A DNA stretch of 64,000 bases from Guillardia theta CCMP2712. Lineage: Eukaryota; Protista; Cryptophyta. Of this stretch, positions 1-64,000 are shown one piece after another. Position numbers and translations under genes: made by a program. The stretch is from the NCBI RefSeq assembly GCF_000315625.1, contig NW_005434654.1, positions 314,273 to 378,272 on the forward strand, in the 5' to 3' direction. Within the stretch, counting starts at the first letter, position 1, and each line of letters opens with the position of its first letter. Below the pieces are notes generated by a model. It saw only the letters and a program-made list of their open reading frames with translations. It was not told the origin of the DNA and did not search any database.

Positions 1-319
1 CTTCTCGCAGAGCGCTTTCCAGATCGCTTGGGAGAAGGCTCAGGCTGCAGCGGCCAAGTAATTTGTTTCGCGATTCCTATGATACCTCGTCGTCGGAGAG
101 CTGTAATGTCTTTCTTGTTTTGCCACTACAACAGTGGTAGTGCTTGTCTTTCATTGAATCCTGCAAACATTGAATTTAACTCCTCCGCTCCCCCATCCCA
201 GCTGTTCACTTGAACCCCTTGGCTGGGCTAGAGCTTCCCCCGCTTTTCTTCTTAGCTGCTCTCCTTGATGCACGATTGCTGCAGACAAGATCATATTGAG
301 CTGGAAACGATTTGAAGCC

Positions 320-1965
320 TCACCCTTCAGCCGCTGAAAAATCGGAGAACGACTGACTCGCGACCGGTTTAGGCTTTGCCTGCGGATCCTCAGTTTGAAC
401 TTCCGGGATAAAAATGGGGAGGGATACCTCAAAGAGCGAAGGTTTCAATGCTCGGAGATCTCTCTCCACAATCTCAGGCTCGTCCAGCGCAGAGAAGATG
501 TACTTGATGGCATCCACCTGCTCGAGCCAATCACGTATGGAAGGATCGACTGGGTCAAAGAGTACCTCAACGGGCTTGAGCTCGGGGTGCCAGACTCTCA
601 ACATCAGGATGTATCTCATCCTGCAATCATGGCTCATGACATAGCTACTCGAAACAGCCCAATGCACCGATCAGCAGAGTTTTCGGCTTCATGATACAAG
701 GAAGTGTCAAATACGAGCACTTCCCCATTCTTCCATTCCCTGACATGAAGTCAAGATCTTGGTGGCAAGAAAAAAATGAGTTTTGCCTCCGATCCTTCCC
801 CACAGCAATCCAGCATTGACCTTCAGGAACATCCAAGGCGAGATGACTGAAATGGTACAAAAAGACATCTCAGTCGCGCCCAGGCAGCAAGCAAATGCTG
901 ACTAATCACCTTGTCAGCGCGAAATTGCAGTAATCGGAGTGTGGATTGATTTTGCTACGCATGAAGTTAGATTGTCATGCCAAGCAACCCCATAACTTGC
1001 CTCTTGGGAGTCATTCTTGCAAAGAAAGCCTCAATGCAAGGAATCTTGCGGGCCGTGTTAGTATGATCGGTGCACAAACTTTCTGAATGCACCTCAAGGT
1101 CCTTCAGGATCTTGGTGGTCTTAGGGAACAGATGCACATTGATAGGATCCTGCTCAAGAAACAAAATATCAGATGTCTCCTTGCAAAATGCTCCAGCTGA
1201 CTCACCCACACGCAACGATCCATGAGCGCCAACGTCTTCCAATCAGGACCATAGCTCTGAGCTTTTGGGGGGGGTTACGAACAGTTCAGTGTGATGAAGA
1301 AGGAGACAACCAGAAGTGGAGTTTGCAGCAGTAACCCACACATTGTTTCCTTTGGTCTCTAATTCATCCTTCGACTCGATGGCTACTTTCTGGCAAGTGC
1401 TTCTTGTCACATTTCGCAGAAGCCGCTACGACCTCACCTGGAACTCCTCTTGTATGATACTTGCACAATCTCTCAGGTTCTTGGCCCACTCGAACTCGTA
1501 CGGATCGTAGAAAGTCTTTATCCCCAACCCCTCTATGTATGAGTTGCACTCCTGGTACGTGTCGACCTCCTCCACAAACTCCTTGTGCAGGAACTCTTCA
1601 TCCATCCGCCTCCACGACTTGATCACCCTTGACATCGACTTCGGGTTGAACTTGAGCTTGAGAACTTCCTCTACTGCATCCGCAAACTGGATTTGACTTT
1701 GAAGCTGGATGATAGAGGGAACGGTGAACCTCCTAGCCGCTCGCAAACGAGGAGTGGCGACTGAGAACCCTCTACTTTGTGCTGCATGACAGGATTCGGT
1801 CGTTTTACCCGCCGTCACGAAGCTTCTGCTGAGACCAGGGACGAAAGCGGTTCTTCTGCTGGTAGAGCCGACCATACATGTTCCTTCTCTCTCTCCTACA
1901 ACTTCTCCCATCATCGCCGCCACTCCCATTACCGCCAGCACCGCTGCGCTGCCCATGGCCACCAT
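320..1965 (-). CDS. Aspartyl/asparaginyl beta-hydroxylase domain protein (2OG-Fe(II) dioxygenase), multi-exon, N-terminal signal-like peptide
   Basis: Spliced by eye: FYDPYEFEWAKNL...WKTLALMD...FPKTTKIL...AFFARMTPKSKINPHSDYCNFALTSHLALDVP...WKNGEVLVFDTSLYHEAEN...RYILMLRVWHPEL. This contains the HxD...H facial triad and the family WHP motif. Confidence 0.88.
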
Positions 1966-2357
1966 TTGCGATCCACCCCTACCTCCCTCTGTCTATCACC
2001 CCACCCCACTGGAGGGGATACGTTTCCAGTAATCATTTTTAGCCACTGCGGCCCCGTGTCCTCCTAGATTCATCATTGGGACTAGGTGGGGATGTGGTCG
2101 TCCGAATGGGCCAGGTCTGCCTCAGATCATTGAACCCTTTCCGGCATAAAAGCACCTCGCCGTACCCCTGTTTCTGATCCCGTACCCCTCTATTTCAGCT
2201 CAAAGTAGGGGTACTCTAAGTACACCCGTGAGAGGCATCTTCAAATCGGGGGTGGGGTGAAGTACGGGTAGAGCAAAGATACCCCTTTGTCCCCGGTCAA
2301 AGATGGGGTGATCGAGGGGTAGTCAATCACCACTCGATAGGCTTGCGGGACACCGAC

Positions 2358-4464
2358 ATGGTAGCCGGAGTGTCACGAGGAGGCAGCGATGAAGGTGAGG
2401 AAGAGATGGCGAAAGAGTCATGAGGAACAAGCTGGAGCAGGAGGGAGCAGGAGGGAGCAGGAGGGAGCAGGAGGGAGCAGGAGGGAGCAGGAGCAGAATT
2501 CATTTGGCCGGAAAAGCACAGTCATATCCCCTGAGAATCAACGGAAGTCAAAATTCAATTGGTGTGAGATGTAGACAGCAAAATTGGGAGTTGAACTTCA
2601 CTTTCAATGCTAGTACTGGATTATTGCCGTGCAATGATGGCTGAATAAGTTTCATAGTACATGTACTGGAGCTCTTCAATATTCCTCCTGAAGTCATGGA
2701 ACTTCCGGACGAGGATCGAATGAAGTTTGTCAAGTATGCCTTATATCTTCCTTTGTCTTGAAGACCTTTTTACTATGGATTCAGCTCAGTTGTAAAGTCT
2801 TCAAGGAATCATCCAGACAATAGCCATGCACACCAAGGTAATACCCGGAGAAGGCAGAGGGACTGGTGACCTTTCTTCAGCTCATATTCCATGGTGGCAA
2901 GAAATGGCTGTGATGATTGTTATGTTTATTTGGATGGGAATTCCTCCTTTCATCTTTCTCGGTTTGATCTTCATGCCTTTCTTCGGCACATGGAGTCAGA
3001 CAGCTTCTTTCTATTTGGTGAGTTTCGAAACCTCCAGCACAACTGGATCAGCCGTATCGGCGATTTACAAGGATGCAGGCTGTATTCATTCTCGGACATC
3101 ACCCCCTCCCAACGATGTATGATTACTTCAATCGCTGTGGCTTCACCCTCTGGCTGTGAGTCCCTGAGTTCATGGAGCGCCAAGTTGATGATCCGTTTGA
3201 GTAGGTATCGCTACTTCTCCTACCGAATCGTGTGGACCAATGACGCTATGGAGCTTGCGCGCTCCTGTCCTGCATGGGTTGGTGAGCAAAACACTCTGTT
3301 GCATCGTCTTCTGGCTCAAAGTCTGCCAGGAGCGGCAGGTCCACATGGGGTGATGCCTTTTGCGAACGTGCTGTCGATACCCGCGATCAATTCGTTCGTG
3401 AGTGAAGATGAGACTGAGGTGTTGGTGATTGAATCACGATCAGGTCGGCAGAAAGTTCAAGGGGGCGACTGCGAGTGTTCTTAAGCGAGTGCCGTTCCTA
3501 AGGCTTCTTTACTTGTTTGGTTGTGTTGATGTAAGCATCGTTTGAATCTTCGAAGTTCTTCTGATCAGTTATCAGGTATCGAGCAAGACTCTTACAAAGA
3601 CACTAAAAGAGGGATATTGTGTGGGTCTAGTTTCAGATGGTGAGATGTGTGCCACCTCGTGCGATTGAGGACATCTTTCCTGACATATTTGCTTGCTCGA
3701 ACGTAGGGATCGCGGGCATTTTCAAGTGCAGCAAGAATGAGGAGACTTTGTATCTAGCCAACAGAAAGGTCCGTACCTGCTCCCTTGTGTCGTCATAAAT
3801 GACTGCTCTGCTTCAGTCACTAGCGAAGTTTTGCCTTAAGAATGGATGCCCCTTGATTCCTGCGTATGTCTACAAACTCGACAGCGGCGTTTGCTCACGC
3901 TCCTTATCAGATTCTCCGTGGGAAACTCGGAGGCGTTCAGTCTGTGGTTTGACAGCTTCGGGATCCTGGAATGGTTGTCGCGCAAGGTGAAGTCCTTGTG
4001 ATCGTTTCCGGGATGTAAGTCCTCTCATGCTCTTTCCAGGCACAAACAGCTGTGTTTGTCTTCTGGGGCCGCTTCTTCCTCCCCATCCCGTGAGTCACTC
4101 GCATACCTTGTGCTCTTGCTCTGCTATTCTTCTTCCTCACCCTGCACCATCAGGCGGAGAGTGAACATTACTCTTCTCTTCGGCTCGCCCATCATGGTCC
4201 TCTGAGATGAGCTGGTGGCAGCTGACGCGGGACTGACGTCAGCTCATCAGGTCGAGAGGAAGGAGCATCCAACCCAGGAGGACATTGATGAGCTTCACAA
4301 CCGGCTCTTGGCTGCCACCAAGGTACAGAGTCAAACCTTGGACCGATACTCTCGAACTAACGCTGCTTCTACTCTCCCCCCTCTTGTCCCGTCCTCCTAA
4401 GACCATGTACGATGCGCACAAGCACAAGGTTGGCAAGGGTCACAAGGAGCTAAAGATAATTTGA
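2358..4464 (+). CDS. DGAT2: Diacylglycerol acyltransferase type 2 (DGAT2/MOGAT family), multi-exon
   Basis: Spliced motifs GPHGVMPF, DGIAGIF, LYLANRK-SLAKFCLKNGCPLIPAFSVGN, FWGRFFLPIP-RRVNITTLFGSPI and PTQEDIDELH; N-terminal TM segment; stop at 4462-4464. Confidence 0.88.
2433..2496. repeat. 10-bp tandem repeat (GAGGGAGCAG)n in DGAT2 intron 1
   Basis: About 6 adjacent copies are directly visible. Confidence 0.9.
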
Positions 4465-7400
4465 TTGCCTTCCGAGTAAATTTTGTTGATGTACTTCAAG
4501 GCTGAAGGCTCCTCTCCGTAGTAGATCGCAGCCTTGTCTGCCTCTCTCGGCGACAAAGAATTGGCACAAAGCTGCCGGCAGCCGCGGCCCCGGGCCTGCG
4601 GCCGCGGCCCGGCCCGAGCGTCCCGGCGCCGCCCCCACTTCCGCCGGCCCCTGCCACCCTGGCAGTGTTGGTCCTAGTGAGATTCAGTCATTTGTTTAGT
4701 TAAGTTCTTTTCGGATCCGCCTCGGGTGTAATACTTATCGAAAATATTGAAGGCAGCAATATATTGACAGTTAGATTAGGCGAGACCTCTCCCTTCTTGC
4801 TGCTGCCCTTGTCACCTACCTGCAAACACTTTGCTGAGAAATCATACCGGGAAGGGGAACCAAAGAAGGAAGAGAAACGAAGAAAGTTGCTCGACAAGGT
4901 AGCCAAGCTATCCTGATAGAGATCTCTCCCATGTCTGTCATGCTTCATACAAAGTCGTCTAGCTAGCCATGACTGTCCTTGCAATCTCCCGCTGCTCTGA
5001 CCTTTGTTCGCTACCAGGACGATCCCATGCCTCCCAAACGCAAGGCAGAAGAGGCCTTGGATGAGCACAACCACTCCAGCAGGCGCTCCAAGTCAGAGCA
5101 GCAGGTCCACACAGCCCTCCTCTACACCTCTTCCTGACTTGAAGCAGGGGAGCGCCAGTGCCCATGAGCCGAATGCAGACGACAACGAATACCCCTGGAT
5201 TCGACGCATCCGCTTGGACAACTTCATGTGCCATAACAAGCTGACGGTGGACTTTCACAAGTACATCAACATCATCAATGGTCAAAACGGAACGGGCAAG
5301 AGCGCTGTGCTGACGGCGCTGACTATCGCGCTAGGCTGCAGGTAAAACTCATGACCACAAGAAGAGTGTTTGTTGTAGTTTGTTTTCCTCTCTTACGATG
5401 TGCTTGGTCTAATCACGCTCCTAGGCCTAAGCTGACTGGTCGTTGCGATGCTCTCAAGGACCTGGTCGGGCCATATGCGGACAGGAGCATCGTTGAGGTT
5501 GTGATTGTACAGTGTAGAGATGATCCTTATCGTGGAAGCAACTCCCGTGAGAACTGGGACTTTGGGAAAGAGGTCATCATCGAGAGAGTGATCCAGAAGA
5601 CAGGCGCCTCAGCGTTCAAGATCATGACAGAGGATAGGACCGTGGTGTCGACCAAGAAAGAAGATCTGATGAAGATCCTGCAGCATCTCAACTACCAGAT
5701 CGAGAACCCCGTGCATGTTCTCTCGCAGAAAGACGCCAAGACTCTTCTGCAGTCAGCGACCAAGACAAGCTTTTACGACTTCTTTTTCAAAGCAACGAGG
5801 TTGAAGAATGCGTATGATCGCATCAACGAGAACAAGCATCTCGCCGAGCAGCTGACGGAAATCATCAACACGAAGGAAAAGAAGAATGCAGATTGGGAGC
5901 AGAACATCTTCACGCCAGCCAAGGAGGCGTATGACAGCATGGTAGACGCCAGAAGACTGGACGAGGAGAAGCAAGAGCTCGTGAGAGAGCTGGCCTGGGC
6001 TGAGGTGCATGAGAAGAAGCACGTCATAGACAAGTGGCGATCAAAAGCAGCGAGATACGAGGACAAACTACAAGATTTGAACGTAGACCAAGCAACGAGC
6101 GATGCTACCATGGCAGAGTGTGACAGTGCTGTGCAAGACTTGATTGCCAGACGATCGGAGGTAGATGAAGCCTTAGCCAAGATCAAACAGAGGAAGGCTG
6201 ACATCGAGCACACGATCAAGGAACAACAAGATGAGTACAACAAGCTCAACTTCTCTCGCAACGAACTGCAAACACAGAACATGACTCTTGAGAAGGATAT
6301 CGATCTCCTTGAGCAGGAGGTACAGTCCAAGCAAGCTACCGGATCTAAGCCAGCCAAAGTGTCACTGAACGCACTCAAGGTCCGAGACAGAGTCTCTTGG
6401 ACGCTCAAGGCGGTGATTGATCGATTTGCAACAGGTCAAAAAGCAGGAGCTCGAGGCAGAAATAGAAGATTACGGTACACAAAGACAGGAAGCAGAAGTG
6501 CAAGTCGTCTCGCTACGAAATGAGCTGAGTCAGGCTGAGGAAGAGGTAAGCTTGCACGTGCAGCCCTGGCTGGGCTGATACGCTTGCGTTGATCACGTGG
6601 ATGCTGGAGTCTCACTTGGAATGCAGTCATCCATCCTGAGACGAGAACTCGACAGACATGAGAAAGAGCTCGACAGGTTGAAGCTCATCGGAAGCGGAGA
6701 CAGGCTTGCATCTTTCGGGCCTGAGGTGAAGCAGATGGCAGAGCTCATCTCACGTAATCAAGCTCGCTTTGGAGGGAATCCCCCCATAGGACCCGTGGGA
6801 GCTTACATCAAGCTGAAAGACCAGCGATGGTCCAAAGCCGTCGGGAATGCTCTGGGTCGGTTTGCATCCTACTTTTTGGTTCGCAAGAACGCAGACAAGG
6901 ACACCTGCATGTCTCTTTGGGAAGAGAAAAATCCCAGAAGGAGATCGGACGGGAGGACGTCGCTACAGTTTGCAAGCATGAACTCCGACCAGTTTGACAA
7001 GAACATCTGCCCGTACCGTGATCACGATACTATCATGGACGTGATCGAGATTGACAGTCAAGACGCTTTCACGAAGAATGTGATCCTCAACTTTCTGATT
7101 GACACTTGTTCGATCAATGAGATCCATGTGGCTGTCAGCTTTCAAGAGGCTACTGGCATTATCCGCAGACGACTAGAATCAGTGACTTTGTCCAATGGTG
7201 TTATGCACGAGATTCGTAGAGAAGCGTACAGCTTGGACTCAGAGCAGCGTAATGTCGATCGCTGGCAGAGGGCAAAGCGGGATGGATCGGAAGTGACGAG
7301 ACCTGTGTACAGCAAAGCTTACTTCTCCGTCGACGTGTCGGGAGAGGTTGAGAGAGTGAAGAGAAAAATCATCGACACCAAGAGCAAGCTGGAGAGCGCG

Positions 7401-9250
7401 AAAGCAAAGCTTGAGTCTCTGAAGTCTGAGAGAAGCGAATGGGAGAGAAGAGCTGCGGGAGCTACGAAGGAGCTGAACAAGAAGCAGAGGTACGGAGGGA
7501 GTACTCACAAGCACGAGATGGAGAGGCTGACACGCGTGAGCAGCGAGCTGCGTCAGTTGAGAGAGCAAATCGAAGAAGTGATGAGCGAAGAGAGCCTGAA
7601 TGTTAACATCGATGGAACAGCTGTCTTGCAGGAGGTTTGCCTTGACTCTCATTGCCTCTCAGTCTTGAGTGCGTGGAGCTGACTGCGAGACTGCAGGAGA
7701 TCGCAACCAAGCAAGATAGCATCTTCAGGAACAAGAAGGTCATAGCAGAGCTGTCGAAGAAGCTTTCGGAACAAGAGGATAGGATCAAGACCTCGATGAA
7801 GAACAAGGAGGAAATACAAAAAGAAATATCGGTCGTGGCAAAAGACATCAAGCGTATTCAAGAGGAGCTCGTCAAAACTCGAGAGAAGCTTAGCAAGGCA
7901 TCGAGTACGAAGAACAAGATTGTCATGAAGATCAGCGACCTGGAGGGCAGGCTAGAAGCCGCAAGGAAGAAAAAGGAGGAAGCGGACCAGGACCTGCAGG
8001 TAGAGAAGGCATGGAGGAGGTTGAGACCTGCTGACACGGCCAAAAGCTCTACATGGAAGAGCTAGAGAAGAACGCAAGCGACTGGATCGAGAACGAGTTC
8101 ACTGACCCGAGAGAAAGGTCGGCGGTGGAGGAAGAGATCCGAGCGATGGAGTGAGTATGCAGGAGAGGATGGGGGAGAGCGCTAATGGAGATCGCCAGGA
8201 AGAAGATCAAGGAGATCGAGAAGGGAACAGACTCGCACGTGATCGAGATGGAGTACACGCGGCTGGTGATCATCGTATCTCACACATTAGAGGCAGTACC
8301 AGTGATCTTGATGATCTGCAGGAGTCCGAGAGGAAACGACGAGAGCGGCTGTTCCAAGAGATCTCCGAGCTGTCGCACGTAAGGACTTGCATGTTGATTG
8401 TTGACCATCAACATATCGACATCGTCATGACCATGGTCGTCTGCAGAAACTAGTATACAGCCAGAAAATGAGACAGAAGCACTTCACGAAGAAACGAATA
8501 CTGTATGGGGAAATGACCTCCAAGACGTTTGCTCGCTTGGTGACACAGAGAGGCTTCAAAGGAGAATGTCGCTTCGATCACAAGGAGAAGGAGATGACGG
8601 TGTGAGACCCTACACAGACATCTCATCTCTTTTCCTTGTGCTGAGCTGCTTGCTTCTTATCCTCTTTGTTCCTTGCATGGTGATGTTCTTGTTATCTTCT
8701 GACCTGCTCCCTTTCGCTGGGCTCTCGATTTCTCGTCCTAGTCCAATGCAGCCCCCTGACGTCATCTTACAGCCCGTGGTGAGGACAGAGTCTCGAGAAG
8801 AGGAAGCAGAAGAGACGGATGCAGTGGAGATTCGCAACCTGTCCGGAGGAGAACGCTCCTTCTCGACCATCTGCCTGGTAGAGGAGGGAGGCAGGGTGCC
8901 GTAGCTGACTCCAATCAGGTACTATCCCTCAACCAGGTGGATTGTGCACCCATCCTAGCAGTAGACGAGTGGGATGTCTTCATGGATGAGCGGAATCGTC
9001 GGCTCTCCCTGGACATCATTCTCAAGGTTCTCTCTCTTTCTCTTCTGCGAGCTGCTGCAGGATCAGCCGGCATGTCTGGTCGCTGAACATGCGGCAGGTG
9101 TTGGGTCATCGCCCTCTGTCGCAGGCGATCATCATCTCTCCTCACTCCGTCGACGCTGTGGCTGACGGGCCGAAAGTGAAGAAGATCACGATGAGGCCTA
9201 TCGACCGCCTTCAGCGACGGATCTAAATCGTTGAGGGCTACAGTGACGTG
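4369..9250 (+). repeat. Segmental duplication copy 1 (DGAT2 last exon + SMC6)
   Basis: Near-identical to ~10297-15179, with an offset of ~5929 bp. Confidence 0.95.
5027..9226 (+). CDS. SMC6: Structural maintenance of chromosomes protein 6, copy 1 (multi-exon)
   Basis: N-terminal LDNFMCH, Walker A NGQNGTGKS, Q-loop VLSQ, hinge PPIGPVG, signature LSGGERSFST and Walker B/D-loop DEWDVFMD. GT-AG introns restore the frame throughout. Confidence 0.93.
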
Positions 9251-10329
9251 ACTGCTGTTGTCAGGTCTGCTATCCAGCTCACAGGCTGGCTGGCTTGATT
9301 GAGTCAGTCTACAGTTGACTTGTTAGAAATATCCGTATGATGAATAAGACTGAAATCTAGCTACATCGATCTCTTGGTGATGATACGTCGATTGTAGGTC
9401 ATCGACCTGTCATGCGTGTCTGCAACTGATGGATACTGAACGACCTGACAATGTGACCCTAAAGCCTACTGTTACCCTCTATCTCCTTGTGGCAACTTCC
9501 CTAAAAAGGTAACTGTCGGAGTAGGAGCACAAGTCTTCCCGGTCTGAGAGGGTCTGGTGTGCCTTCTCGGCCAATGCAAACGTTTCCTCCTTGTAGAAGT
9601 AGGAGAAGCATTTCCAGCTGTTGTTTTGATCCCAGCCAAGGAAGAGAATACAGGGATTGTTGTGAAACTCTTCTCTGCAGCGCGACCGCTTGCTTGACGA
9701 TACATTGCAGCAAGAATCGGGGGATCATTCAATCCGACATTTGCAGATGCTCTCTTCCTCTTGGTATCTACTAACTTCCTGTCAACAATGTGCGACTCGA
9801 GGAGAATGCTCATAGGAGGTATCAACTGTTGCTGCAGTTCGCCATTCTAGGACTAGGGGTTGAGGTAGATGTGGATTGAGATGCCTCGCAGAAAATAAAT
9901 TGCATCATGGCAGTAAGTTTCGGACTCAATGAAAGTAAAGATCGATCAAATCGATCAAATCGGTACAAGGCATCGTGATTTCCATGACAGTCGTCAGAGT
10001 CATGGCAATGGAGAAGCAGTGTGGCAAGCTGGACAGGAAATAGAGAGCCACCTTACACGTCCGCCCAGACGAAAGGCCTTCATCACCACTGCACAGTGCA
10101 GTTGATAGGTGGCAGACAGTCAAAGTACTCGCACGATGATGGGATGGGAGATCTTATGTTGACTGCTGCTGCCCTTGCCTACTTCCTCAATACAGAGGTG
10201 GAGGAGGGTCGGTCGAAGAAAGTTGCTCGAGAAGCCAGTCGAGTCTGAGAGTGGAATAGAGAAGGAGCTAGAAGAAAGACAGAATTCAGATGATGGTACT
10301 CTCCCCCCTCTTGTCCCGTCCTCCTAAGA

Positions 10330-10391
10330 CCATGTACGATGCGCACAAGCACAAGGTTGGCAAGGGTCACAAGGAGCTAAAGATAATTTGA
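10330..10391 (+). pseudogene. Orphan duplicate of the DGAT2 terminal exon (TMYDAHKHKVGKGHKELKII*)
   Basis: Identical to ~4403-4464, but the upstream DGAT2 exons are absent. Confidence 0.8.
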
Positions 10392-10955
10392 TTGCCTTCC
10401 GAGTAAATTTTGTTGATGTACTTCAAGGCTGAAGGCTCCTCTCCGTAGTAGATCGCAGCCTTGTCTGCCTCTCTCGGCGACAAAGAATTGGCACAAAGCT
10501 GCCGGCAGCCGCGGCCCCGGGCCTGCGGCCGCGGCCCGGCCCGAGCGTCCCGGCGCCGCCCCCACTTCGGCGCCGGCCCCTGCCACCCTGGCAGTGTTGG
10601 TCCTAGTGAGATTCAGTCATTTGTTTAGTTAAGTTCTTTTCGGATCCGCCTCGGGTGTAATACTTATCGAATATATTGAAGGCAGCAATATATTGACAGT
10701 TAGATTAGGCGAGACCTCTCCCTTCTTGCTGCTGCCCTTGTCACCTACCTGCAAACACTTTGCTGAGAAATCATACCGGGAAGGGGAACCAAAGAAGGAA
10801 GAGAAACGAAGAAAGTTGCTCGACAAGGTAGCCAAGCTATCCTGATAGAGATCTCTCCCATGTCTGTCATGCTTCATACAAAGTCGTCTAGCTAGCCATG
10901 ACTGTCCTTGCAATCTCCCGCTGCTCTGACCTTTGTTCGCTACCAGGACGATCCC

Positions 10956-13900
10956 ATGCCTCCCAAACGCAAGGCAGAAGAGGCCTTGGATGAGCACAAC
11001 CACTCCAGCAGGCGCTCCAAGTCAGAGCAGCAGGTCCACACAGCCCTCCTCTACACCTCTTCCTGACTTGAAGCAGGGGAGCACCAGTGCCCATGAGCCG
11101 AATGCAGACGACAACGAATACCCCTGGATTCGACGCATCCGCTTGGACAACTTCATGTGCCATAACAAGCTGACGGTGGACTTTCACAAGTACATCAACA
11201 TCATCAATGGTCAAAACGGAACGGGCAAGAGCGCTGTGCTGACGGCGCTGACTATCGCGGTAGGCTGCAGGTAAAACTCATGACCACAAGAAGAGTGTTT
11301 GTTGTAGTTTGTTTTCCTCTCTTACGATGTGCTTGGTCTAATCACGCTCCTAGGCCTAAGCTGACTGGTCGTTGCGATGCTCTCAAGGACCTGGTCGGGC
11401 CATATGCGGACAGGAGCATCGTTGAGGTTGTGATTGTACAGTGTAGAGATGATCCTTATCGTGGAAGCAACTCCCGTGAGAACTGGGACTTTGGGAAAGA
11501 GGTCATCATCGAGAGAGTGATCCAGAAGACAGGCGCCTCAGCGTTCAAGATCATGACAGAGGATAGGACCGTGGTGTCGACCAAGAAAGAAGATCTGATG
11601 AAGATCCTGCAGCATCTCAACTACCAGATCGAGAACCCCGTGCATGTTCTCTCGCAGAAAGACGCCAAGACTCTTCTGCAGTCAGCGACCAAGACAAGCT
11701 TTTACGACTTCTTTTTCAAAGCAACGAGGTTGAAGAATGCGTATGATCGCATCAACGAGAACAAGCATCTCGCCGAGCAGCTGACGGAAATCATCAACAC
11801 GAAGGAAAAGAAGAATGCAGATTGGGAGCAGAACATCTTCACGCCAGCCAAGGAGGCGTATGACAGCATGGTAGACGCCAGAAGACTGGACGAGGAGAAG
11901 CAAGAGCTCGTGAGAGAGCTGGCCTGGGCTGAGGTGCATGAGAAGAAGCACGTCATAGACAAGTGGCGATCAAAAGCAGCGAGATACGAGGACAAACTAC
12001 AAGATTTGAACGTAGACCAAGCAACGAGCGATGCTACCATGGCAGAGTGTGACAGTGCTGTGCAAGACTTGATTGCCAGACGATCGGAGGTAGATGAAGC
12101 CTTAGCCAAGATCAAACAGAGGAAGGCTGACATCGAGCACACGATCAAGGAACAACAAGATGAGTACAACAAGCTCAACTTCTCTCGCAACGAACTGCAA
12201 ACACAGAACACGGCTCTTGAGAAGGATATCGATCTCCTTGAGCAGGAGGTACAGTCCAAGCAAGCTACCGGATCTAAGCCAGCCAAAGTGTCACTGAACG
12301 CACTCAAGGTCCGAGACAGAGTCTCTTGGACGCTCAAGGCGGTGATTGATCGATTTGCAACAGGTCAAAAAGCAGGAGCTCGAGGCAGAAATAGAAGATT
12401 ACGGTACACAAAGACAGGAAGCAGAAGTGCAAGTCGTCTCGCTACGAAATGAGCTGAGTCAGGCTGAGGAAGAGGTAAGCTTGCACGTGCAGCCCTGGCT
12501 GGGCTGATACGCTTGCGTTGATCACGTGGATGCTGGAGTCTCACTTGGAATGCAGTCATCCATCCTGAGACGAGAACTCGACAGACATGAGAAAGAGCTC
12601 GACAGGTTGAAGCTCATCGGAAGCGGAGACAGGCTTGCATCTTTCGGGCCTGAGGTGAAGCAGATGGCAGAGCTCATCTCACGTAATCAAGCTCGCTTTG
12701 GAGGGAATCCCCCCATAGGACCCGTGGGAGCTTACATCAAGCTGAAAGACCAGCGATGGTCCAAAGCCGTCGGGAATGCTCTGGGTCGGTTTGCATCCTA
12801 CTTTTTGGTTCGCAAGAACGCAGACAAGGACACCTGCATGTCTCTTTGGGAAGAGAAAAATCCCGGACGGAGATCGGACGGGAGGACGTCGCTACAGTTT
12901 GCAAGCATGAACTCCGACCAGTTTGACAAGAACATCTGCCCGTACCGTGATCACGATACTATCATGGACGTGATCGAGATTGACAGTCAAGACGCTTTCA
13001 CGAAGAATGTGATCCTCAACTTTCTGATTGACACTTGTTCGATCAATGAGATCCATGTGGCTGTCAGCTTTCAAGAGGCTACTGGCATTATCCGCAGACG
13101 ACTAGAATCAGTGACTTTGTCCAATGGTGTTATGCACGAGATTCGTAGAGAAGCGTACAGCTTGGACTCAGAGCAGCGTAATGTCGATCGCTGGCAGAGG
13201 GCAAAGCGGGATGGATCGGAAGTGACGAGACCTGTGTACAGCAAAGCTTACTTCTCCGTCGACGTGTCGGGAGAGGTTGAGAGAGTGAAGAGCATCATCG
13301 TCGACACCAAGAGCAAGCTGGAGAGCGCGAAAGCAAAGCTTGAGTCTCTGAAGTCTGAGAGAAGCGAATGGGAGAGAAGAGCTGCGGGAGCTACGAAGGA
13401 GCTGAACAAGAAGCAGAGGTACGGAGGGAGTACTCACAAGCACGAGATGGAGAGGCTGACACGCGTGAGCAGCGAGCTGCGTCAGTTGAGAGAGCAAATC
13501 GAAGAAGTGATGAGCGAAGAGAGCCTGAATGTTAACATCGATGGAACAGCTGTCTTGCAGGAGGTTTGCCTTGACTCTCATTGCCTCTCAGTCTTGAGTG
13601 CGTGGAGCTGACTGCGAGACTGCAGGAGATCGCAACCAAGCAAGATAGCATCTTCAGGAACAAGAAGGTCATAGCAGAGCTGTCGAAGAAGCTTTCGGAA
13701 CAAGAGGATAGGATCAAGACCTCGATGAAGAACAAGGAGGAAATACAAAAAGAAATATCGGTCGTGGCAAAAGACATCAAGCGTATTCAAGAGGAGCTCG
13801 TCAAAACTCGAGAGAAGCTTAGCAAGGCAGAGAGTACGAAGAACAAGATTGTCATGAAGATCAGCGACCTGGAGGGCAGGCTAGAAGCCGCAAGGAAGAA

Positions 13901-15155
13901 AAAGGAGGAAGCGGACCAGGACCTGCAGGTAGAGAAGGCATGGAGGAGGTTGAGACCTGCTGACACGGCCAAAAGCTCTACATGGAAGAGCTAGAGAAGA
14001 ACGCAAGCGACTGGATCGAGAACGAGTTCACTGACCCGAGAGAAAGGTCGGCGGTGGAGGAAGAGATCCGAGCGATGGAGTGAGTATGCAGGAGAGGATG
14101 GGGGAGAGCGCTAATGGAGATCGCCAGGAAGAAGATCAAGGAGATCGAGAAGGGAACAGACTCGCACGTGATCGAGATGGAGTACACGCGGCTGGTGATC
14201 ATCGTATCTCACACATTAGAGGCAGTACCAGTGATCTTGATGATCTGCAGGAGTCCGAGAGGAAACGACGAGAGCGGCTGTTCCAAGAGATCTCCGAGCT
14301 GTCGCACGTAAGGACTTGCTTGTTGATTGTTGACCATCAACATATCGACATCGTCATGACCATGGTCGTCTGCAGAAACTAGTATACAGCCAGAAAATGA
14401 GACAGAAGCACTTCACGAAGAAACGATTACTGTATGGGGAAATGACCTCCAAGACGTTTGCTCGCTTGGTGACACAGAGAGGCTTCAAAGGAGAATGTCG
14501 CTTCGATCACAAGGAGAAGGAGATGACGGTGTGAGACCCTACACAGACATCTCATCTCTTTTCCTTGTGCTGAGCTGCTTGCTTCTTATCCTCTTTGTTC
14601 CTTGCATGGTGATGTTCTTGTTATCTTCTGACCTGCTCTCCTTCGCTGGGCTCTCGATTTCTCGTCCTAGTCCAATGCAGCCCCCTGACGTCATCTTACA
14701 GCCCGTGGTGAGGACAGAGTCTCGAGAAGAGGAAGCAGAAGAGACGGATGCAGTGGAGATTCGCAACCTGTCCGGAGGAGAACGCTCCTTCTCGACCATC
14801 TGCCTGGTAGAGGAGGGAGGCAGGGTGCCGTAGCTGACTCCAATCAGGTACTATGTCTCAACCAGGTGGACTGTGCACCCATCCTAGCAGTAGACGAGTG
14901 GGATGTCTTCATGGATGAGCGGAATCGTCGGCTCTCCCTGGACATCATTCTCAAGGTTCTCTCTCTCTTTCTTCTGCGAGCTGCTGCAGGATCAGCCGGC
15001 ATGTCTGGTCGCTGAACATGCGGCAGGTGTTGGGTCATCGCCCTCTGTCGCAGGCGATCATCATCTCTCCTCACTCCGTCGACGCTGTGGCTGACGGGCC
15101 GAAAGTGAAGAAGATCACGATGAGGCCTATCGACCGCCTTCAGCGACGGATCTGA
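10956..15155 (+). CDS. SMC6: Structural maintenance of chromosomes protein 6, copy 2
   Basis: Same motifs and introns as copy 1; no disabling change seen. Confidence 0.93.
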
Positions 15156-16028
15156 ATCGTTGAGGGCTACAGTGACGTTACAGGCTGCCGTCCTCTCGGC
15201 GGCTACCGTCTCACTGAGTCGCTCACATCGACTGGAGTTGACTTGCTGCGGCCATGCTGACCCTCCAGCTGATTCAGTCCATTTGAAACTTGTGAATCAA
15301 AACATTCAAAGTGTTACCATCGGATCGCTCGGTGACGTCCTGGACGGTCACCGTGATGGTATTCGACGGCTCTCCTGGTTGTCTTCATACTGATTTTTAA
15401 CTTAACTTTGAGTAAATTCATGTATCTAATAGCTGCCATTCACACTCTCAGGAGCGGCTAATGACGGTCAACCGGGGCCCTTGCAGGGGCGCGCACTGGG
15501 GGTGTGGCCCGGGCGCACTGAGACGGTGATGGTGGCCCGGCCCGCGGCGCAGAGGCCCTGCAGGGGCACCTGCAGGGGGCCGGGCCGCCCGGCTGTGCAG
15601 GGTTGGCCCGCGGGGTCGCCGGTGTGGGGACGAGGGCTCTCTGTCAACGGATGTACAGTTGGGCTATGGGAATGGAAGCAGGGTTGGGGAGAGGAGACGG
15701 AGGAGGAGGAGGTGGTGGTGGTGGAGAATGAACAACAGCTGCAGAGGCATGGAAGTGAATGCAGTAAGGAGGGGAGTGGATAGGTGGGCAGGAAGCTAAG
15801 GAGTGAGAGGAGACGTTTGAGTTGTTCCCTTGGGCCGTGACTGTCGTTAGGCTCCTGTGTGACGATGGGAGTTTGCAGATGAACGAACCTACAAGCAGGT
15901 GCTGAAACGTGCTGGAACTGACTGAGTTGATTCTCCAACGTTGAGGTAGTAGAGCTCATCCTAGGTGATATCTTGAGAACCTCTCCTTCTTAGAGTGACT
16001 GCGGTCTGAAGAGAAGAGCCGTTGAGAA

Positions 16029-19000
16029 ATGTCAAAAGTGAAGGACCTGAAGCAGCCTGTCGTTCCGCGGATCGACATCGACAAGGCACTCACGAGGTGG
16101 TTGATGTCTGCAGCATCCATGAGATGTTCTCACCTCTTCCCAGCCAAAAGAAGACAAAATCCAAGCACAAGCTGCTCAGCAACGACAAGGGAGAGGGCAC
16201 GAAGGCCTCTGCCGACAAGGAGAAGAAGTGATCCTGTGAACGATCTCTGCTCCTTCCTCCTCACTCATCCTGGCAGGGCACAGGCCATCATCCCGGATAT
16301 TGTGAAGAAGCAGGAGGAAAGGCAGAGTGATGCCGCCCAGCAAGAGTCCATGAGGAAGCGAGAGAAGCTCAAGGAGGCGCTGATCAAGAAGCTCATGTCC
16401 AAGTACCAGCCGGGGATCAAAGACTCCAAGACTGAGCAGCTCATCCGCTCGGAAGTCGACCGCCTCCTCTCCAAGCCCAAGGTCGCCGAGAAGGACCTGC
16501 AGGAGGTCGAGAACAAAGTGCGGAAGCAGTCCAACGAGGAGATCTCGTGGATCACCTCCAACCCCTTCAAGAGGTCCCTGCGCTCTCATGCGCACAGGAG
16601 GAGCTGACAGCGACCTTGTCGTCCGTAGGGTCACCGTCTTCCGGGCTGGAGCCAACGACGAGTGGGCGCTGATGAACGCCAAGGTGGTAGAGGCAGGGTT
16701 GACTGAGGAGCAGCGAGCACAGGAGGTAAAGTCTTCAGCCGTTTCTTCCTCTCCGCAGCTTCTCCTTGTCTTCCACTTCCTGTCTCATGCTCTCCACAGG
16801 ATCAGAAGAGGCGCAAAGACAACTTCCGTAGAATGGTTTGTTGATCCGCGTTTTAACCTCCTCTGTCTCATCCTCCTCCCTGTAGCTAGACGAGCAAATC
16901 TCTGAGCAGAATGCCCGGAGACAGGCAGATAGGGAGGCGAGAATGAGAGAGAGCGGTGAGCGGATCTCCACTGGTGATGCGGTGAACTGAATGTCAAGTG
17001 CAGGGCAAGTCGTGGCAGATGTTCAAGCGTACATCCAAGTAAATCCAGCAGAGGAGCCAGCCTGTTGGCAACGATGACGATCTTTGGACAGGCCATGGAC
17101 AAGAAGAAAGCAGAACAGACGATCCTCTTTGAAAAGGTGACAAACCTTTTCTCCTCTTCTCCTCCTTGTCATTTTACTCTCTTCGCCTGCACGTTCACCT
17201 TCTGTTTCTACCCGGTGCTACTTCGGGTTCATGCCTTTGACTTGCTGCAGTTGAGGAGGGCGCGGGAGGAGGAAGTTGAAGCTGTTAGGAAGCGACAAGT
17301 GAGTCAGAGGACACGCTCTGCTGACGTGGCAGTTACTCTCTTGCCTGCAGGAGCGCCTAGAGCAGCAGAAGAAGGAAGAGGAGAGGAGGGAGATTGAGCG
17401 AGTAGGCCCTCGTCCTGGAGGCTCATCGGTGAATTCACATGCTGGTAGGTAAAGAAACAGCAGCAGGAGGAGATGGAAAAGAACCAGATGAAGCGAAAGG
17501 TGAGCATTTGACCGCATGCTCCTTCCTCTCTCTTCCCCTCGTTTCAGTCGTCCTCTGCTGCACCTCCTTCCGTTCCTCTCCTTCTCTTCCTTCCCTACAA
17601 GCACCTCCTTGAGTACGATTTCATCCTGTAGGAGGCGCAAGAGAAACTGAAGTTGTGGAAACTTGAGAACGACAAGGTGAGAATCTCCGTCCGCCTCCTC
17701 TTCCTCCTTACCATGGTTGCAGAATTTGCAGTTGAAAGAAGAGATCAAGCAGAAGCAGGTCAGTGCCGGAAAGGAGAGGAAGAAGGAAGGAAGGAGTGGG
17801 GAGGAGGAGGAGGAGGAGGAGGAGGAGGTCATGTTGTAGTTGGTGCATCTCAGAGTGTTTGGTGACGGATTAAGGAAGAGGCCTAACACAATCTCAGATG
17901 CAGGAGGACATGGAGTTCGCCCGAAAGGCTCAAAGAGCGCTGGACGAGAAGGAGGTTTCACAGATCTTCCCCCCTGTTGCCCACTGTCTCTCTGCTCTCC
18001 TCCCATGCCCGCCCGCTACTCCCCCTGCCCCCGTTCTCACTCCCTCTGTGCAGGAGAAGCGTCTTGAGGAGCTCAGGAAGCTGGCAGAGAAGATGAAAGC
18101 AAGGGAACGATACGGGCAGGTGGGGAAAAGTAGCCTGCTCGCTTCCTCTGATGCTGCTGCAGGAGCTTGGGGAGAAACTCGACGCCAGGGCGAGAGAGGA
18201 TGAAGCTCGAATGCTCAAGATCCAGGAGGAGGTCAGAGCCCTGTCCACCCTCTCTTTCTCCACTCCCCTCCGCTCTCTTCTCTCTTCTCGCTCCGCTCTC
18301 TTCTCTCTTTGTTTTCTGGGTGCTTCGATCGCTCGCTTCTTCTTCCCTGCCCTCCTGTCGCGTCGGGCTCATCAAGGTCGGCAGGCGAGATTGCGAGCCG
18401 AGGCCCAGCACCAGGAGAGGATCAAGAGGTCTCAAGAGAGGAGAGGAGCAGAGAAGCTGCTGAGCTCCTTGCAGAGAACATCAGAAGAAGATTGAGATAA
18501 AAGAGACGCTAGATCGGCAGGTAGAGGGACTTCCAATTCACCTTCCCCCCTTCCCTTCCCTCCTCGCTGCTCAGTCCATATCCCTCCTCCCCACCTCCTC
18601 CCTGCCTTGCCTCCTCGCTCTTCAGTCAACGAAACATCCCCCCCCCATTCTCTCGGCTTTCTCCCTCCCTCCCTTGTCACGTCTGCTCTCTGAGAGCTAT
18701 GTCATCCCCTTCGGCATCTGACTCCTTGTAAGGTTGAGGAAATGAACCGGAGGAAGGAGGTAGAGAAGCATCTCATCGCCAGGCAGTCAGAAATCTTCCG
18801 GCAGCAGGTCCCATCCTCCTCCTCCTCCTCCTCCTCCTCCTCCTCCTCCCCGCCCGCCTTTCCCCCTCAAGTTCCTTCCCGCAGGCGCAAGAGGCTGCCA
18901 TGGACGAGCAGAGGCGGCTGCAGGCGAGGAAGAGGGACCAGGAGATCTACCGGATGCAGGTGAGTGCTCCTTTCCTCCTCCCTCCCAGCTGAACATCTGC

Positions 19001-19284
19001 CGGGTCGTCAGCTGGAGGATCAGCTGAGATTGGACGCGAAGCTGAGACCAGCTCGAGACCTGATGATGACGGAGGTATGGATCGGACAGAGAGGAGAGGT
19101 GGGGGGGTGGGAGGGGGAGGAGAGGAAGAACGGCACGAGCTGTTGGAAGGAGGAAGGAACCGTGAGGACGTGGAGGCAGAAGGGCACGAGCGGGAGTGAC
19201 GCCATCTGCTCTTTGGCAGGTGGAGAAGAAGCTGAACAGAAACTTTCGACAGCCTTGAGGGGGTCGAGGGTGGTAGAACAGTAA
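16029..19284 (+). CDS. E/K/R/Q-rich coiled-coil (trichohyalin-like, probably cilium/flagellum-associated) protein, many short exons
   Basis: Spliced segments NDEWALMN...LDEQISEQ, LKEEIKQKQ, LDRQVEE and LEDQLR follow the charged-helix pattern. The family is not pinned down. Confidence 0.6.
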
Positions 19285-20578
19285 ATGATCTTAAAGTAAT
19301 TTGAATGAAAAAGTCGAACCTAGTTGGAATGTCAGTCAGATGAGGGCTGGGGATGGTGTGCGAGACAGTGCCAGGGATGAGACCCAGTCAGTGACATGCA
19401 GCAACAGCCTGTCTCCTTGCTGTCTCCCACCGTCACGGTGAAGGGCGTACCGCCTGGCAAGGTAACGCTTTTGCCTGACCAGACCTTCCAAGTTTCGAGT
19501 TTCCCACATTACAAGTTACCCAGACGGTTGAAATTATGACGCCTTGAACTTCGACGCCGTGCCGCCGCGCCACCCGGTGACCGTCGTGAGAGTCTGAGTC
19601 AACCGTTAACAGATCATCGGATCGGATGGCCACCCTTTAAGAGTCCCGGGCGGCTTTGCCAGTACTGATGTTCACGGTTCAGTATGGCTCATGACAGTGA
19701 TAACCAACTGGAAAGACTTCGGAGTCTCCCGGCCGTCCATCGGTCGCCTGACCGTACAGCAGGCCCGTGGGGCCGCCCGGCCCGGGCCCGCGGCCGGACT
19801 CCCCGGACGTGGGCCCGCGCGCCGGGCCGGCCCGGCCCGGCGGGACCGTGCCTCAGTATTACCGGCGCGGTGGCCCGCCTCGGAGAATTATTGGCGGTTT
19901 CAGAATCCTTCTTAACGGATTTGTAACGACTTTGCAACGGCCCTGATGACGTTTTATAAAGGTAATAAGTCATCATAACCCCCCATCTGTTCGTGTTACC
20001 CCTTTCGCCCTAATCTGAACACCCGTCGACATCTCCTGGCACCCGTCCTTTTCAGCGTCTTTGAAGGGTATGAGTAGGGGGTAGGGGGCCCATGTTCCAA
20101 TAGCAGCTTTAATTCTTTTTTTTTTTCATCTAAAAACACATTTGAAATTGTAAGTACAATTCCAGTATGATACGTACCGCTATAAGTTTATATTCTGTTA
20201 AGAATACCCTCTACCACCCCTCCACCCCTACTCTTCGACCCCTTCACATCCCCCCACAGTCCTCAGCATACCGCTCTCCCTCCCTCCCTCTCCCTCCCTT
20301 TCCCTCCTCTCCCTCTCTCCTCCTTCCCTCCTGTTTCCATCTATCCATTCGTCCATCACTCCACATCTCTTTACTCTGGAAGCTCGCCTTCTACCTCTCA
20401 GCAAATTTTTAATTGGATCTCAAACTTTTATCAGCCTGTCCCCTGTTACTGAATGCTGCTTTCGATTCGCTCAAGGAACTGTCTTGCAAACAAATATTCT
20501 AGACCATACTAATCTTCTGTGATCTATTGTAAGGCTCTCGGCAGAAACAACAGATAGTACCTATATCTCTGTTAGCCC

Positions 20579-21994
20579 ATGAACCTTAATCCAAGTGTAG
20601 ACCTCTTGTTTCAGGATAGTGACATTCAGTTCAATTTCGATAACTGCAAGAAACCAAAGGCTCTCATGCCTCCATCGCAAGGTCGCAGAGCAAGGCCTAA
20701 GCGGCTGGCAAGACACGCCACGGAGGCGGACCGAGAAAAGGAGAGGCTGGGAAAGATCGCTGAGAGGGAGCGAACGAGGGTGCTGCTGGAGAAGCTCGAC
20801 CCGCTGGTGCCGCTGACCAAACAACCTGCGCCGTCCTCGAGGGGGAGCCTGCGAACGAAGCGAACGCTGATCGACCTGTATGAGGATGCGATAGCGCACC
20901 TTCAGAGCATACGATGTGAGGACATGAAGAAGCCCTCCAAGCGGATGAGGGATGGAGCATGTCACTTGTCGCTGACAGTGTATCGGGAGGGGTTGATGAT
21001 GAGCGACACGATGCTGTGCTTGGAGCTGCTGCTGCCAGACACGCGGGTCGTGCGGGCCAGCAGAGGGCTGGAGCAGCTGTACCTCGGGCTGAGTGGAGGC
21101 AGTATGGCACAAGAGAAGTTTGCGCACTTCTTTCATCCCGAGGACCTTCAGCATGCGAGGGCTCACCTGCAAGCGACCGGGATGCTGCCGTTGCAGTTTG
21201 TTGCGCGAGTGATCGCGATTGATGCAAGCCGGCAAGGAAGCATGCTGAATGTGAGGTTTGACGCAGCGTATCCGAATGCGATAGAGGGCAGGATGGTCTA
21301 CATGCTGAGCTTGCTGTCGAGCCCCTCGTGGACGTGCTCGGCGAGCTGGGACGGCTTGTCGGAAGTGTCAGGCGTGTACGAGCTGGTGAGCGACAGGTCC
21401 ACATCGCACTACCTGACGGACTGCGCGCTGAACCGGGTGGGAGCTGTGGGAGGCTTTCACTTGGGGCTGAACGCGTTTGGGAGCTGCGAGATGTCGAGCT
21501 CAGCGATCAGTCGGCTGATGAGTCGGATAGGAGCGACCTACAGCATTCTCAGTCAGAAGGGAAGCAGATTGCTCGAGCGCCTCTCTCAGGTTCATTTTGT
21601 GGTTGACTTCAGGCCAGAGATCCCGGTCATCTGCATTCACGTGCGGCTGAGGCTGCCAAACGTGTTCGGGACTTTCAAGACGCCTTGGTCAAAGGTGCTC
21701 ACGGCAACGTGCGATGGATCGCCGATCGAAGGCATTGTAAGGATCCCCGGATCAGCTGTTGGCTTCTTCAACCACAGAAACGTTCCTGGTCAGCTCTCGG
21801 TGCTCTACTACAAGCGAGACGGAGACGCCTGGCGGATCTTTCACCACCGCCTTTATAACTTCAGCCCTGATCTGGTCAGCCTGAGAGGCGAAGTCTTCAC
21901 CTCCCTCGGAGAAGATCCTTTCCCTTACTCCCTTCACTTCCGCAAGGTCGAGGAGGCCGACCGCACCATCTTAGCTGCTACAGAGCTTTCGTGA
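20579..21994 (+). CDS. bHLH-PAS-type transcription factor with C-terminal beta-rich (lipocalin/FABP-like?) domain, copy 1
   Basis: 471-aa uninterrupted ORF. Basic/helix1 AERERTRVLLEKLDPLVP; helix2 IDLYEDAIAHLQSI; PAS-like VVRASRGLEQLY...FFHPEDLQH. Confidence 0.75.
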   Translation: MNLNPSVDLLFQDSDIQFNFDNCKKPKALMPPSQGRRARPKRLARHATEADREKERLGKIAERERTRVLLEKLDPLVPLTKQPAPSSRGSLRTKRTLIDLYEDAIAHLQSIRCEDMKKPSKRMRDGACHLSLTVYREGLMMSDTMLCLELLLPDTRVVRASRGLEQLYLGLSGGSMAQEKFAHFFHPEDLQHARAHLQATGMLPLQFVARVIAIDASRQGSMLNVRFDAAYPNAIEGRMVYMLSLLSSPSWTCSASWDGLSEVSGVYELVSDRSTSHYLTDCALNRVGAVGGFHLGLNAFGSCEMSSSAISRLMSRIGATYSILSQKGSRLLERLSQVHFVVDFRPEIPVICIHVRLRLPNVFGTFKTPWSKVLTATCDGSPIEGIVRIPGSAVGFFNHRNVPGQLSVLYYKRDGDAWRIFHHRLYNFSPDLVSLRGEVFTSLGEDPFPYSLHFRKVEEADRTILAATELS

Positions 21995-22139
21995 TGGCTG
22001 ACTGGCGAGGAAGAGGGGGAGAGAAGGGAGTTTTGCTGGAAGGGTCAGGCGGGGAGTCAGAGCAGGTGGAGGGATGGGATGCGACGATCGAGGAGGTGTT
22101 ATCACCTTGAGGGTGTACAGAAGCTGTGTCATATGTGCT
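20579..22139 (+). repeat. 1.56-kb direct repeat, left copy (bHLH-PAS gene)
   Basis: Matches 40051-41611 at a constant offset of 19472. Confidence 0.95.
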
Positions 22140-22436
22140 CTTGCTGGTTTTTGCTTTGAAGCACTTCTATCTTAACATCTGCAATTCACTCTCGTTTGTA
22201 TAGATTGATTTTTTTGCGATATTTTTGACATGTCGCCCGTGGTCAATGAGAGGGCGACGTGATGGATTTTGATCTGAGCTGACGCGCTGCCTGTCTGCCA
22301 AGTAGTTGACGATTTGGACCGTTTTGCAATACTCTTGAATGAATTCTACTGCGCGAGAAACAAATCACCTGATGTCAAGGCCGGACGCGTCACAAGCTGA
22401 GCTTGCAGCTCTTTGGCAAGAGCTCCTTGCACGTCG

Positions 22437-25400
22437 TCACCTCTCCCATTCTGCCTCGCTGATCCCAAACTCCTGCATCAAATTTCCCCACGTTTCCGTT
22501 TCTCTCAGCTTTCGGATGAGTTCCTTGTCTTCGACAGACTTGAGATAGTCCACCAGGCGAGCTCGAGCTGCTCGATGTTTTGACTTGTCGAAGTCTTCCC
22601 TGTCTCTTGCAGTCACTTCACAGCTCCTCTAGTCAAGACCTCACCGGGACGCGAAGTACATGTCACTTCCCAGCTTGAGCCTGCAGGTGCTCACGTGCTG
22701 ATGTGCATCTTGTCCGCAGTCAGCGAAGCACCTGCCGTAACGGTCGACGGGAGCAAGAGACGCAACAAGTTCACCATGCGCAGAAGCCGCACGCGCACCT
22801 GCTGCATGTGACAGCAAAGCATCCATCGAAGTCGTGGAAGGCGACGTGACATCTCGGACATCTGCAAAGAAACGAGTCACATTTCAGACGTGCCAGCGAC
22901 CAAGACACTCCTGGTGACCAGCAGCTCTTCGATGGTTTTCTCAGCTTCCCGCACCTTCTCCTCCAGCTTCTTTATCCTCTTCAAACTCTCAATTTCTGCC
23001 TCCAATCGAGCTTGCATTTGCGTTTCCAGTTCCATCGTCAGATTCTGCTCTGCTACCTTGAGAATTGTTTTGAGATGCATGTCGAACAACTGTCTCGGGA
23101 GGATCTGAGCGAGGTTCGCTTCATCAAGGGGATGTGGGCAGCGGAAATGCGGGCACTTGATATGCCCTCCTCTTGCAACGATGATTCGCATCTCCTCCCT
23201 GACCTGACCTTCCACGTAAGATGCCAAGCAATGCTGGCACGTGAAATGATCTTCCATGCACAGGATCCCGTCCTCAGTCCTGCAAGTCCCTCTGCACTTC
23301 TCACTCCCCATGATGCAGCAATCTCGCACTTTTGCTCGGGGGTCGAAGTTGAATATCTCCGCGAAGAACAAATCTCTCTTGATCATGGACGCCTTCACGC
23401 GCTTCGTCGGGTCTCTCACCATGAGGCTGGAGATGAAGTTGTTGACCGTTGAGTCTGCTGCTCCTTCTTTAAAGCAACTCGCTCTCACCACATCATACGC
23501 TACTGTCGCACCGAACGACCAGACGTCTGTCGCATACGTACAGCCCGTCTGCATCAGCTCAGGGGCTTCGAAGCCAACAGTCATGGCGACAGAGCGCATC
23601 TCAGTGTCATACAGGCTTCTGGTCCTCTGACTGAGATCGACTGAGATATCGTAGTCTACTAGACGACCTCGAAAGTCGCTGCCTATGAGAATATTGGCCG
23701 GCTTGACATCCCCATGGACGACAAGATTCTCGTGCAGAAAGCTCAGCGCCTCTGATACCTCGTAAAGAACTTTCCTCACTTCGTACCATCGAGGCAACGA
23801 CTCCTGGACCCACTCGTCGAGTTGTCCATGGGCATAGAAAGGCATCTGGATGCAGAAAGACTCCTTCTCCACGTCCTCGAAGATCGCGACAATCTCGACC
23901 ACAGCTGGATGCTTGAGCCGACAGAGCAGCGCTGCTTCCCGCATGCATCTCTTCAAGGTTTTGATGTGATCGGGAAGATGAAACATCTTGACAGCAAACC
24001 ACTCCGACTCTTTCTTGCACTTCCACACAGTATGAGTCGCGTTTGTCTTCAACCGCGTATGCTCGTCGAAGTAGCAGGAAATGTCTCTGGTTGGAGACCA
24101 CAGGGGCAACAGGTCTGGGTGCAAGAGGAAATGCACTTCCTGCATCACCTCCGGGTAGTTGGACGCCACGATGGCCAGACCTTTTGTCTTGTCCCACACG
24201 TGATCGATAGACCTCTGGTATTCTTTCTTGGTGACTTCAAGCTTCCTCCTTGCTTCGGAGACGTCGCCTCCCCTGACATGCGACTTGTCACAAGGGCAAA
24301 GAGCTGCAAACAAGGTTGATCATACCTGTTTCGAGCCTTCTTCTCTTCGATCTTGATCTCCTCTACCCGGATTTTGCTGTCCTCGCACATTTGCTTAGCG
24401 TCACTGAGTTCTTTCAACGCCTTTTCTTTTTCCTTCCACAGCCTTCCGCTTGAGTCCACACACTCAACTTCATTGACATGCTCGCGGTATACCTCTATGA
24501 AGATCTCGCTTGCGGTCTCCAGCAGAGCAAGATCTTCGTCAAGAGCGTCTACTATTCGTTCTGCGACAGACATGATTGCATGGAACGGGAAATGCTGCAG
24601 GTGGTTGACTCTCTGCAGTCTTCTCTCTTCTTCCAAAGCCATGCCGTAAGCGTGTGCAGCCTCAAGAAAGTTTGAAGTCTTGATTGAAGACTTGTGAGAG
24701 TCTCTCACACCCAAAAGAAAGTCTTGAGCCCGGTCAAGCATCTCCCTGCTGGCTTCCTCGGTCTCACTGCCAACATTCGAGAGGCGAGAAATCTCCTCGT
24801 ACCATCTTGCCACGAGGTCATTGATCTGCTCGATATCCTGCGCTAGTGAGAGCTTTCTGCATGTCGTGACCTCGCTCTGTCTGGCTGACCTCATAGAGCC
24901 TTGTAGCTTCTCTCCTGCTTTGATCCCTGCCATGCTCGCTCTTGCTCCCTTGACCCCCTCGCTGATGCTGTCCCTTGTCGCTCGAAGATGTCGGACGAGC
25001 GTCTCTAGCTCGGACGCTCCTTGTGACATGTCTCTTCTGCTGTCGTCTGCCTTCACCGTCTTCAGCACGCTCATCATCTTCTGGCGCATCGCCCTGCAGT
25101 AGTCTGACCTGTGCAGGTCCCTGTTGCTCATGATCTGCTTCAGATCCCTGCTTTGATCCAGGACAGCTTTCCGTATCTGAGTTTGAGCCTCTTGCAGCTT
25201 TGCCTTCATGTCAGATACAGTAGACATCAAGTCGTCCATCGAGCTCTCGATCTCTGCCCTCTCCTTCCCCTCCAACACTGTCACCCCCTCGCGGGTCTGT
25301 AGCAGCTCCGAGCAAGTAAACAGCAGCTCCCTGCAGCTGCTTGTCTTGGCCATGAGCCCTTGCTCCGAGAAGAGGCTCCTTCGACCCTCGAGGTCTTGGT

Positions 25401-26244
25401 GATACTTCAAGACGCGCATGACAGAGCATGACAGAGTCTTCAAGTGCCGAAGAGGAGAGCTGTCTTCCCTGAGGAAATACTCTGGCGAGAACCGCACGTC
25501 GGGTTCGCTGGACTGGAGAGCTCGCCATAAGAGGTCATCGTCGGCTTGCAGCTGCTCGTCGGCAAACATGAGAGCTTTGCCATTTTCCTCCACCGCCATG
25601 CGAACAAACGGCATGTCCTTTCGTAAGGTGCTGTCAGCATACCTGAGGCACATCCCGTTCTCCGCTACCGCAGCTCGGATCAGGTCCACATCTCGTCTGT
25701 GTGCTTCTGAGACCTTGCCGATCAAAGACCCTCGTCTTTGAAGTATGCTCAGTATAGTCTGCTTGTCGTCCCAGGGCGACTTGCCGTTCCCCTCCTTGAC
25801 TGTCTTCCACACTTGCGATAGCTCCAACCATCTCATCAACATCCTTTTCGATCTCATCTGCTGTGCCTTTTCGATCATCGCAAGCTGCTTTGCGCTTCTG
25901 TCTCTGTACTGCTCTCTCAGCCTCTCGAACATCTGTGCTTGCAATTCTTCTCTCCTCTCGCGCATCTTGTTCAGCAGGCTATCAACTCCGCTCTTGACGC
26001 TCTGAAAAGTACCTGTGTCTCCCCCATGATCGGGGTGGTTTCTCCTCGCCCACTCTCGGAAGCGTCGCTGTAAGGTCTGATCGGTGAGTAGGATGTCGAT
26101 CTTGTCGCGGCTGAGCTCGTTCAGCGCCTCCATGGACTCGAGCCCCACCTCTCCTCCTCCGATGGCTCGCAGCGCTGCCTCCTCCATGTCGAAAGATTCC
26201 ACTAGCTCACTACCCCTCCTGGTGAGGCTGGATTCTGGGGTCAT
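22437..26244 (-). CDS. J-like(HPD)-DUF4116-coiled coil-protein kinase-RING1-Rcat (RBR-like E3) fusion protein
   Basis: HPDHGG at ~26020-26037; DUF4116-type repeats (AVAENGMCLRYADSTLRKD; AVEENGKALMFADEQLQAD); kinase AVK/REAALL/HGDVKPANIL/DYD/APE/DVWSFG; RING C..C.EDHFTCQHC...CPHFRC; CPRC..FHDFDGCFAVTC..C.CGFCAWC...H.HVSTC. An intron at ~24273-24326 joins ORFs 24145-26244 and 22877-24313 in frame. Confidence 0.82.
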
Positions 26245-26806
26245 CGACCGCCAATCCTCAGGTGGGAAACTTGCATGAGTCGAGTGATCGGCCGGGAACT
26301 GACCCGGCAGGGCCCGGGGCCCGACCGCCCCAGGCAGTGGTGTAGTAGTAGGGGTGCATCACCCTTGGAACGAAAGAGGTGGGGGTGGTCTGGTGGGAAA
26401 TCCAAGAGGCCCTGATACTCTACATCAGGTGGGTAGCGAGTGGGATCTTGGAGGGTAGGGGTATTGCTCCATGCGGAAGAGACGAGGACATGGCAGAGAG
26501 GCGAGCGCACGATGTTGGAGTGAGCGGAGGGCTGTGAGAGACACGTGGGATGATGGTAGAGAGTGAGGACACAGACGTACAGCCACATCACCATCACCGT
26601 CCCTGGTGGTGGAGCAGACACGAGCGGGCATGTAAGATCGGAGGGTCACATGGGAACATTGCATACAACACCTAACATGAAGCTGCCTGTACCTTAGTGA
26701 CTTGTTTCCTGCAGGACGATCGCCCGGCAAAGACCAGCGAGCCCGCACATCATCGACCAGGCCTCCTGCCGCTCCCTTCATACACACCCACTCACCCCGC
26801 TCACAC

Positions 26807-29319
26807 ATGGCTGAGGACCTAGAAGCTGCAGTCCGACTCCTTGTACCTACCCTGGGATACAGCGGGTGTCTGGAGGACATCTCTAACTCGTCCCTCATCG
26901 CTCTCAGAGACGAGCTAGACCGGCTGCCTGGGCTGCTTCCCAGGCTCTACAGGACATGGTCTCTCAAGGCTCATCCACAACAAGGAGGAGACGAGGAGAC
27001 GTTCAAGCGAGTGACGGAGGCGAAGGACAACCTCCCGAGGCTGTTGTCGAGGAGGATCGAGGAGATGGAGGGACAGAAGCATGCCGAGACCCAGCGGAGG
27101 ATGGCTGAGCGGATACGGGAGAGGAGGCGAGCACAGGCGGTGGAGCAAGGGGAGGCGAGGGCGAGGGAGCATGGGAAGCGAGCGGTAGGGGAGGCGTTGC
27201 AGCATTGGATGGGGGCGACGAGGGTAGAGAGGAGGGTGTACAAGAAGGCGTGCGAGGCAGGGCGGAGGGCAATGATGCGATGGATGAAGATAGTGTACAG
27301 GCCATCCCAGCAGGAGCGACAATGCACAGCACCGGTTTACTCAGGAGTTGGTAAAGAGACCCAGCGGAGGATGGCTGAGCGGATACGGGAGAGGAGGCGA
27401 GTACAGGCGGCTGAGCAAGGGGAGGCGAGGGCGAGGGAGCATGGGAAGCGAGCGGTAGGGGAGGCGTTGCAGCATTGGATGGGGGCGACGAGGGTAGAGA
27501 GGAGGGTGTACAAGAAGGCGTGCGAGGCAGGGCGGAGGGCAATGATGCAATGGGTGAGAATGCTGCACAGGCCATCCCAGCAGGAGCGACAAAGTACAGC
27601 ACTGGTTGAAAGAGACGCTGGTACCAGTGAGGTGAAGAGTGCACAGGCCTGCGGTCAAGAGATGTCACGTGGGAGCTCATTCCGCAAGGAGGCAGAGAGG
27701 AGCAAGGCAGCACAGATACCTCAAGCTGGAGCTCGATGTGAGACCATGGAGCAGCTTCAGCACTTGAGGAGGGAGGCAGCGCTAGAGCGACCTAAGACAG
27801 CTCCAAATAGAAGTCAGTCTCGACCATCCCAAGCCGCTTCTCGAGAGCCGTACAGGCCCCGTAGAAACAGACAAGGCTCAGACAAGCAGTCATCGTCTGA
27901 GCTTCGCCGAATAATTTCCTTCTTGAACAATCTGATAACTGGTATGGCTTCAAAGAAGCAAGAGAACGCGTCTGAGAAAGATCTGGAGGACTTGATAGTC
28001 CCAGCTCTTCAAAGTTTGTTACACGGTACTGCAGCAGACAGCAAGCAACAGGATGTGCGAGATCTGCTGTCAAACCTTGGTGATCACATTCAATTTATGG
28101 AGGACAAAGACAAACGAACCACTGTGTGTCTTCGACACACCTACGGGCTCCTTTACAACTTCGTTCACTCCCTGCCCTCCCCTCACGCTCTCCCTCCTCC
28201 CTCGGCTGATGTCAATGCCAACGATGACCATCACAGGCTCCCTCGCGTAATGTCATATCGTCCCAAGTCGAGGCAGGTGCATCAGATCAAGGCAGCGCTT
28301 GTCAACCTGTCCAGCTCCGCCGCTCTAGAGCCGGATACCCTGCAAGAGCTCGACCGTGCAGGGTCAGAGTGGGTCCGCGTGCTGGACGAGCTGACACGCA
28401 GCTGCGAGCTGCTTCGGCCGGAAGGAGCCAACGCGCGTGGCCGAGAGCAGGTGAGAGGGGCAGAGAGCGAGGGAGGCAGGGAGGGCGAAAGAGAATGCAG
28501 ACAGGGCAGGAATGAGGAGGGGAGGGTCTGTTTCTTGCCTGAGTCTGCGGCAGGGGCAGGGCGATCAGCTTCTTGATCTTGACGCGAGGTGCATGCAATG
28601 GAACGATGCTTACGCGAGCATGCGGGAGATGGAGGACGAGAGCTGCGTACGCGTGCACATGGAGGGCATGATCGGCCTTGTCAGGAGGATAAGCGAGAAA
28701 GGCGTGAAGGCTCGCGTACAGGAGGAGGCGAGAAGGCATGAGGCGCGAGCGATGGAGCTGGTGAAGGATGTCAAGGGATGGCTGGAGACCATCCAGGGCG
28801 ACATCATCGAGGTATGCAGAGGGGGCAGGAGGAGGCGGATCTAGCTTGACGGCGTGCTGGCTGATGACGACGCAGGATGGAGATGGCAAGGAGGCGAAGG
28901 GTGCGGGAGGCTGGGACGATCAGCCGGCGGGGGGTGTAGGGGAGGGGCGGGGGGAGGAGGATGTCGGGGGCTGGAGGAGAAGGCTGTCAGAGCTGCTGGC
29001 TGACCGGGAGGGAAAGCGCCTTGCGAGGGACAGGCAGGAGGAGGCCGCGGCAACGGAAGGAGAGGAGGCTGATAAGGCGCTGATGGTCAGGCTGATCAAC
29101 TTCAGCTGCGACTGGATCGCGAGGGTGCGGGATCGTGTTGTAGAGGAGCGGACATTACTCGAGTCAAGACTGCGGGAGGTGGAGGATGCATTGATGGGCT
29201 TGGAGGAGACGAGGAGGGGAGACGCTGGTGAGGAGGCGAGGATCGAGAAGCTACGGAGGAGAGCGGAAGAGATGAGGAGAAAGATGGGTTTGGTAGGCAA
29301 GGACACATCAGGTATATAA
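26807..29319 (+). CDS. J-like domain coiled-coil protein A (HPQ variant, internal 90-aa duplication), 3 exons
   Basis: YRTWSLKAHPQQGGDEETFKRVTEAKDNL; GT-AG introns starting at ~28451 and ~28812. Confidence 0.75.
27086..27625 (+). repeat. 270-bp in-frame tandem duplication inside gene A
   Basis: GAGACCCAGCGGAGGATGG starts at both 27086 and 27356; gene B has a single copy. Confidence 0.92.
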
Positions 29320-29445
29320 GAACGGAGTCGTGAATACGCTGGTAATTCGAGTGTCTGCGTACATTGCATAGATGCAACTCCTTCTCATCTGATGACAAAT
29401 TCGAAGATATCTGCTGTTCATAAGGGGAATCATGCATTTGATATA

Positions 29446-30537
29446 CTATTTTAGGACAGCTTTCCGTATCTGAGTTTGAGCCTCTTGCAGCTTTGCCTTC
29501 ATGTCAGATACAGTAGACATCAAGTCGTCCATCGAGCTCTCGATCTCTGCCCTCTCCTTCCCCTCCAACACTGTCACCCCCTCGCGGGTCTGTAGCAGCT
29601 CCGAGCAAGTAAACAGCAGCTCCCTGCAGCTGCTTGTCTTGGCCATGAGCCCTTGCTCCGAGAAGAGGCTCCTTCGACCCTCGAGGTCTTGGTGATACTT
29701 CAAGACGCGCATGACAGAGCATGACAGAGTCTTCAAGTGCCGAAGAGGAGAGCTGTCTTCCCTGAGGAAATACTCTGGCGAGAACCGCACGTCGGGTTCG
29801 CTGGACTGGAGAGCTCGCCATAAGAGGTCATCGTCGGCTTGCAGCTGCTCGTCCGCAAACATGAGAGCTTTGCCATTTTCCTCCACCGCCATGCGGACAA
29901 ACGACATGTCCTTTCGTAAGGTGCTGTCAGCATACCTGAGGCACATCCCGTTCTCCGCTACCGCAGCTCGGATCAGGTCCACATCTCGCCTGTGTGCTTC
30001 TGAGACCTTACCGATCAAAGACCCTCGTCTTTGAAGTATGCTCAGTATAGTCTGCTTGTCGTCCCAGGGCGACTTGTCGTTCCCCTCCTTGACTGTCTTC
30101 CACACTTGCGATAGCTCCAACCATCTCATCAACATCCTTTTCGATCTCATCTGCTGTGCCTTCTCGATCATCGCAAGCTGCTTTGCGCTTCTGTCTCTGT
30201 ACTGCTCTCTCAGCCTCTCGAACATCTGTGCTTGCAATTCTTCGCTCCTCTCGCGCATCTTGTTCAGCAGGCTATCAACTCCGCTCTTGACGCTCTGAAA
30301 AGTACCTGTGTCTCCCCCATGATCGGGATGGTTTCTCCTCGCCCACTCTCGGAAGCGTCGCTGTAAGGTCTGATCGGTGAGTAGGATGTCGATCTTGTCG
30401 CGGCTGAGCTCGTTCAGCGCCTCCATGGACTCGAGCCTCACCTCTCCTCCTCCGATAGCTCGCAGCGCTGCCTCCTCCATGTCGAAGGATTCCACTAGCT
30501 CACTACCCCTCCTGGTGAGGCTGGACTCTGGGGTCAT
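29446..30537 (-). CDS. Truncated copy of the J-DUF4116-kinase-RBR gene (J-like + DUF4116 only; possible pseudogene)
   Basis: 363-aa ORF nearly identical to the N-terminus of ORF 24145-26244. It ends at the duplication breakpoint (~29453) with a new stop. Confidence 0.75.
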   Translation of the reverse strand: MTPESSLTRRGSELVESFDMEEAALRAIGGGEVRLESMEALNELSRDKIDILLTDQTLQRRFREWARRNHPDHGGDTGTFQSVKSGVDSLLNKMRERSEELQAQMFERLREQYRDRSAKQLAMIEKAQQMRSKRMLMRWLELSQVWKTVKEGNDKSPWDDKQTILSILQRRGSLIGKVSEAHRRDVDLIRAAVAENGMCLRYADSTLRKDMSFVRMAVEENGKALMFADEQLQADDDLLWRALQSSEPDVRFSPEYFLREDSSPLRHLKTLSCSVMRVLKYHQDLEGRRSLFSEQGLMAKTSSCRELLFTCSELLQTREGVTVLEGKERAEIESSMDDLMSTVSDMKAKLQEAQTQIRKAVLK

Positions 30538-33350
30538 CGACCGCCAATCCTCAGGTGGGAAACTTGCATGAGTCGAGTGATCGGCCGGGAACTGACCCGG
30601 CAGGGCCCGGGGCCCGACCGCCCCAGGCAGTGGTGTAGTAGTAGGGGTGCATCACCCTTGGAACGAAAGAGGTGGGGGTGGTCTGGTGGGAAATCCAAGA
30701 GGCCCTGATACTCTACATCAGGTGGGTAGCGAGTGGGATCTTGGAGGGTAGGGGTATTGCTCCATGCGGAAGAGACGAGGACATGGCAGAGAGGCGAGCG
30801 CAAGATGTTGGAGTGAGCGGAGGGCTGTGAGAGACACGTGGGATGATGGTAGAGAGTGAGGACACAGACGTACAGCCACATCACCATCACCGTCCCTGGT
30901 GGTGGAGCAGACACGAGCGGGCATGTAAGATCGGAGGGTCACATGGGAAATTGGAAGCACCAAACATGAAGCTGCCTGTACCTTAGTGACTTGTTTCCTG
31001 CAGGACGATCGCCCGGCAAAGACCAGCGAGCCCGCACATCATCGACCAGGCCTCCTGCCGCTCCCTTCATACGCACCCACTCACCCCGCTCACACATGGC
31101 TGAGGACCTAGAAGCTGCAGTCCGACTCCTTGTACCTACCCTGGGATACAGCGGGTGTCTGGAAGACTTCTCCAACGCTTCCCTCATCGCTCTCAGAGAC
31201 GAGCTAGACCGGCTGCCTGGGCTGCTTCCCAGGCTCTACAGGACATGGTCTCTCAAGGCTCATCCGGACAAGGGGGGAAACGAGGAGACGTTCAAGCGAG
31301 TGACGGAGGCGAAGGACAACCTCCCGAGGCTGCTGTCGAGGAGGATCGAGGAGATGGAGGGACAGAAGCATGCCGAGACCCAGCGGAGGATGGCTGAGCG
31401 GATACGGGAGAGGAGGCGAGTACAGGCGGTGGAGCAAGGGGAGGCGAAGGCGAGGGAGCATGGGAAGCGAGCGGTAGGGGAGGCGTTGCAGCATTGGATG
31501 GGGGCGACGAGGGTAGAGAGGAGGGTGTACAAGAAGGCGTGCGAGGCAGGGCGGAGGGCAATGATGCGATGGATGAGAATGCTGCATAGGCCATCCCAGC
31601 AGGAGCGACAATGCACAGCATTGGTTGAAAGAGACGCTGGTACCAGTGAGGTGAAGAGTGCACAGGCCTGCGGTCAAGAGATGTCACGTGGGAGCTCATT
31701 CCGCAAGGAGGCAGAGAGGAGCAAGGCAGCACAGATACCTCAAGCTGGAGCTCGATGTGAGACCATGGAGCAGCTTCAGCACTTGAGGAGGGAGGCAGCG
31801 CTAGAGCGACCTAAGACAGCTCCAGATAGAAGTCAGTCTCGACCATCCCAAGCCGCTTCTCGAGAGCCGTACAGGCCCCGTAGAAACAGACAAGGCTCAG
31901 ACAAGCAGTCATCGTCTTGGGCTCAAAACATATTTTCCTTCTTGAACAATCTGATAACTGGTATGGCTTCAAAGAAGCAAGAGAACGCGTCTGAGAAAGA
32001 TCTGGAGGACTTGATAGTCCCAGCTCTTCAAAGTTTGTTACACGGTACTGCAGCAGACGGCAAGCAACAGGATGTGCGAGATCTGCTGTCAAACCTTGGT
32101 GATCACGTTCAATTTATGGAGGACAAAGACAGTCGAACCACTTTGTGTCTACGACACACCTACGAGCTCCTTTACAACTTCGTTCACTCCCTGCCCTCCC
32201 CTCACGCTCTCCCTCCTCCCTCGGCTGATGTCAATGCCAACGATGACCATCACAGGCTCCCTCGCGTCATGTCGTATCGTCCCAAGTCGAGGCAGGTGCA
32301 TCAGATCAAGACAGCGCTTGTCAACCTGTCCAGCTCCGCCGCTCTAGAGCCGGATACCCTGCAAGAGCTCGACCGTGCGGGGTCAGAGTGGGTCCGCGTG
32401 CTGGACGAGCTGACAAGCAGCTGCGAGCTGCTTCGGCTGGAAGGACCCGACGCGCGCGGCCGAGAGCAGGTGAGAGGGGCGGAGAGCGAGGGAGGCAGGG
32501 AGGGCGAAAGAGAAAGCAAAGAAAGGGCAGGAATGAGGAGGGGAGGGTCTGTTTCTTGCCTGAGTCTGCGGCAGGGGCAGGGCGATCAGCTTCTTGATGT
32601 TGACGCGAGGTGCATGCAATGGGACGATGCTTACGCGAGCATGCGGGAGATGGAGGACGAGAGCTGCGTACGCGTGCACATGGAGGGCATGATCGGCCTT
32701 GTCAGGAGGATAAGCGAGAAAGGCGTGAAGGCTCGCGTACAGGAGGAGGCGAGAAGGCATGAGGCGCGAGCGATGGAGCTGGTGAAGGATGTCAAGGGAT
32801 GGCTGGAGACCATCCAGGGCGACATCATCGAGGTATGCAGAGGGGGCAGGAGGAGGCGGATCGAGCTTGACGGCGTGCTGGCTGATGACGACGCAGGATG
32901 GAGATCGCAAGGAGGCGAAGGGTGCGGGAGGCTGGGGGGATCAGCCGGCGGGGGATGTAGGGGAGGGGCGGGGGGAGGAGACTGTCGGACACTGGAGGAG
33001 GAGGCTGTCAGAGCTGCTGACTGACCGGGAGGGAAAGCGCCTTGCGAGGGACAGGCAGGAGGAGGCCGCGGCAACGGAAGGAGAGGAGGCTGAGCTGCTG
33101 GTGGTCAGGCTCATCAACTTCAGCTGCGACTGGATCGCGAGGGTGCGGGATCGTGTTGTAGAGGGGCGGACATTACTTGAGTCAAGACTGCGGGAGGTGG
33201 AGGATGCATTGATGGGCTTGGAGGAGACGAGGAGGGGAGACGCTGGGGAAGAGGCGAAGATCAAGAGACTACGGAGGAGAGCGGAAGAGATGAGGAGAAA
33301 GATGGGTTTGGTAGGCAAGGACACATCAGGTATGAGAACAGAGTCGTGAA
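29453..33350. repeat. Tandem duplication unit 2
   Basis: Matches ~25161-29331. Confidence 0.93.
31096..33349 (+). CDS. J-like domain coiled-coil protein B (intact HPDKGG), 3 exons
   Basis: YRTWSLKAHPDKGGNEETFKRVTEAKDNL at ~31237-31323; paralog of gene A. Confidence 0.78.
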
Positions 33351-33566
33351 CAAGCTGGTACGTCGGACTGTTCGGTAAATTTGCAAGAGGAAAATGCAAC
33401 TTGCTGTTATGGACTGTCTCAGTGCAAGCATTCCACACAACAATGTTTTTTTGTTGACGATTGTCATGGGCAATATACATTTGTGATACTCAAGATGATT
33501 TTACAATGAGACGATAAAGAGTAAGATCTATTCAATTTTACCGAACAGTCCGACGTACCAGCTTGT

Positions 33567-35712
33567 TCACGACTCCGTTCTCATACCTGATGTGTCCTTG
33601 CCTACCAAACCCATCNNNNNNNNNNNNNNNNNNNNNNNNNNNNNNNNNNNNNNNNNNNNNNNNNNNNNNNNNNNNNNNNNNNNNNNNNNNNNNNNNNNNN
33701 NNNNNNNNNNNNNNNCAGGCAAGAAACAGACCCTCCCCTCCTCATTCCTGCCCTTTCTTTGCTTTCTCTTTTCGCCCTCCCTGCCTCCCTCGCTCTCCGC
33801 CCCTCTCACCTGCTCTCGGCCGCGCGCGTCGGGTCCTTCCAGCCGAAGCAGCTCGCAGCTGCTTGTCAGCTCGTCCAGCACGCGGACCCACTCTGACCCC
33901 GCACGGTCGAGCTCTTGCAGGGTATCCGGCTCTAGCGCGTCGGAGCTGGACAGGTTGACAAGCGCTGTCTTGATCTGATGCACCTGCCTCGACTTGGGAC
34001 GATACGACATGACGCGAGGGAGCCTGTGATGGTCATCGTTGGCATTGACATCAGCCGAGGGAGGAGGGAGAGCGTGAAAGGGGGGCAGGGAGACAACGAA
34101 GTTGCAAAGAACCTCCAAGATTCTGTATTCACTAGTTTGCAGAAATGCCTGTCGTGCTGGGAATGTACACGATTTTTGCTTCAGCCTTCCATTGATTGCC
34201 TGACCCATGCTCTTGTCTTGCTCGGCCTTAGTCTTCAGCGCCTCAAGCTGCTCCTGCAGCGCCTTCTTGTCTGACTCAGCCTTGCTCGTGTCTTGCTCGG
34301 CCTTAGTCTTCAGCGCCTCAAGCTGCTCCTGCAGCGCCTTCTTGTCTGACTCAGCCTTGCTCGTGTCTTGCTCGGCCTTAGTCTTCAGCGCCTCAAGCTG
34401 CTCCTTGCAGCGCCTTCTTGTCTGACTCAGCCTTGCTCGTGTCTTGCTCGGCCTTAGTCTTCAGCGCCTCAAGCTGCTCTTGCAGCGCCTTTCTTGTCTG
34501 ACTCAGCCTTGCTCGTGTCTTGCTCGGCCTTAGTCTCAGCGCCTCAAGCTGCTCCTGCAGCGCCTTCTTGTCTGACTCAGCCTTGCTCGTGTCTTGCTCG
34601 GCCTTAGTCTTCAGCGCCTCAAGCTGCTCCTGCAGCGCCTTCTTGTCTGACTCAGCCTTGCTCGTGTCTTGCTCGGCCTTAGTCTTCAGCGCCTCAAGCT
34701 GCTCTTGCAGCGCCTTCTTGTCTGACTCAGCCTTGCTCGTGTCTTGCTCGGCCTTAGTCTTCAGCGCCTCAAGCTGCTCCTGCAGCGCCTTCTTGTCTGA
34801 CTCAGCCTTGCTCGTGTCTTGCTCGGCCTTAGTCTTCAGCGCCTCAAGCTGCTCCTGCAGCGCCTTCTTGTCTGACTCAGCCTTGCTCGTGTCTTGCTCG
34901 GCCTTAGTCTTCAGCGCCTCAAGCTGCTCCTGCAGCGCCTTCTTGTCTGACTCAGCCTTGCTCGTGTCTTGCTCGGCCTTAGTCTTCAGCGCCTCAAGCT
35001 GCTCCTGCAGCGCCTTCTTGTCTGACTCAGCCTTGCTCGTGTCTTGCTCGGCCTTAGTCTTCAGCGCCTCAAGCTGCTCCTGCAGCGCCTTCTTGTCTGA
35101 CTCAGCCTTGCTCGTGTCTTGCTCGGCCTCAACCCATTTTATTTCAAGCTCTTGTGTGATCATCTTCTTTGCTTCAACCAGCTCGTTGCTTTTGATAATG
35201 AGTCTCCTTATTTTGCACTGATAAGCTATCGATCTAAGAGCAAGAAGCATTTTTCTCCCCATCTCGCACGCCTTCTTGTACACCCTCCTCTCTACCCTCG
35301 TCGCCCCCATCCAATGCTGCAACGCCTCCCCTACCGCTCGCTTCCCATGCTCCCTCGCCCTCGCCTCTCCTTGCTCCGCCGCCTGTGCTCGCCCCCTCTC
35401 CCGTATCCGCTCAGCCATCCTCCGCTGGGTCTCGGCATGCTTCTGTCCCTCCATCTCCTCGATCCTCCTCGACAACAGCCTCGGGAGGTTGTCTTTCGCC
35501 TCCGTCACTCGCTTGAACGTCTCCTCGTCTCCCCCCTTGTCCGGATGAGCCTTGAGAGACCATGTCCTGTAGAGCCTGGGAAGCAGCCCAGACAGCCGGC
35601 CTAGCTCGTCTCTGAGAGCGATGACTGAAGCGTTAGAGATGTCCTCCAGACACCCGCTGTATCCCAGGGTAGGTGCAAGGAGTCGGACTGCAGCTTGTAG
35701 ATCGTCAGCCAT
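33567..35712 (-). CDS. J-like domain protein C (HPDKGG) with 25-aa tandem-repeat coiled coil; spans an assembly gap
   Basis: Shares N- and C-termini with A/B. Single-base indels at ~34405, ~34491 and ~34536 in the repeat give a net frameshift, which may be a sequencing error or pseudogenisation. Confidence 0.65.
33616..33715. other. Assembly gap (100 N)
   Basis: Run of N. Confidence 1.
34214..35130 (-). repeat. Coding minisatellite: ~12 x 75 bp (AEQDTSKAESDKKALQEQLEALKTK)
   Basis: The unit recurs every 75 bp (e.g. 34561, 34636, 34711) and copies are almost identical. Confidence 0.95.
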
Positions 35713-36266
35713 GTGTGAGCGGGGTGAGTGGGTGTGTATGAAGGGAGCGGCAGGAGGTGTGCGGTCTCGCTGGTCTACGCGCAGAAACGTATCAGCCGAT
35801 CATGATTCCTTGAACATCAGTGGTCAGGTTCTTGAAGAGCCTGATCAAGTCTGTCAGTCTTCAAGTCATCATCAGACATCCATCCTTGTCTTTCTTCTTG
35901 CTTGTGTCCCTCCAGGCTCTCCCTCCTCTCTCCACCCCCTCTCCGCCATCTCGTTTACGCACCGGGTTCAAGCCCCCGCCCTCCCCGCCCCCCAGCGCAG
36001 CAGCTAGTGCAGGGTCTTGTGGGGGTGAAAAAAAGCGCACAGCTACATACCACCCACCCCCCCTCCCAGAATCGTGTTTTTCATTTTTCTCAGCAAACAC
36101 AAGTACCCCTACCCACATTTCAACAATCGAAGACCCCACCAAAGTGGTGGCAAGCGGACATTTTGTTTCCCAGCAACTACCCCTACCCCCAGTTCCCCCT
36201 TTCCCCCTTCACCCCATAACATCTACAACCCCCCCTTCTCCAACAGCCGATTCCCTTACAGCCGCC

Positions 36267-38635
36267 ATGTCGCTTGTGAGCGTACGTGAGGGATGCGTGA
36301 AGCTGTCGTCGCAGAAGCTCCCCTCTCAGCTGGAGCACCTCGGAGACTTGATCGCACATCTCCTGCAGAGCAAGGACTTTGCCGCCAGTCTCTCTTTATC
36401 ACACCGCAATCAGGTGGAACATCTCAACAATCTGCTGGCAGGTATTTCAAAGGGGTTGCTAGAACCTGTCAAGGCAAGCAAGTACTGCTCCGTGCTCATA
36501 GGAGGCAATCAAGTACGATCTAATGAGCTTGTCTCAACTATCTTCCCTGCTTCTGGCTCGATTCCCGTCTCGTTGGTGCCATCTTGTCTTATTGTAAGGG
36601 TCTATGTTCACGCTGTGGGTGATGACGATATCAAATATTTCAGTGTCTTCTCAACACGCGGAGCGAATATCACAAGTCTCAAGGAGTTGATAGCGAAGAG
36701 TTGCACATTCATTACAGACGCCCTCTCGTGTTCATCTCTCACCGCTGATCATCTGACGCTGGCTGACATACTTGGAAGAATAATGGAAGATGATGACGAG
36801 GTGGAAATGGTTCACGAGGATGTGGCAGACTGTGGATATCATGTCGCGTACATGTGCAGCCTAGAATTTCTAAACAATCTGGACAACGAGAAGGATCAAG
36901 GTAGTCCAGCGCTCCGATCCTGCTTGGAGATGATCAAGATTGCCGGCATGATCATGTCGAACACTCAGTCACCCGAGCCATCGCTTGGTGTGAGAGAACT
37001 TGATTTTGATCTCGTGAGCTGGAACACCTTCGTGCAACAACTCAATGCCGTACACCCTGCTCAGCCTGCTACGATCGATCTTCATGCTCTCCGAAATTGC
37101 TTGACTCAGTTTAAGACCACAAGGCATGACCTTTCCAAGTGCCCAGTTGAGATCAGCAGAGGCATCGAGTCTACCCTGGAGGGAATTGACTCACTCGATC
37201 CTGCTATGGTGACACATCTTGCCCTGGCTTTCAATACATTCTATCCTTATGTTCAGATCCTTGCACACAAGGATAAGCCCGTGTTTCGCTCGCAGAAAGA
37301 CGCATTGGTTCAGCTACAAGATCAACTGGAACTCTATCACAACCAAAGATCAGGATGTGCCCATGCGCGGATGTCAAAATTAGAACTTGAGACCTGTCAA
37401 GAGGTATGAAACAAAGTTCCTGCATTTTTCCAATGACAATGATTCTGTTTAGGACCTGAAAAACTTTCACAACATTTTCAACAAGACCCTCGACGACTGG
37501 GCAAGAGCTTATGATTGGAAATTGAAAAATGAATTTGACAACTTCGATCAAGACATTTCAAAACAAGTCGAGCAGCTCTCGAATATCTTGCAAGTCTACA
37601 AAGAGTGCACCAAGCAAGAGGAAAAGCGGAAATCGACTTTGAAGCAATATGAGCAAGAAGCGACGACAATTCATCAAAAAGCTCAGATCGTGGTAAAGTT
37701 TAACATCCTTGTCTGTGCAAAGGTATTTTTGACGTAGTTAATGGCAGGTCGACTGTTGTCTCAACCTGGATCGACTTGCCGAGGACAATTGCTCGGATGT
37801 TGACAAGAAAATCGACCAAGAGATTGCACGATTGCAGTCCCTCAAGAAGCAGAATCAAAACCTGATGCAAGAAATTCGGAGTCGCAAACAGCGCTTGATC
37901 AACGTCAAGACTCAAGAAAGCTTGATGCATCAGAATGTCATGATGTCAGTTCGCGAGTACCTGGCATGCGCAGACATTCGGATCAAGAAGGCTGAGAAGT
38001 CTGTCGAGGCAGTCTCTTCGGTGATCGAAATGATCCCTTCGCTTGCAAGCACAGTCAACGAAGAGGTCCAAGAGTTGAATGACTACGCAGAAGATCTCAA
38101 GCGTTGCATTGCTTGCGACTTGCATGAGGCTTATGCTGGAGTACACAAGGTCTCGACCATCGACAAGATCACTCAAACAGCAACAGCAGAGATATGCCTC
38201 GACCAAGAACATGACCTGGAAAGAAAGCTTGCATTGGAAGAGACTCTACTTGATTCGGAAGACTCAGTGATTCAGAATAAGATTCAATCAATCGAATCTG
38301 ATCTCAATCGTATGAAGGAGAGTCGACAGAAGTGCCTTTCAAAGATTACGAGCTTGAAAGAGAATCTTGAGACATCCAACGTCAGGTATGCCCCAGTGCT
38401 GGAGTTCTTGAGGACCAACTCTCAAAGTGTCACCCGTGACTTGCTCAAAATTGTGACCAACGAGGCGAACCTGAGAGAATGGCAAGGAGTGAGAAGAAAC
38501 GAGGCCTCCATGCGAGTACTGGAAATGGTCGATGACTTCGAGAATAACTTTCGGGAAGCCTTTGAAGGCAGAGATCGACGGATCCGCGAGAACTTGGCAC
38601 AAAAATATGCCGAACAAGGAAGAATCTCAATGTGA
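36267..38635 (+). CDS. Uncharacterised protein with possible ubiquitin-like domain and long C-terminal coiled coil, 3 exons
   Basis: GCCGCCATG start. GT-AG introns at ~37404-37452 and ~37693-37747 join ORFs 35820-37409, 37522-37737 and 37832-38635. Segment IVRVYVH...ITSLKELIAK...LTLADILGRIMEDDDEVEMV. Confidence 0.65.
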
Positions 38636-40050
38636 AATTCACTGAGTGCCGCGCGATTTCTGACGAAGTCCGGGATGTTGCAACCATTTCATTAAAACCA
38701 CTTAGTAGCCTGTATCATTGTATCATAGTGCCGCAAAATAACCAGTACAGAACCTTGCAAAGTTGAATTACCCTACTTCCGTCGCGGTACCGTGCCAAGC
38801 CTCCGATGTTCGTGACCCGGTGACCGGGGCCCATCCCAATCGCGGCGGCCCCTCAGTAAGTTGTCGGACCGGATCGCCGCCGGTACGGGCTAGTACCGTA
38901 CCCACTGCGCATTGGGTTTGGTTCTCGCTGTCTTTTCTCTTCTCGCCGTTTGGCCTGTGCGACAGTGTCAGGGTCACGCCTCCTCGACTCTCCTGATTGT
39001 CCTCGTACTGATTTTTAACTTAACTTTGAGTAAAACACTGCGCTGGGGGGCGGCCGGGCCGCCCGATCGGACTCCGGGCTACTACGGGCCGTGAATGGTC
39101 ATCGCCGCCATGAGTCGCCCCCCCGGCGGCGTCACCGGGTGCCCACTCGTAACTGCAATGGAGTCCTCCCCCCGGCCCCGCCGTTATCATCTTCTAGACA
39201 GTCAGGGAGATACGTTTGAGATCTGATTCTATTTTTAGCCGCTTTTCTCAAGTTTGACTACGAGGTTTTACTCCTTCTCCTTGTTTTTTAAAAATTGCTC
39301 TATAATATTTTTATACTCCTTGAGTTTTAAAACCACCTACCCACCCCCTAGTGGCTTTTTCTCGAGGATATGGTCCTACCCACCCCAACCCATCATTTCA
39401 GTACCCCACCCTAAAAATAGCCAACTACACCCCTGTCCACTAGAGTCAAATTCAGGGTGTGCATTGCACCCTTACCACCCTTTTCACCACCACCCCCGTT
39501 GAATTTCACCAGTACCCACCTGTGTCGTCAGCGAGGTCACATACCCCACCCTCTAGTCTCCATTCCCCTGCACTAACCCCTAGTCTCGTGGAAGTTTCAT
39601 ATACCCCCACCCCCTCTTGTTAGGTTCATCCCACCACCCCTTTGGCATCCAGAATCCTCAACTTTCAGCGCAAGGCTCCTTTGCTGCAGTTCCCCCTCCT
39701 CTCCTTCCTTCATCAACTCCCTCCTCTCCTCTTTCGTCCAGGTTGTTCTCCTCCTCTTGCTCTCTCGCTCTCGCTTCTATTAGATCTGATCTCTCTCTCT
39801 TCAAAACCCTTTCCCCGACCCGTGTGCGCACATTTACAGCAACCCTTTGTTCAAGAGTTTTTCAATCCTTTGGCTTCCCCTTGGTCTCGTGGACAGTAGC
39901 CACTTTTGAGGAAGCATAGATCAAATTGATGACAGAGCCTCTTGGAAAGATTTAGCTGGCTATAACAGGAGTCCCACAACTTGTGAACGATTGATACCAT
40001 TGAATGTGTATCGCTGATTGTGTACAGTGACTCCTTATCATTTCTGGACG

Positions 40051-41466
40051 ATGAATCTTAATCCAAGTGTAGACCTCTTGTTTCAGGATAGTGACATTCA
40101 GTTCAATTTCGATAACTGCAAGAAACCAAAGGCTCTCATGCCTCCATCGCAAGGTCGCAGAGCAAGGCCTAAGCGGCTGGCAAGACACGCCACGGAGGCG
40201 GACCGAGAAAAGGAGAGACTGGGAAAGATCGCTGAGAGGGAGCGAACGAGGGTGCTGCTGGAGAAGCTCGACCCGCTGGTGCCGCTGACCAAACAACCTG
40301 CGCCGTCCTCGAGGGGGAGCCTGCGAACGAAGCGAACGCTGATCGACCTGTACGAGGATGCGATAGCGCACCTTCAGAGCATACGATGTGAGGACATGAA
40401 GAAGCCCTCCAAGCGGATGAGGGATGGAGCATGTCACTTGTCGCTGACAGTGTATCGGGAGGGGTTAATGATGAGCGACACGATGCTGTGCTTGGAGCTG
40501 CTGCTGCCAGACACGCGGGTCGTGCGGGCCAGCAGAGGGCTGGAGCAGCTGTACCTCGGGCTGACTCGAGCTAACATTGCGGGAGAGAAGTTTGCGCACT
40601 TCTTTCATCCCGAGGACCTTCAGCATGCGAGGGCTCACCTGCAAGCGACCGGGATGCTGCCGTTGCAGTTTGTTGCGCGAGTGATTGCGATTGATGCAAG
40701 CCGGCAAGGAAGCATGCTGAATGTGAGGTTTGACGCAGCGTATCCGAATGCGATAGAGGGCAGGATGGTCTACATGCTGAGCTTGCTGTCGAGCCCCTCG
40801 TGGACGTGCTCGGCGAGCTGGGACGGCTTGTCGGAAGTGTCAGGCGTGTACGAGCTGGTGAGCGACAGGTCCACATCGCACTACCTGACGGACTGCGCGC
40901 TGAACCGGGTGGGAGCTGTGGGAGGCTTTCACTTGGGGCTGAACGCGTTTGGGAGCTGCGAGATGTCGAGCTCAGCGATCAGTCGGCTGATGAGTCGGAT
41001 AGGAGCGACCTACAGCATTCTCAGTCGGAAAGCCAGTGGCCTACTAGAGCGCATTGCTCAGGTGCACTATGTCTTGGATCTTTCATCAGAGATCCCGGTC
41101 ATCTGCATTCACGTGCGGCTGAGGCTGCCAAACGTGTTCGGGACTTTCAAGACGCCTTGGTCGAAGGTGCTCACGGCAACGTGCGATGGATCGCCAGCCG
41201 ATGGACTGATGAGATTTCCTGGTACGGCGATGGGGTTTCTGGTCCATCGAAACGTTCCAGGTCAGCTCTCGGTGCTCTACTACAAGCGAGATGGAGACAC
41301 CTGGCGGATCTTTCACCATCGCCTTTACCGATTCAATTCGGACTCCGTGACTTTGAGCGGCGAAGTCTTCACCTACCTCGGAGAAGATCCTTTCCCTTAC
41401 TCCCTTCACTTCCGCAAGGTCGAGGAGGCCGACCGCACCATCTTAGCTGCTACAGAGCTTTCGTGA
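40051..41466 (+). CDS. bHLH-PAS-type transcription factor, copy 2
   Basis: Same length and motifs as copy 1, with patchy divergence. Confidence 0.75.
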   Translation: MNLNPSVDLLFQDSDIQFNFDNCKKPKALMPPSQGRRARPKRLARHATEADREKERLGKIAERERTRVLLEKLDPLVPLTKQPAPSSRGSLRTKRTLIDLYEDAIAHLQSIRCEDMKKPSKRMRDGACHLSLTVYREGLMMSDTMLCLELLLPDTRVVRASRGLEQLYLGLTRANIAGEKFAHFFHPEDLQHARAHLQATGMLPLQFVARVIAIDASRQGSMLNVRFDAAYPNAIEGRMVYMLSLLSSPSWTCSASWDGLSEVSGVYELVSDRSTSHYLTDCALNRVGAVGGFHLGLNAFGSCEMSSSAISRLMSRIGATYSILSRKASGLLERIAQVHYVLDLSSEIPVICIHVRLRLPNVFGTFKTPWSKVLTATCDGSPADGLMRFPGTAMGFLVHRNVPGQLSVLYYKRDGDTWRIFHHRLYRFNSDSVTLSGEVFTYLGEDPFPYSLHFRKVEEADRTILAATELS

Positions 41467-41611
41467 TGGCTGACGGGCGAGGAAGAGGGGGAGAGAAGGG
41501 AGTTTTGCTGGAAGGGTCAGGCGGGGAGTCAGAGCAGGTGGAGGGATGGGATGTGACGATCGAGGAGGTGTTATCACCTTGAGGGTGTACAGAAGCTGTG
41601 TCATATGTGCT
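40051..41611 (+). repeat. 1.56-kb direct repeat, right copy
   Basis: Matches 20579-22139. Confidence 0.95.
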
Positions 41612-41730
41612 ATTGGTCAAAGAGGTCAAAGAGAATGTGTACAGGTTAAGTTGTCAATTATTACAGAACTGTAACGATGAACCTTGTCAATCTCATCTTT
41701 GATCTTTGTGAAAAGAACAAGCGTGTACTT

Positions 41731-43471
41731 CTATTCGCTCACTGTTGCATCGCTAGTGTTCTTCACTTTCTTGACCTCGGCCTTCTGGCTCTTAATCTGA
41801 ATCTCTAGTGGAACCACCTCCATTGAAAGAACCTTGACCAGCCTGTTGACAAAAATGTGAATGGACGATCATAGTGGTATTCAATGCTGTGCGTACTTGC
41901 TTTCATCATCAAAGATGCAGGTCATCGCAGTACAGTCCAGGTAGAACGGGTACTCCTGCGGCATGCGATCACGGTTCCTACTGCCATTGACTGCATCACG
42001 TAGCAGACCTGACCCGCACACGACTCCTTGCGATACACAGACCGCGGATCAGCTTGTAAGACCTCATCATCTCGTTAGGATCCAGCAAGTCGACAACTGG
42101 TCGTCACCTGGATGGCAGCTTGTCGAAGGCACTCCCAGGTCTCTATCATCCTGGGTTGCTTGTGTTCCTTCTGTATGTCTTCAAACTGTCTTTCAGCCTG
42201 CAAGTCCTAATGACATGGCATGCCTCGTGTGCATTGCCGTTTACCTCCTCCGTGAACTCAACTCTCAAGATCGGTTGTGCGCTGGGAACACACCAACTTG
42301 GATACCTGAGCATTAACAAGTTCAGTACACAACCCCACTGCCGCTCCGAGCATGCCTGAGAGATTTTCCTTCCAACGAGAGCTTGTGCGCTAACTCAACA
42401 CCAAAGTCTTGAGAGCCGTCTGGACCGTTCTGTACGTTTCAACTTTTCAGCATCAAAATTCCTCGCTTCGTTGTTCTCACCGCATACGGCGCATCATAAC
42501 AGGGGATGTAAGGTTTGATGTCGATCACAGGCGTTCCTTCAACAAGGTCCACACCTGACAGCTCCAGGGTCCTTCCCTCCACCTTGAAGACCTCAGGTTC
42601 AGAAAGGAGCGACGGAGTCATATCGACTAATATCCCACCTTCTCGAGCTTGCAGAGTGAGATTCCGATGGGGTAAGGACGATGAGGCGAACGAGTAGCAA
42701 ACACGCCCTTGGAGGCACCAAGGAGTCTAGGAGGATAGATGTGAGGTCTTGGGCAGTAGTTCGTGCCATTCCCGTCGAAGACGAAAAGAATCCACACGTG
42801 AGAGAAATCCTGACGATGACAGACGTCAACATTGACCTGGTAGAAACACCCCTTCGCTAGGATGGAACACTTACCTCCAATCCCTCCAGTGAATGATGGG
42901 GATTGGTTCCAAAGACAATGTCGATCTTAGCGCGAGAGGATGGAACAACTGATCCTTGCCTTGGACATCCGTTCCTTCGTGGGAAGCATGATTTAACATG
43001 CGCAATCGGCATCATGGTGAGGGCTGGCATCACAACCTTGGGGTCCCACGTCCTCTCCTCGTAGCAATCCTCCTCCACTCTCCCACCTTGCGCTAATTTT
43101 CCTTTTCTCACTCGAGGAAGATTTTCATTTCGTTTCCTCCGCTCATACCGCTTTCCCTTCTCTCCTGGCCAGAGGTTCTGCGACGAAAGCCCTTCCATGC
43201 TCGTCGCGCTTCCCTTCATGCTCTGTAGAGGACGAGGACCGACATCCATCTTCTCTTCTGTAGTCTCGACACAACAGCAATCACTACATGCCTGCTCGCA
43301 GCTACGACAAGACGCTTTCTCCAGGAAGGCGTGCTCAGCTCCAAAAGGAATTTCCAGAGTAGGATCGTTGAAGACCTGTTTCAGGCTGGACTCAATGTCC
43401 AGCACGCGCTTCCTGGTCTCAATCAAACTCGAGATGAGGCCTTTCAGCACGCTTCCGTTAGCAGCCTGCAT
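41731..43471 (-). CDS. TRMO: tRNA (adenine37-N6)-methyltransferase TrmO/TsaA family; true start may lie further upstream (~43680)
   Basis: PIAHVKSCFPRRNGCPRQG, LEGLEDFSHVWILFVF, PPRL..GVFATRSPHRPYPIG and SGVDLVEGTPVIDIKPYIP.YD. Confidence 0.92.
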
Positions 43472-43880
43472 GCTGTATGCCCAAGGCTACCCTGCTGAAA
43501 GTGCACTGGAACCTGGGCTAGTCCGTTGCTCTCCTTCTCCTGCTCTCGATCGTCTCGTCCGTGTCCTTTGGCACTTTATGGATCGTCTGGTATTGGACAG
43601 TTCAGGTTGCTCTTTCCCTCCTGTCTCCTCTCCTCTCCTCCTCCTCCTCTCCCCTCTCGCGCCTCCTTCCCAGCGCCATGGCCGAATCGCACCTGCGAAA
43701 TCGCACGTGTAATTGAGAGGGGTTGGCCTGTCCTGATCAGACGGTGACGAACTAAAGTACTGAGTGGCAGTGAGCCGGCCGTGGCCGGCCGGCCCGTCCG
43801 GCGAGTGGTGGTCAAAGGTATTGTCAAAACGTGGTCAAAGGTGGTCAAAAAATTACAGGGGCCCAGCGGGTGTAGGAGCA

Positions 43881-46800
43881 ATGGTGGGGAAGGTTGGGCA
43901 AGATGGAGTTGGGCGCGGGGGGGGACCAGGAAGAAGGGAGGGAGAGGAGGGAGAGGAGGATGATGACGGAGGGCTCGAAGAAGATGAGCTGAGGGAGGAG
44001 AATTCGGTGAAGCCGATGGGTGAGACTGGACCCCACGAGAAGAAGTCGGAAGTAGCACGGCGGCTGATAGTGGACTCAGACATCGAGGAAGAGAACCCGG
44101 ACGGGAGACATGGGCATCAAGGCACAGGCTCTGTGCCCTGTGATGGTTCAACGAGGAATTCTCACGCAGATCATGCGGAGTTGCTTCAAAGCTGGCTCAG
44201 TCCAGGAAAGAACGGCAGGCCGCAGGGTTCTTCGCTGCCACAGATTTTGATGGTCACCCTGTTTGCGAGGTCCTTCCTGTCTTATGACTATCTTTCTCTT
44301 GGATTCGCCGCATTGTTCCTTGCAGCAGTTCCTGTCATGTCCACCAGGGCAGGAGGGCTGAGGCTACCTTCCATCAGGGGGAGGGTATACGAGATCAACT
44401 TGAAGAAGGTTTTCTGCCTGGTAAACGCCCTCTGGTCCCTGATAACGATCATCTTCGATGTGGCTAAGTTGGCTGGGATGAACATCATCACGAGCTCAGA
44501 GTCTTCGGCTGATGAGAAGCTCTTCTGGATTCTGTGCTCAATTACACTGGACGCCCTCGCAGGGACCAGTGGGGTCAGAATCTTGTTTTCCCTGCAGGCA
44601 TGTACGCAGGTGCACACGTTGTTCTCGGCTTCGTCGAAGATCTCTTACTGGGTGTACTTGCTGATGGCCGTGTCCTCACTGTTGAATCCAACCATCATCA
44701 CAGTCATTTACTACCTGTTCAGTCTTGTTCTGATACTGCAGTGGGTCAGTCGTGGTGAATTCAGCTTTCAGAGCACAACATATGTGTCCACTCTCAAGGT
44801 ATACACTGGAATCCATCTCTTTGTGACCTACAGCTTTGCCATCTCTGTGCTTCGTTTCCAAGACAGCAACGCACCTCAGCTCGAGAAGATGTTTGGGTTC
44901 TATCCTTTCGATGGCTGGACCTGGTCAAAGTGGGTCAGCAACTCGTTCCTGCTCGGCTTGTACTGCATGAATTTCTCTCCTGCCAGTCACGAGCAAGGTC
45001 AGGAGAACAGGATGTCGAGCAGGGGAGAGACCAACGTCATTCACCTTCCAAACCTGCGCACTCCTCTCATCGCGAGCAGGCCGCATGAGAGTCCCGCAGT
45101 CGATCCCCCAGGCGAGGGAGGCGAGGATCAGGCAGAGGAGAAGAGGCGGCAAGTCAGCTTCTCGCCAGAGCAAGAGGAGGTGGTTGCTGCCGCAGACGAG
45201 GATGTTCCGCCCAGCCCCTCGATCGGATGGCAGAAATACCTTCTGGACTATCTCCCCCAGCTCCTCAGCGCTGTCCTGATGTTGTGGCCTGTCCTGCTGC
45301 CGAGCTTCCTGTCAGTGGTTTTGTTTGCCGCCTCGTTGTTCCTGTTTGCGATGGGATCAACACAGAGGTAACGAGCTGAGAAGAATGAGCTGGTTGCGAT
45401 CTGACTCGTTGGCAGGGATGTCAGATGCCTGCTCACTTTTCAGCGAACGACACGAGTCGTCATGATCTACATCTCCGCCATCATCTTCGTTCAGTTCATG
45501 TTTCAAATCACTTCGTCGGATGTACGCAAAGAATGCTCGAACACGACGAGCACGTCCGACATATCGATCGTGCAGACCATTGGTCTCGTGGATTACAAGG
45601 ATTGCTGCTGGAGATCGCCGAATATCTGGCCCCGATGCATGGGGGTAAAAGAAGTAATGCTGCAGCTGTTCATCTTCCAGATGATGTTTGTTTGTCAAAT
45701 GTTGTCATCCCGCTACACCAGAGAAGGAACGGTTGAAACGAGGGCCCCAAGCACTCCGGCTTCTGTGGCTGAAGAGAAAGACCGCTTCTTGTACTGGAGG
45801 GTTTTCTTCCACCTCAATTGGATCCTCACAATCGTTCTTCTCTTCTATGACAGTCTCCTTTTCTTAGACCTTCAGGTTGTCTTGTCTCGGAATGAGGAGG
45901 AAGTAACACTCTACTCCAGCGACTCAGCCGCCTGATCTTGGCAATCTATTTGTGCCTTGTCTCTCCGAGGTTTTGCCCTGATGATCCGAATTCAATGCTC
46001 TAATTACTTTATCTCTTTCCCTGTTCCTTCTGCACATCCTCCTCGCCTTCCTTACCCTTTGTCCTCCTTTCCTTGTGTCTTGCTGCCCTTTCTCCTTCAC
46101 TTCATTCCTGCTCTCGCCTTGTCCCCTCTGCAGCCCGAGCGTTTGGATCGTCGGCTTCGGGGGAGTGGGAGTGATGTGCCTGTTGGACTACGTCTGGCAC
46201 TTCCCAATCTTGATGGCCTTGGAGGTAACCTGGCACGTCCTGTCTCCGGCCTGACTCCTTCCCTACGGCAGGTCCTGGGCCTCGGGATCAGCAGGGAGAA
46301 GCCGCTGTGGGCGTGGGAGGCGATCGGGGGGAGCTTGTTGATCTATGTGCTTCTCGTGCAGCAGTTTCACCTTGCCAAGTTGAAGCTGCGGCTGGAGTGT
46401 CTAGAGCAGCAGTGGATCTTCGTGGAGGAGGACGAGGGTGAGGCTGCTGCCTGTCCTGTGTGCTCTTGACAGCGAGGAAGCAGCGGCAGAAGGAAGTGAA
46501 GGCCAGCTGGTGCTCTCCGATGAAGCGGCGCAGCAGGCAGGGCCGGAGCGTCAAGTCGTCCTGGACTTCCAAGAAATGTGAGGGAGAGGTGGGAGAGGAG
46601 TGGGTTGTGATGGTTGTGTGGAGCAGAAGCAAGAGGAGGCCGGACAGCAGCGACAAGTCCTGGGCCCACTCGATGATCGTCGCATACCGGGAGATGCAGC
46701 TGAATGTGATGCCGCAGACTGAGACCCCTGTGACTGCTCTTCTGACCCGTTGCCCTCCTCTTGCAGGTCAGGAACTCGTGGAATCTTGTCGGGTTTGTGT

Positions 46801-47035
46801 GTGTCTACCTCCTGATCCTCCTGTACGGGATGGGATGCTACATGAAGCTGCGATGGTGGATGGGGGAGAGGGACATCCACATGACGGTTGACGTCATCGT
46901 TTACCTCCTCGTCTCCTTCTTCTTCCTCCTCGTCCACTCTCTCTTCGGGTGGAAGCTCGACGGCCTTGAGATCGCGCACAGGATGTGGTAAGGGAGACTG
47001 AGAGGCGACTCGCTGCCTCACTCTCTCAGAGTTTC

Positions 47036-47071
<36 letters not shown>

Positions 47072-50000
47072 TCTTACCGAACCCCCCCCCCCCTCCGCCC
47101 CTTTTCTTCTCCTTTTTCTCTTCCTTTTGTTCCTCCCTCTTCTTCCTCCGCCTCGTACTGATGAACTTCTCTCCTCTGCTTCCCTCTAGGTATCTCATGT
47201 TCCCCGTCGCTGTGCTGATCTTGATCCTCCGCTACGTCGGCAACATGAGGGTGGTCAACAACTTCATCTCCCGGTGAGGAGGGAGGAGCTGCTGCTTCCT
47301 CGAGTCTCACTCTACATCGCAGCTATGTCGATGCATGCACCATGACTGACCTCGGGCTGGCGCTCAAGGACGAGGAGGAGGATTTCTCTCCCGACCTTCT
47401 CGGTGACGCTATCCTGGTCGCCGTCTTGGGAGGTCAGGCTCGTCGGTTCTCCAAGGCGGCAGCTGCGCAGGCAGCAGCGGTGATGCGGTCCAAGTGGATT
47501 CTTGCATGGAATGAGCTTCTCTTCCTCTTTGGGGTCATGAGCTTGCATCTCTCCTTGTACTACGCGGGCAGCCGCGATCAGTCCGTCCTCTCCTTTCTCT
47601 ACGTCCTCCTCAACGTTGTCTTCCTGCTCCAGCCCTGCTGGGTCAGGAGATGGTACATCCTCCCCCTCCTGCTGGCGCAGGCGATCTGCGTGCTCAAGGC
47701 TCTCGTGCAGTTCTGCAACTTGCAGGGGTGGATGAGGAGGGTGGATGAGGATTGCTTCAGGAGCGAGCAGAGGAGCTTGTGCGACTGGGTTGGGGTAGAC
47801 GTGAAGGAGATCTCTCAACCGGATTTCATGCCTGACATGCTGCATGCTGACGTCTTGGTCATGGTCGCGTCCATCGTGTGCGCCATCAGCTTCCGGCTCA
47901 AGGAAGAGGACTGCAGCGAGCACCTGAGCTTCCTCGGCAGCATCTCCACGACAGTCACCTTCAAGATGATCGTCGCCTCCCTCCTCCTCTCCTCCCACGT
48001 GGCGCAGGACATGCTCTGCCTGCTCTCACTATGCGCCTTCCTGGTCTCCTGCTACTTCATCACAGAGACGTACGTGCGGCGCTCCTGGTGGGTCTACATC
48101 AAGTTGTTCTTCGCCTTCCTGCTGGTGGTGCACAGGGTTACAGTCACCATGTTCTACGCTCCCTTCCCCAACGTCTTCGGCTCTTTCCAGCTCTCCTGTA
48201 TCAACTTCTGGTTCGGCATCATCCCAGGGTGGCAGGTGGATGAGGAGCTGATCAACCTCGCCGTCTTCATCCCCATGCTGTTCATCTCTCTCCACGAGAC
48301 GCGTCTGCTCCAGTCGGACGAGAGGCACAGCAGGAGGCTTCATTCGAGGAGCGCCGAGTCCAAGAACCTCTCCGTCTTCCCGCTCGGCGACGAGGAGGGG
48401 AAAGTTGAACCTGACGCTCAGAGCATCGGGCGCGAGTCGAGCATCCTGAGCCCGACGATCTGGATCTCATGGACGACGGCACAGGTTGCACCCTCCCTCC
48501 CTTCTCTCCTTCTTCCCCTTTCTCGTCCTCGTCCTCATCCTCGTCCTCGTCCTCGTCTCCTCTTCCACCTCTTCTTCCTCCTTGCACTTCACCTTCTCTC
48601 AACTTTCTCCCTCCTCCTTTCCCCTTCCTCTCTTCTCCTCACGCTCTCAACAGATCCTCATCGGCATCGCCCTCCTCGTCTTCTTCGGCCTCTTCTCCGG
48701 GTCACTCAGGTCGAGCAGCAGTCGCTTGCCCCTGTCGTCATCGTCTGGACCATCCTCCTCGCCCTCTACCTCCAGTCCTGCATCCGCAAGCTCTGCCAGC
48801 GTCTCCAGTTCCTCCTCTGCATCCTCCTCGTCCTCGATGCCATCTTTCAGATCCCCATCTCCATCTTCTACGAGCAGAACAACCGCTTCCTCCCGGAGCC
48901 GCACGCCAGCTCCTACAACACCTCAGGTGCCGTCGTCTACCACGACGTCTGCCTCAGCAACGCCACCGCCCTCTCGAGGATGGCGCAGGCAGCTGGGGTC
49001 AGCATATCCCGCGGCTCCGTCGCACTCTCCCCCATCGTTGCCTTCCTCGTCCTCCTGCTCCTCCAGTACCTCCTCCAGTCCGACTGGTACCAGACGCTGG
49101 AGGAGGAGGTGCTTGCCGAATCGAAGTTCGCCCACCAGCGGGGGGACGAGTGGATCAGCGCGGAGAGAAGGAGGCGGGCTGCCGCCATCGCAGCCGGCCG
49201 GGCGGCGCTGAAGAGGAGCCGGCAGAGGGTGCAGGAGCTTCGCTCCCTGATCTCGACGACTATGCGGGAAGCAGATCGGGGGAGCATGTTGTGGAACACA
49301 ACACCTACGGGCCAGTCGACGATGAAGTCAGCTGCCGCAAATTTCATCGAGACCCTGCAGAGGGAGTCATCCTCCGCCTTTACTGACGTGCCGGGGGAGA
49401 GGAATCAGTCGGACCAGTCGTCAAGCTCGGAGGAGGAGGAGGAGAGGGGGAGGTCCTGGCTGTCGTTTCTGGCTCGTTGGATCCTCCTCCTCCTCCTGCG
49501 CATCTTTGACGTCTCAGAAGGTAAAATCTTGTACTACCAGTCGAAGTCCTTTTGTTGCCCTCCTTCCTCCTCCTTTCTCCCTCCACCTTCCTCCTTCCTC
49601 CTTCCCCCTTCCCCCTTCCTCCTTCCTCCTTCCCCCTTCCTCCTTCCTCCTTCCCCCTTCCTCCTTCCCTCTCCGTCTTCTCTCTCCCTCCTGTCCCTCG
49701 TTCCCTTGCTCCTTCCCTCCCTCCTCCCTCCTCCCTCTCCTCCTCTCGCTTACCATCACCCTGACACCATCGAGCAGGTCAGAGCGCGACCAAGAGGGAG
49801 CCGTCCCGCAGCCTCTCGCAGCTGTGGAGTGAAGTCTGTCAGAACTGCGCCGCCTGGTTCAGCACCCGCACCCACCTCACCTGCTACGCTGCTCTTGTGC
49901 TCTACCATGCTCTCCACTGCAACCCTGCCAGCAGCCTCCTCCTCCTCTTCACCCTGTGCATGGCGGCGCTGCAGGAGCCCTTCCCAGCTCGCTGGTACTG

Positions 50001-52229
50001 GAATGTTGCGATGCTCTACCTCTCAGCGCTCATCGCTCTCAAGACCTCCCTCCAGCTACTGCAGAGCAGGGTCTGCGAGGGGGGAGGAAGCAGCACGTGG
50101 GAATGCGACTTCTTCTTCCCTGCCTGGAGAGACTTCGCGGGCGAATGGAACAACTTGGGCTTCTTCGAGTTCGCTACCCTCCTCGTCCTCGTCGCTCATC
50201 GCGCCAACATGCAGCACCGCGGCTTGTAAGAACAACACCCTGTCTCCTCACTGCTGGCAGCTTGCCTTACATCCTCACCTAAAGTCTCCTCATGCTCTAT
50301 CTTCTTCCCTTCTTCCCCCACCTCCTCTCCATCTCACCTCCTCCCTGTCTCCCTTCCTCTCCCTCCTTCTCTCCTTCTCACCTCCTCTCCGTCCCCTTCC
50401 TCTCCCTCCTCTCTCCATCTCTCGCCTTTCTCCTCTGTTCTTCTGCTCCGCTCTTGCTGCTGCTTCTTCTCAGTGCCTTGCAGGTGGCGAGATATTGGTC
50501 CAGACGATCTCAAACCAGATGAAGATCAGCTGCGTGAAGAATCTCCGCAGGTGCGACGGCGATCCTCCTCCTCACCACCACCACTTTCTCCTCCTCACCA
50601 CCACAACTTTCTCCTTCTCTATCCCTCCCTCCTTCATAGGTTTCAATCGCTCTCCTTATCGTTCTTGTTCGAGAACGTAATTGACCTAGTTGCGTTTGTT
50701 TTCCACTGCTTGCCTGCTCAATCCCCTCCCCCTCCCCTCCCTCCCCTCCCTCCCCTCCTCCCCTCCTCCCCTCCTCCCCTCCTCCCCTCCTCCCTCCTCC
50801 CTCCCTCCTCGTTGCTCATATCGTGATTGTCTCAACTTTTGCAGGAGAACGTCAAGGATGTCCCAGAAGGGCTCAACATCCTCGCCAGCAAGCCTCTGCG
50901 CCAGTCGCTCGCCCAGGGCAGCCTCCACTCTCCCGTCCCCTCCCCCGCCAAGAGCCGCAAGTCAGACAAGAGCCCTTCCGCCCGCACGGCCACCGACAGC
51001 GGCACGAAGAGCAAGGAGCGGAGCTCGTCCATGGTGTGGATCCCTGACCACTCGCTGGGGGAACGGGGTTGGCATCGACCTGTACATGCTGACCGTCTCC
51101 CCGGAGCTCCTCTCCCTCCTCGCATTCTTCGTTGGCCTCGTCCTCTCCGGCTCCGGCTCCGACAGCAAGCTGCACACCGTGCTGCAAGGGAGCGTGGTGG
51201 ACTGGCAGACGCTCAGCTGGGTATTCCTTGCCTTCCTGCAATTCGTCCTCATCGTCCTGGACCGCGTCCTCTACCTCCGGAGGTCTATCAGGGTCAAGAC
51301 GATCGTGCAGCTCGTTACCCTCCTCTTCTTCTTCTCCCTGCTCTTCATGCGCATGCGGCAGCCTTGGCTCACGGACAACTTCGCCTTCATCCTCATCCTC
51401 TACTTCTTCAAGTGCTGGTACTGGATCGCGTCTGCTATCCAGATCAGGAGGGGATATCCCATCATGACAGGCGGCAACGTGTTCTTCCGTGACTTCTCTT
51501 TCGTCAACTTCGTCCTCTACATCGCCTACTCCGGCACTCCGTTCCTCCACGACATGAGGAGCATGCTCGACTGGACCTGCACAGCCACGACCCTCGACTT
51601 CTTCCAGTGGATGAGGATGGAGAACATTTACGCCGTCCTCTTCCAGCGGGAAGTCACCCTGTCGTACAGGAGGAAGCTCGGGCGAGCCTTCGGCTTCGCT
51701 CAGCCATGGCAGATCAAGCTCTACACCGGCGTACTCTACTTCGCCGGCCTCGCCCTCGTCATCTGGGGCCCGCTGCTCGTCTCTGTGGTCTCCTCCAAGT
51801 ATGCCTCCCCGAAGACTGTCCCCATCATCGGGGTCAGCATGGAGATCTCGCTAGCAACCTCCATGGGCGACGTCTTCTCCCTCTCCTCCCTCTCCGCCTT
51901 CGAGCAAGTGCCTGTGCTCGTCTCCGACGATTGTCCCTCCGGCCCCTTCTATGACGTCACTTCCTGGCTTCCTCCTGAACCCCAGGACAGCGCCGTCCAG
52001 TCCCTCCAAGCAGAGTGCGTGATGAAGGACAGCTTCGCCAAGATCTTCATGTCCTCTGAGAGTGACGTGTGGCTGCCCACACCCAAGAGGAAGAAGCAGC
52101 TCATGGACGCCCTCGCGTCCAACGGCACCGCCATATCTCTCCTCGTCCAGGTCTCCTCCTCCTCCTCCTCCTCCTCATCATCATCATCATCATCATCATC
52201 ATGATCATCTCTTCTTCTTCTTCTTCTTC

Positions 52230-52267
<38 letters not shown>

Positions 52268-54450
52268 TCTCGCTACCTCCTGACGCGCAACCTCCAGCTC
52301 GTCTACACGCGCAACACCAGCGGGATAACGCAGAGCTCGGGGCAAGGGACGCAGTTTCAGACCTCAGTGATGCAGGAGCATCGTAGTACATCCCTCACCG
52401 ACGCTGGTTGAACCTCCTACCTCTCCTTCCTGCTCTGTTTCTTTTCTTCCCTTGGATGCTTTCTCCTCCCATGCACTCCCTCCTTCACTTTCCTTCTTGC
52501 CCTGTTCCTCCTGACGTCCATTTCTCTCCTCTCTTCCTCTCCTTCCTCCTCCTCTCCCNNNNNNNNNNNNNNNNNNNNNNNNNNNNNNNNNNNNNNNNNN
52601 NNNNNNNNNNNNNNNNNNNNNNNNNNNNNNNNNNNNNNNNNNNNNNNNNNNNNNNNNNNNNNNNNNNNNNNNNNNNNNNNNNNNNNNNNNNNNNNNNNNN
52701 NNNNNNNNNNNNNNNNNNNNNNNNNNNNNNNNNNNNNNNNNNNNNNNNNNNNNNNNNNNNNNNNNNNNNNNNNNNNNNNNNNNNNNNNNNNNNNNNNNNN
52801 NNNNNNNNNNNNNNNNNNNNNNNNNNNNNNNNNNNNNNNNNNNNNNNNNNNNNNNNNNNNNNNNNNNNNNNNNNNNNNNNNNNNNNNNNNNNNNNNNNNN
52901 NNNNNNNNNNNNNNNNNNNNNNNNNNNNNNNNNNNNNNNNNNNNNNNNNNNNNNNNNNNNNNNNNNNNNNNNNNNNNNNNNNNNNNNNNNNNNNNNNNNN
53001 NNNNNNNNNNNNNNNNNNNNNNNNNNNNNNNNNNNNNNNNNNNNNNNNNNNNNNNNNNNNNNNNNNNNNNNNNNNNNNNNNNNNNNNNNNNNNNNNNNNN
53101 NNNNNNNNNNNNNNNNNNNNNNNNNNNNNNNNNNNNNNNNNNNNNNNNNNNNNNNNNNNNNNNNNNNNNNNNNNNNNNNNNNNNNNNNNNNNNNNNNNNN
53201 NNNNNNNNNNNNNNNNNNNNNNNNNNNNNNNNNNNNNNNNNNNNNNNNNNNNNNNNNNNNNNNTCCTCCTCCTCCTCCTCCCCCCCCCCCCCCCCCCCCA
53301 CCCTCCTCTCCTCCCCCTCTTCCTCCTTCCCTCCTCTAACGTTCCCTCCTGCAGAGACCGACCAGCTGGAGGACATTCTCTTGAAAGGAGCAGGATCCCT
53401 CGTCCTCTCCAACGTCTTCTCCCCCTTCGTCAAGCTTCTCTCCGACGCCGCGTCTCCCCTCCGCTACGGAGAGACTAAGTGGCTGCAGGGAGTGAACCTC
53501 TCGCTCAGTCGCTCCTCCGAGGGCGGCAGCTCCTTCCAGTGGTGGTCCATCTGCTGCGATTCCTCCTCCTCCTACTGCAGACAGTCTGAGCAGGACGAGC
53601 CCTCCTGCGGCTCTATCTGGTTCCTTACAGCAAGCGAGCCTGCAAGCGGTCCGTTGGAGGAGAGGAGCAGGGGGGACAGAGGGGGGGTAAGGGAAAAGAG
53701 GGAGTAGAAGGAGGGAGGAGGAGGAGACGGAGACGAAGAGGGAGTGACTTGTGTGGGCAGGAGGAGTGTTCAGCAAGTTTGGACTCTCTCTCATCACCAT
53801 CTACACCATCTTCGTCTTGTACATTGGTAACGCAAGTCATGCTTCCTCCTACTTCCTCCTCTCCACTCCTCCTCCCTCCCCTCTCCCTCCTTCCCACCTT
53901 TCCTATCTCAGTCCCTCCTTCCTCCTTCCTCCCCTCTCTTCCTACCCGCCTCTTCCTTCCTCCCCTCTTGTCTCTTCTTCACTAGTCCTTTCTCCTTCCC
54001 CCGTTCGCTCCTCATGCTACTCAGGTCGGGTGGTCCGGGCGGCGAACTCGGGGGACGTGGTCTACACCATCTACACGGAGCTGCGAGACACCAGCAAGCT
54101 CTGGACCCTCAGCAACGACGTGTACACGGCAAGGAACCATGGGGACCTTATGCTCGAGGAGGAGCTCTACTCCATGCTCATCGACATCTTCCGCAGCCCT
54201 GAGACTCTCATGCAGGTCCGGCGCGACCCGTCCGCTCCTCCCCCCTCCCTCCTCCTCTTCCTCCTCCCCTCCTCCCCTCCTCCTCTGTCTTGTCGCTAGC
54301 TGCTCGCTCCTTCTCTTCCTTGTCCCGCCCTCTCGCTCTTACTTTGCGGCATCTTCTCTTGCCCGGCTACTTTCGTCTTCCTCCTCGTCTCTGACGCTTG
54401 TTGGTCAGTTGAGCTCCGACGACAACAGCGATGTGAATGCCGAGAGGTGA
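43881..54450 (+). CDS. PIEZO: Piezo mechanosensitive ion channel (multi-exon, spans a gap)
   Basis: Many TM segments; LDRVLYL, SAIQIRRGYP, PFLHDMRSMLDWTCTATTL..WMRMENIY, IWGPLL and the C-terminal YTELRD...LEEELYSMLIDIFRSPETLM. Confidence 0.93.
52151..52268. repeat. Compound trinucleotide microsatellite (TCC/TCA/TCT) in a Piezo intron
   Basis: Directly visible, immediately after the CAG|GT donor at ~52151. Confidence 0.85.
52559..53263. other. Assembly gap
   Basis: Run of N flanked by pyrimidine-rich sequence. Confidence 1.
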
Positions 54451-54671
54451 AAGCGAATGTCAAGGGAGTCTGTTTGTATTATAGAACACAAGTGCTATCA
54501 CGTTATGCCTTATCTCATTCTTTGTAATGAATAATATGACCGCATCCTCTTCCTCGTCCCCCACGTCCGCTCTTCCTTGAAACGTTCTTCCTCCCTTCCC
54601 TCCCTTCCCTCCCTTCCCTCGTCTTCTCGTCCCTCCCTCCTCTTCTTCCTCCTCCCATTCCCTCCCCTCCT

Positions 54672-56661
54672 TCATTCCACATTCAAAGGTCCTCCAGCAG
54701 CCTTTCCCCCGTAATAGCGCCATCCAAGTCCAGCTGCTCGCATCACCTGCAGCACGACCAGTCCGCTCCAAACGCCGTCGATGCCTTCACCGGCGAGGAG
54801 CACGAGGAGGGAGGAGGCGGCAGCGACGAACATCGCCTTGGTGAGGAATGCGAAGTCCTCGCTGCCTTGCAGGATGCCATCCCCGACGAATACCAGCGCG
54901 TTGATCGGCTGCATGACGGAGATGTAGAGGAGGAGGTGCTGAACAATCTCGTCCACCTTGGCATCAGCAGTGAATACCTTGGGGAGGAAGCTGGAAGAAG
55001 CGAGGAAGGCGAGCATGAGCAAGAGACCGATCTGAGCTGCTAGGGTCGTCAGTCTGTCTGCGATAACTCGTGCATCCCGCTTGCTCCCCTTGCCCAGCTC
55101 CTCAGCGATCAGAGTCTGGGCCGCCACAGCCAGCGAGTCGACAGCGAAGGACATGAGGAGCCAAACTTGCAGGCCGACCTGATGAGCAGCAACTGCCTCC
55201 GTCCCTGTGCGAGCTGCTTGACTAGTAGCGAAGGTCAAAACCTGCGCGATGGAGCGAAAGTGAGACTGGGGATTGACATCGCTCCTTGAACCTTCTGCCA
55301 ACTCCTTCCTCCTCCGTCTCCTCCACCTCAACTTCCCTCTACTCCTCCTCACCGATTGTAAAGCAATAGATCTCAGAAACACTGCTCCGCTTGCCACCAG
55401 CAGCGGCTTCACCTCCTCCAAGGGCACCAGGTTGTTCATGACTCGAACTCCCTTGCTCACCTGCACGTCCGCTAGTCAGCACCATCCACATGCTCGTCTC
55501 TGCCATGAAGACGGCTAGCTGGCATCGACATGAGGGAGCTCGTTACCGCTTCACGTTGGCGCAGCGTTCCCATGAAGAGCCCAGCTGAAATCCACTCGGC
55601 GATGGCAGTGGCAAGCCCGGCGCCCTGTGATAGGTTCGCAACGGCAGCTCCTCCTCTCGCATGCTCCCCCCCCCAGCCCCCCCCCCCCCCCCAAAAAAAC
55701 CACCCCCACCACACACACACACCTCGACTCCCATCGGCTGAACGATGTCGACTGAGTTGATGTTCACCCCATAGATGAAGAGAGGGTCCAGCACGAAGTT
55801 GACCAGGTTGGCCACCAACAAGATCAGCAGAGGAGTCCTGGTATCCTGCAGCCCTCGGAAAGCTCCATTGCCAACTGAGGAGAGCTGCGGCATGCAAGAG
55901 CTCGATCAGACGTCGACAACATGGGTCTCAACACGGCAAACTTCACCAAGACAGCAGGAGCGGCAAGGGCTCGGATCCTGAGGTAACCCTCGGCGGACGC
56001 GAAGGCGTCGGGACTCGTTCCCATACTCTCTATGATGCCGTGCGAGAAGAACTCGAGTAGGCCCACAGTGCTAACACCCAACAGCGCTGCTGCCGTCAGC
56101 GCCTGCGCCAGCGTCTCGGCAGCCTCCTCCTTCTCCCCAGCCGCCAGCGCCCGTGAGATAAGGGGAGTGGTTGCAGTCGCAAAGAAGTTGAAGATGAAAA
56201 AAGCTGGAAAACACAGCAACTCACATTATGAGATCGTCGTCTACATCGTCACTCCTACCATAGTTGAAGATGGAAGAACAAACGCCAAGAGCAGCAAGGG
56301 GAGAAGGTGATGGAATTCTACCAAGATACAGAGTGTCCACCAGGCCGAGAAGCGGGTCGATGGCCAAGGAACCAAGTGCTGGGATCGCGAGAGAGAAGAT
56401 GCGGTTGTCGATATCAGCCCTGTCTGTCTGCTGACACATGCTCGGAGCTTGCCACTTCGGTCGGCAGCTTGCTTCCCGCGAAGTCAATGCAGAAGAGGGG
56501 TACCTCCCCTTCAATGGGGAGACCCTCGAACCTCCCAGTCGCTTCCCTTGATCCAGCAGCCAGCTCTCTCTCATCGGCATTGTTTGCCAGCATGTCGGCA
56601 TCCCCTCTGTCGCCGCTGCCATCGCCGCTACAGCCAGGAGCGTCGTCCTGCTGCTCACCAT
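54672..56661 (-). CDS. MATE efflux transporter (DinF-like), with N-terminal signal/transit peptide
   Basis: LAIPALGSLAIDPLLGLVDTLYLG, GAFRGLQDTRTPL, AAHQVGLQVWLLMSFAVDSLAVAAQ and QPINALVFVGDGIL. Confidence 0.92.
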
Positions 56662-56699
56662 GGCAGGAATCGTTTGCATGTACCTCATGACCCATAGGG

Positions 56700-56885
56700 T
56701 TCTATTCAGAACAAGTGGGGTGGTAAGTAGCAAAGAAGACAGGGTGAAGGGGGGGTGGGGGTGAACCCAAGAAAATCCCGAACCAACACCATCCCTACCC
56801 CCCGATTCCACACAAAACTACCCATCACAATTACCCCACCCCTCATGGATAGTCAAAAATACCCCTCATGGTAACACCCCAGTGT
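56700..56885. promoter_or_regulatory. Putative bidirectional promoter with GGGGT/ACCCC motif cluster (MATE / TraB)
   Basis: GGGGT/GGGT runs near MATE switch to ACCC(C) runs near TraB at ~56763. Confidence 0.45.
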
Positions 56886-56891
56886 ACTGCC

Positions 56892-58548
56892 ATGGGGCCG
56901 TCGTGGATGCTGGTAGCTGTTGTGCTGAACTCGTATGCAGTTCGAGGAGGAAGTGCCTTCCTCTCTCCCTCCCTCCTCTCTCCGGTTGGTCCAACTGGAT
57001 CCCTCTCCCTGAGACGGGCATGCACGACCCAAGCACCCCCCCTTCGCCCGACTCATAAGTCCTTGTTGGTGTGCTCTAGTCAGGAGCAGAGCACGGCTGC
57101 TGCGATTTCAAGGAGATCTTTTCTTGCCGGCTTGATCATTGCAGCGCCTACGAGCCAAGGCTTCTTCTCGTATGCATTTGCTGAGAATGAAGGTGGATAT
57201 CTAATATTCAAATGTTCCGATAGTGACCCCAGTGAATAGATCAAGCTTCAAAAGTCCTGTGCGATCAGGCTATCAGTAAGCTTGTGAATCCGCAGACGAA
57301 GCAAGAAGTATACATTGTGGGGACCGCTCATATCTCAGAAATCAGTGCTGATCTCGTAAAGAATGTCATAACTCTTGTGAAACCGGACACTATCATGGTG
57401 GAGCTCGATGAAAGTCGCCTCCGCAGGTGTGCTGTCGTTGTCTCAATGTAGCTGTGTGTGCCATCTGACTCATTCCGGCTCTCTAGGAGTGCAGGCAACA
57501 GGGAGGGACCAAAGTCAGTCTGGGATGTCATCTGGGGCCAGTGGAAGCGATCCGACTTGAGCTTAGGTAATTCAAACCATTCTTCAACCCTACAACCCAA
57601 AGGCTAGGAAACTCTGACGACCTCGAAACCCAACTTCTCCAAACATCGTGTATGTGCTGATATGTTCCCCCAAAGGCGACAAGATACACAATGTCGAGGC
57701 CGGGATCATCGGGGTAGCCATCGGGTCGCTCTATCAGAAATTGAACAAGATGGGCTTCAGCAGCGGTAAAGAGTTTGCAACGGCGATCAGCGAGGCGAAG
57801 GTGATTGAATCATCTACTATGGAGAGGTGCTCACAACCCTGTCTGAAGGCCTTGAATGCGAACCTCGTCTTGGGCGATCGCCCGGTGAACGAGACGTTGA
57901 TTCGCCTGCAGCAGTCGATCGACAAGACGGGGTGGAGCCAGGTGCAGGCGTTTGCCAGGTCGTACCATTTGTTATGCCGGAGACTGCATGGTCTGAAAGA
58001 AGTTCCAGTTCGCAATCTTTGCTTCCTGAAGCCTCTGCGTTGAGCAAGACGATGGAATCCGAATTTGTAACATTGCTTGTCGTGTTCGATGGTTTCCAAC
58101 TCAATCTATGTGTTAGGACAAGGGTGACAAGGGTGACAATGCTGCCATTGCAAATACTATTGAGGTAAGAGACACTGAATTTCTACATGCTGGATCGAGC
58201 TCGCTGCAATCTGACTTCACTCCCGGCCAGATGTTGAAGGAAAGGAGGACTGTACGGGGCATCATGCAGGTCAGAGGAGTATTGAGGATCTCTTATGATG
58301 ACAATCAGTGCAGACTTTGAAAGAGAACTTGCCTGAAGTGTACACGGCTCTCATAGGAGAAAGAGACCAGTACATGGCCAACTCACTCTTGAAAGCGAAT
58401 GGCAGGACGACAGTCGCTGTGGTTGGAATGGTATGAGAGCTTCCATTCTCACGCTTGAGTGTAAACATTTGACTATCAGGCTCACATGGATGGTATAGAG
58501 GCACATCTACCAGGCTTCGTCCCAACTACCTGTGATGTTCGGCCTTGA
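56892..58548 (+). CDS. TraB/PrgY/GumN-domain protein, probably plastid-targeted
   Basis: VYIVGTAHIS, PDTIMVELDESR, GKEFATA, LGDRPVNETL, ERDQYMA and VAVVGMAHMDGI; signal peptide ending GSAF. Confidence 0.88.
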
Positions 58549-58806
58549 GAACTTGCTCCATATGGTTTCGCGGCTGTCTCCTTTGCACTAGAGTGCCAGG
58601 AATCTCTGCTTTCATGGTAGATCACCTCGTTGTAATGTAATATGGATTGAATAGAAGAGCGGATCATCATGCTTGAGCGTTTTGAATCTCGGGATTGGGG
58701 TTTTCTATGGGCTTGAGGGAACGAAAACGGACCCACGCCATGTCCTGCGTGAGAGCGGGAAAAAAAGAACTTGGGAGAAATGATCACTGATGTCGACGAT
58801 GATCAT

Positions 58807-59576
58807 TCAGTTGCTGTGCCCACGACAGACCCACCGCATATCAGCGTTGCGCTCCAACAACGTCAACTCGCTCGCACTCCTCCAGGTGCACTGGCAAGCG
58901 TAAGCGCAAAAACCTGATTGGTTGCTCGTCAGTGATGTGATGGAGCACAGCAAAGAAGGATGGCAGCACCTGATCTTGCCTTGAGCTTCTGCTTGAGCTT
59001 GTCGACATCTGGGTAGAAGTTTCGAAAGAAGAGATACTCGCAGTCGCTGTGCCACGTCATATCCTTGATGCGCAGGACATCGAAATCGCACTTGGTGCAT
59101 CGTAATCTGTCGCACGCCCTCCCCGGGGAGGAGCCAGTCTCATCCTTACTACCTCCCAAGTAAATCGCAACACACTTCCTCGTTCCGCCTGCGGATGTTT
59201 GTGACGGATCCGACTGGTTGGACTCGTTGGAATTCGTTGACGTAGCCGCCTGCTGCTCAGCAGCAACAGCCTTTGAGCCCCCTCCCAGGTCAAGATCTCT
59301 CTCCAGGTCATCAAGTAGCTCGTCTATCCCAGACTTTGTGGGCTGAGAAGTTGAAGCCGAAGCGTTCCTCGAGCGAGACGAGGGTTCCTGAACTCCATTT
59401 GAAACCGAATGCGACAGGTCGGACAGAAAGGATCGGCCCGAGGAGAGGTCTGGAGAGAGTGGGTCAGGGTCATAGGAGGAAGAGACAGGCTTGGCTTGGC
59501 TTGGAGGAGCACGAGAGGGAGGAGGGGAGGAGACGTCGATCTCCAGGTCCCTCAGCAGGCTGTCCAAGTCCGCCAT
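58807..59576 (-). CDS. CFAP418: Cilia- and flagella-associated protein 418 (C8orf37/RMP domain)
   Basis: MADLDSLL..., KC.AIYLGGS, ACDRLRCTKCDF.V, YLFFRNFYPD, AYACQCTWRS and WVCRGH. Confidence 0.9.
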
Positions 59577-59589
59577 TGCGCTCGACCTG

Positions 59590-60050
59590 AAGGGGGTTGG
59601 TGGTTTCCGGTTCGCTATGGGGGTGATACTATGCTGGGGTAGGTCCTATGACCCCAATACAGCACCATGTAAGCATATGGTAGGGTACTTGTTGGTCATC
59701 GATGGGGGTGAGTATAATGATTCGTCTAAGGTGAGGGGTAGGGTCTTTGAGGAATCGAGAGGGTGGTGGTAGAAGGGGTCCTCATTCCCATTGTGTACTA
59801 CGGGTATTGTTGGGAGTATTTATTAGGGGTGGGTAGAAGAACGAGGAAGAAGGGGTACTCAAGTGCCCAGGGTCATCCCATCGAGTGTGATTGTAAGAGA
59901 GGTGGGTGGGTGTGATATTTCTGTGGTAGGGGTATTTACACTATGACCGTGCTACCCTGTATAATCCAGGTAAAATACCCCCTCCTTAAAATACAGAAGG
60001 GGTACTGTCATTATGTGGTGGGCACTGGTTTGTCACATGGGGGTGGCAGA
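59590..60050. promoter_or_regulatory. Putative bidirectional promoter with dense GGGGT(A) motifs (CFAP418 / membrane protein)
   Basis: More than 10 GGGGT/GGGTA instances lie between divergent starts. Confidence 0.4.
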
Positions 60051-60096
60051 GAGGTGTGGAGGTTACATCCGTTACTTGCGAAGAGGCGCGGGAGGA

Positions 60097-62052
60097 TGGC
60101 GGCGACGCCGATGAACCCGCCATCGCAGAACCAGGTATGCAGGAGGCGCCATCATGTCAATGCTCTCTTTCCTGCTTCTCATCAGTTTGATCTCTCCTGA
60201 TCATGCTCCCCTTGTTGTCTATCTCTTCTTCTCCTCAGATGTAATTCATGAAATCACTGCTGTGTCAAGCTCTTGTCGTGTGTTTGGGTCGCACACCGTC
60301 ACTTTGGGCTTTGAGCGTCACAGAATTGCTTGTCTTTGCCGGCAATCATTTATCCCTTATGATTTCCCTGTCAAATTCTAAATCATGTTGTCCAACCTGT
60401 GTCCTGTGCTACACGAACTCGATGTTTTGCTTTACTTGCAGTCATCATATTCGGGAATCCTCCACGTTGCTTGTGTACACCAGTTCTGTTCCACTGATTT
60501 CATTTTTTTCTTCGTGTTTGAATGTTGTCCATATGATTCGATCTCGACCACTAATGTCTGACGTTTGGTCCCTCGACAGTTCTTCGGAGCGCTGGCAGTG
60601 GCAGCTCTCGTCTTGGTTTGCACTGCGGTGGTCATGACGGAGAGACCTGTCTGGATGGTTGGACAGGTGAGAGACAAAAAGCACAAAGCGTCCATAAAGC
60701 ATCTCCACATTCTCTCAAGACGGAGTCTCATTGCCTTGACACCGTCTACAGGAACCGCCTCTCGGAATTCTGCGTCCATTTACTGCGCCCGCGCCCAGCG
60801 AGCCTGTTTACACTGCGGAGCAGCTGAGGGAGATGGCAACGCAGGGTAAGATGAGACTTGTGCTCGTCTGTGTTCGTTGTATTGATGCAATGTGATGAAA
60901 CGTAGGTTTGAGCCCATCTGCTGCCCAAAAATCCATCAAGCTGCAAAGCCTTGCTGAGCACGAAAGGTGCCTTGCAAGGAGCAAGTGTGATACCACCTGC
61001 CGCTAATCCATTCTTGTCCTGTCTAGTGATGAGAAAGAGGCGATTGAGGAAGCTGAGGAGAAGGCATCTGCCGCTGCCTCGCAGAAGGAAGCCAAGTTCG
61101 CGCACGGTGACGATGAGTACGCGGAAGTAGAGAACGCGCCAGGACCTCTGTGAGAGATCTTAATCTGCATGTATGTGGACACTTATGCTGATGTCAGGTA
61201 CCCCCCTACACATGGAGGACAAGACTTGGATGTCCTTCAGTTTGGTGACTACCCCGCGGACTACGGCTCTCACACCTCCGCGCGACTCCAGAAGCAGGAC
61301 ACCATTGTACCTGTGAACATGGTGCAAATGTCGATGTGAGTTGGATTGTACCAGTGCATGCTGCCTGCTGTCTGATCTTGAGTGGATTGGTGTTACTTTA
61401 CTTCCTGCCCCTTGAGCAACGAGTTCCTGTGCTCCTGTACAAATCCTCACTTGAAAACGGGGCATCCAACCTTGGCTGACGCTACCATGTCAGGTACCCA
61501 GTCATCGGGCCAGCAGGAATGCAAGATGCAGCTGGTATGAGCGATCATGAGACAGGGACACCTGGAAAGCCCATCACCGCAAACCTCTTGTTCGGTGAGT
61601 CTCGCGACTACCATGGGTCAAGGATTAACTTCATTTTGCAGGCAAGACGTTGCGAACGAATGGCTTGGGGGATGGGGTTTACGTTGAAACCGTTGCTGGA
61701 GGCTTAGGAGCAAACTCAGAGCCGCCCATTGACCGCATGTTCGATCAATTAACGTCAGACAAGGGCGAGGAGGACGATGGAACACTCTCAACAGTGCTTC
61801 TCTGGTCGGCAGTGTTGATGGTGCTCATTGGAGGCATCGTTCTGATAGGATACAACTTGCTTCCTGCAGGATCATTTTCACGTGCTTGGAGGGGGTAAGA
61901 TTTCATGCTGCATGCTGCCTCCTATTCTGACATATCAACGCAGGGATGATGGTTTAGATCCCGACAACGTGGAGGCGGGCAAGTGGACAAGAGCGACCTA
62001 CGACCCTCCCGTTCAAGGGTTAGGGTACACTACACCCATGCGAAGCATGTAG
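60097..62052 (+). CDS. Uncharacterised lineage-specific membrane protein (N-terminal signal anchor, C-terminal TM)
   Basis: Exons MAATPMNPPSQNQ|FFGALAVAALVLVCTAVV..., ...VLLWSAVLMVLIGGIVLIGY... and ...TTPMRSM*. The internal exon structure is uncertain. Confidence 0.5.
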
Positions 62053-64000
62053 AGGTCTCAGCTATCAGCGCACGGTGAGGTCTGAAAGGCCTCTCGTGCT
62101 CTCTGAGATGCAGACTTTGCTCGCTGGCTGGTGTTGCTTGTCAGATTCTGCTGGGTTACAAGGCTGATCGCCGTCATTGTATATTTATTGCCCGGATCGA
62201 GGGGTGGTGATTACTCGAATCGTTGCTGTGGAAACGTTTTCGGAGGAAGAATTGTTTGAATTGGCCACTTACGTGACATGTCGTCGTGTTCGCAAAACTT
62301 TCTTTAAAGTACTTGGTAAACTTGAAAAGAATGCATCGTGAGATCAACAAATACGCGTGTGTTAAATTTTTAATCAATGATTACGAAACCTTGAAGCTCT
62401 TCAACGAATCCTGATTGTACGTTCAAAAAGCAACACAGCTCCACAGAAGGCGGCTAACCTTGGTGAGTACAAGCCTCTTATCGTCGGACATAACCACCCC
62501 CCTCTCTCTCAGGAAGCGAAAGCATTGTTTACGCTGTCACATCAGGTATGAGCTGCCGACATACTCTCTCACTAGAGTTAAATTGGCAAGTACCTTCTCG
62601 AAGCACAACATGTGCTTCAGGTCGTCAAGATGTATGTCGGGCTGCTAAGGGTGAGATTTCACACATTAACTCATCCGTGCGACACCTGGCATGCCTTGAT
62701 ATAAGTCTGCAAGGCCGTTTCCCGGACTCGGTCCTGAGGTCAAGCATCGTCATGTCGAGCAAGTTAAAGCACAAAGGAAAGTGAAAAACTCACAACGAAA
62801 AAATCGATCACATGCCCAGCCATCTTGGGAGCATTTGCATACAGACGGAAAAAAGTAGAAAAATCTCTGTCGAGCATTCAGCAGGGAAGTAGAAATGTAG
62901 GATCCAGGGCAACCTAGCCATTAGCGACTTCCCTACTGAGATGGCAAAATGGATGTCTGAGTCCGACCTGATCGAGCAAGTAAGCATACAGAATGCCTTA
63001 AAGAACAAGACCTACCTTTGTTCAGGAGAAATTCTACATAATTCACAAGAGATGTTTTCAAGGAGGTCTTTTTCTAATCTCATTCCATGTAGCATCCTGT
63101 CCCATCGCCATAAGTGCTCGCTCCCGCAGATCACATTATTGTTGATCTCACCGATATGCAATGAACTCGTTCGTGAAAGGACTCCAAGTCTCGCCTGAAC
63201 ATACAAACGGTTGATGAGATGTCGCTCTGCTAGCACCATCGAATTCACCATGCAAGATAGCACTATGGTACAATGATGATAGTGATGACAGGCATCTTGT
63301 GAACTCCGCTGCACTACGGTCAGCGCCTGATGAAGTTTTTGGGTTCAGGAGTCATTTCACCGAGATCGGCTCTTTCAAGAGCAATACGAATGTGTGTTTC
63401 TGAAGAGAACAGGAAGTGAAATGCAGCGCACTATCCGTAGGTGGACAAAACATACCATAAGCATCACAAGCTATCGTCCCCTCAATTCCTTGTAGTTTGC
63501 AATCCTAGAGCACAGAAATAAGATCTTGGCCAACACTCTGGTGCATTGTACTTGTTGGATTGCCATGAGCTGTTCTGTCGCATGTGGAAAATCCTGCGAG
63601 ACAGCTTGTTATTTTCATTCTCCACCTGAAAAATTCCGAGTGACCCGCACCTGGTTTTCAATCCACTTTTTCTTCACCAATCTATGGAGGTCGTCAAACC
63701 ACCACACGACCCGAATCGAATCAGACGCACTTCAGCGCTTCCACCAAGATGTGCTGGGGACGAATCGTGCTGGGGTCGGGGACGAAGTGGAGTCGCAGGT
63801 ACGGCCTTGGTGCAATAAGTACAAGATGGGATGACGAAACTAGGCTCACCGCTCGAGCTCTTTGGAGGTTCCTTTGATTGAGCCTGGAACAACAACATCA
63901 CCTGGTCGAGACTTCTTGAATGTTCATTACCGGCCTTTGCTCCTCCTGTGCCGAGCTGTAGCTTCGGTGCGTTGTACGCACCCCCTGGTCTCAGGGTCAG

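Follow-up and report, generated by a model that had tools for sequence, protein, structure and literature searches.

We found that a locus in the cryptophyte Guillardia theta CCMP2712 carries a single old back-to-back gene pair, A and B, together with fresh local duplicates of it. All positions refer to the window, the whole 64,000-nt stretch of DNA that was analysed. Both genes begin with the same module, a probable divergent J domain, and in gene A this module is encoded on one spliced transcript with a protein kinase domain and a putative RBR-like ubiquitin-ligase part. We regard it as moderately probable that the locus is a J-protein gene cluster limited to the Guillardia/Hanusia lineage and assembled through local segmental duplication. 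A first-pass annotation had described five module-headed genes arranged as three divergent pairs. Alignment confirmed that the module heads five open reading frames, with starts at 26244(−), 26807(+), 30537(−), 31096(+) and 35712(−). The count of three pairs did not survive: the second pair is a 96–98% identical tandem copy of the first, so it is no independent observation, and the supposed third pair joins gene C to an unrelated single-copy orphan across a spacer without homology to that of A/B. Recent duplication had thus inflated the number of pairs.

The shared module, a probable J domain

The ~125 aa that A and B have in common make up the module: a probable divergent J domain comes first, then an extended helix and, after it, a Trp motif that is conserved. 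In A1 it lies at 25858–26187 on the minus strand, carries HPDHGG and is supported by BLASTP, alignment, an AF2 model and a profile. A-type and B-type modules match by BLASTP at 36% over 77 aa (E = 2e-11), and a search of the 87-Mb genome showed that the module is confined to the locus, with A and B as reciprocal best matches. The two gene types are each other's sole relatives in the genome, which bears out the homology proposed for them in the first-pass annotation. This homology reaches past the J core into the long helix. A1, A2, B2, C and the four Hanusia sequences all carry HPD, and B1 has HPQ. Across eight sequences with just 28–42% identity, H, P and GG never vary, and D is retained in seven. 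In the module tree the A clade has a support of 97 and the B clade of 94; holding A and B together gave a tree that surpassed the result of the free search by 30 lnL units (p-AU 0.83).

In the AF2 model of the module (pLDDT 88), HPD sits in the loop that separates helix 39–51 from helix 59–110. Searched against the PDB, a profile built from eight modules picked up ~40 chains of J domains, the best at E = 7e-5. Pfam DnaJ (PF00226) matches were weak, at 13–19 bits against a curated cut-off of 27.8, and gene A had no Pfam DnaJ match. The top structural match was a polyomavirus T-antigen J domain (Z 6.9, rmsd 3.2, 72 residues), at a level not above unrelated helical chains. Foldseek on the module model gave Tim14 as its top row, with J domains leading but no row at E ≤ 0.001. 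We interpret the module as probably a divergent J domain with HPD between two helices. It has the core of helix II, HPD(K/H)GG and helix III in common with polyomavirus T antigens and Tim14/Pam18. It differs from HPDKGG-type J domains in its longer N-terminal part, in a helix III that extends ~50 residues to the conserved Trp, and in falling under the Pfam DnaJ threshold. The module HMM had no match on two metagenome contigs (L020, L021), nor in the surroundings of eight loci of the kinase-PARP type. J-domain proteins determine where Hsp70 acts. The first-pass annotation had proposed a J-like module tied to Hsp70: the homologous module is indeed most likely a J domain, and the tie to Hsp70 itself is plausible because this J domain carries HPD.

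Gene A and its kinase and RBR-like parts

Gene A1 (22437–26244, minus strand) has five exons, as read from the junctions in RNA contigs of three runs. Pfam matched DUF4116 and Pkinase in it. RNA contigs from three studies define introns at 24273–24325, 22862–22910, 22732–22774 and 22600–22644; one contig of 3845 nt spans the gene, and A1 is a single spliced transcript. The protein has 1205 aa when read from the ATG at 26244 and 1186 aa from the ATG at 26187. The latter is the likelier start, since the protein then opens with MEEAAL like its Hanusia homologue and the RNA contig ends at 26197. From the N-terminus, A1 consists of the J domain, two DUF4116 repeats, a coiled coil of ~400 aa, the kinase, a RING1-like part, a second coiled coil and an Rcat-like motif. 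Searches with A1 were run exon by exon, and the spliced protein was assembled for the frame check alone.

The kinase domain (23426–24031, minus strand) was recognized by Pfam Pkinase (E = 1.6e-32) and by its motif positions. It has AVK, HGDVKPAN, DYD replacing DFG, and APE, all of which are conserved in P0151–P0153; GxGxxG is missing and the glycine-rich loop is degenerate. We regard it as an atypical Ser/Thr kinase that is probably active. The RBR-type RING1-like zinc finger follows at 23126–23320 (minus strand), with the pattern CC...C...HxxCxxC...CPHxxCP, and its Cys/His motif is likewise conserved in P0151, P0152 and P0153. RBR RING1 domains accounted for 14 of the 16 Foldseek rows for this part, all of them weak (E ≥ 1.8). 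The Rcat-like cysteine motif (22645–22861, minus strand; CPRC-x9-GC-x4-C-x2-C-x3-FC-x2-C) is encoded by two 87-nt exons and was read in the spliced frame. It is uninterrupted in the metagenome homologue P0152, and the region was modelled in A1 at pLDDT < 60. A Pfam search of A1 returned no RING and no IBR match, and between RING1 and the Rcat-like motif there is a ~60-residue coiled coil instead of an IBR. We accordingly describe this part of A as RBR-like, an assignment that draws on the cysteine motifs and the weak Foldseek rows. The first-pass annotation had placed kinase and RING/Rcat modules in one partner of the pair, and a kinase and RING/Rcat-like parts do lie on A1's spliced transcript together with the J-domain module.

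The closest paralogues of the A kinase in the genome are coiled-coil kinase-PARP proteins, at 31–34% identity including the pre-kinase helices. Like A, these G. theta proteins are long, intron-poor reading frames with an enzyme after the kinase. Unlike A, they have no J module and end in a PARP catalytic domain, whereas A ends in the RBR-like part. Metagenome homologues of A retain the kinase, RING1, the coiled coil and the Rcat motif. By its predicted architecture, A is a J-headed member of an uncharacterised protist family that joins a kinase module to PARP or RBR-like enzymes.

Duplicated copies, gene C and relatives in Hanusia

Two tandem duplication units, 25160–29344 and 29453–33360, are 96–98% identical, and A2/B2 is a 4.3-kb tandem copy of A1/B1. 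The A1/B1 divergent spacer occupies 26245–26806 (562 nt), with no RNA contig coverage at 26198–26761, and the A2/B2 spacer (30538–31095, 558 nt) is 98.4% identical to it. Together with the 554 nt between C and its neighbour, these start-to-start distances agree with the spacers of ~555–560 bp given earlier. Gene A2 (29446–30537, minus strand) is a truncated tandem copy of A1 with 363 aa; it runs from the J domain through DUF4116 into the first part of the coiled coil, has no kinase and stops 7 nt beyond the duplication breakpoint. A2 is transcribed, with 9/9 A2-specific letters present in an RNA contig of run X4. Gene B1 (26807–29319, plus strand) joins a J module with HPQ to an orphan tail, and gene B2 (GUITHDRAFT_105401; 31096–33349, plus strand) has HPDKGG and a predicted intron at 32833–32896. 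The B2 tail is also an orphan and poorly structured (Atlas model pLDDT 0.46), and it gave no usable Atlas match. B1 contains a 270-bp internal duplication at 27086–27607, and a 270-bp indel distinguishes it from B2. The copies have a dS of 0.04–0.08 and a dN/dS of 0.12–0.53 (0.12 for A1/A2), which indicates that they are recent and under some constraint. Further recent duplications lie nearby, at 4370–15181 and as bHLH-PAS copies.

Gene C (33567–35712, minus strand) is an inverted partial copy of B, a predicted gene interrupted by the assembly gap (N, 33616–33715), across which its reading frame is tentative. It consists of the J module (35263–35712), a repeat array (34208–35129), a B-type tail (33716–34115) and the last codons (33567–33615). 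Its middle is an array of 12.3 copies of a 75-bp (25-aa) unit with frame disturbances within. This array and the internal duplication in B1 substantiate the variable middles ascribed to B-type genes, and the recent tandem and inverted duplication recorded in the first-pass annotation are both present at the locus. The left flank of the gap (33540–33615) is the reverse complement of B2 33301–33380 and the right flank (33716–34115) that of B2 32164–32562; the gap, written as 100 N in the assembly, should thus hold ~738 nt. A C-type 5′ end with its own 5′ UTR occurs in RNA contigs of two studies. We considered a spliced leader as an explanation for the 5′ loose end and discarded it, as the letters match genomic DNA upstream of C.

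Divergent from C lies a gene at 36267–38635 (plus strand), outside the J-domain family, which had been described as a Ubl/coiled-coil gene. We detected no Ubl by Pfam, PDB sequence search or Atlas, and these searches together with that of its own genome returned no other domain, relatives or paralogues. The match of the 554-nt spacer between C and this orphan to the A/B spacer is limited to 76 nt beside the ATG. The module-headed genes are transcribed: A1-, A2-, B1-, B2- and C-type letters occur in RNA contigs. B-type RNA contigs are mosaics of paralogues, and expression is therefore not assignable to individual copies.

A B-type ORF lies together with exons 1 and 2 of A on contig 767059 of the sister alga Hanusia phi, and the adjacency of A and B is therefore older than the Guillardia/Hanusia split. 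The head-to-head orientation was read in G. theta alone; in Hanusia phi the observation is co-location on the same contig. The module and its HPD are kept between the genera at ~40% identity, and the B tails differ among copies and species. A search with the Piezo ORF, meant as a yardstick for divergence of the two genera, returned no Hanusia match within the permitted length range, and the fast evolution suggested in the first-pass annotation is therefore a conjecture.

Origin, possible function and alternative readings

Most probably, the module came to head both A and B when the 5′ end of a gene underwent inverted duplication long ago. In gene A, the module is joined to the DUF4116 repeats, the long coiled coil, the kinase and the RBR-like RING1/Rcat part, and in gene B to a poorly structured orphan tail. 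Recent tandem copying of the pair in G. theta produced B2 and the truncated A2, and inverted copying of B produced C with its new repeat middle. In the mechanism we propose, the J domains of these proteins would engage cytosolic Hsp70 in its ATP-bound state and stimulate its ATPase, and protein A would then place Hsp70 or its clients beside its own kinase and ubiquitin-ligase parts, either for triage or for signalling. B-type proteins would offer the same Hsp70 entry point with different tails, and B1, with its HPQ, has probably lost the ability to act on Hsp70.

An unlikely alternative, to which we nonetheless give some weight, is that the locus arose neutrally from an unstable region prone to duplication, with a decaying J domain, A2, B1 and C as incipient pseudogenes, and no joint function. 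The loss of HPD in B1, the truncation of A2, the frame disturbances in C's repeat array and its gap, the other recent duplications close by (4370–15181, bHLH-PAS copies), and B tails that lack relatives and are modelled with low confidence would all be consistent with such decay. However, the A1/A2 dN/dS of 0.12, the transcription of A2 and of the C 5′ end, the conservation of HPD and module across genera at ~40% identity, and an A gene that is intact and spliced in three studies argue against it. An artefact of the assembly, such as alleles or collapsed repeats set side by side at the gap, is also a very improbable source of the tandem and inverted copies. The N gap does sit at the centre of a palindrome and the copies are 94–100% identical, but an RNA contig from an independent study has 9/9 A2-specific letters and its A1 match ends exactly at breakpoint 25160, C's own 5′ UTR appears in RNA of two studies, and the 270-bp indel separates B1 from B2.

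Nothing so far shows a sensor/effector defence system at the locus. The first-pass annotation had suggested sensor/helper logic with a link to virus or stress responses, and neither found support: Pfam detected no NB-ARC, NACHT, LRR or other sensor domain in any locus gene, and there is no heat-shock element in either spacer, their count across the window being that expected by chance. The shared interaction domain that the first-pass annotation saw in the module likewise found no support: complex prediction for the A module (156 aa) and the B2 module (170 aa) gave a score of 0.00, which is neither for nor against binding. We consider it improbable that A and B form an adaptor/effector pair in which the J-derived module assembles B proteins and the kinase-RBR A mutually or on one Hsp70, the variable B tails serving for sensing or as decoys within a switch that responds to stress or viruses. 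Head-to-head genes with a shared module do stay neighbours in Hanusia, the module stays while B tails vary across copies and species, its homology runs past the J core into the long helix, and A belongs to a kinase family tied to PARP or RBR-like enzymes, domain types frequent in immunity. Yet there is one independent pair alone and no sensor domain, the conserved HPD favours ordinary Hsp70 work over a pure docking domain, synteny among sister genera is expected regardless, and the spacer has no stress element. The specific proposal of a conserved cryptophyte, Hsp70-gated two-gene switch, in which the J-derived module with its extended helix brings a variable adaptor-like B and the kinase/RBR-like effector A onto one Hsp70 or into mutual contact to control a stress or antiviral response, we likewise consider improbable; if true, it would be the protist counterpart of immune signalling pairs built on homotypic domains.

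Divergent genes with a common N-terminal domain type are also seen in plant NLR pairs (RRS1/RPS4, RGA4/RGA5), but A and B have no NB-ARC, LRR, TIR or integrated decoy by Pfam. Head-to-head paralogue pairs of the COL4A1/COL4A2 type have a bidirectional promoter and duplicate as pairs (PMC12141075). The A/B locus resembles them in having paralogous sequences head to head over a short spacer and in the copying of a whole pair, but its paralogy is limited to the first ~125 aa. Protein A resembles RBR E3 ligases (RNF144A, RNF216, HHARI, parkin, HOIL-1, HOIP) in a putative RING1 that ends in CPxxxC followed by a helix and in an Rcat-like motif CPxC...GC...CxxC...FCxxC; it differs in having no IBR and in the coiled coil that separates the two.

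A Ser/Thr kinase and an Hsc70-recruiting J domain occur in one polypeptide in GAK/auxilin-2 (cyclin-G-associated kinase), and this combination is its likeness to A. GAK carries its J domain at the C-terminus, next to PTEN-like and clathrin-binding parts, and lacks A's DUF4116, long coiled coil and ubiquitin-ligase part; we found no sequence relationship past the two domain types. CHIP/STUB1 binds the EEVD tail of Hsp70 through TPR repeats and has a U-box as its ligase part. If our interpretation of A holds, both proteins tie Hsp70 to a ubiquitin ligase within one polypeptide, with A using a J domain and an RBR-like part. A J-headed protein with a kinase and an RBR-like ubiquitin ligase was not found in the literature searched, and such an architecture would couple the recruitment of a chaperone directly to protein modification of two kinds. 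The locus as a whole illustrates how such mosaics arise: of the copies that fresh tandem and inverted duplications have yielded, one is truncated, one has acquired a new repeat middle and one has a dead HPD, and the same type of event can explain the first 125 residues common to two divergent genes.

Homology and nature of the shared module

The first-pass annotation had placed a common N-terminal module at the head of five genes, and our list of open reading frames confirmed it at each of these starts: 26244 and 30537 on the minus strand (A1 and A2), 26807 and 31096 on the plus strand (B1 and B2) and 35712 on the minus strand (C). Alignment of the first ~110 residues separated them into an A type (A1 and A2, 98% identical) and a B type (B1, B2 and C, 90-94% identical), with about 35% identity and 33 invariant columns between the types. 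By BLASTP, A1 and B2 share 36% identity over 77 residues (E 2e-11). We searched the whole 87-Mb assembly in six frames with either module and observed no match outside the locus, nor any ordinary DnaJ gene at E 0.01; the A and B modules were each other's sole relatives in the genome, at E about 1e-5. The BLASTP match and these exclusively mutual hits show that the claimed homology between the two gene types is real and specific. It reaches beyond the J core to include a long helix and a Trp, ~120 residues in, that is invariant.

The Pfam DnaJ family matched the B types weakly, under its curated cut-off (E 0.002-0.09), and did not match the A module. In single-sequence searches against PDB chains, the B module found J domains at E about 0.007 and the A module found the Euglena complex-I subunit NDUEG6 at E 0.006, in an alignment spanning the HPD(V)GG segment. 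A profile built from eight modules, four of them from Hanusia phi, matched about 40 solved J domains, the best being Sis1 (E 7e-5). The AlphaFold2 model of the module (pLDDT 88) places the HPD in a loop between helix 39-51 and helix 59-110, and its best structural matches were J domains, with Tim14 heading the Foldseek list and the polyomavirus T antigen reaching Z 6.9, although these were not clear of other small helical proteins. Among sequences only 28-42% identical, the H, P and GG are invariant and the D is present in all except B1. We interpret the module as a divergent J domain, probably a working one, that is extended at its N terminus and continues into a long helix at its C terminus; the conserved HPD suggests that it could recruit Hsp70. 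When 60 other J domains were included in a tree, the A and B clades received support of 97 and 94, respectively, and a tree holding A and B together was better than the free quick-search tree by 30 log-likelihood units (p-AU 0.83).

Duplication map of the locus

We mapped the locus by self-BLAST and repeat finding. This bore out the recent tandem and inverted duplication noticed earlier: 25160-29344 recurs in direct orientation at 29453-33360 (96-98% identity), and the inverted B copy pairs 31020-31545 with 35776-35263 (94% identity) and 32164-32562 with 34115-33716 (97% identity). The variable middle ascribed to the B-type partner was also found, as a 270-bp internal duplication in B1 only and, in C, as an array of 12.3 x 75-bp repeats (34208-35129) standing where B has its middle. 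A2 ends 7 nt beyond the breakpoint at 25160 and is therefore a 363-aa fragment without the kinase. C contains an assembly gap of 100 N (33616-33715) in place of an expected length of about 738 nt; the sequences to the left and right of the gap are reverse complements of the B2 3' end and of B2 32164-32562, respectively.

The two A/B spacers (26245-26806 and 30538-31095; 562 and 558 nt) are 98.4% alike. The 554-nt spacer between C and its divergent neighbour (36267-38635, plus strand) is unrelated to them save for 76 nt adjoining the ATG, and no domain was detected in the neighbour, an orphan present in a single copy that had been called a Ubl/coiled-coil gene. Together with the copy identities, these data reduce the proposed three divergent pairs to a single old pair and its recent duplicate, plus an inverted copy of B whose neighbour is unrelated. 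Between the copies dS is 0.04-0.08, and dN/dS, from small counts, is 0.12 for A1/A2, 0.35 for B1/B2 and 0.53 for B2/C.

A bHLH-PAS-like gene is present as two direct copies (94% identical; 20579-22143 and 40051-41615) that flank the whole J-domain locus, and this duplication activity may also have remodelled the 19.5 kb that separates them. The window contains a further segmental duplication of very recent date, in direct orientation and 4.9 kb long (4370-9252 and 10297-15181, 99.5% identity), with ORFs of 390 and 361 aa, the second having a weak SMC-hinge match.

Transcription and domain order of the A-type gene

RNA contigs from three runs of different studies were compared with 22350-28349. 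The contigs omit four short stretches of 45, 43, 49 and 53 nt and leave the spacer (26198-26761) uncovered, which indicates that they derive from RNA. Read on the minus strand, three of the omitted stretches are bounded by GT..AG; the remaining one, of 49 nt (22862-22910), has GA..AG ends, with no GT..AG at any shifted cut. One contig of 3845 nt spans A1 from 22350 to 26144. The joined A1 exons form a single frame of 1205 aa that ends at 22437. In order, it encodes J module, two DUF4116 repeats, long coiled coil, kinase, RING1-like finger, another coiled coil and, split between two 87-nt exons, an Rcat-like cysteine motif. Kinase and RING/Rcat-like modules thus do lie on one partner, as first described. 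In one contig of run X4, all nine A2-specific letters are present and the match to A1 stops at 25160; this establishes both A2 and its junction as real and as transcribed. Contigs of the B type (runs X1 and X2; 26762-28087) are mosaics in which all three B-type paralogues are represented: their 5' part carries every one of the 17 letters that set C apart from B1, together with C's own 5' UTR, followed by B2-type letters and, in X2, B1-type letters too. The B-type genes are therefore expressed, but expression is not assignable to single copies. A raw-read RNA run of 2026 gave only four reads.

Pfam found neither RING nor IBR in A. We modelled the C-terminal part of P0152, an environmental relative of the A body; the model was confident over RING1 and a helix only, and 14 of its 16 Foldseek rows were RBR RING1 domains, all at E >= 1.8. 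This part of A appears RBR-like, without an IBR, and would make A a putative ligase; the catalytic motifs retained in A suggest both kinase and ligase activities.

Relatives and origin of the pair

B2 is identical, letter for letter, to NCBI XP_005835753 (GUITHDRAFT_105401) of Guillardia theta CCMP2712, and the window corresponds to C20:314273-378272 of the assembly. When 1.84 billion representative proteins were searched exhaustively by HMM, relatives that were specific and matched the full module came from Hanusia phi only: the A-type P0010 (632 aa, DUF4116, 31% identity to A1 exon 1) and the B-type P0002, P0003 and P0004. On Hanusia contig 767059, P0002, P0010 and P0151 are ORFs 2, 3 and 4, the last spanning kinase and RING1 with 53% identity to A1 exon 2. 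ORFs 3 and 4 continue into sequence exactly at the G. theta intron sites, so the contig is unspliced or genomic. From this one contig, A-type and B-type genes adjoin in the sister genus too. The two species have unrelated B tails, and these are modelled with low confidence.

The A body has relatives of its own. Two environmental eukaryotic contigs carry intronless genes that combine a kinase, a RING1-like finger, a coiled coil and an Rcat-like part, namely P0152 (L020:846-2420, 36% identity to the A body, with the same Rcat-like motif) and P0153 (L021:1277-3598, 30%). The J module is absent from both short contigs, and these homologues indicate that the body predates its J-domain head and is more widely distributed. 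The nearest kinase paralogues in G. theta are at least six long, intron-poor genes of 1000-1175 aa with coiled coil, protein kinase and PARP catalytic domain (L012:4477-7821, L013:4697-8008, L015:4322-7669, L016:4278-7286, L018:4273-7698 and L019:4389-7913).

The simplest explanation for the module common to A and B is that the 5' end of a gene was long ago duplicated in inverted orientation; the recent events at the locus are examples of this process. That the locus constitutes a sensor/effector system is a minority possibility, against which stands the lack of any heat-shock element in the spacers. A literature search found no paper on the A architecture or on the locus.

Elsewhere in the window, long ORFs at 47342-52204 with a Piezo THU9/anchor domain (E 3.8e-54) mark a Piezo-type mechanosensitive channel gene, and 52001-54000 has a GC content of 0.37, against 0.50-0.61 elsewhere, with ORFs of ~340-356 aa overlapping on opposite strands.
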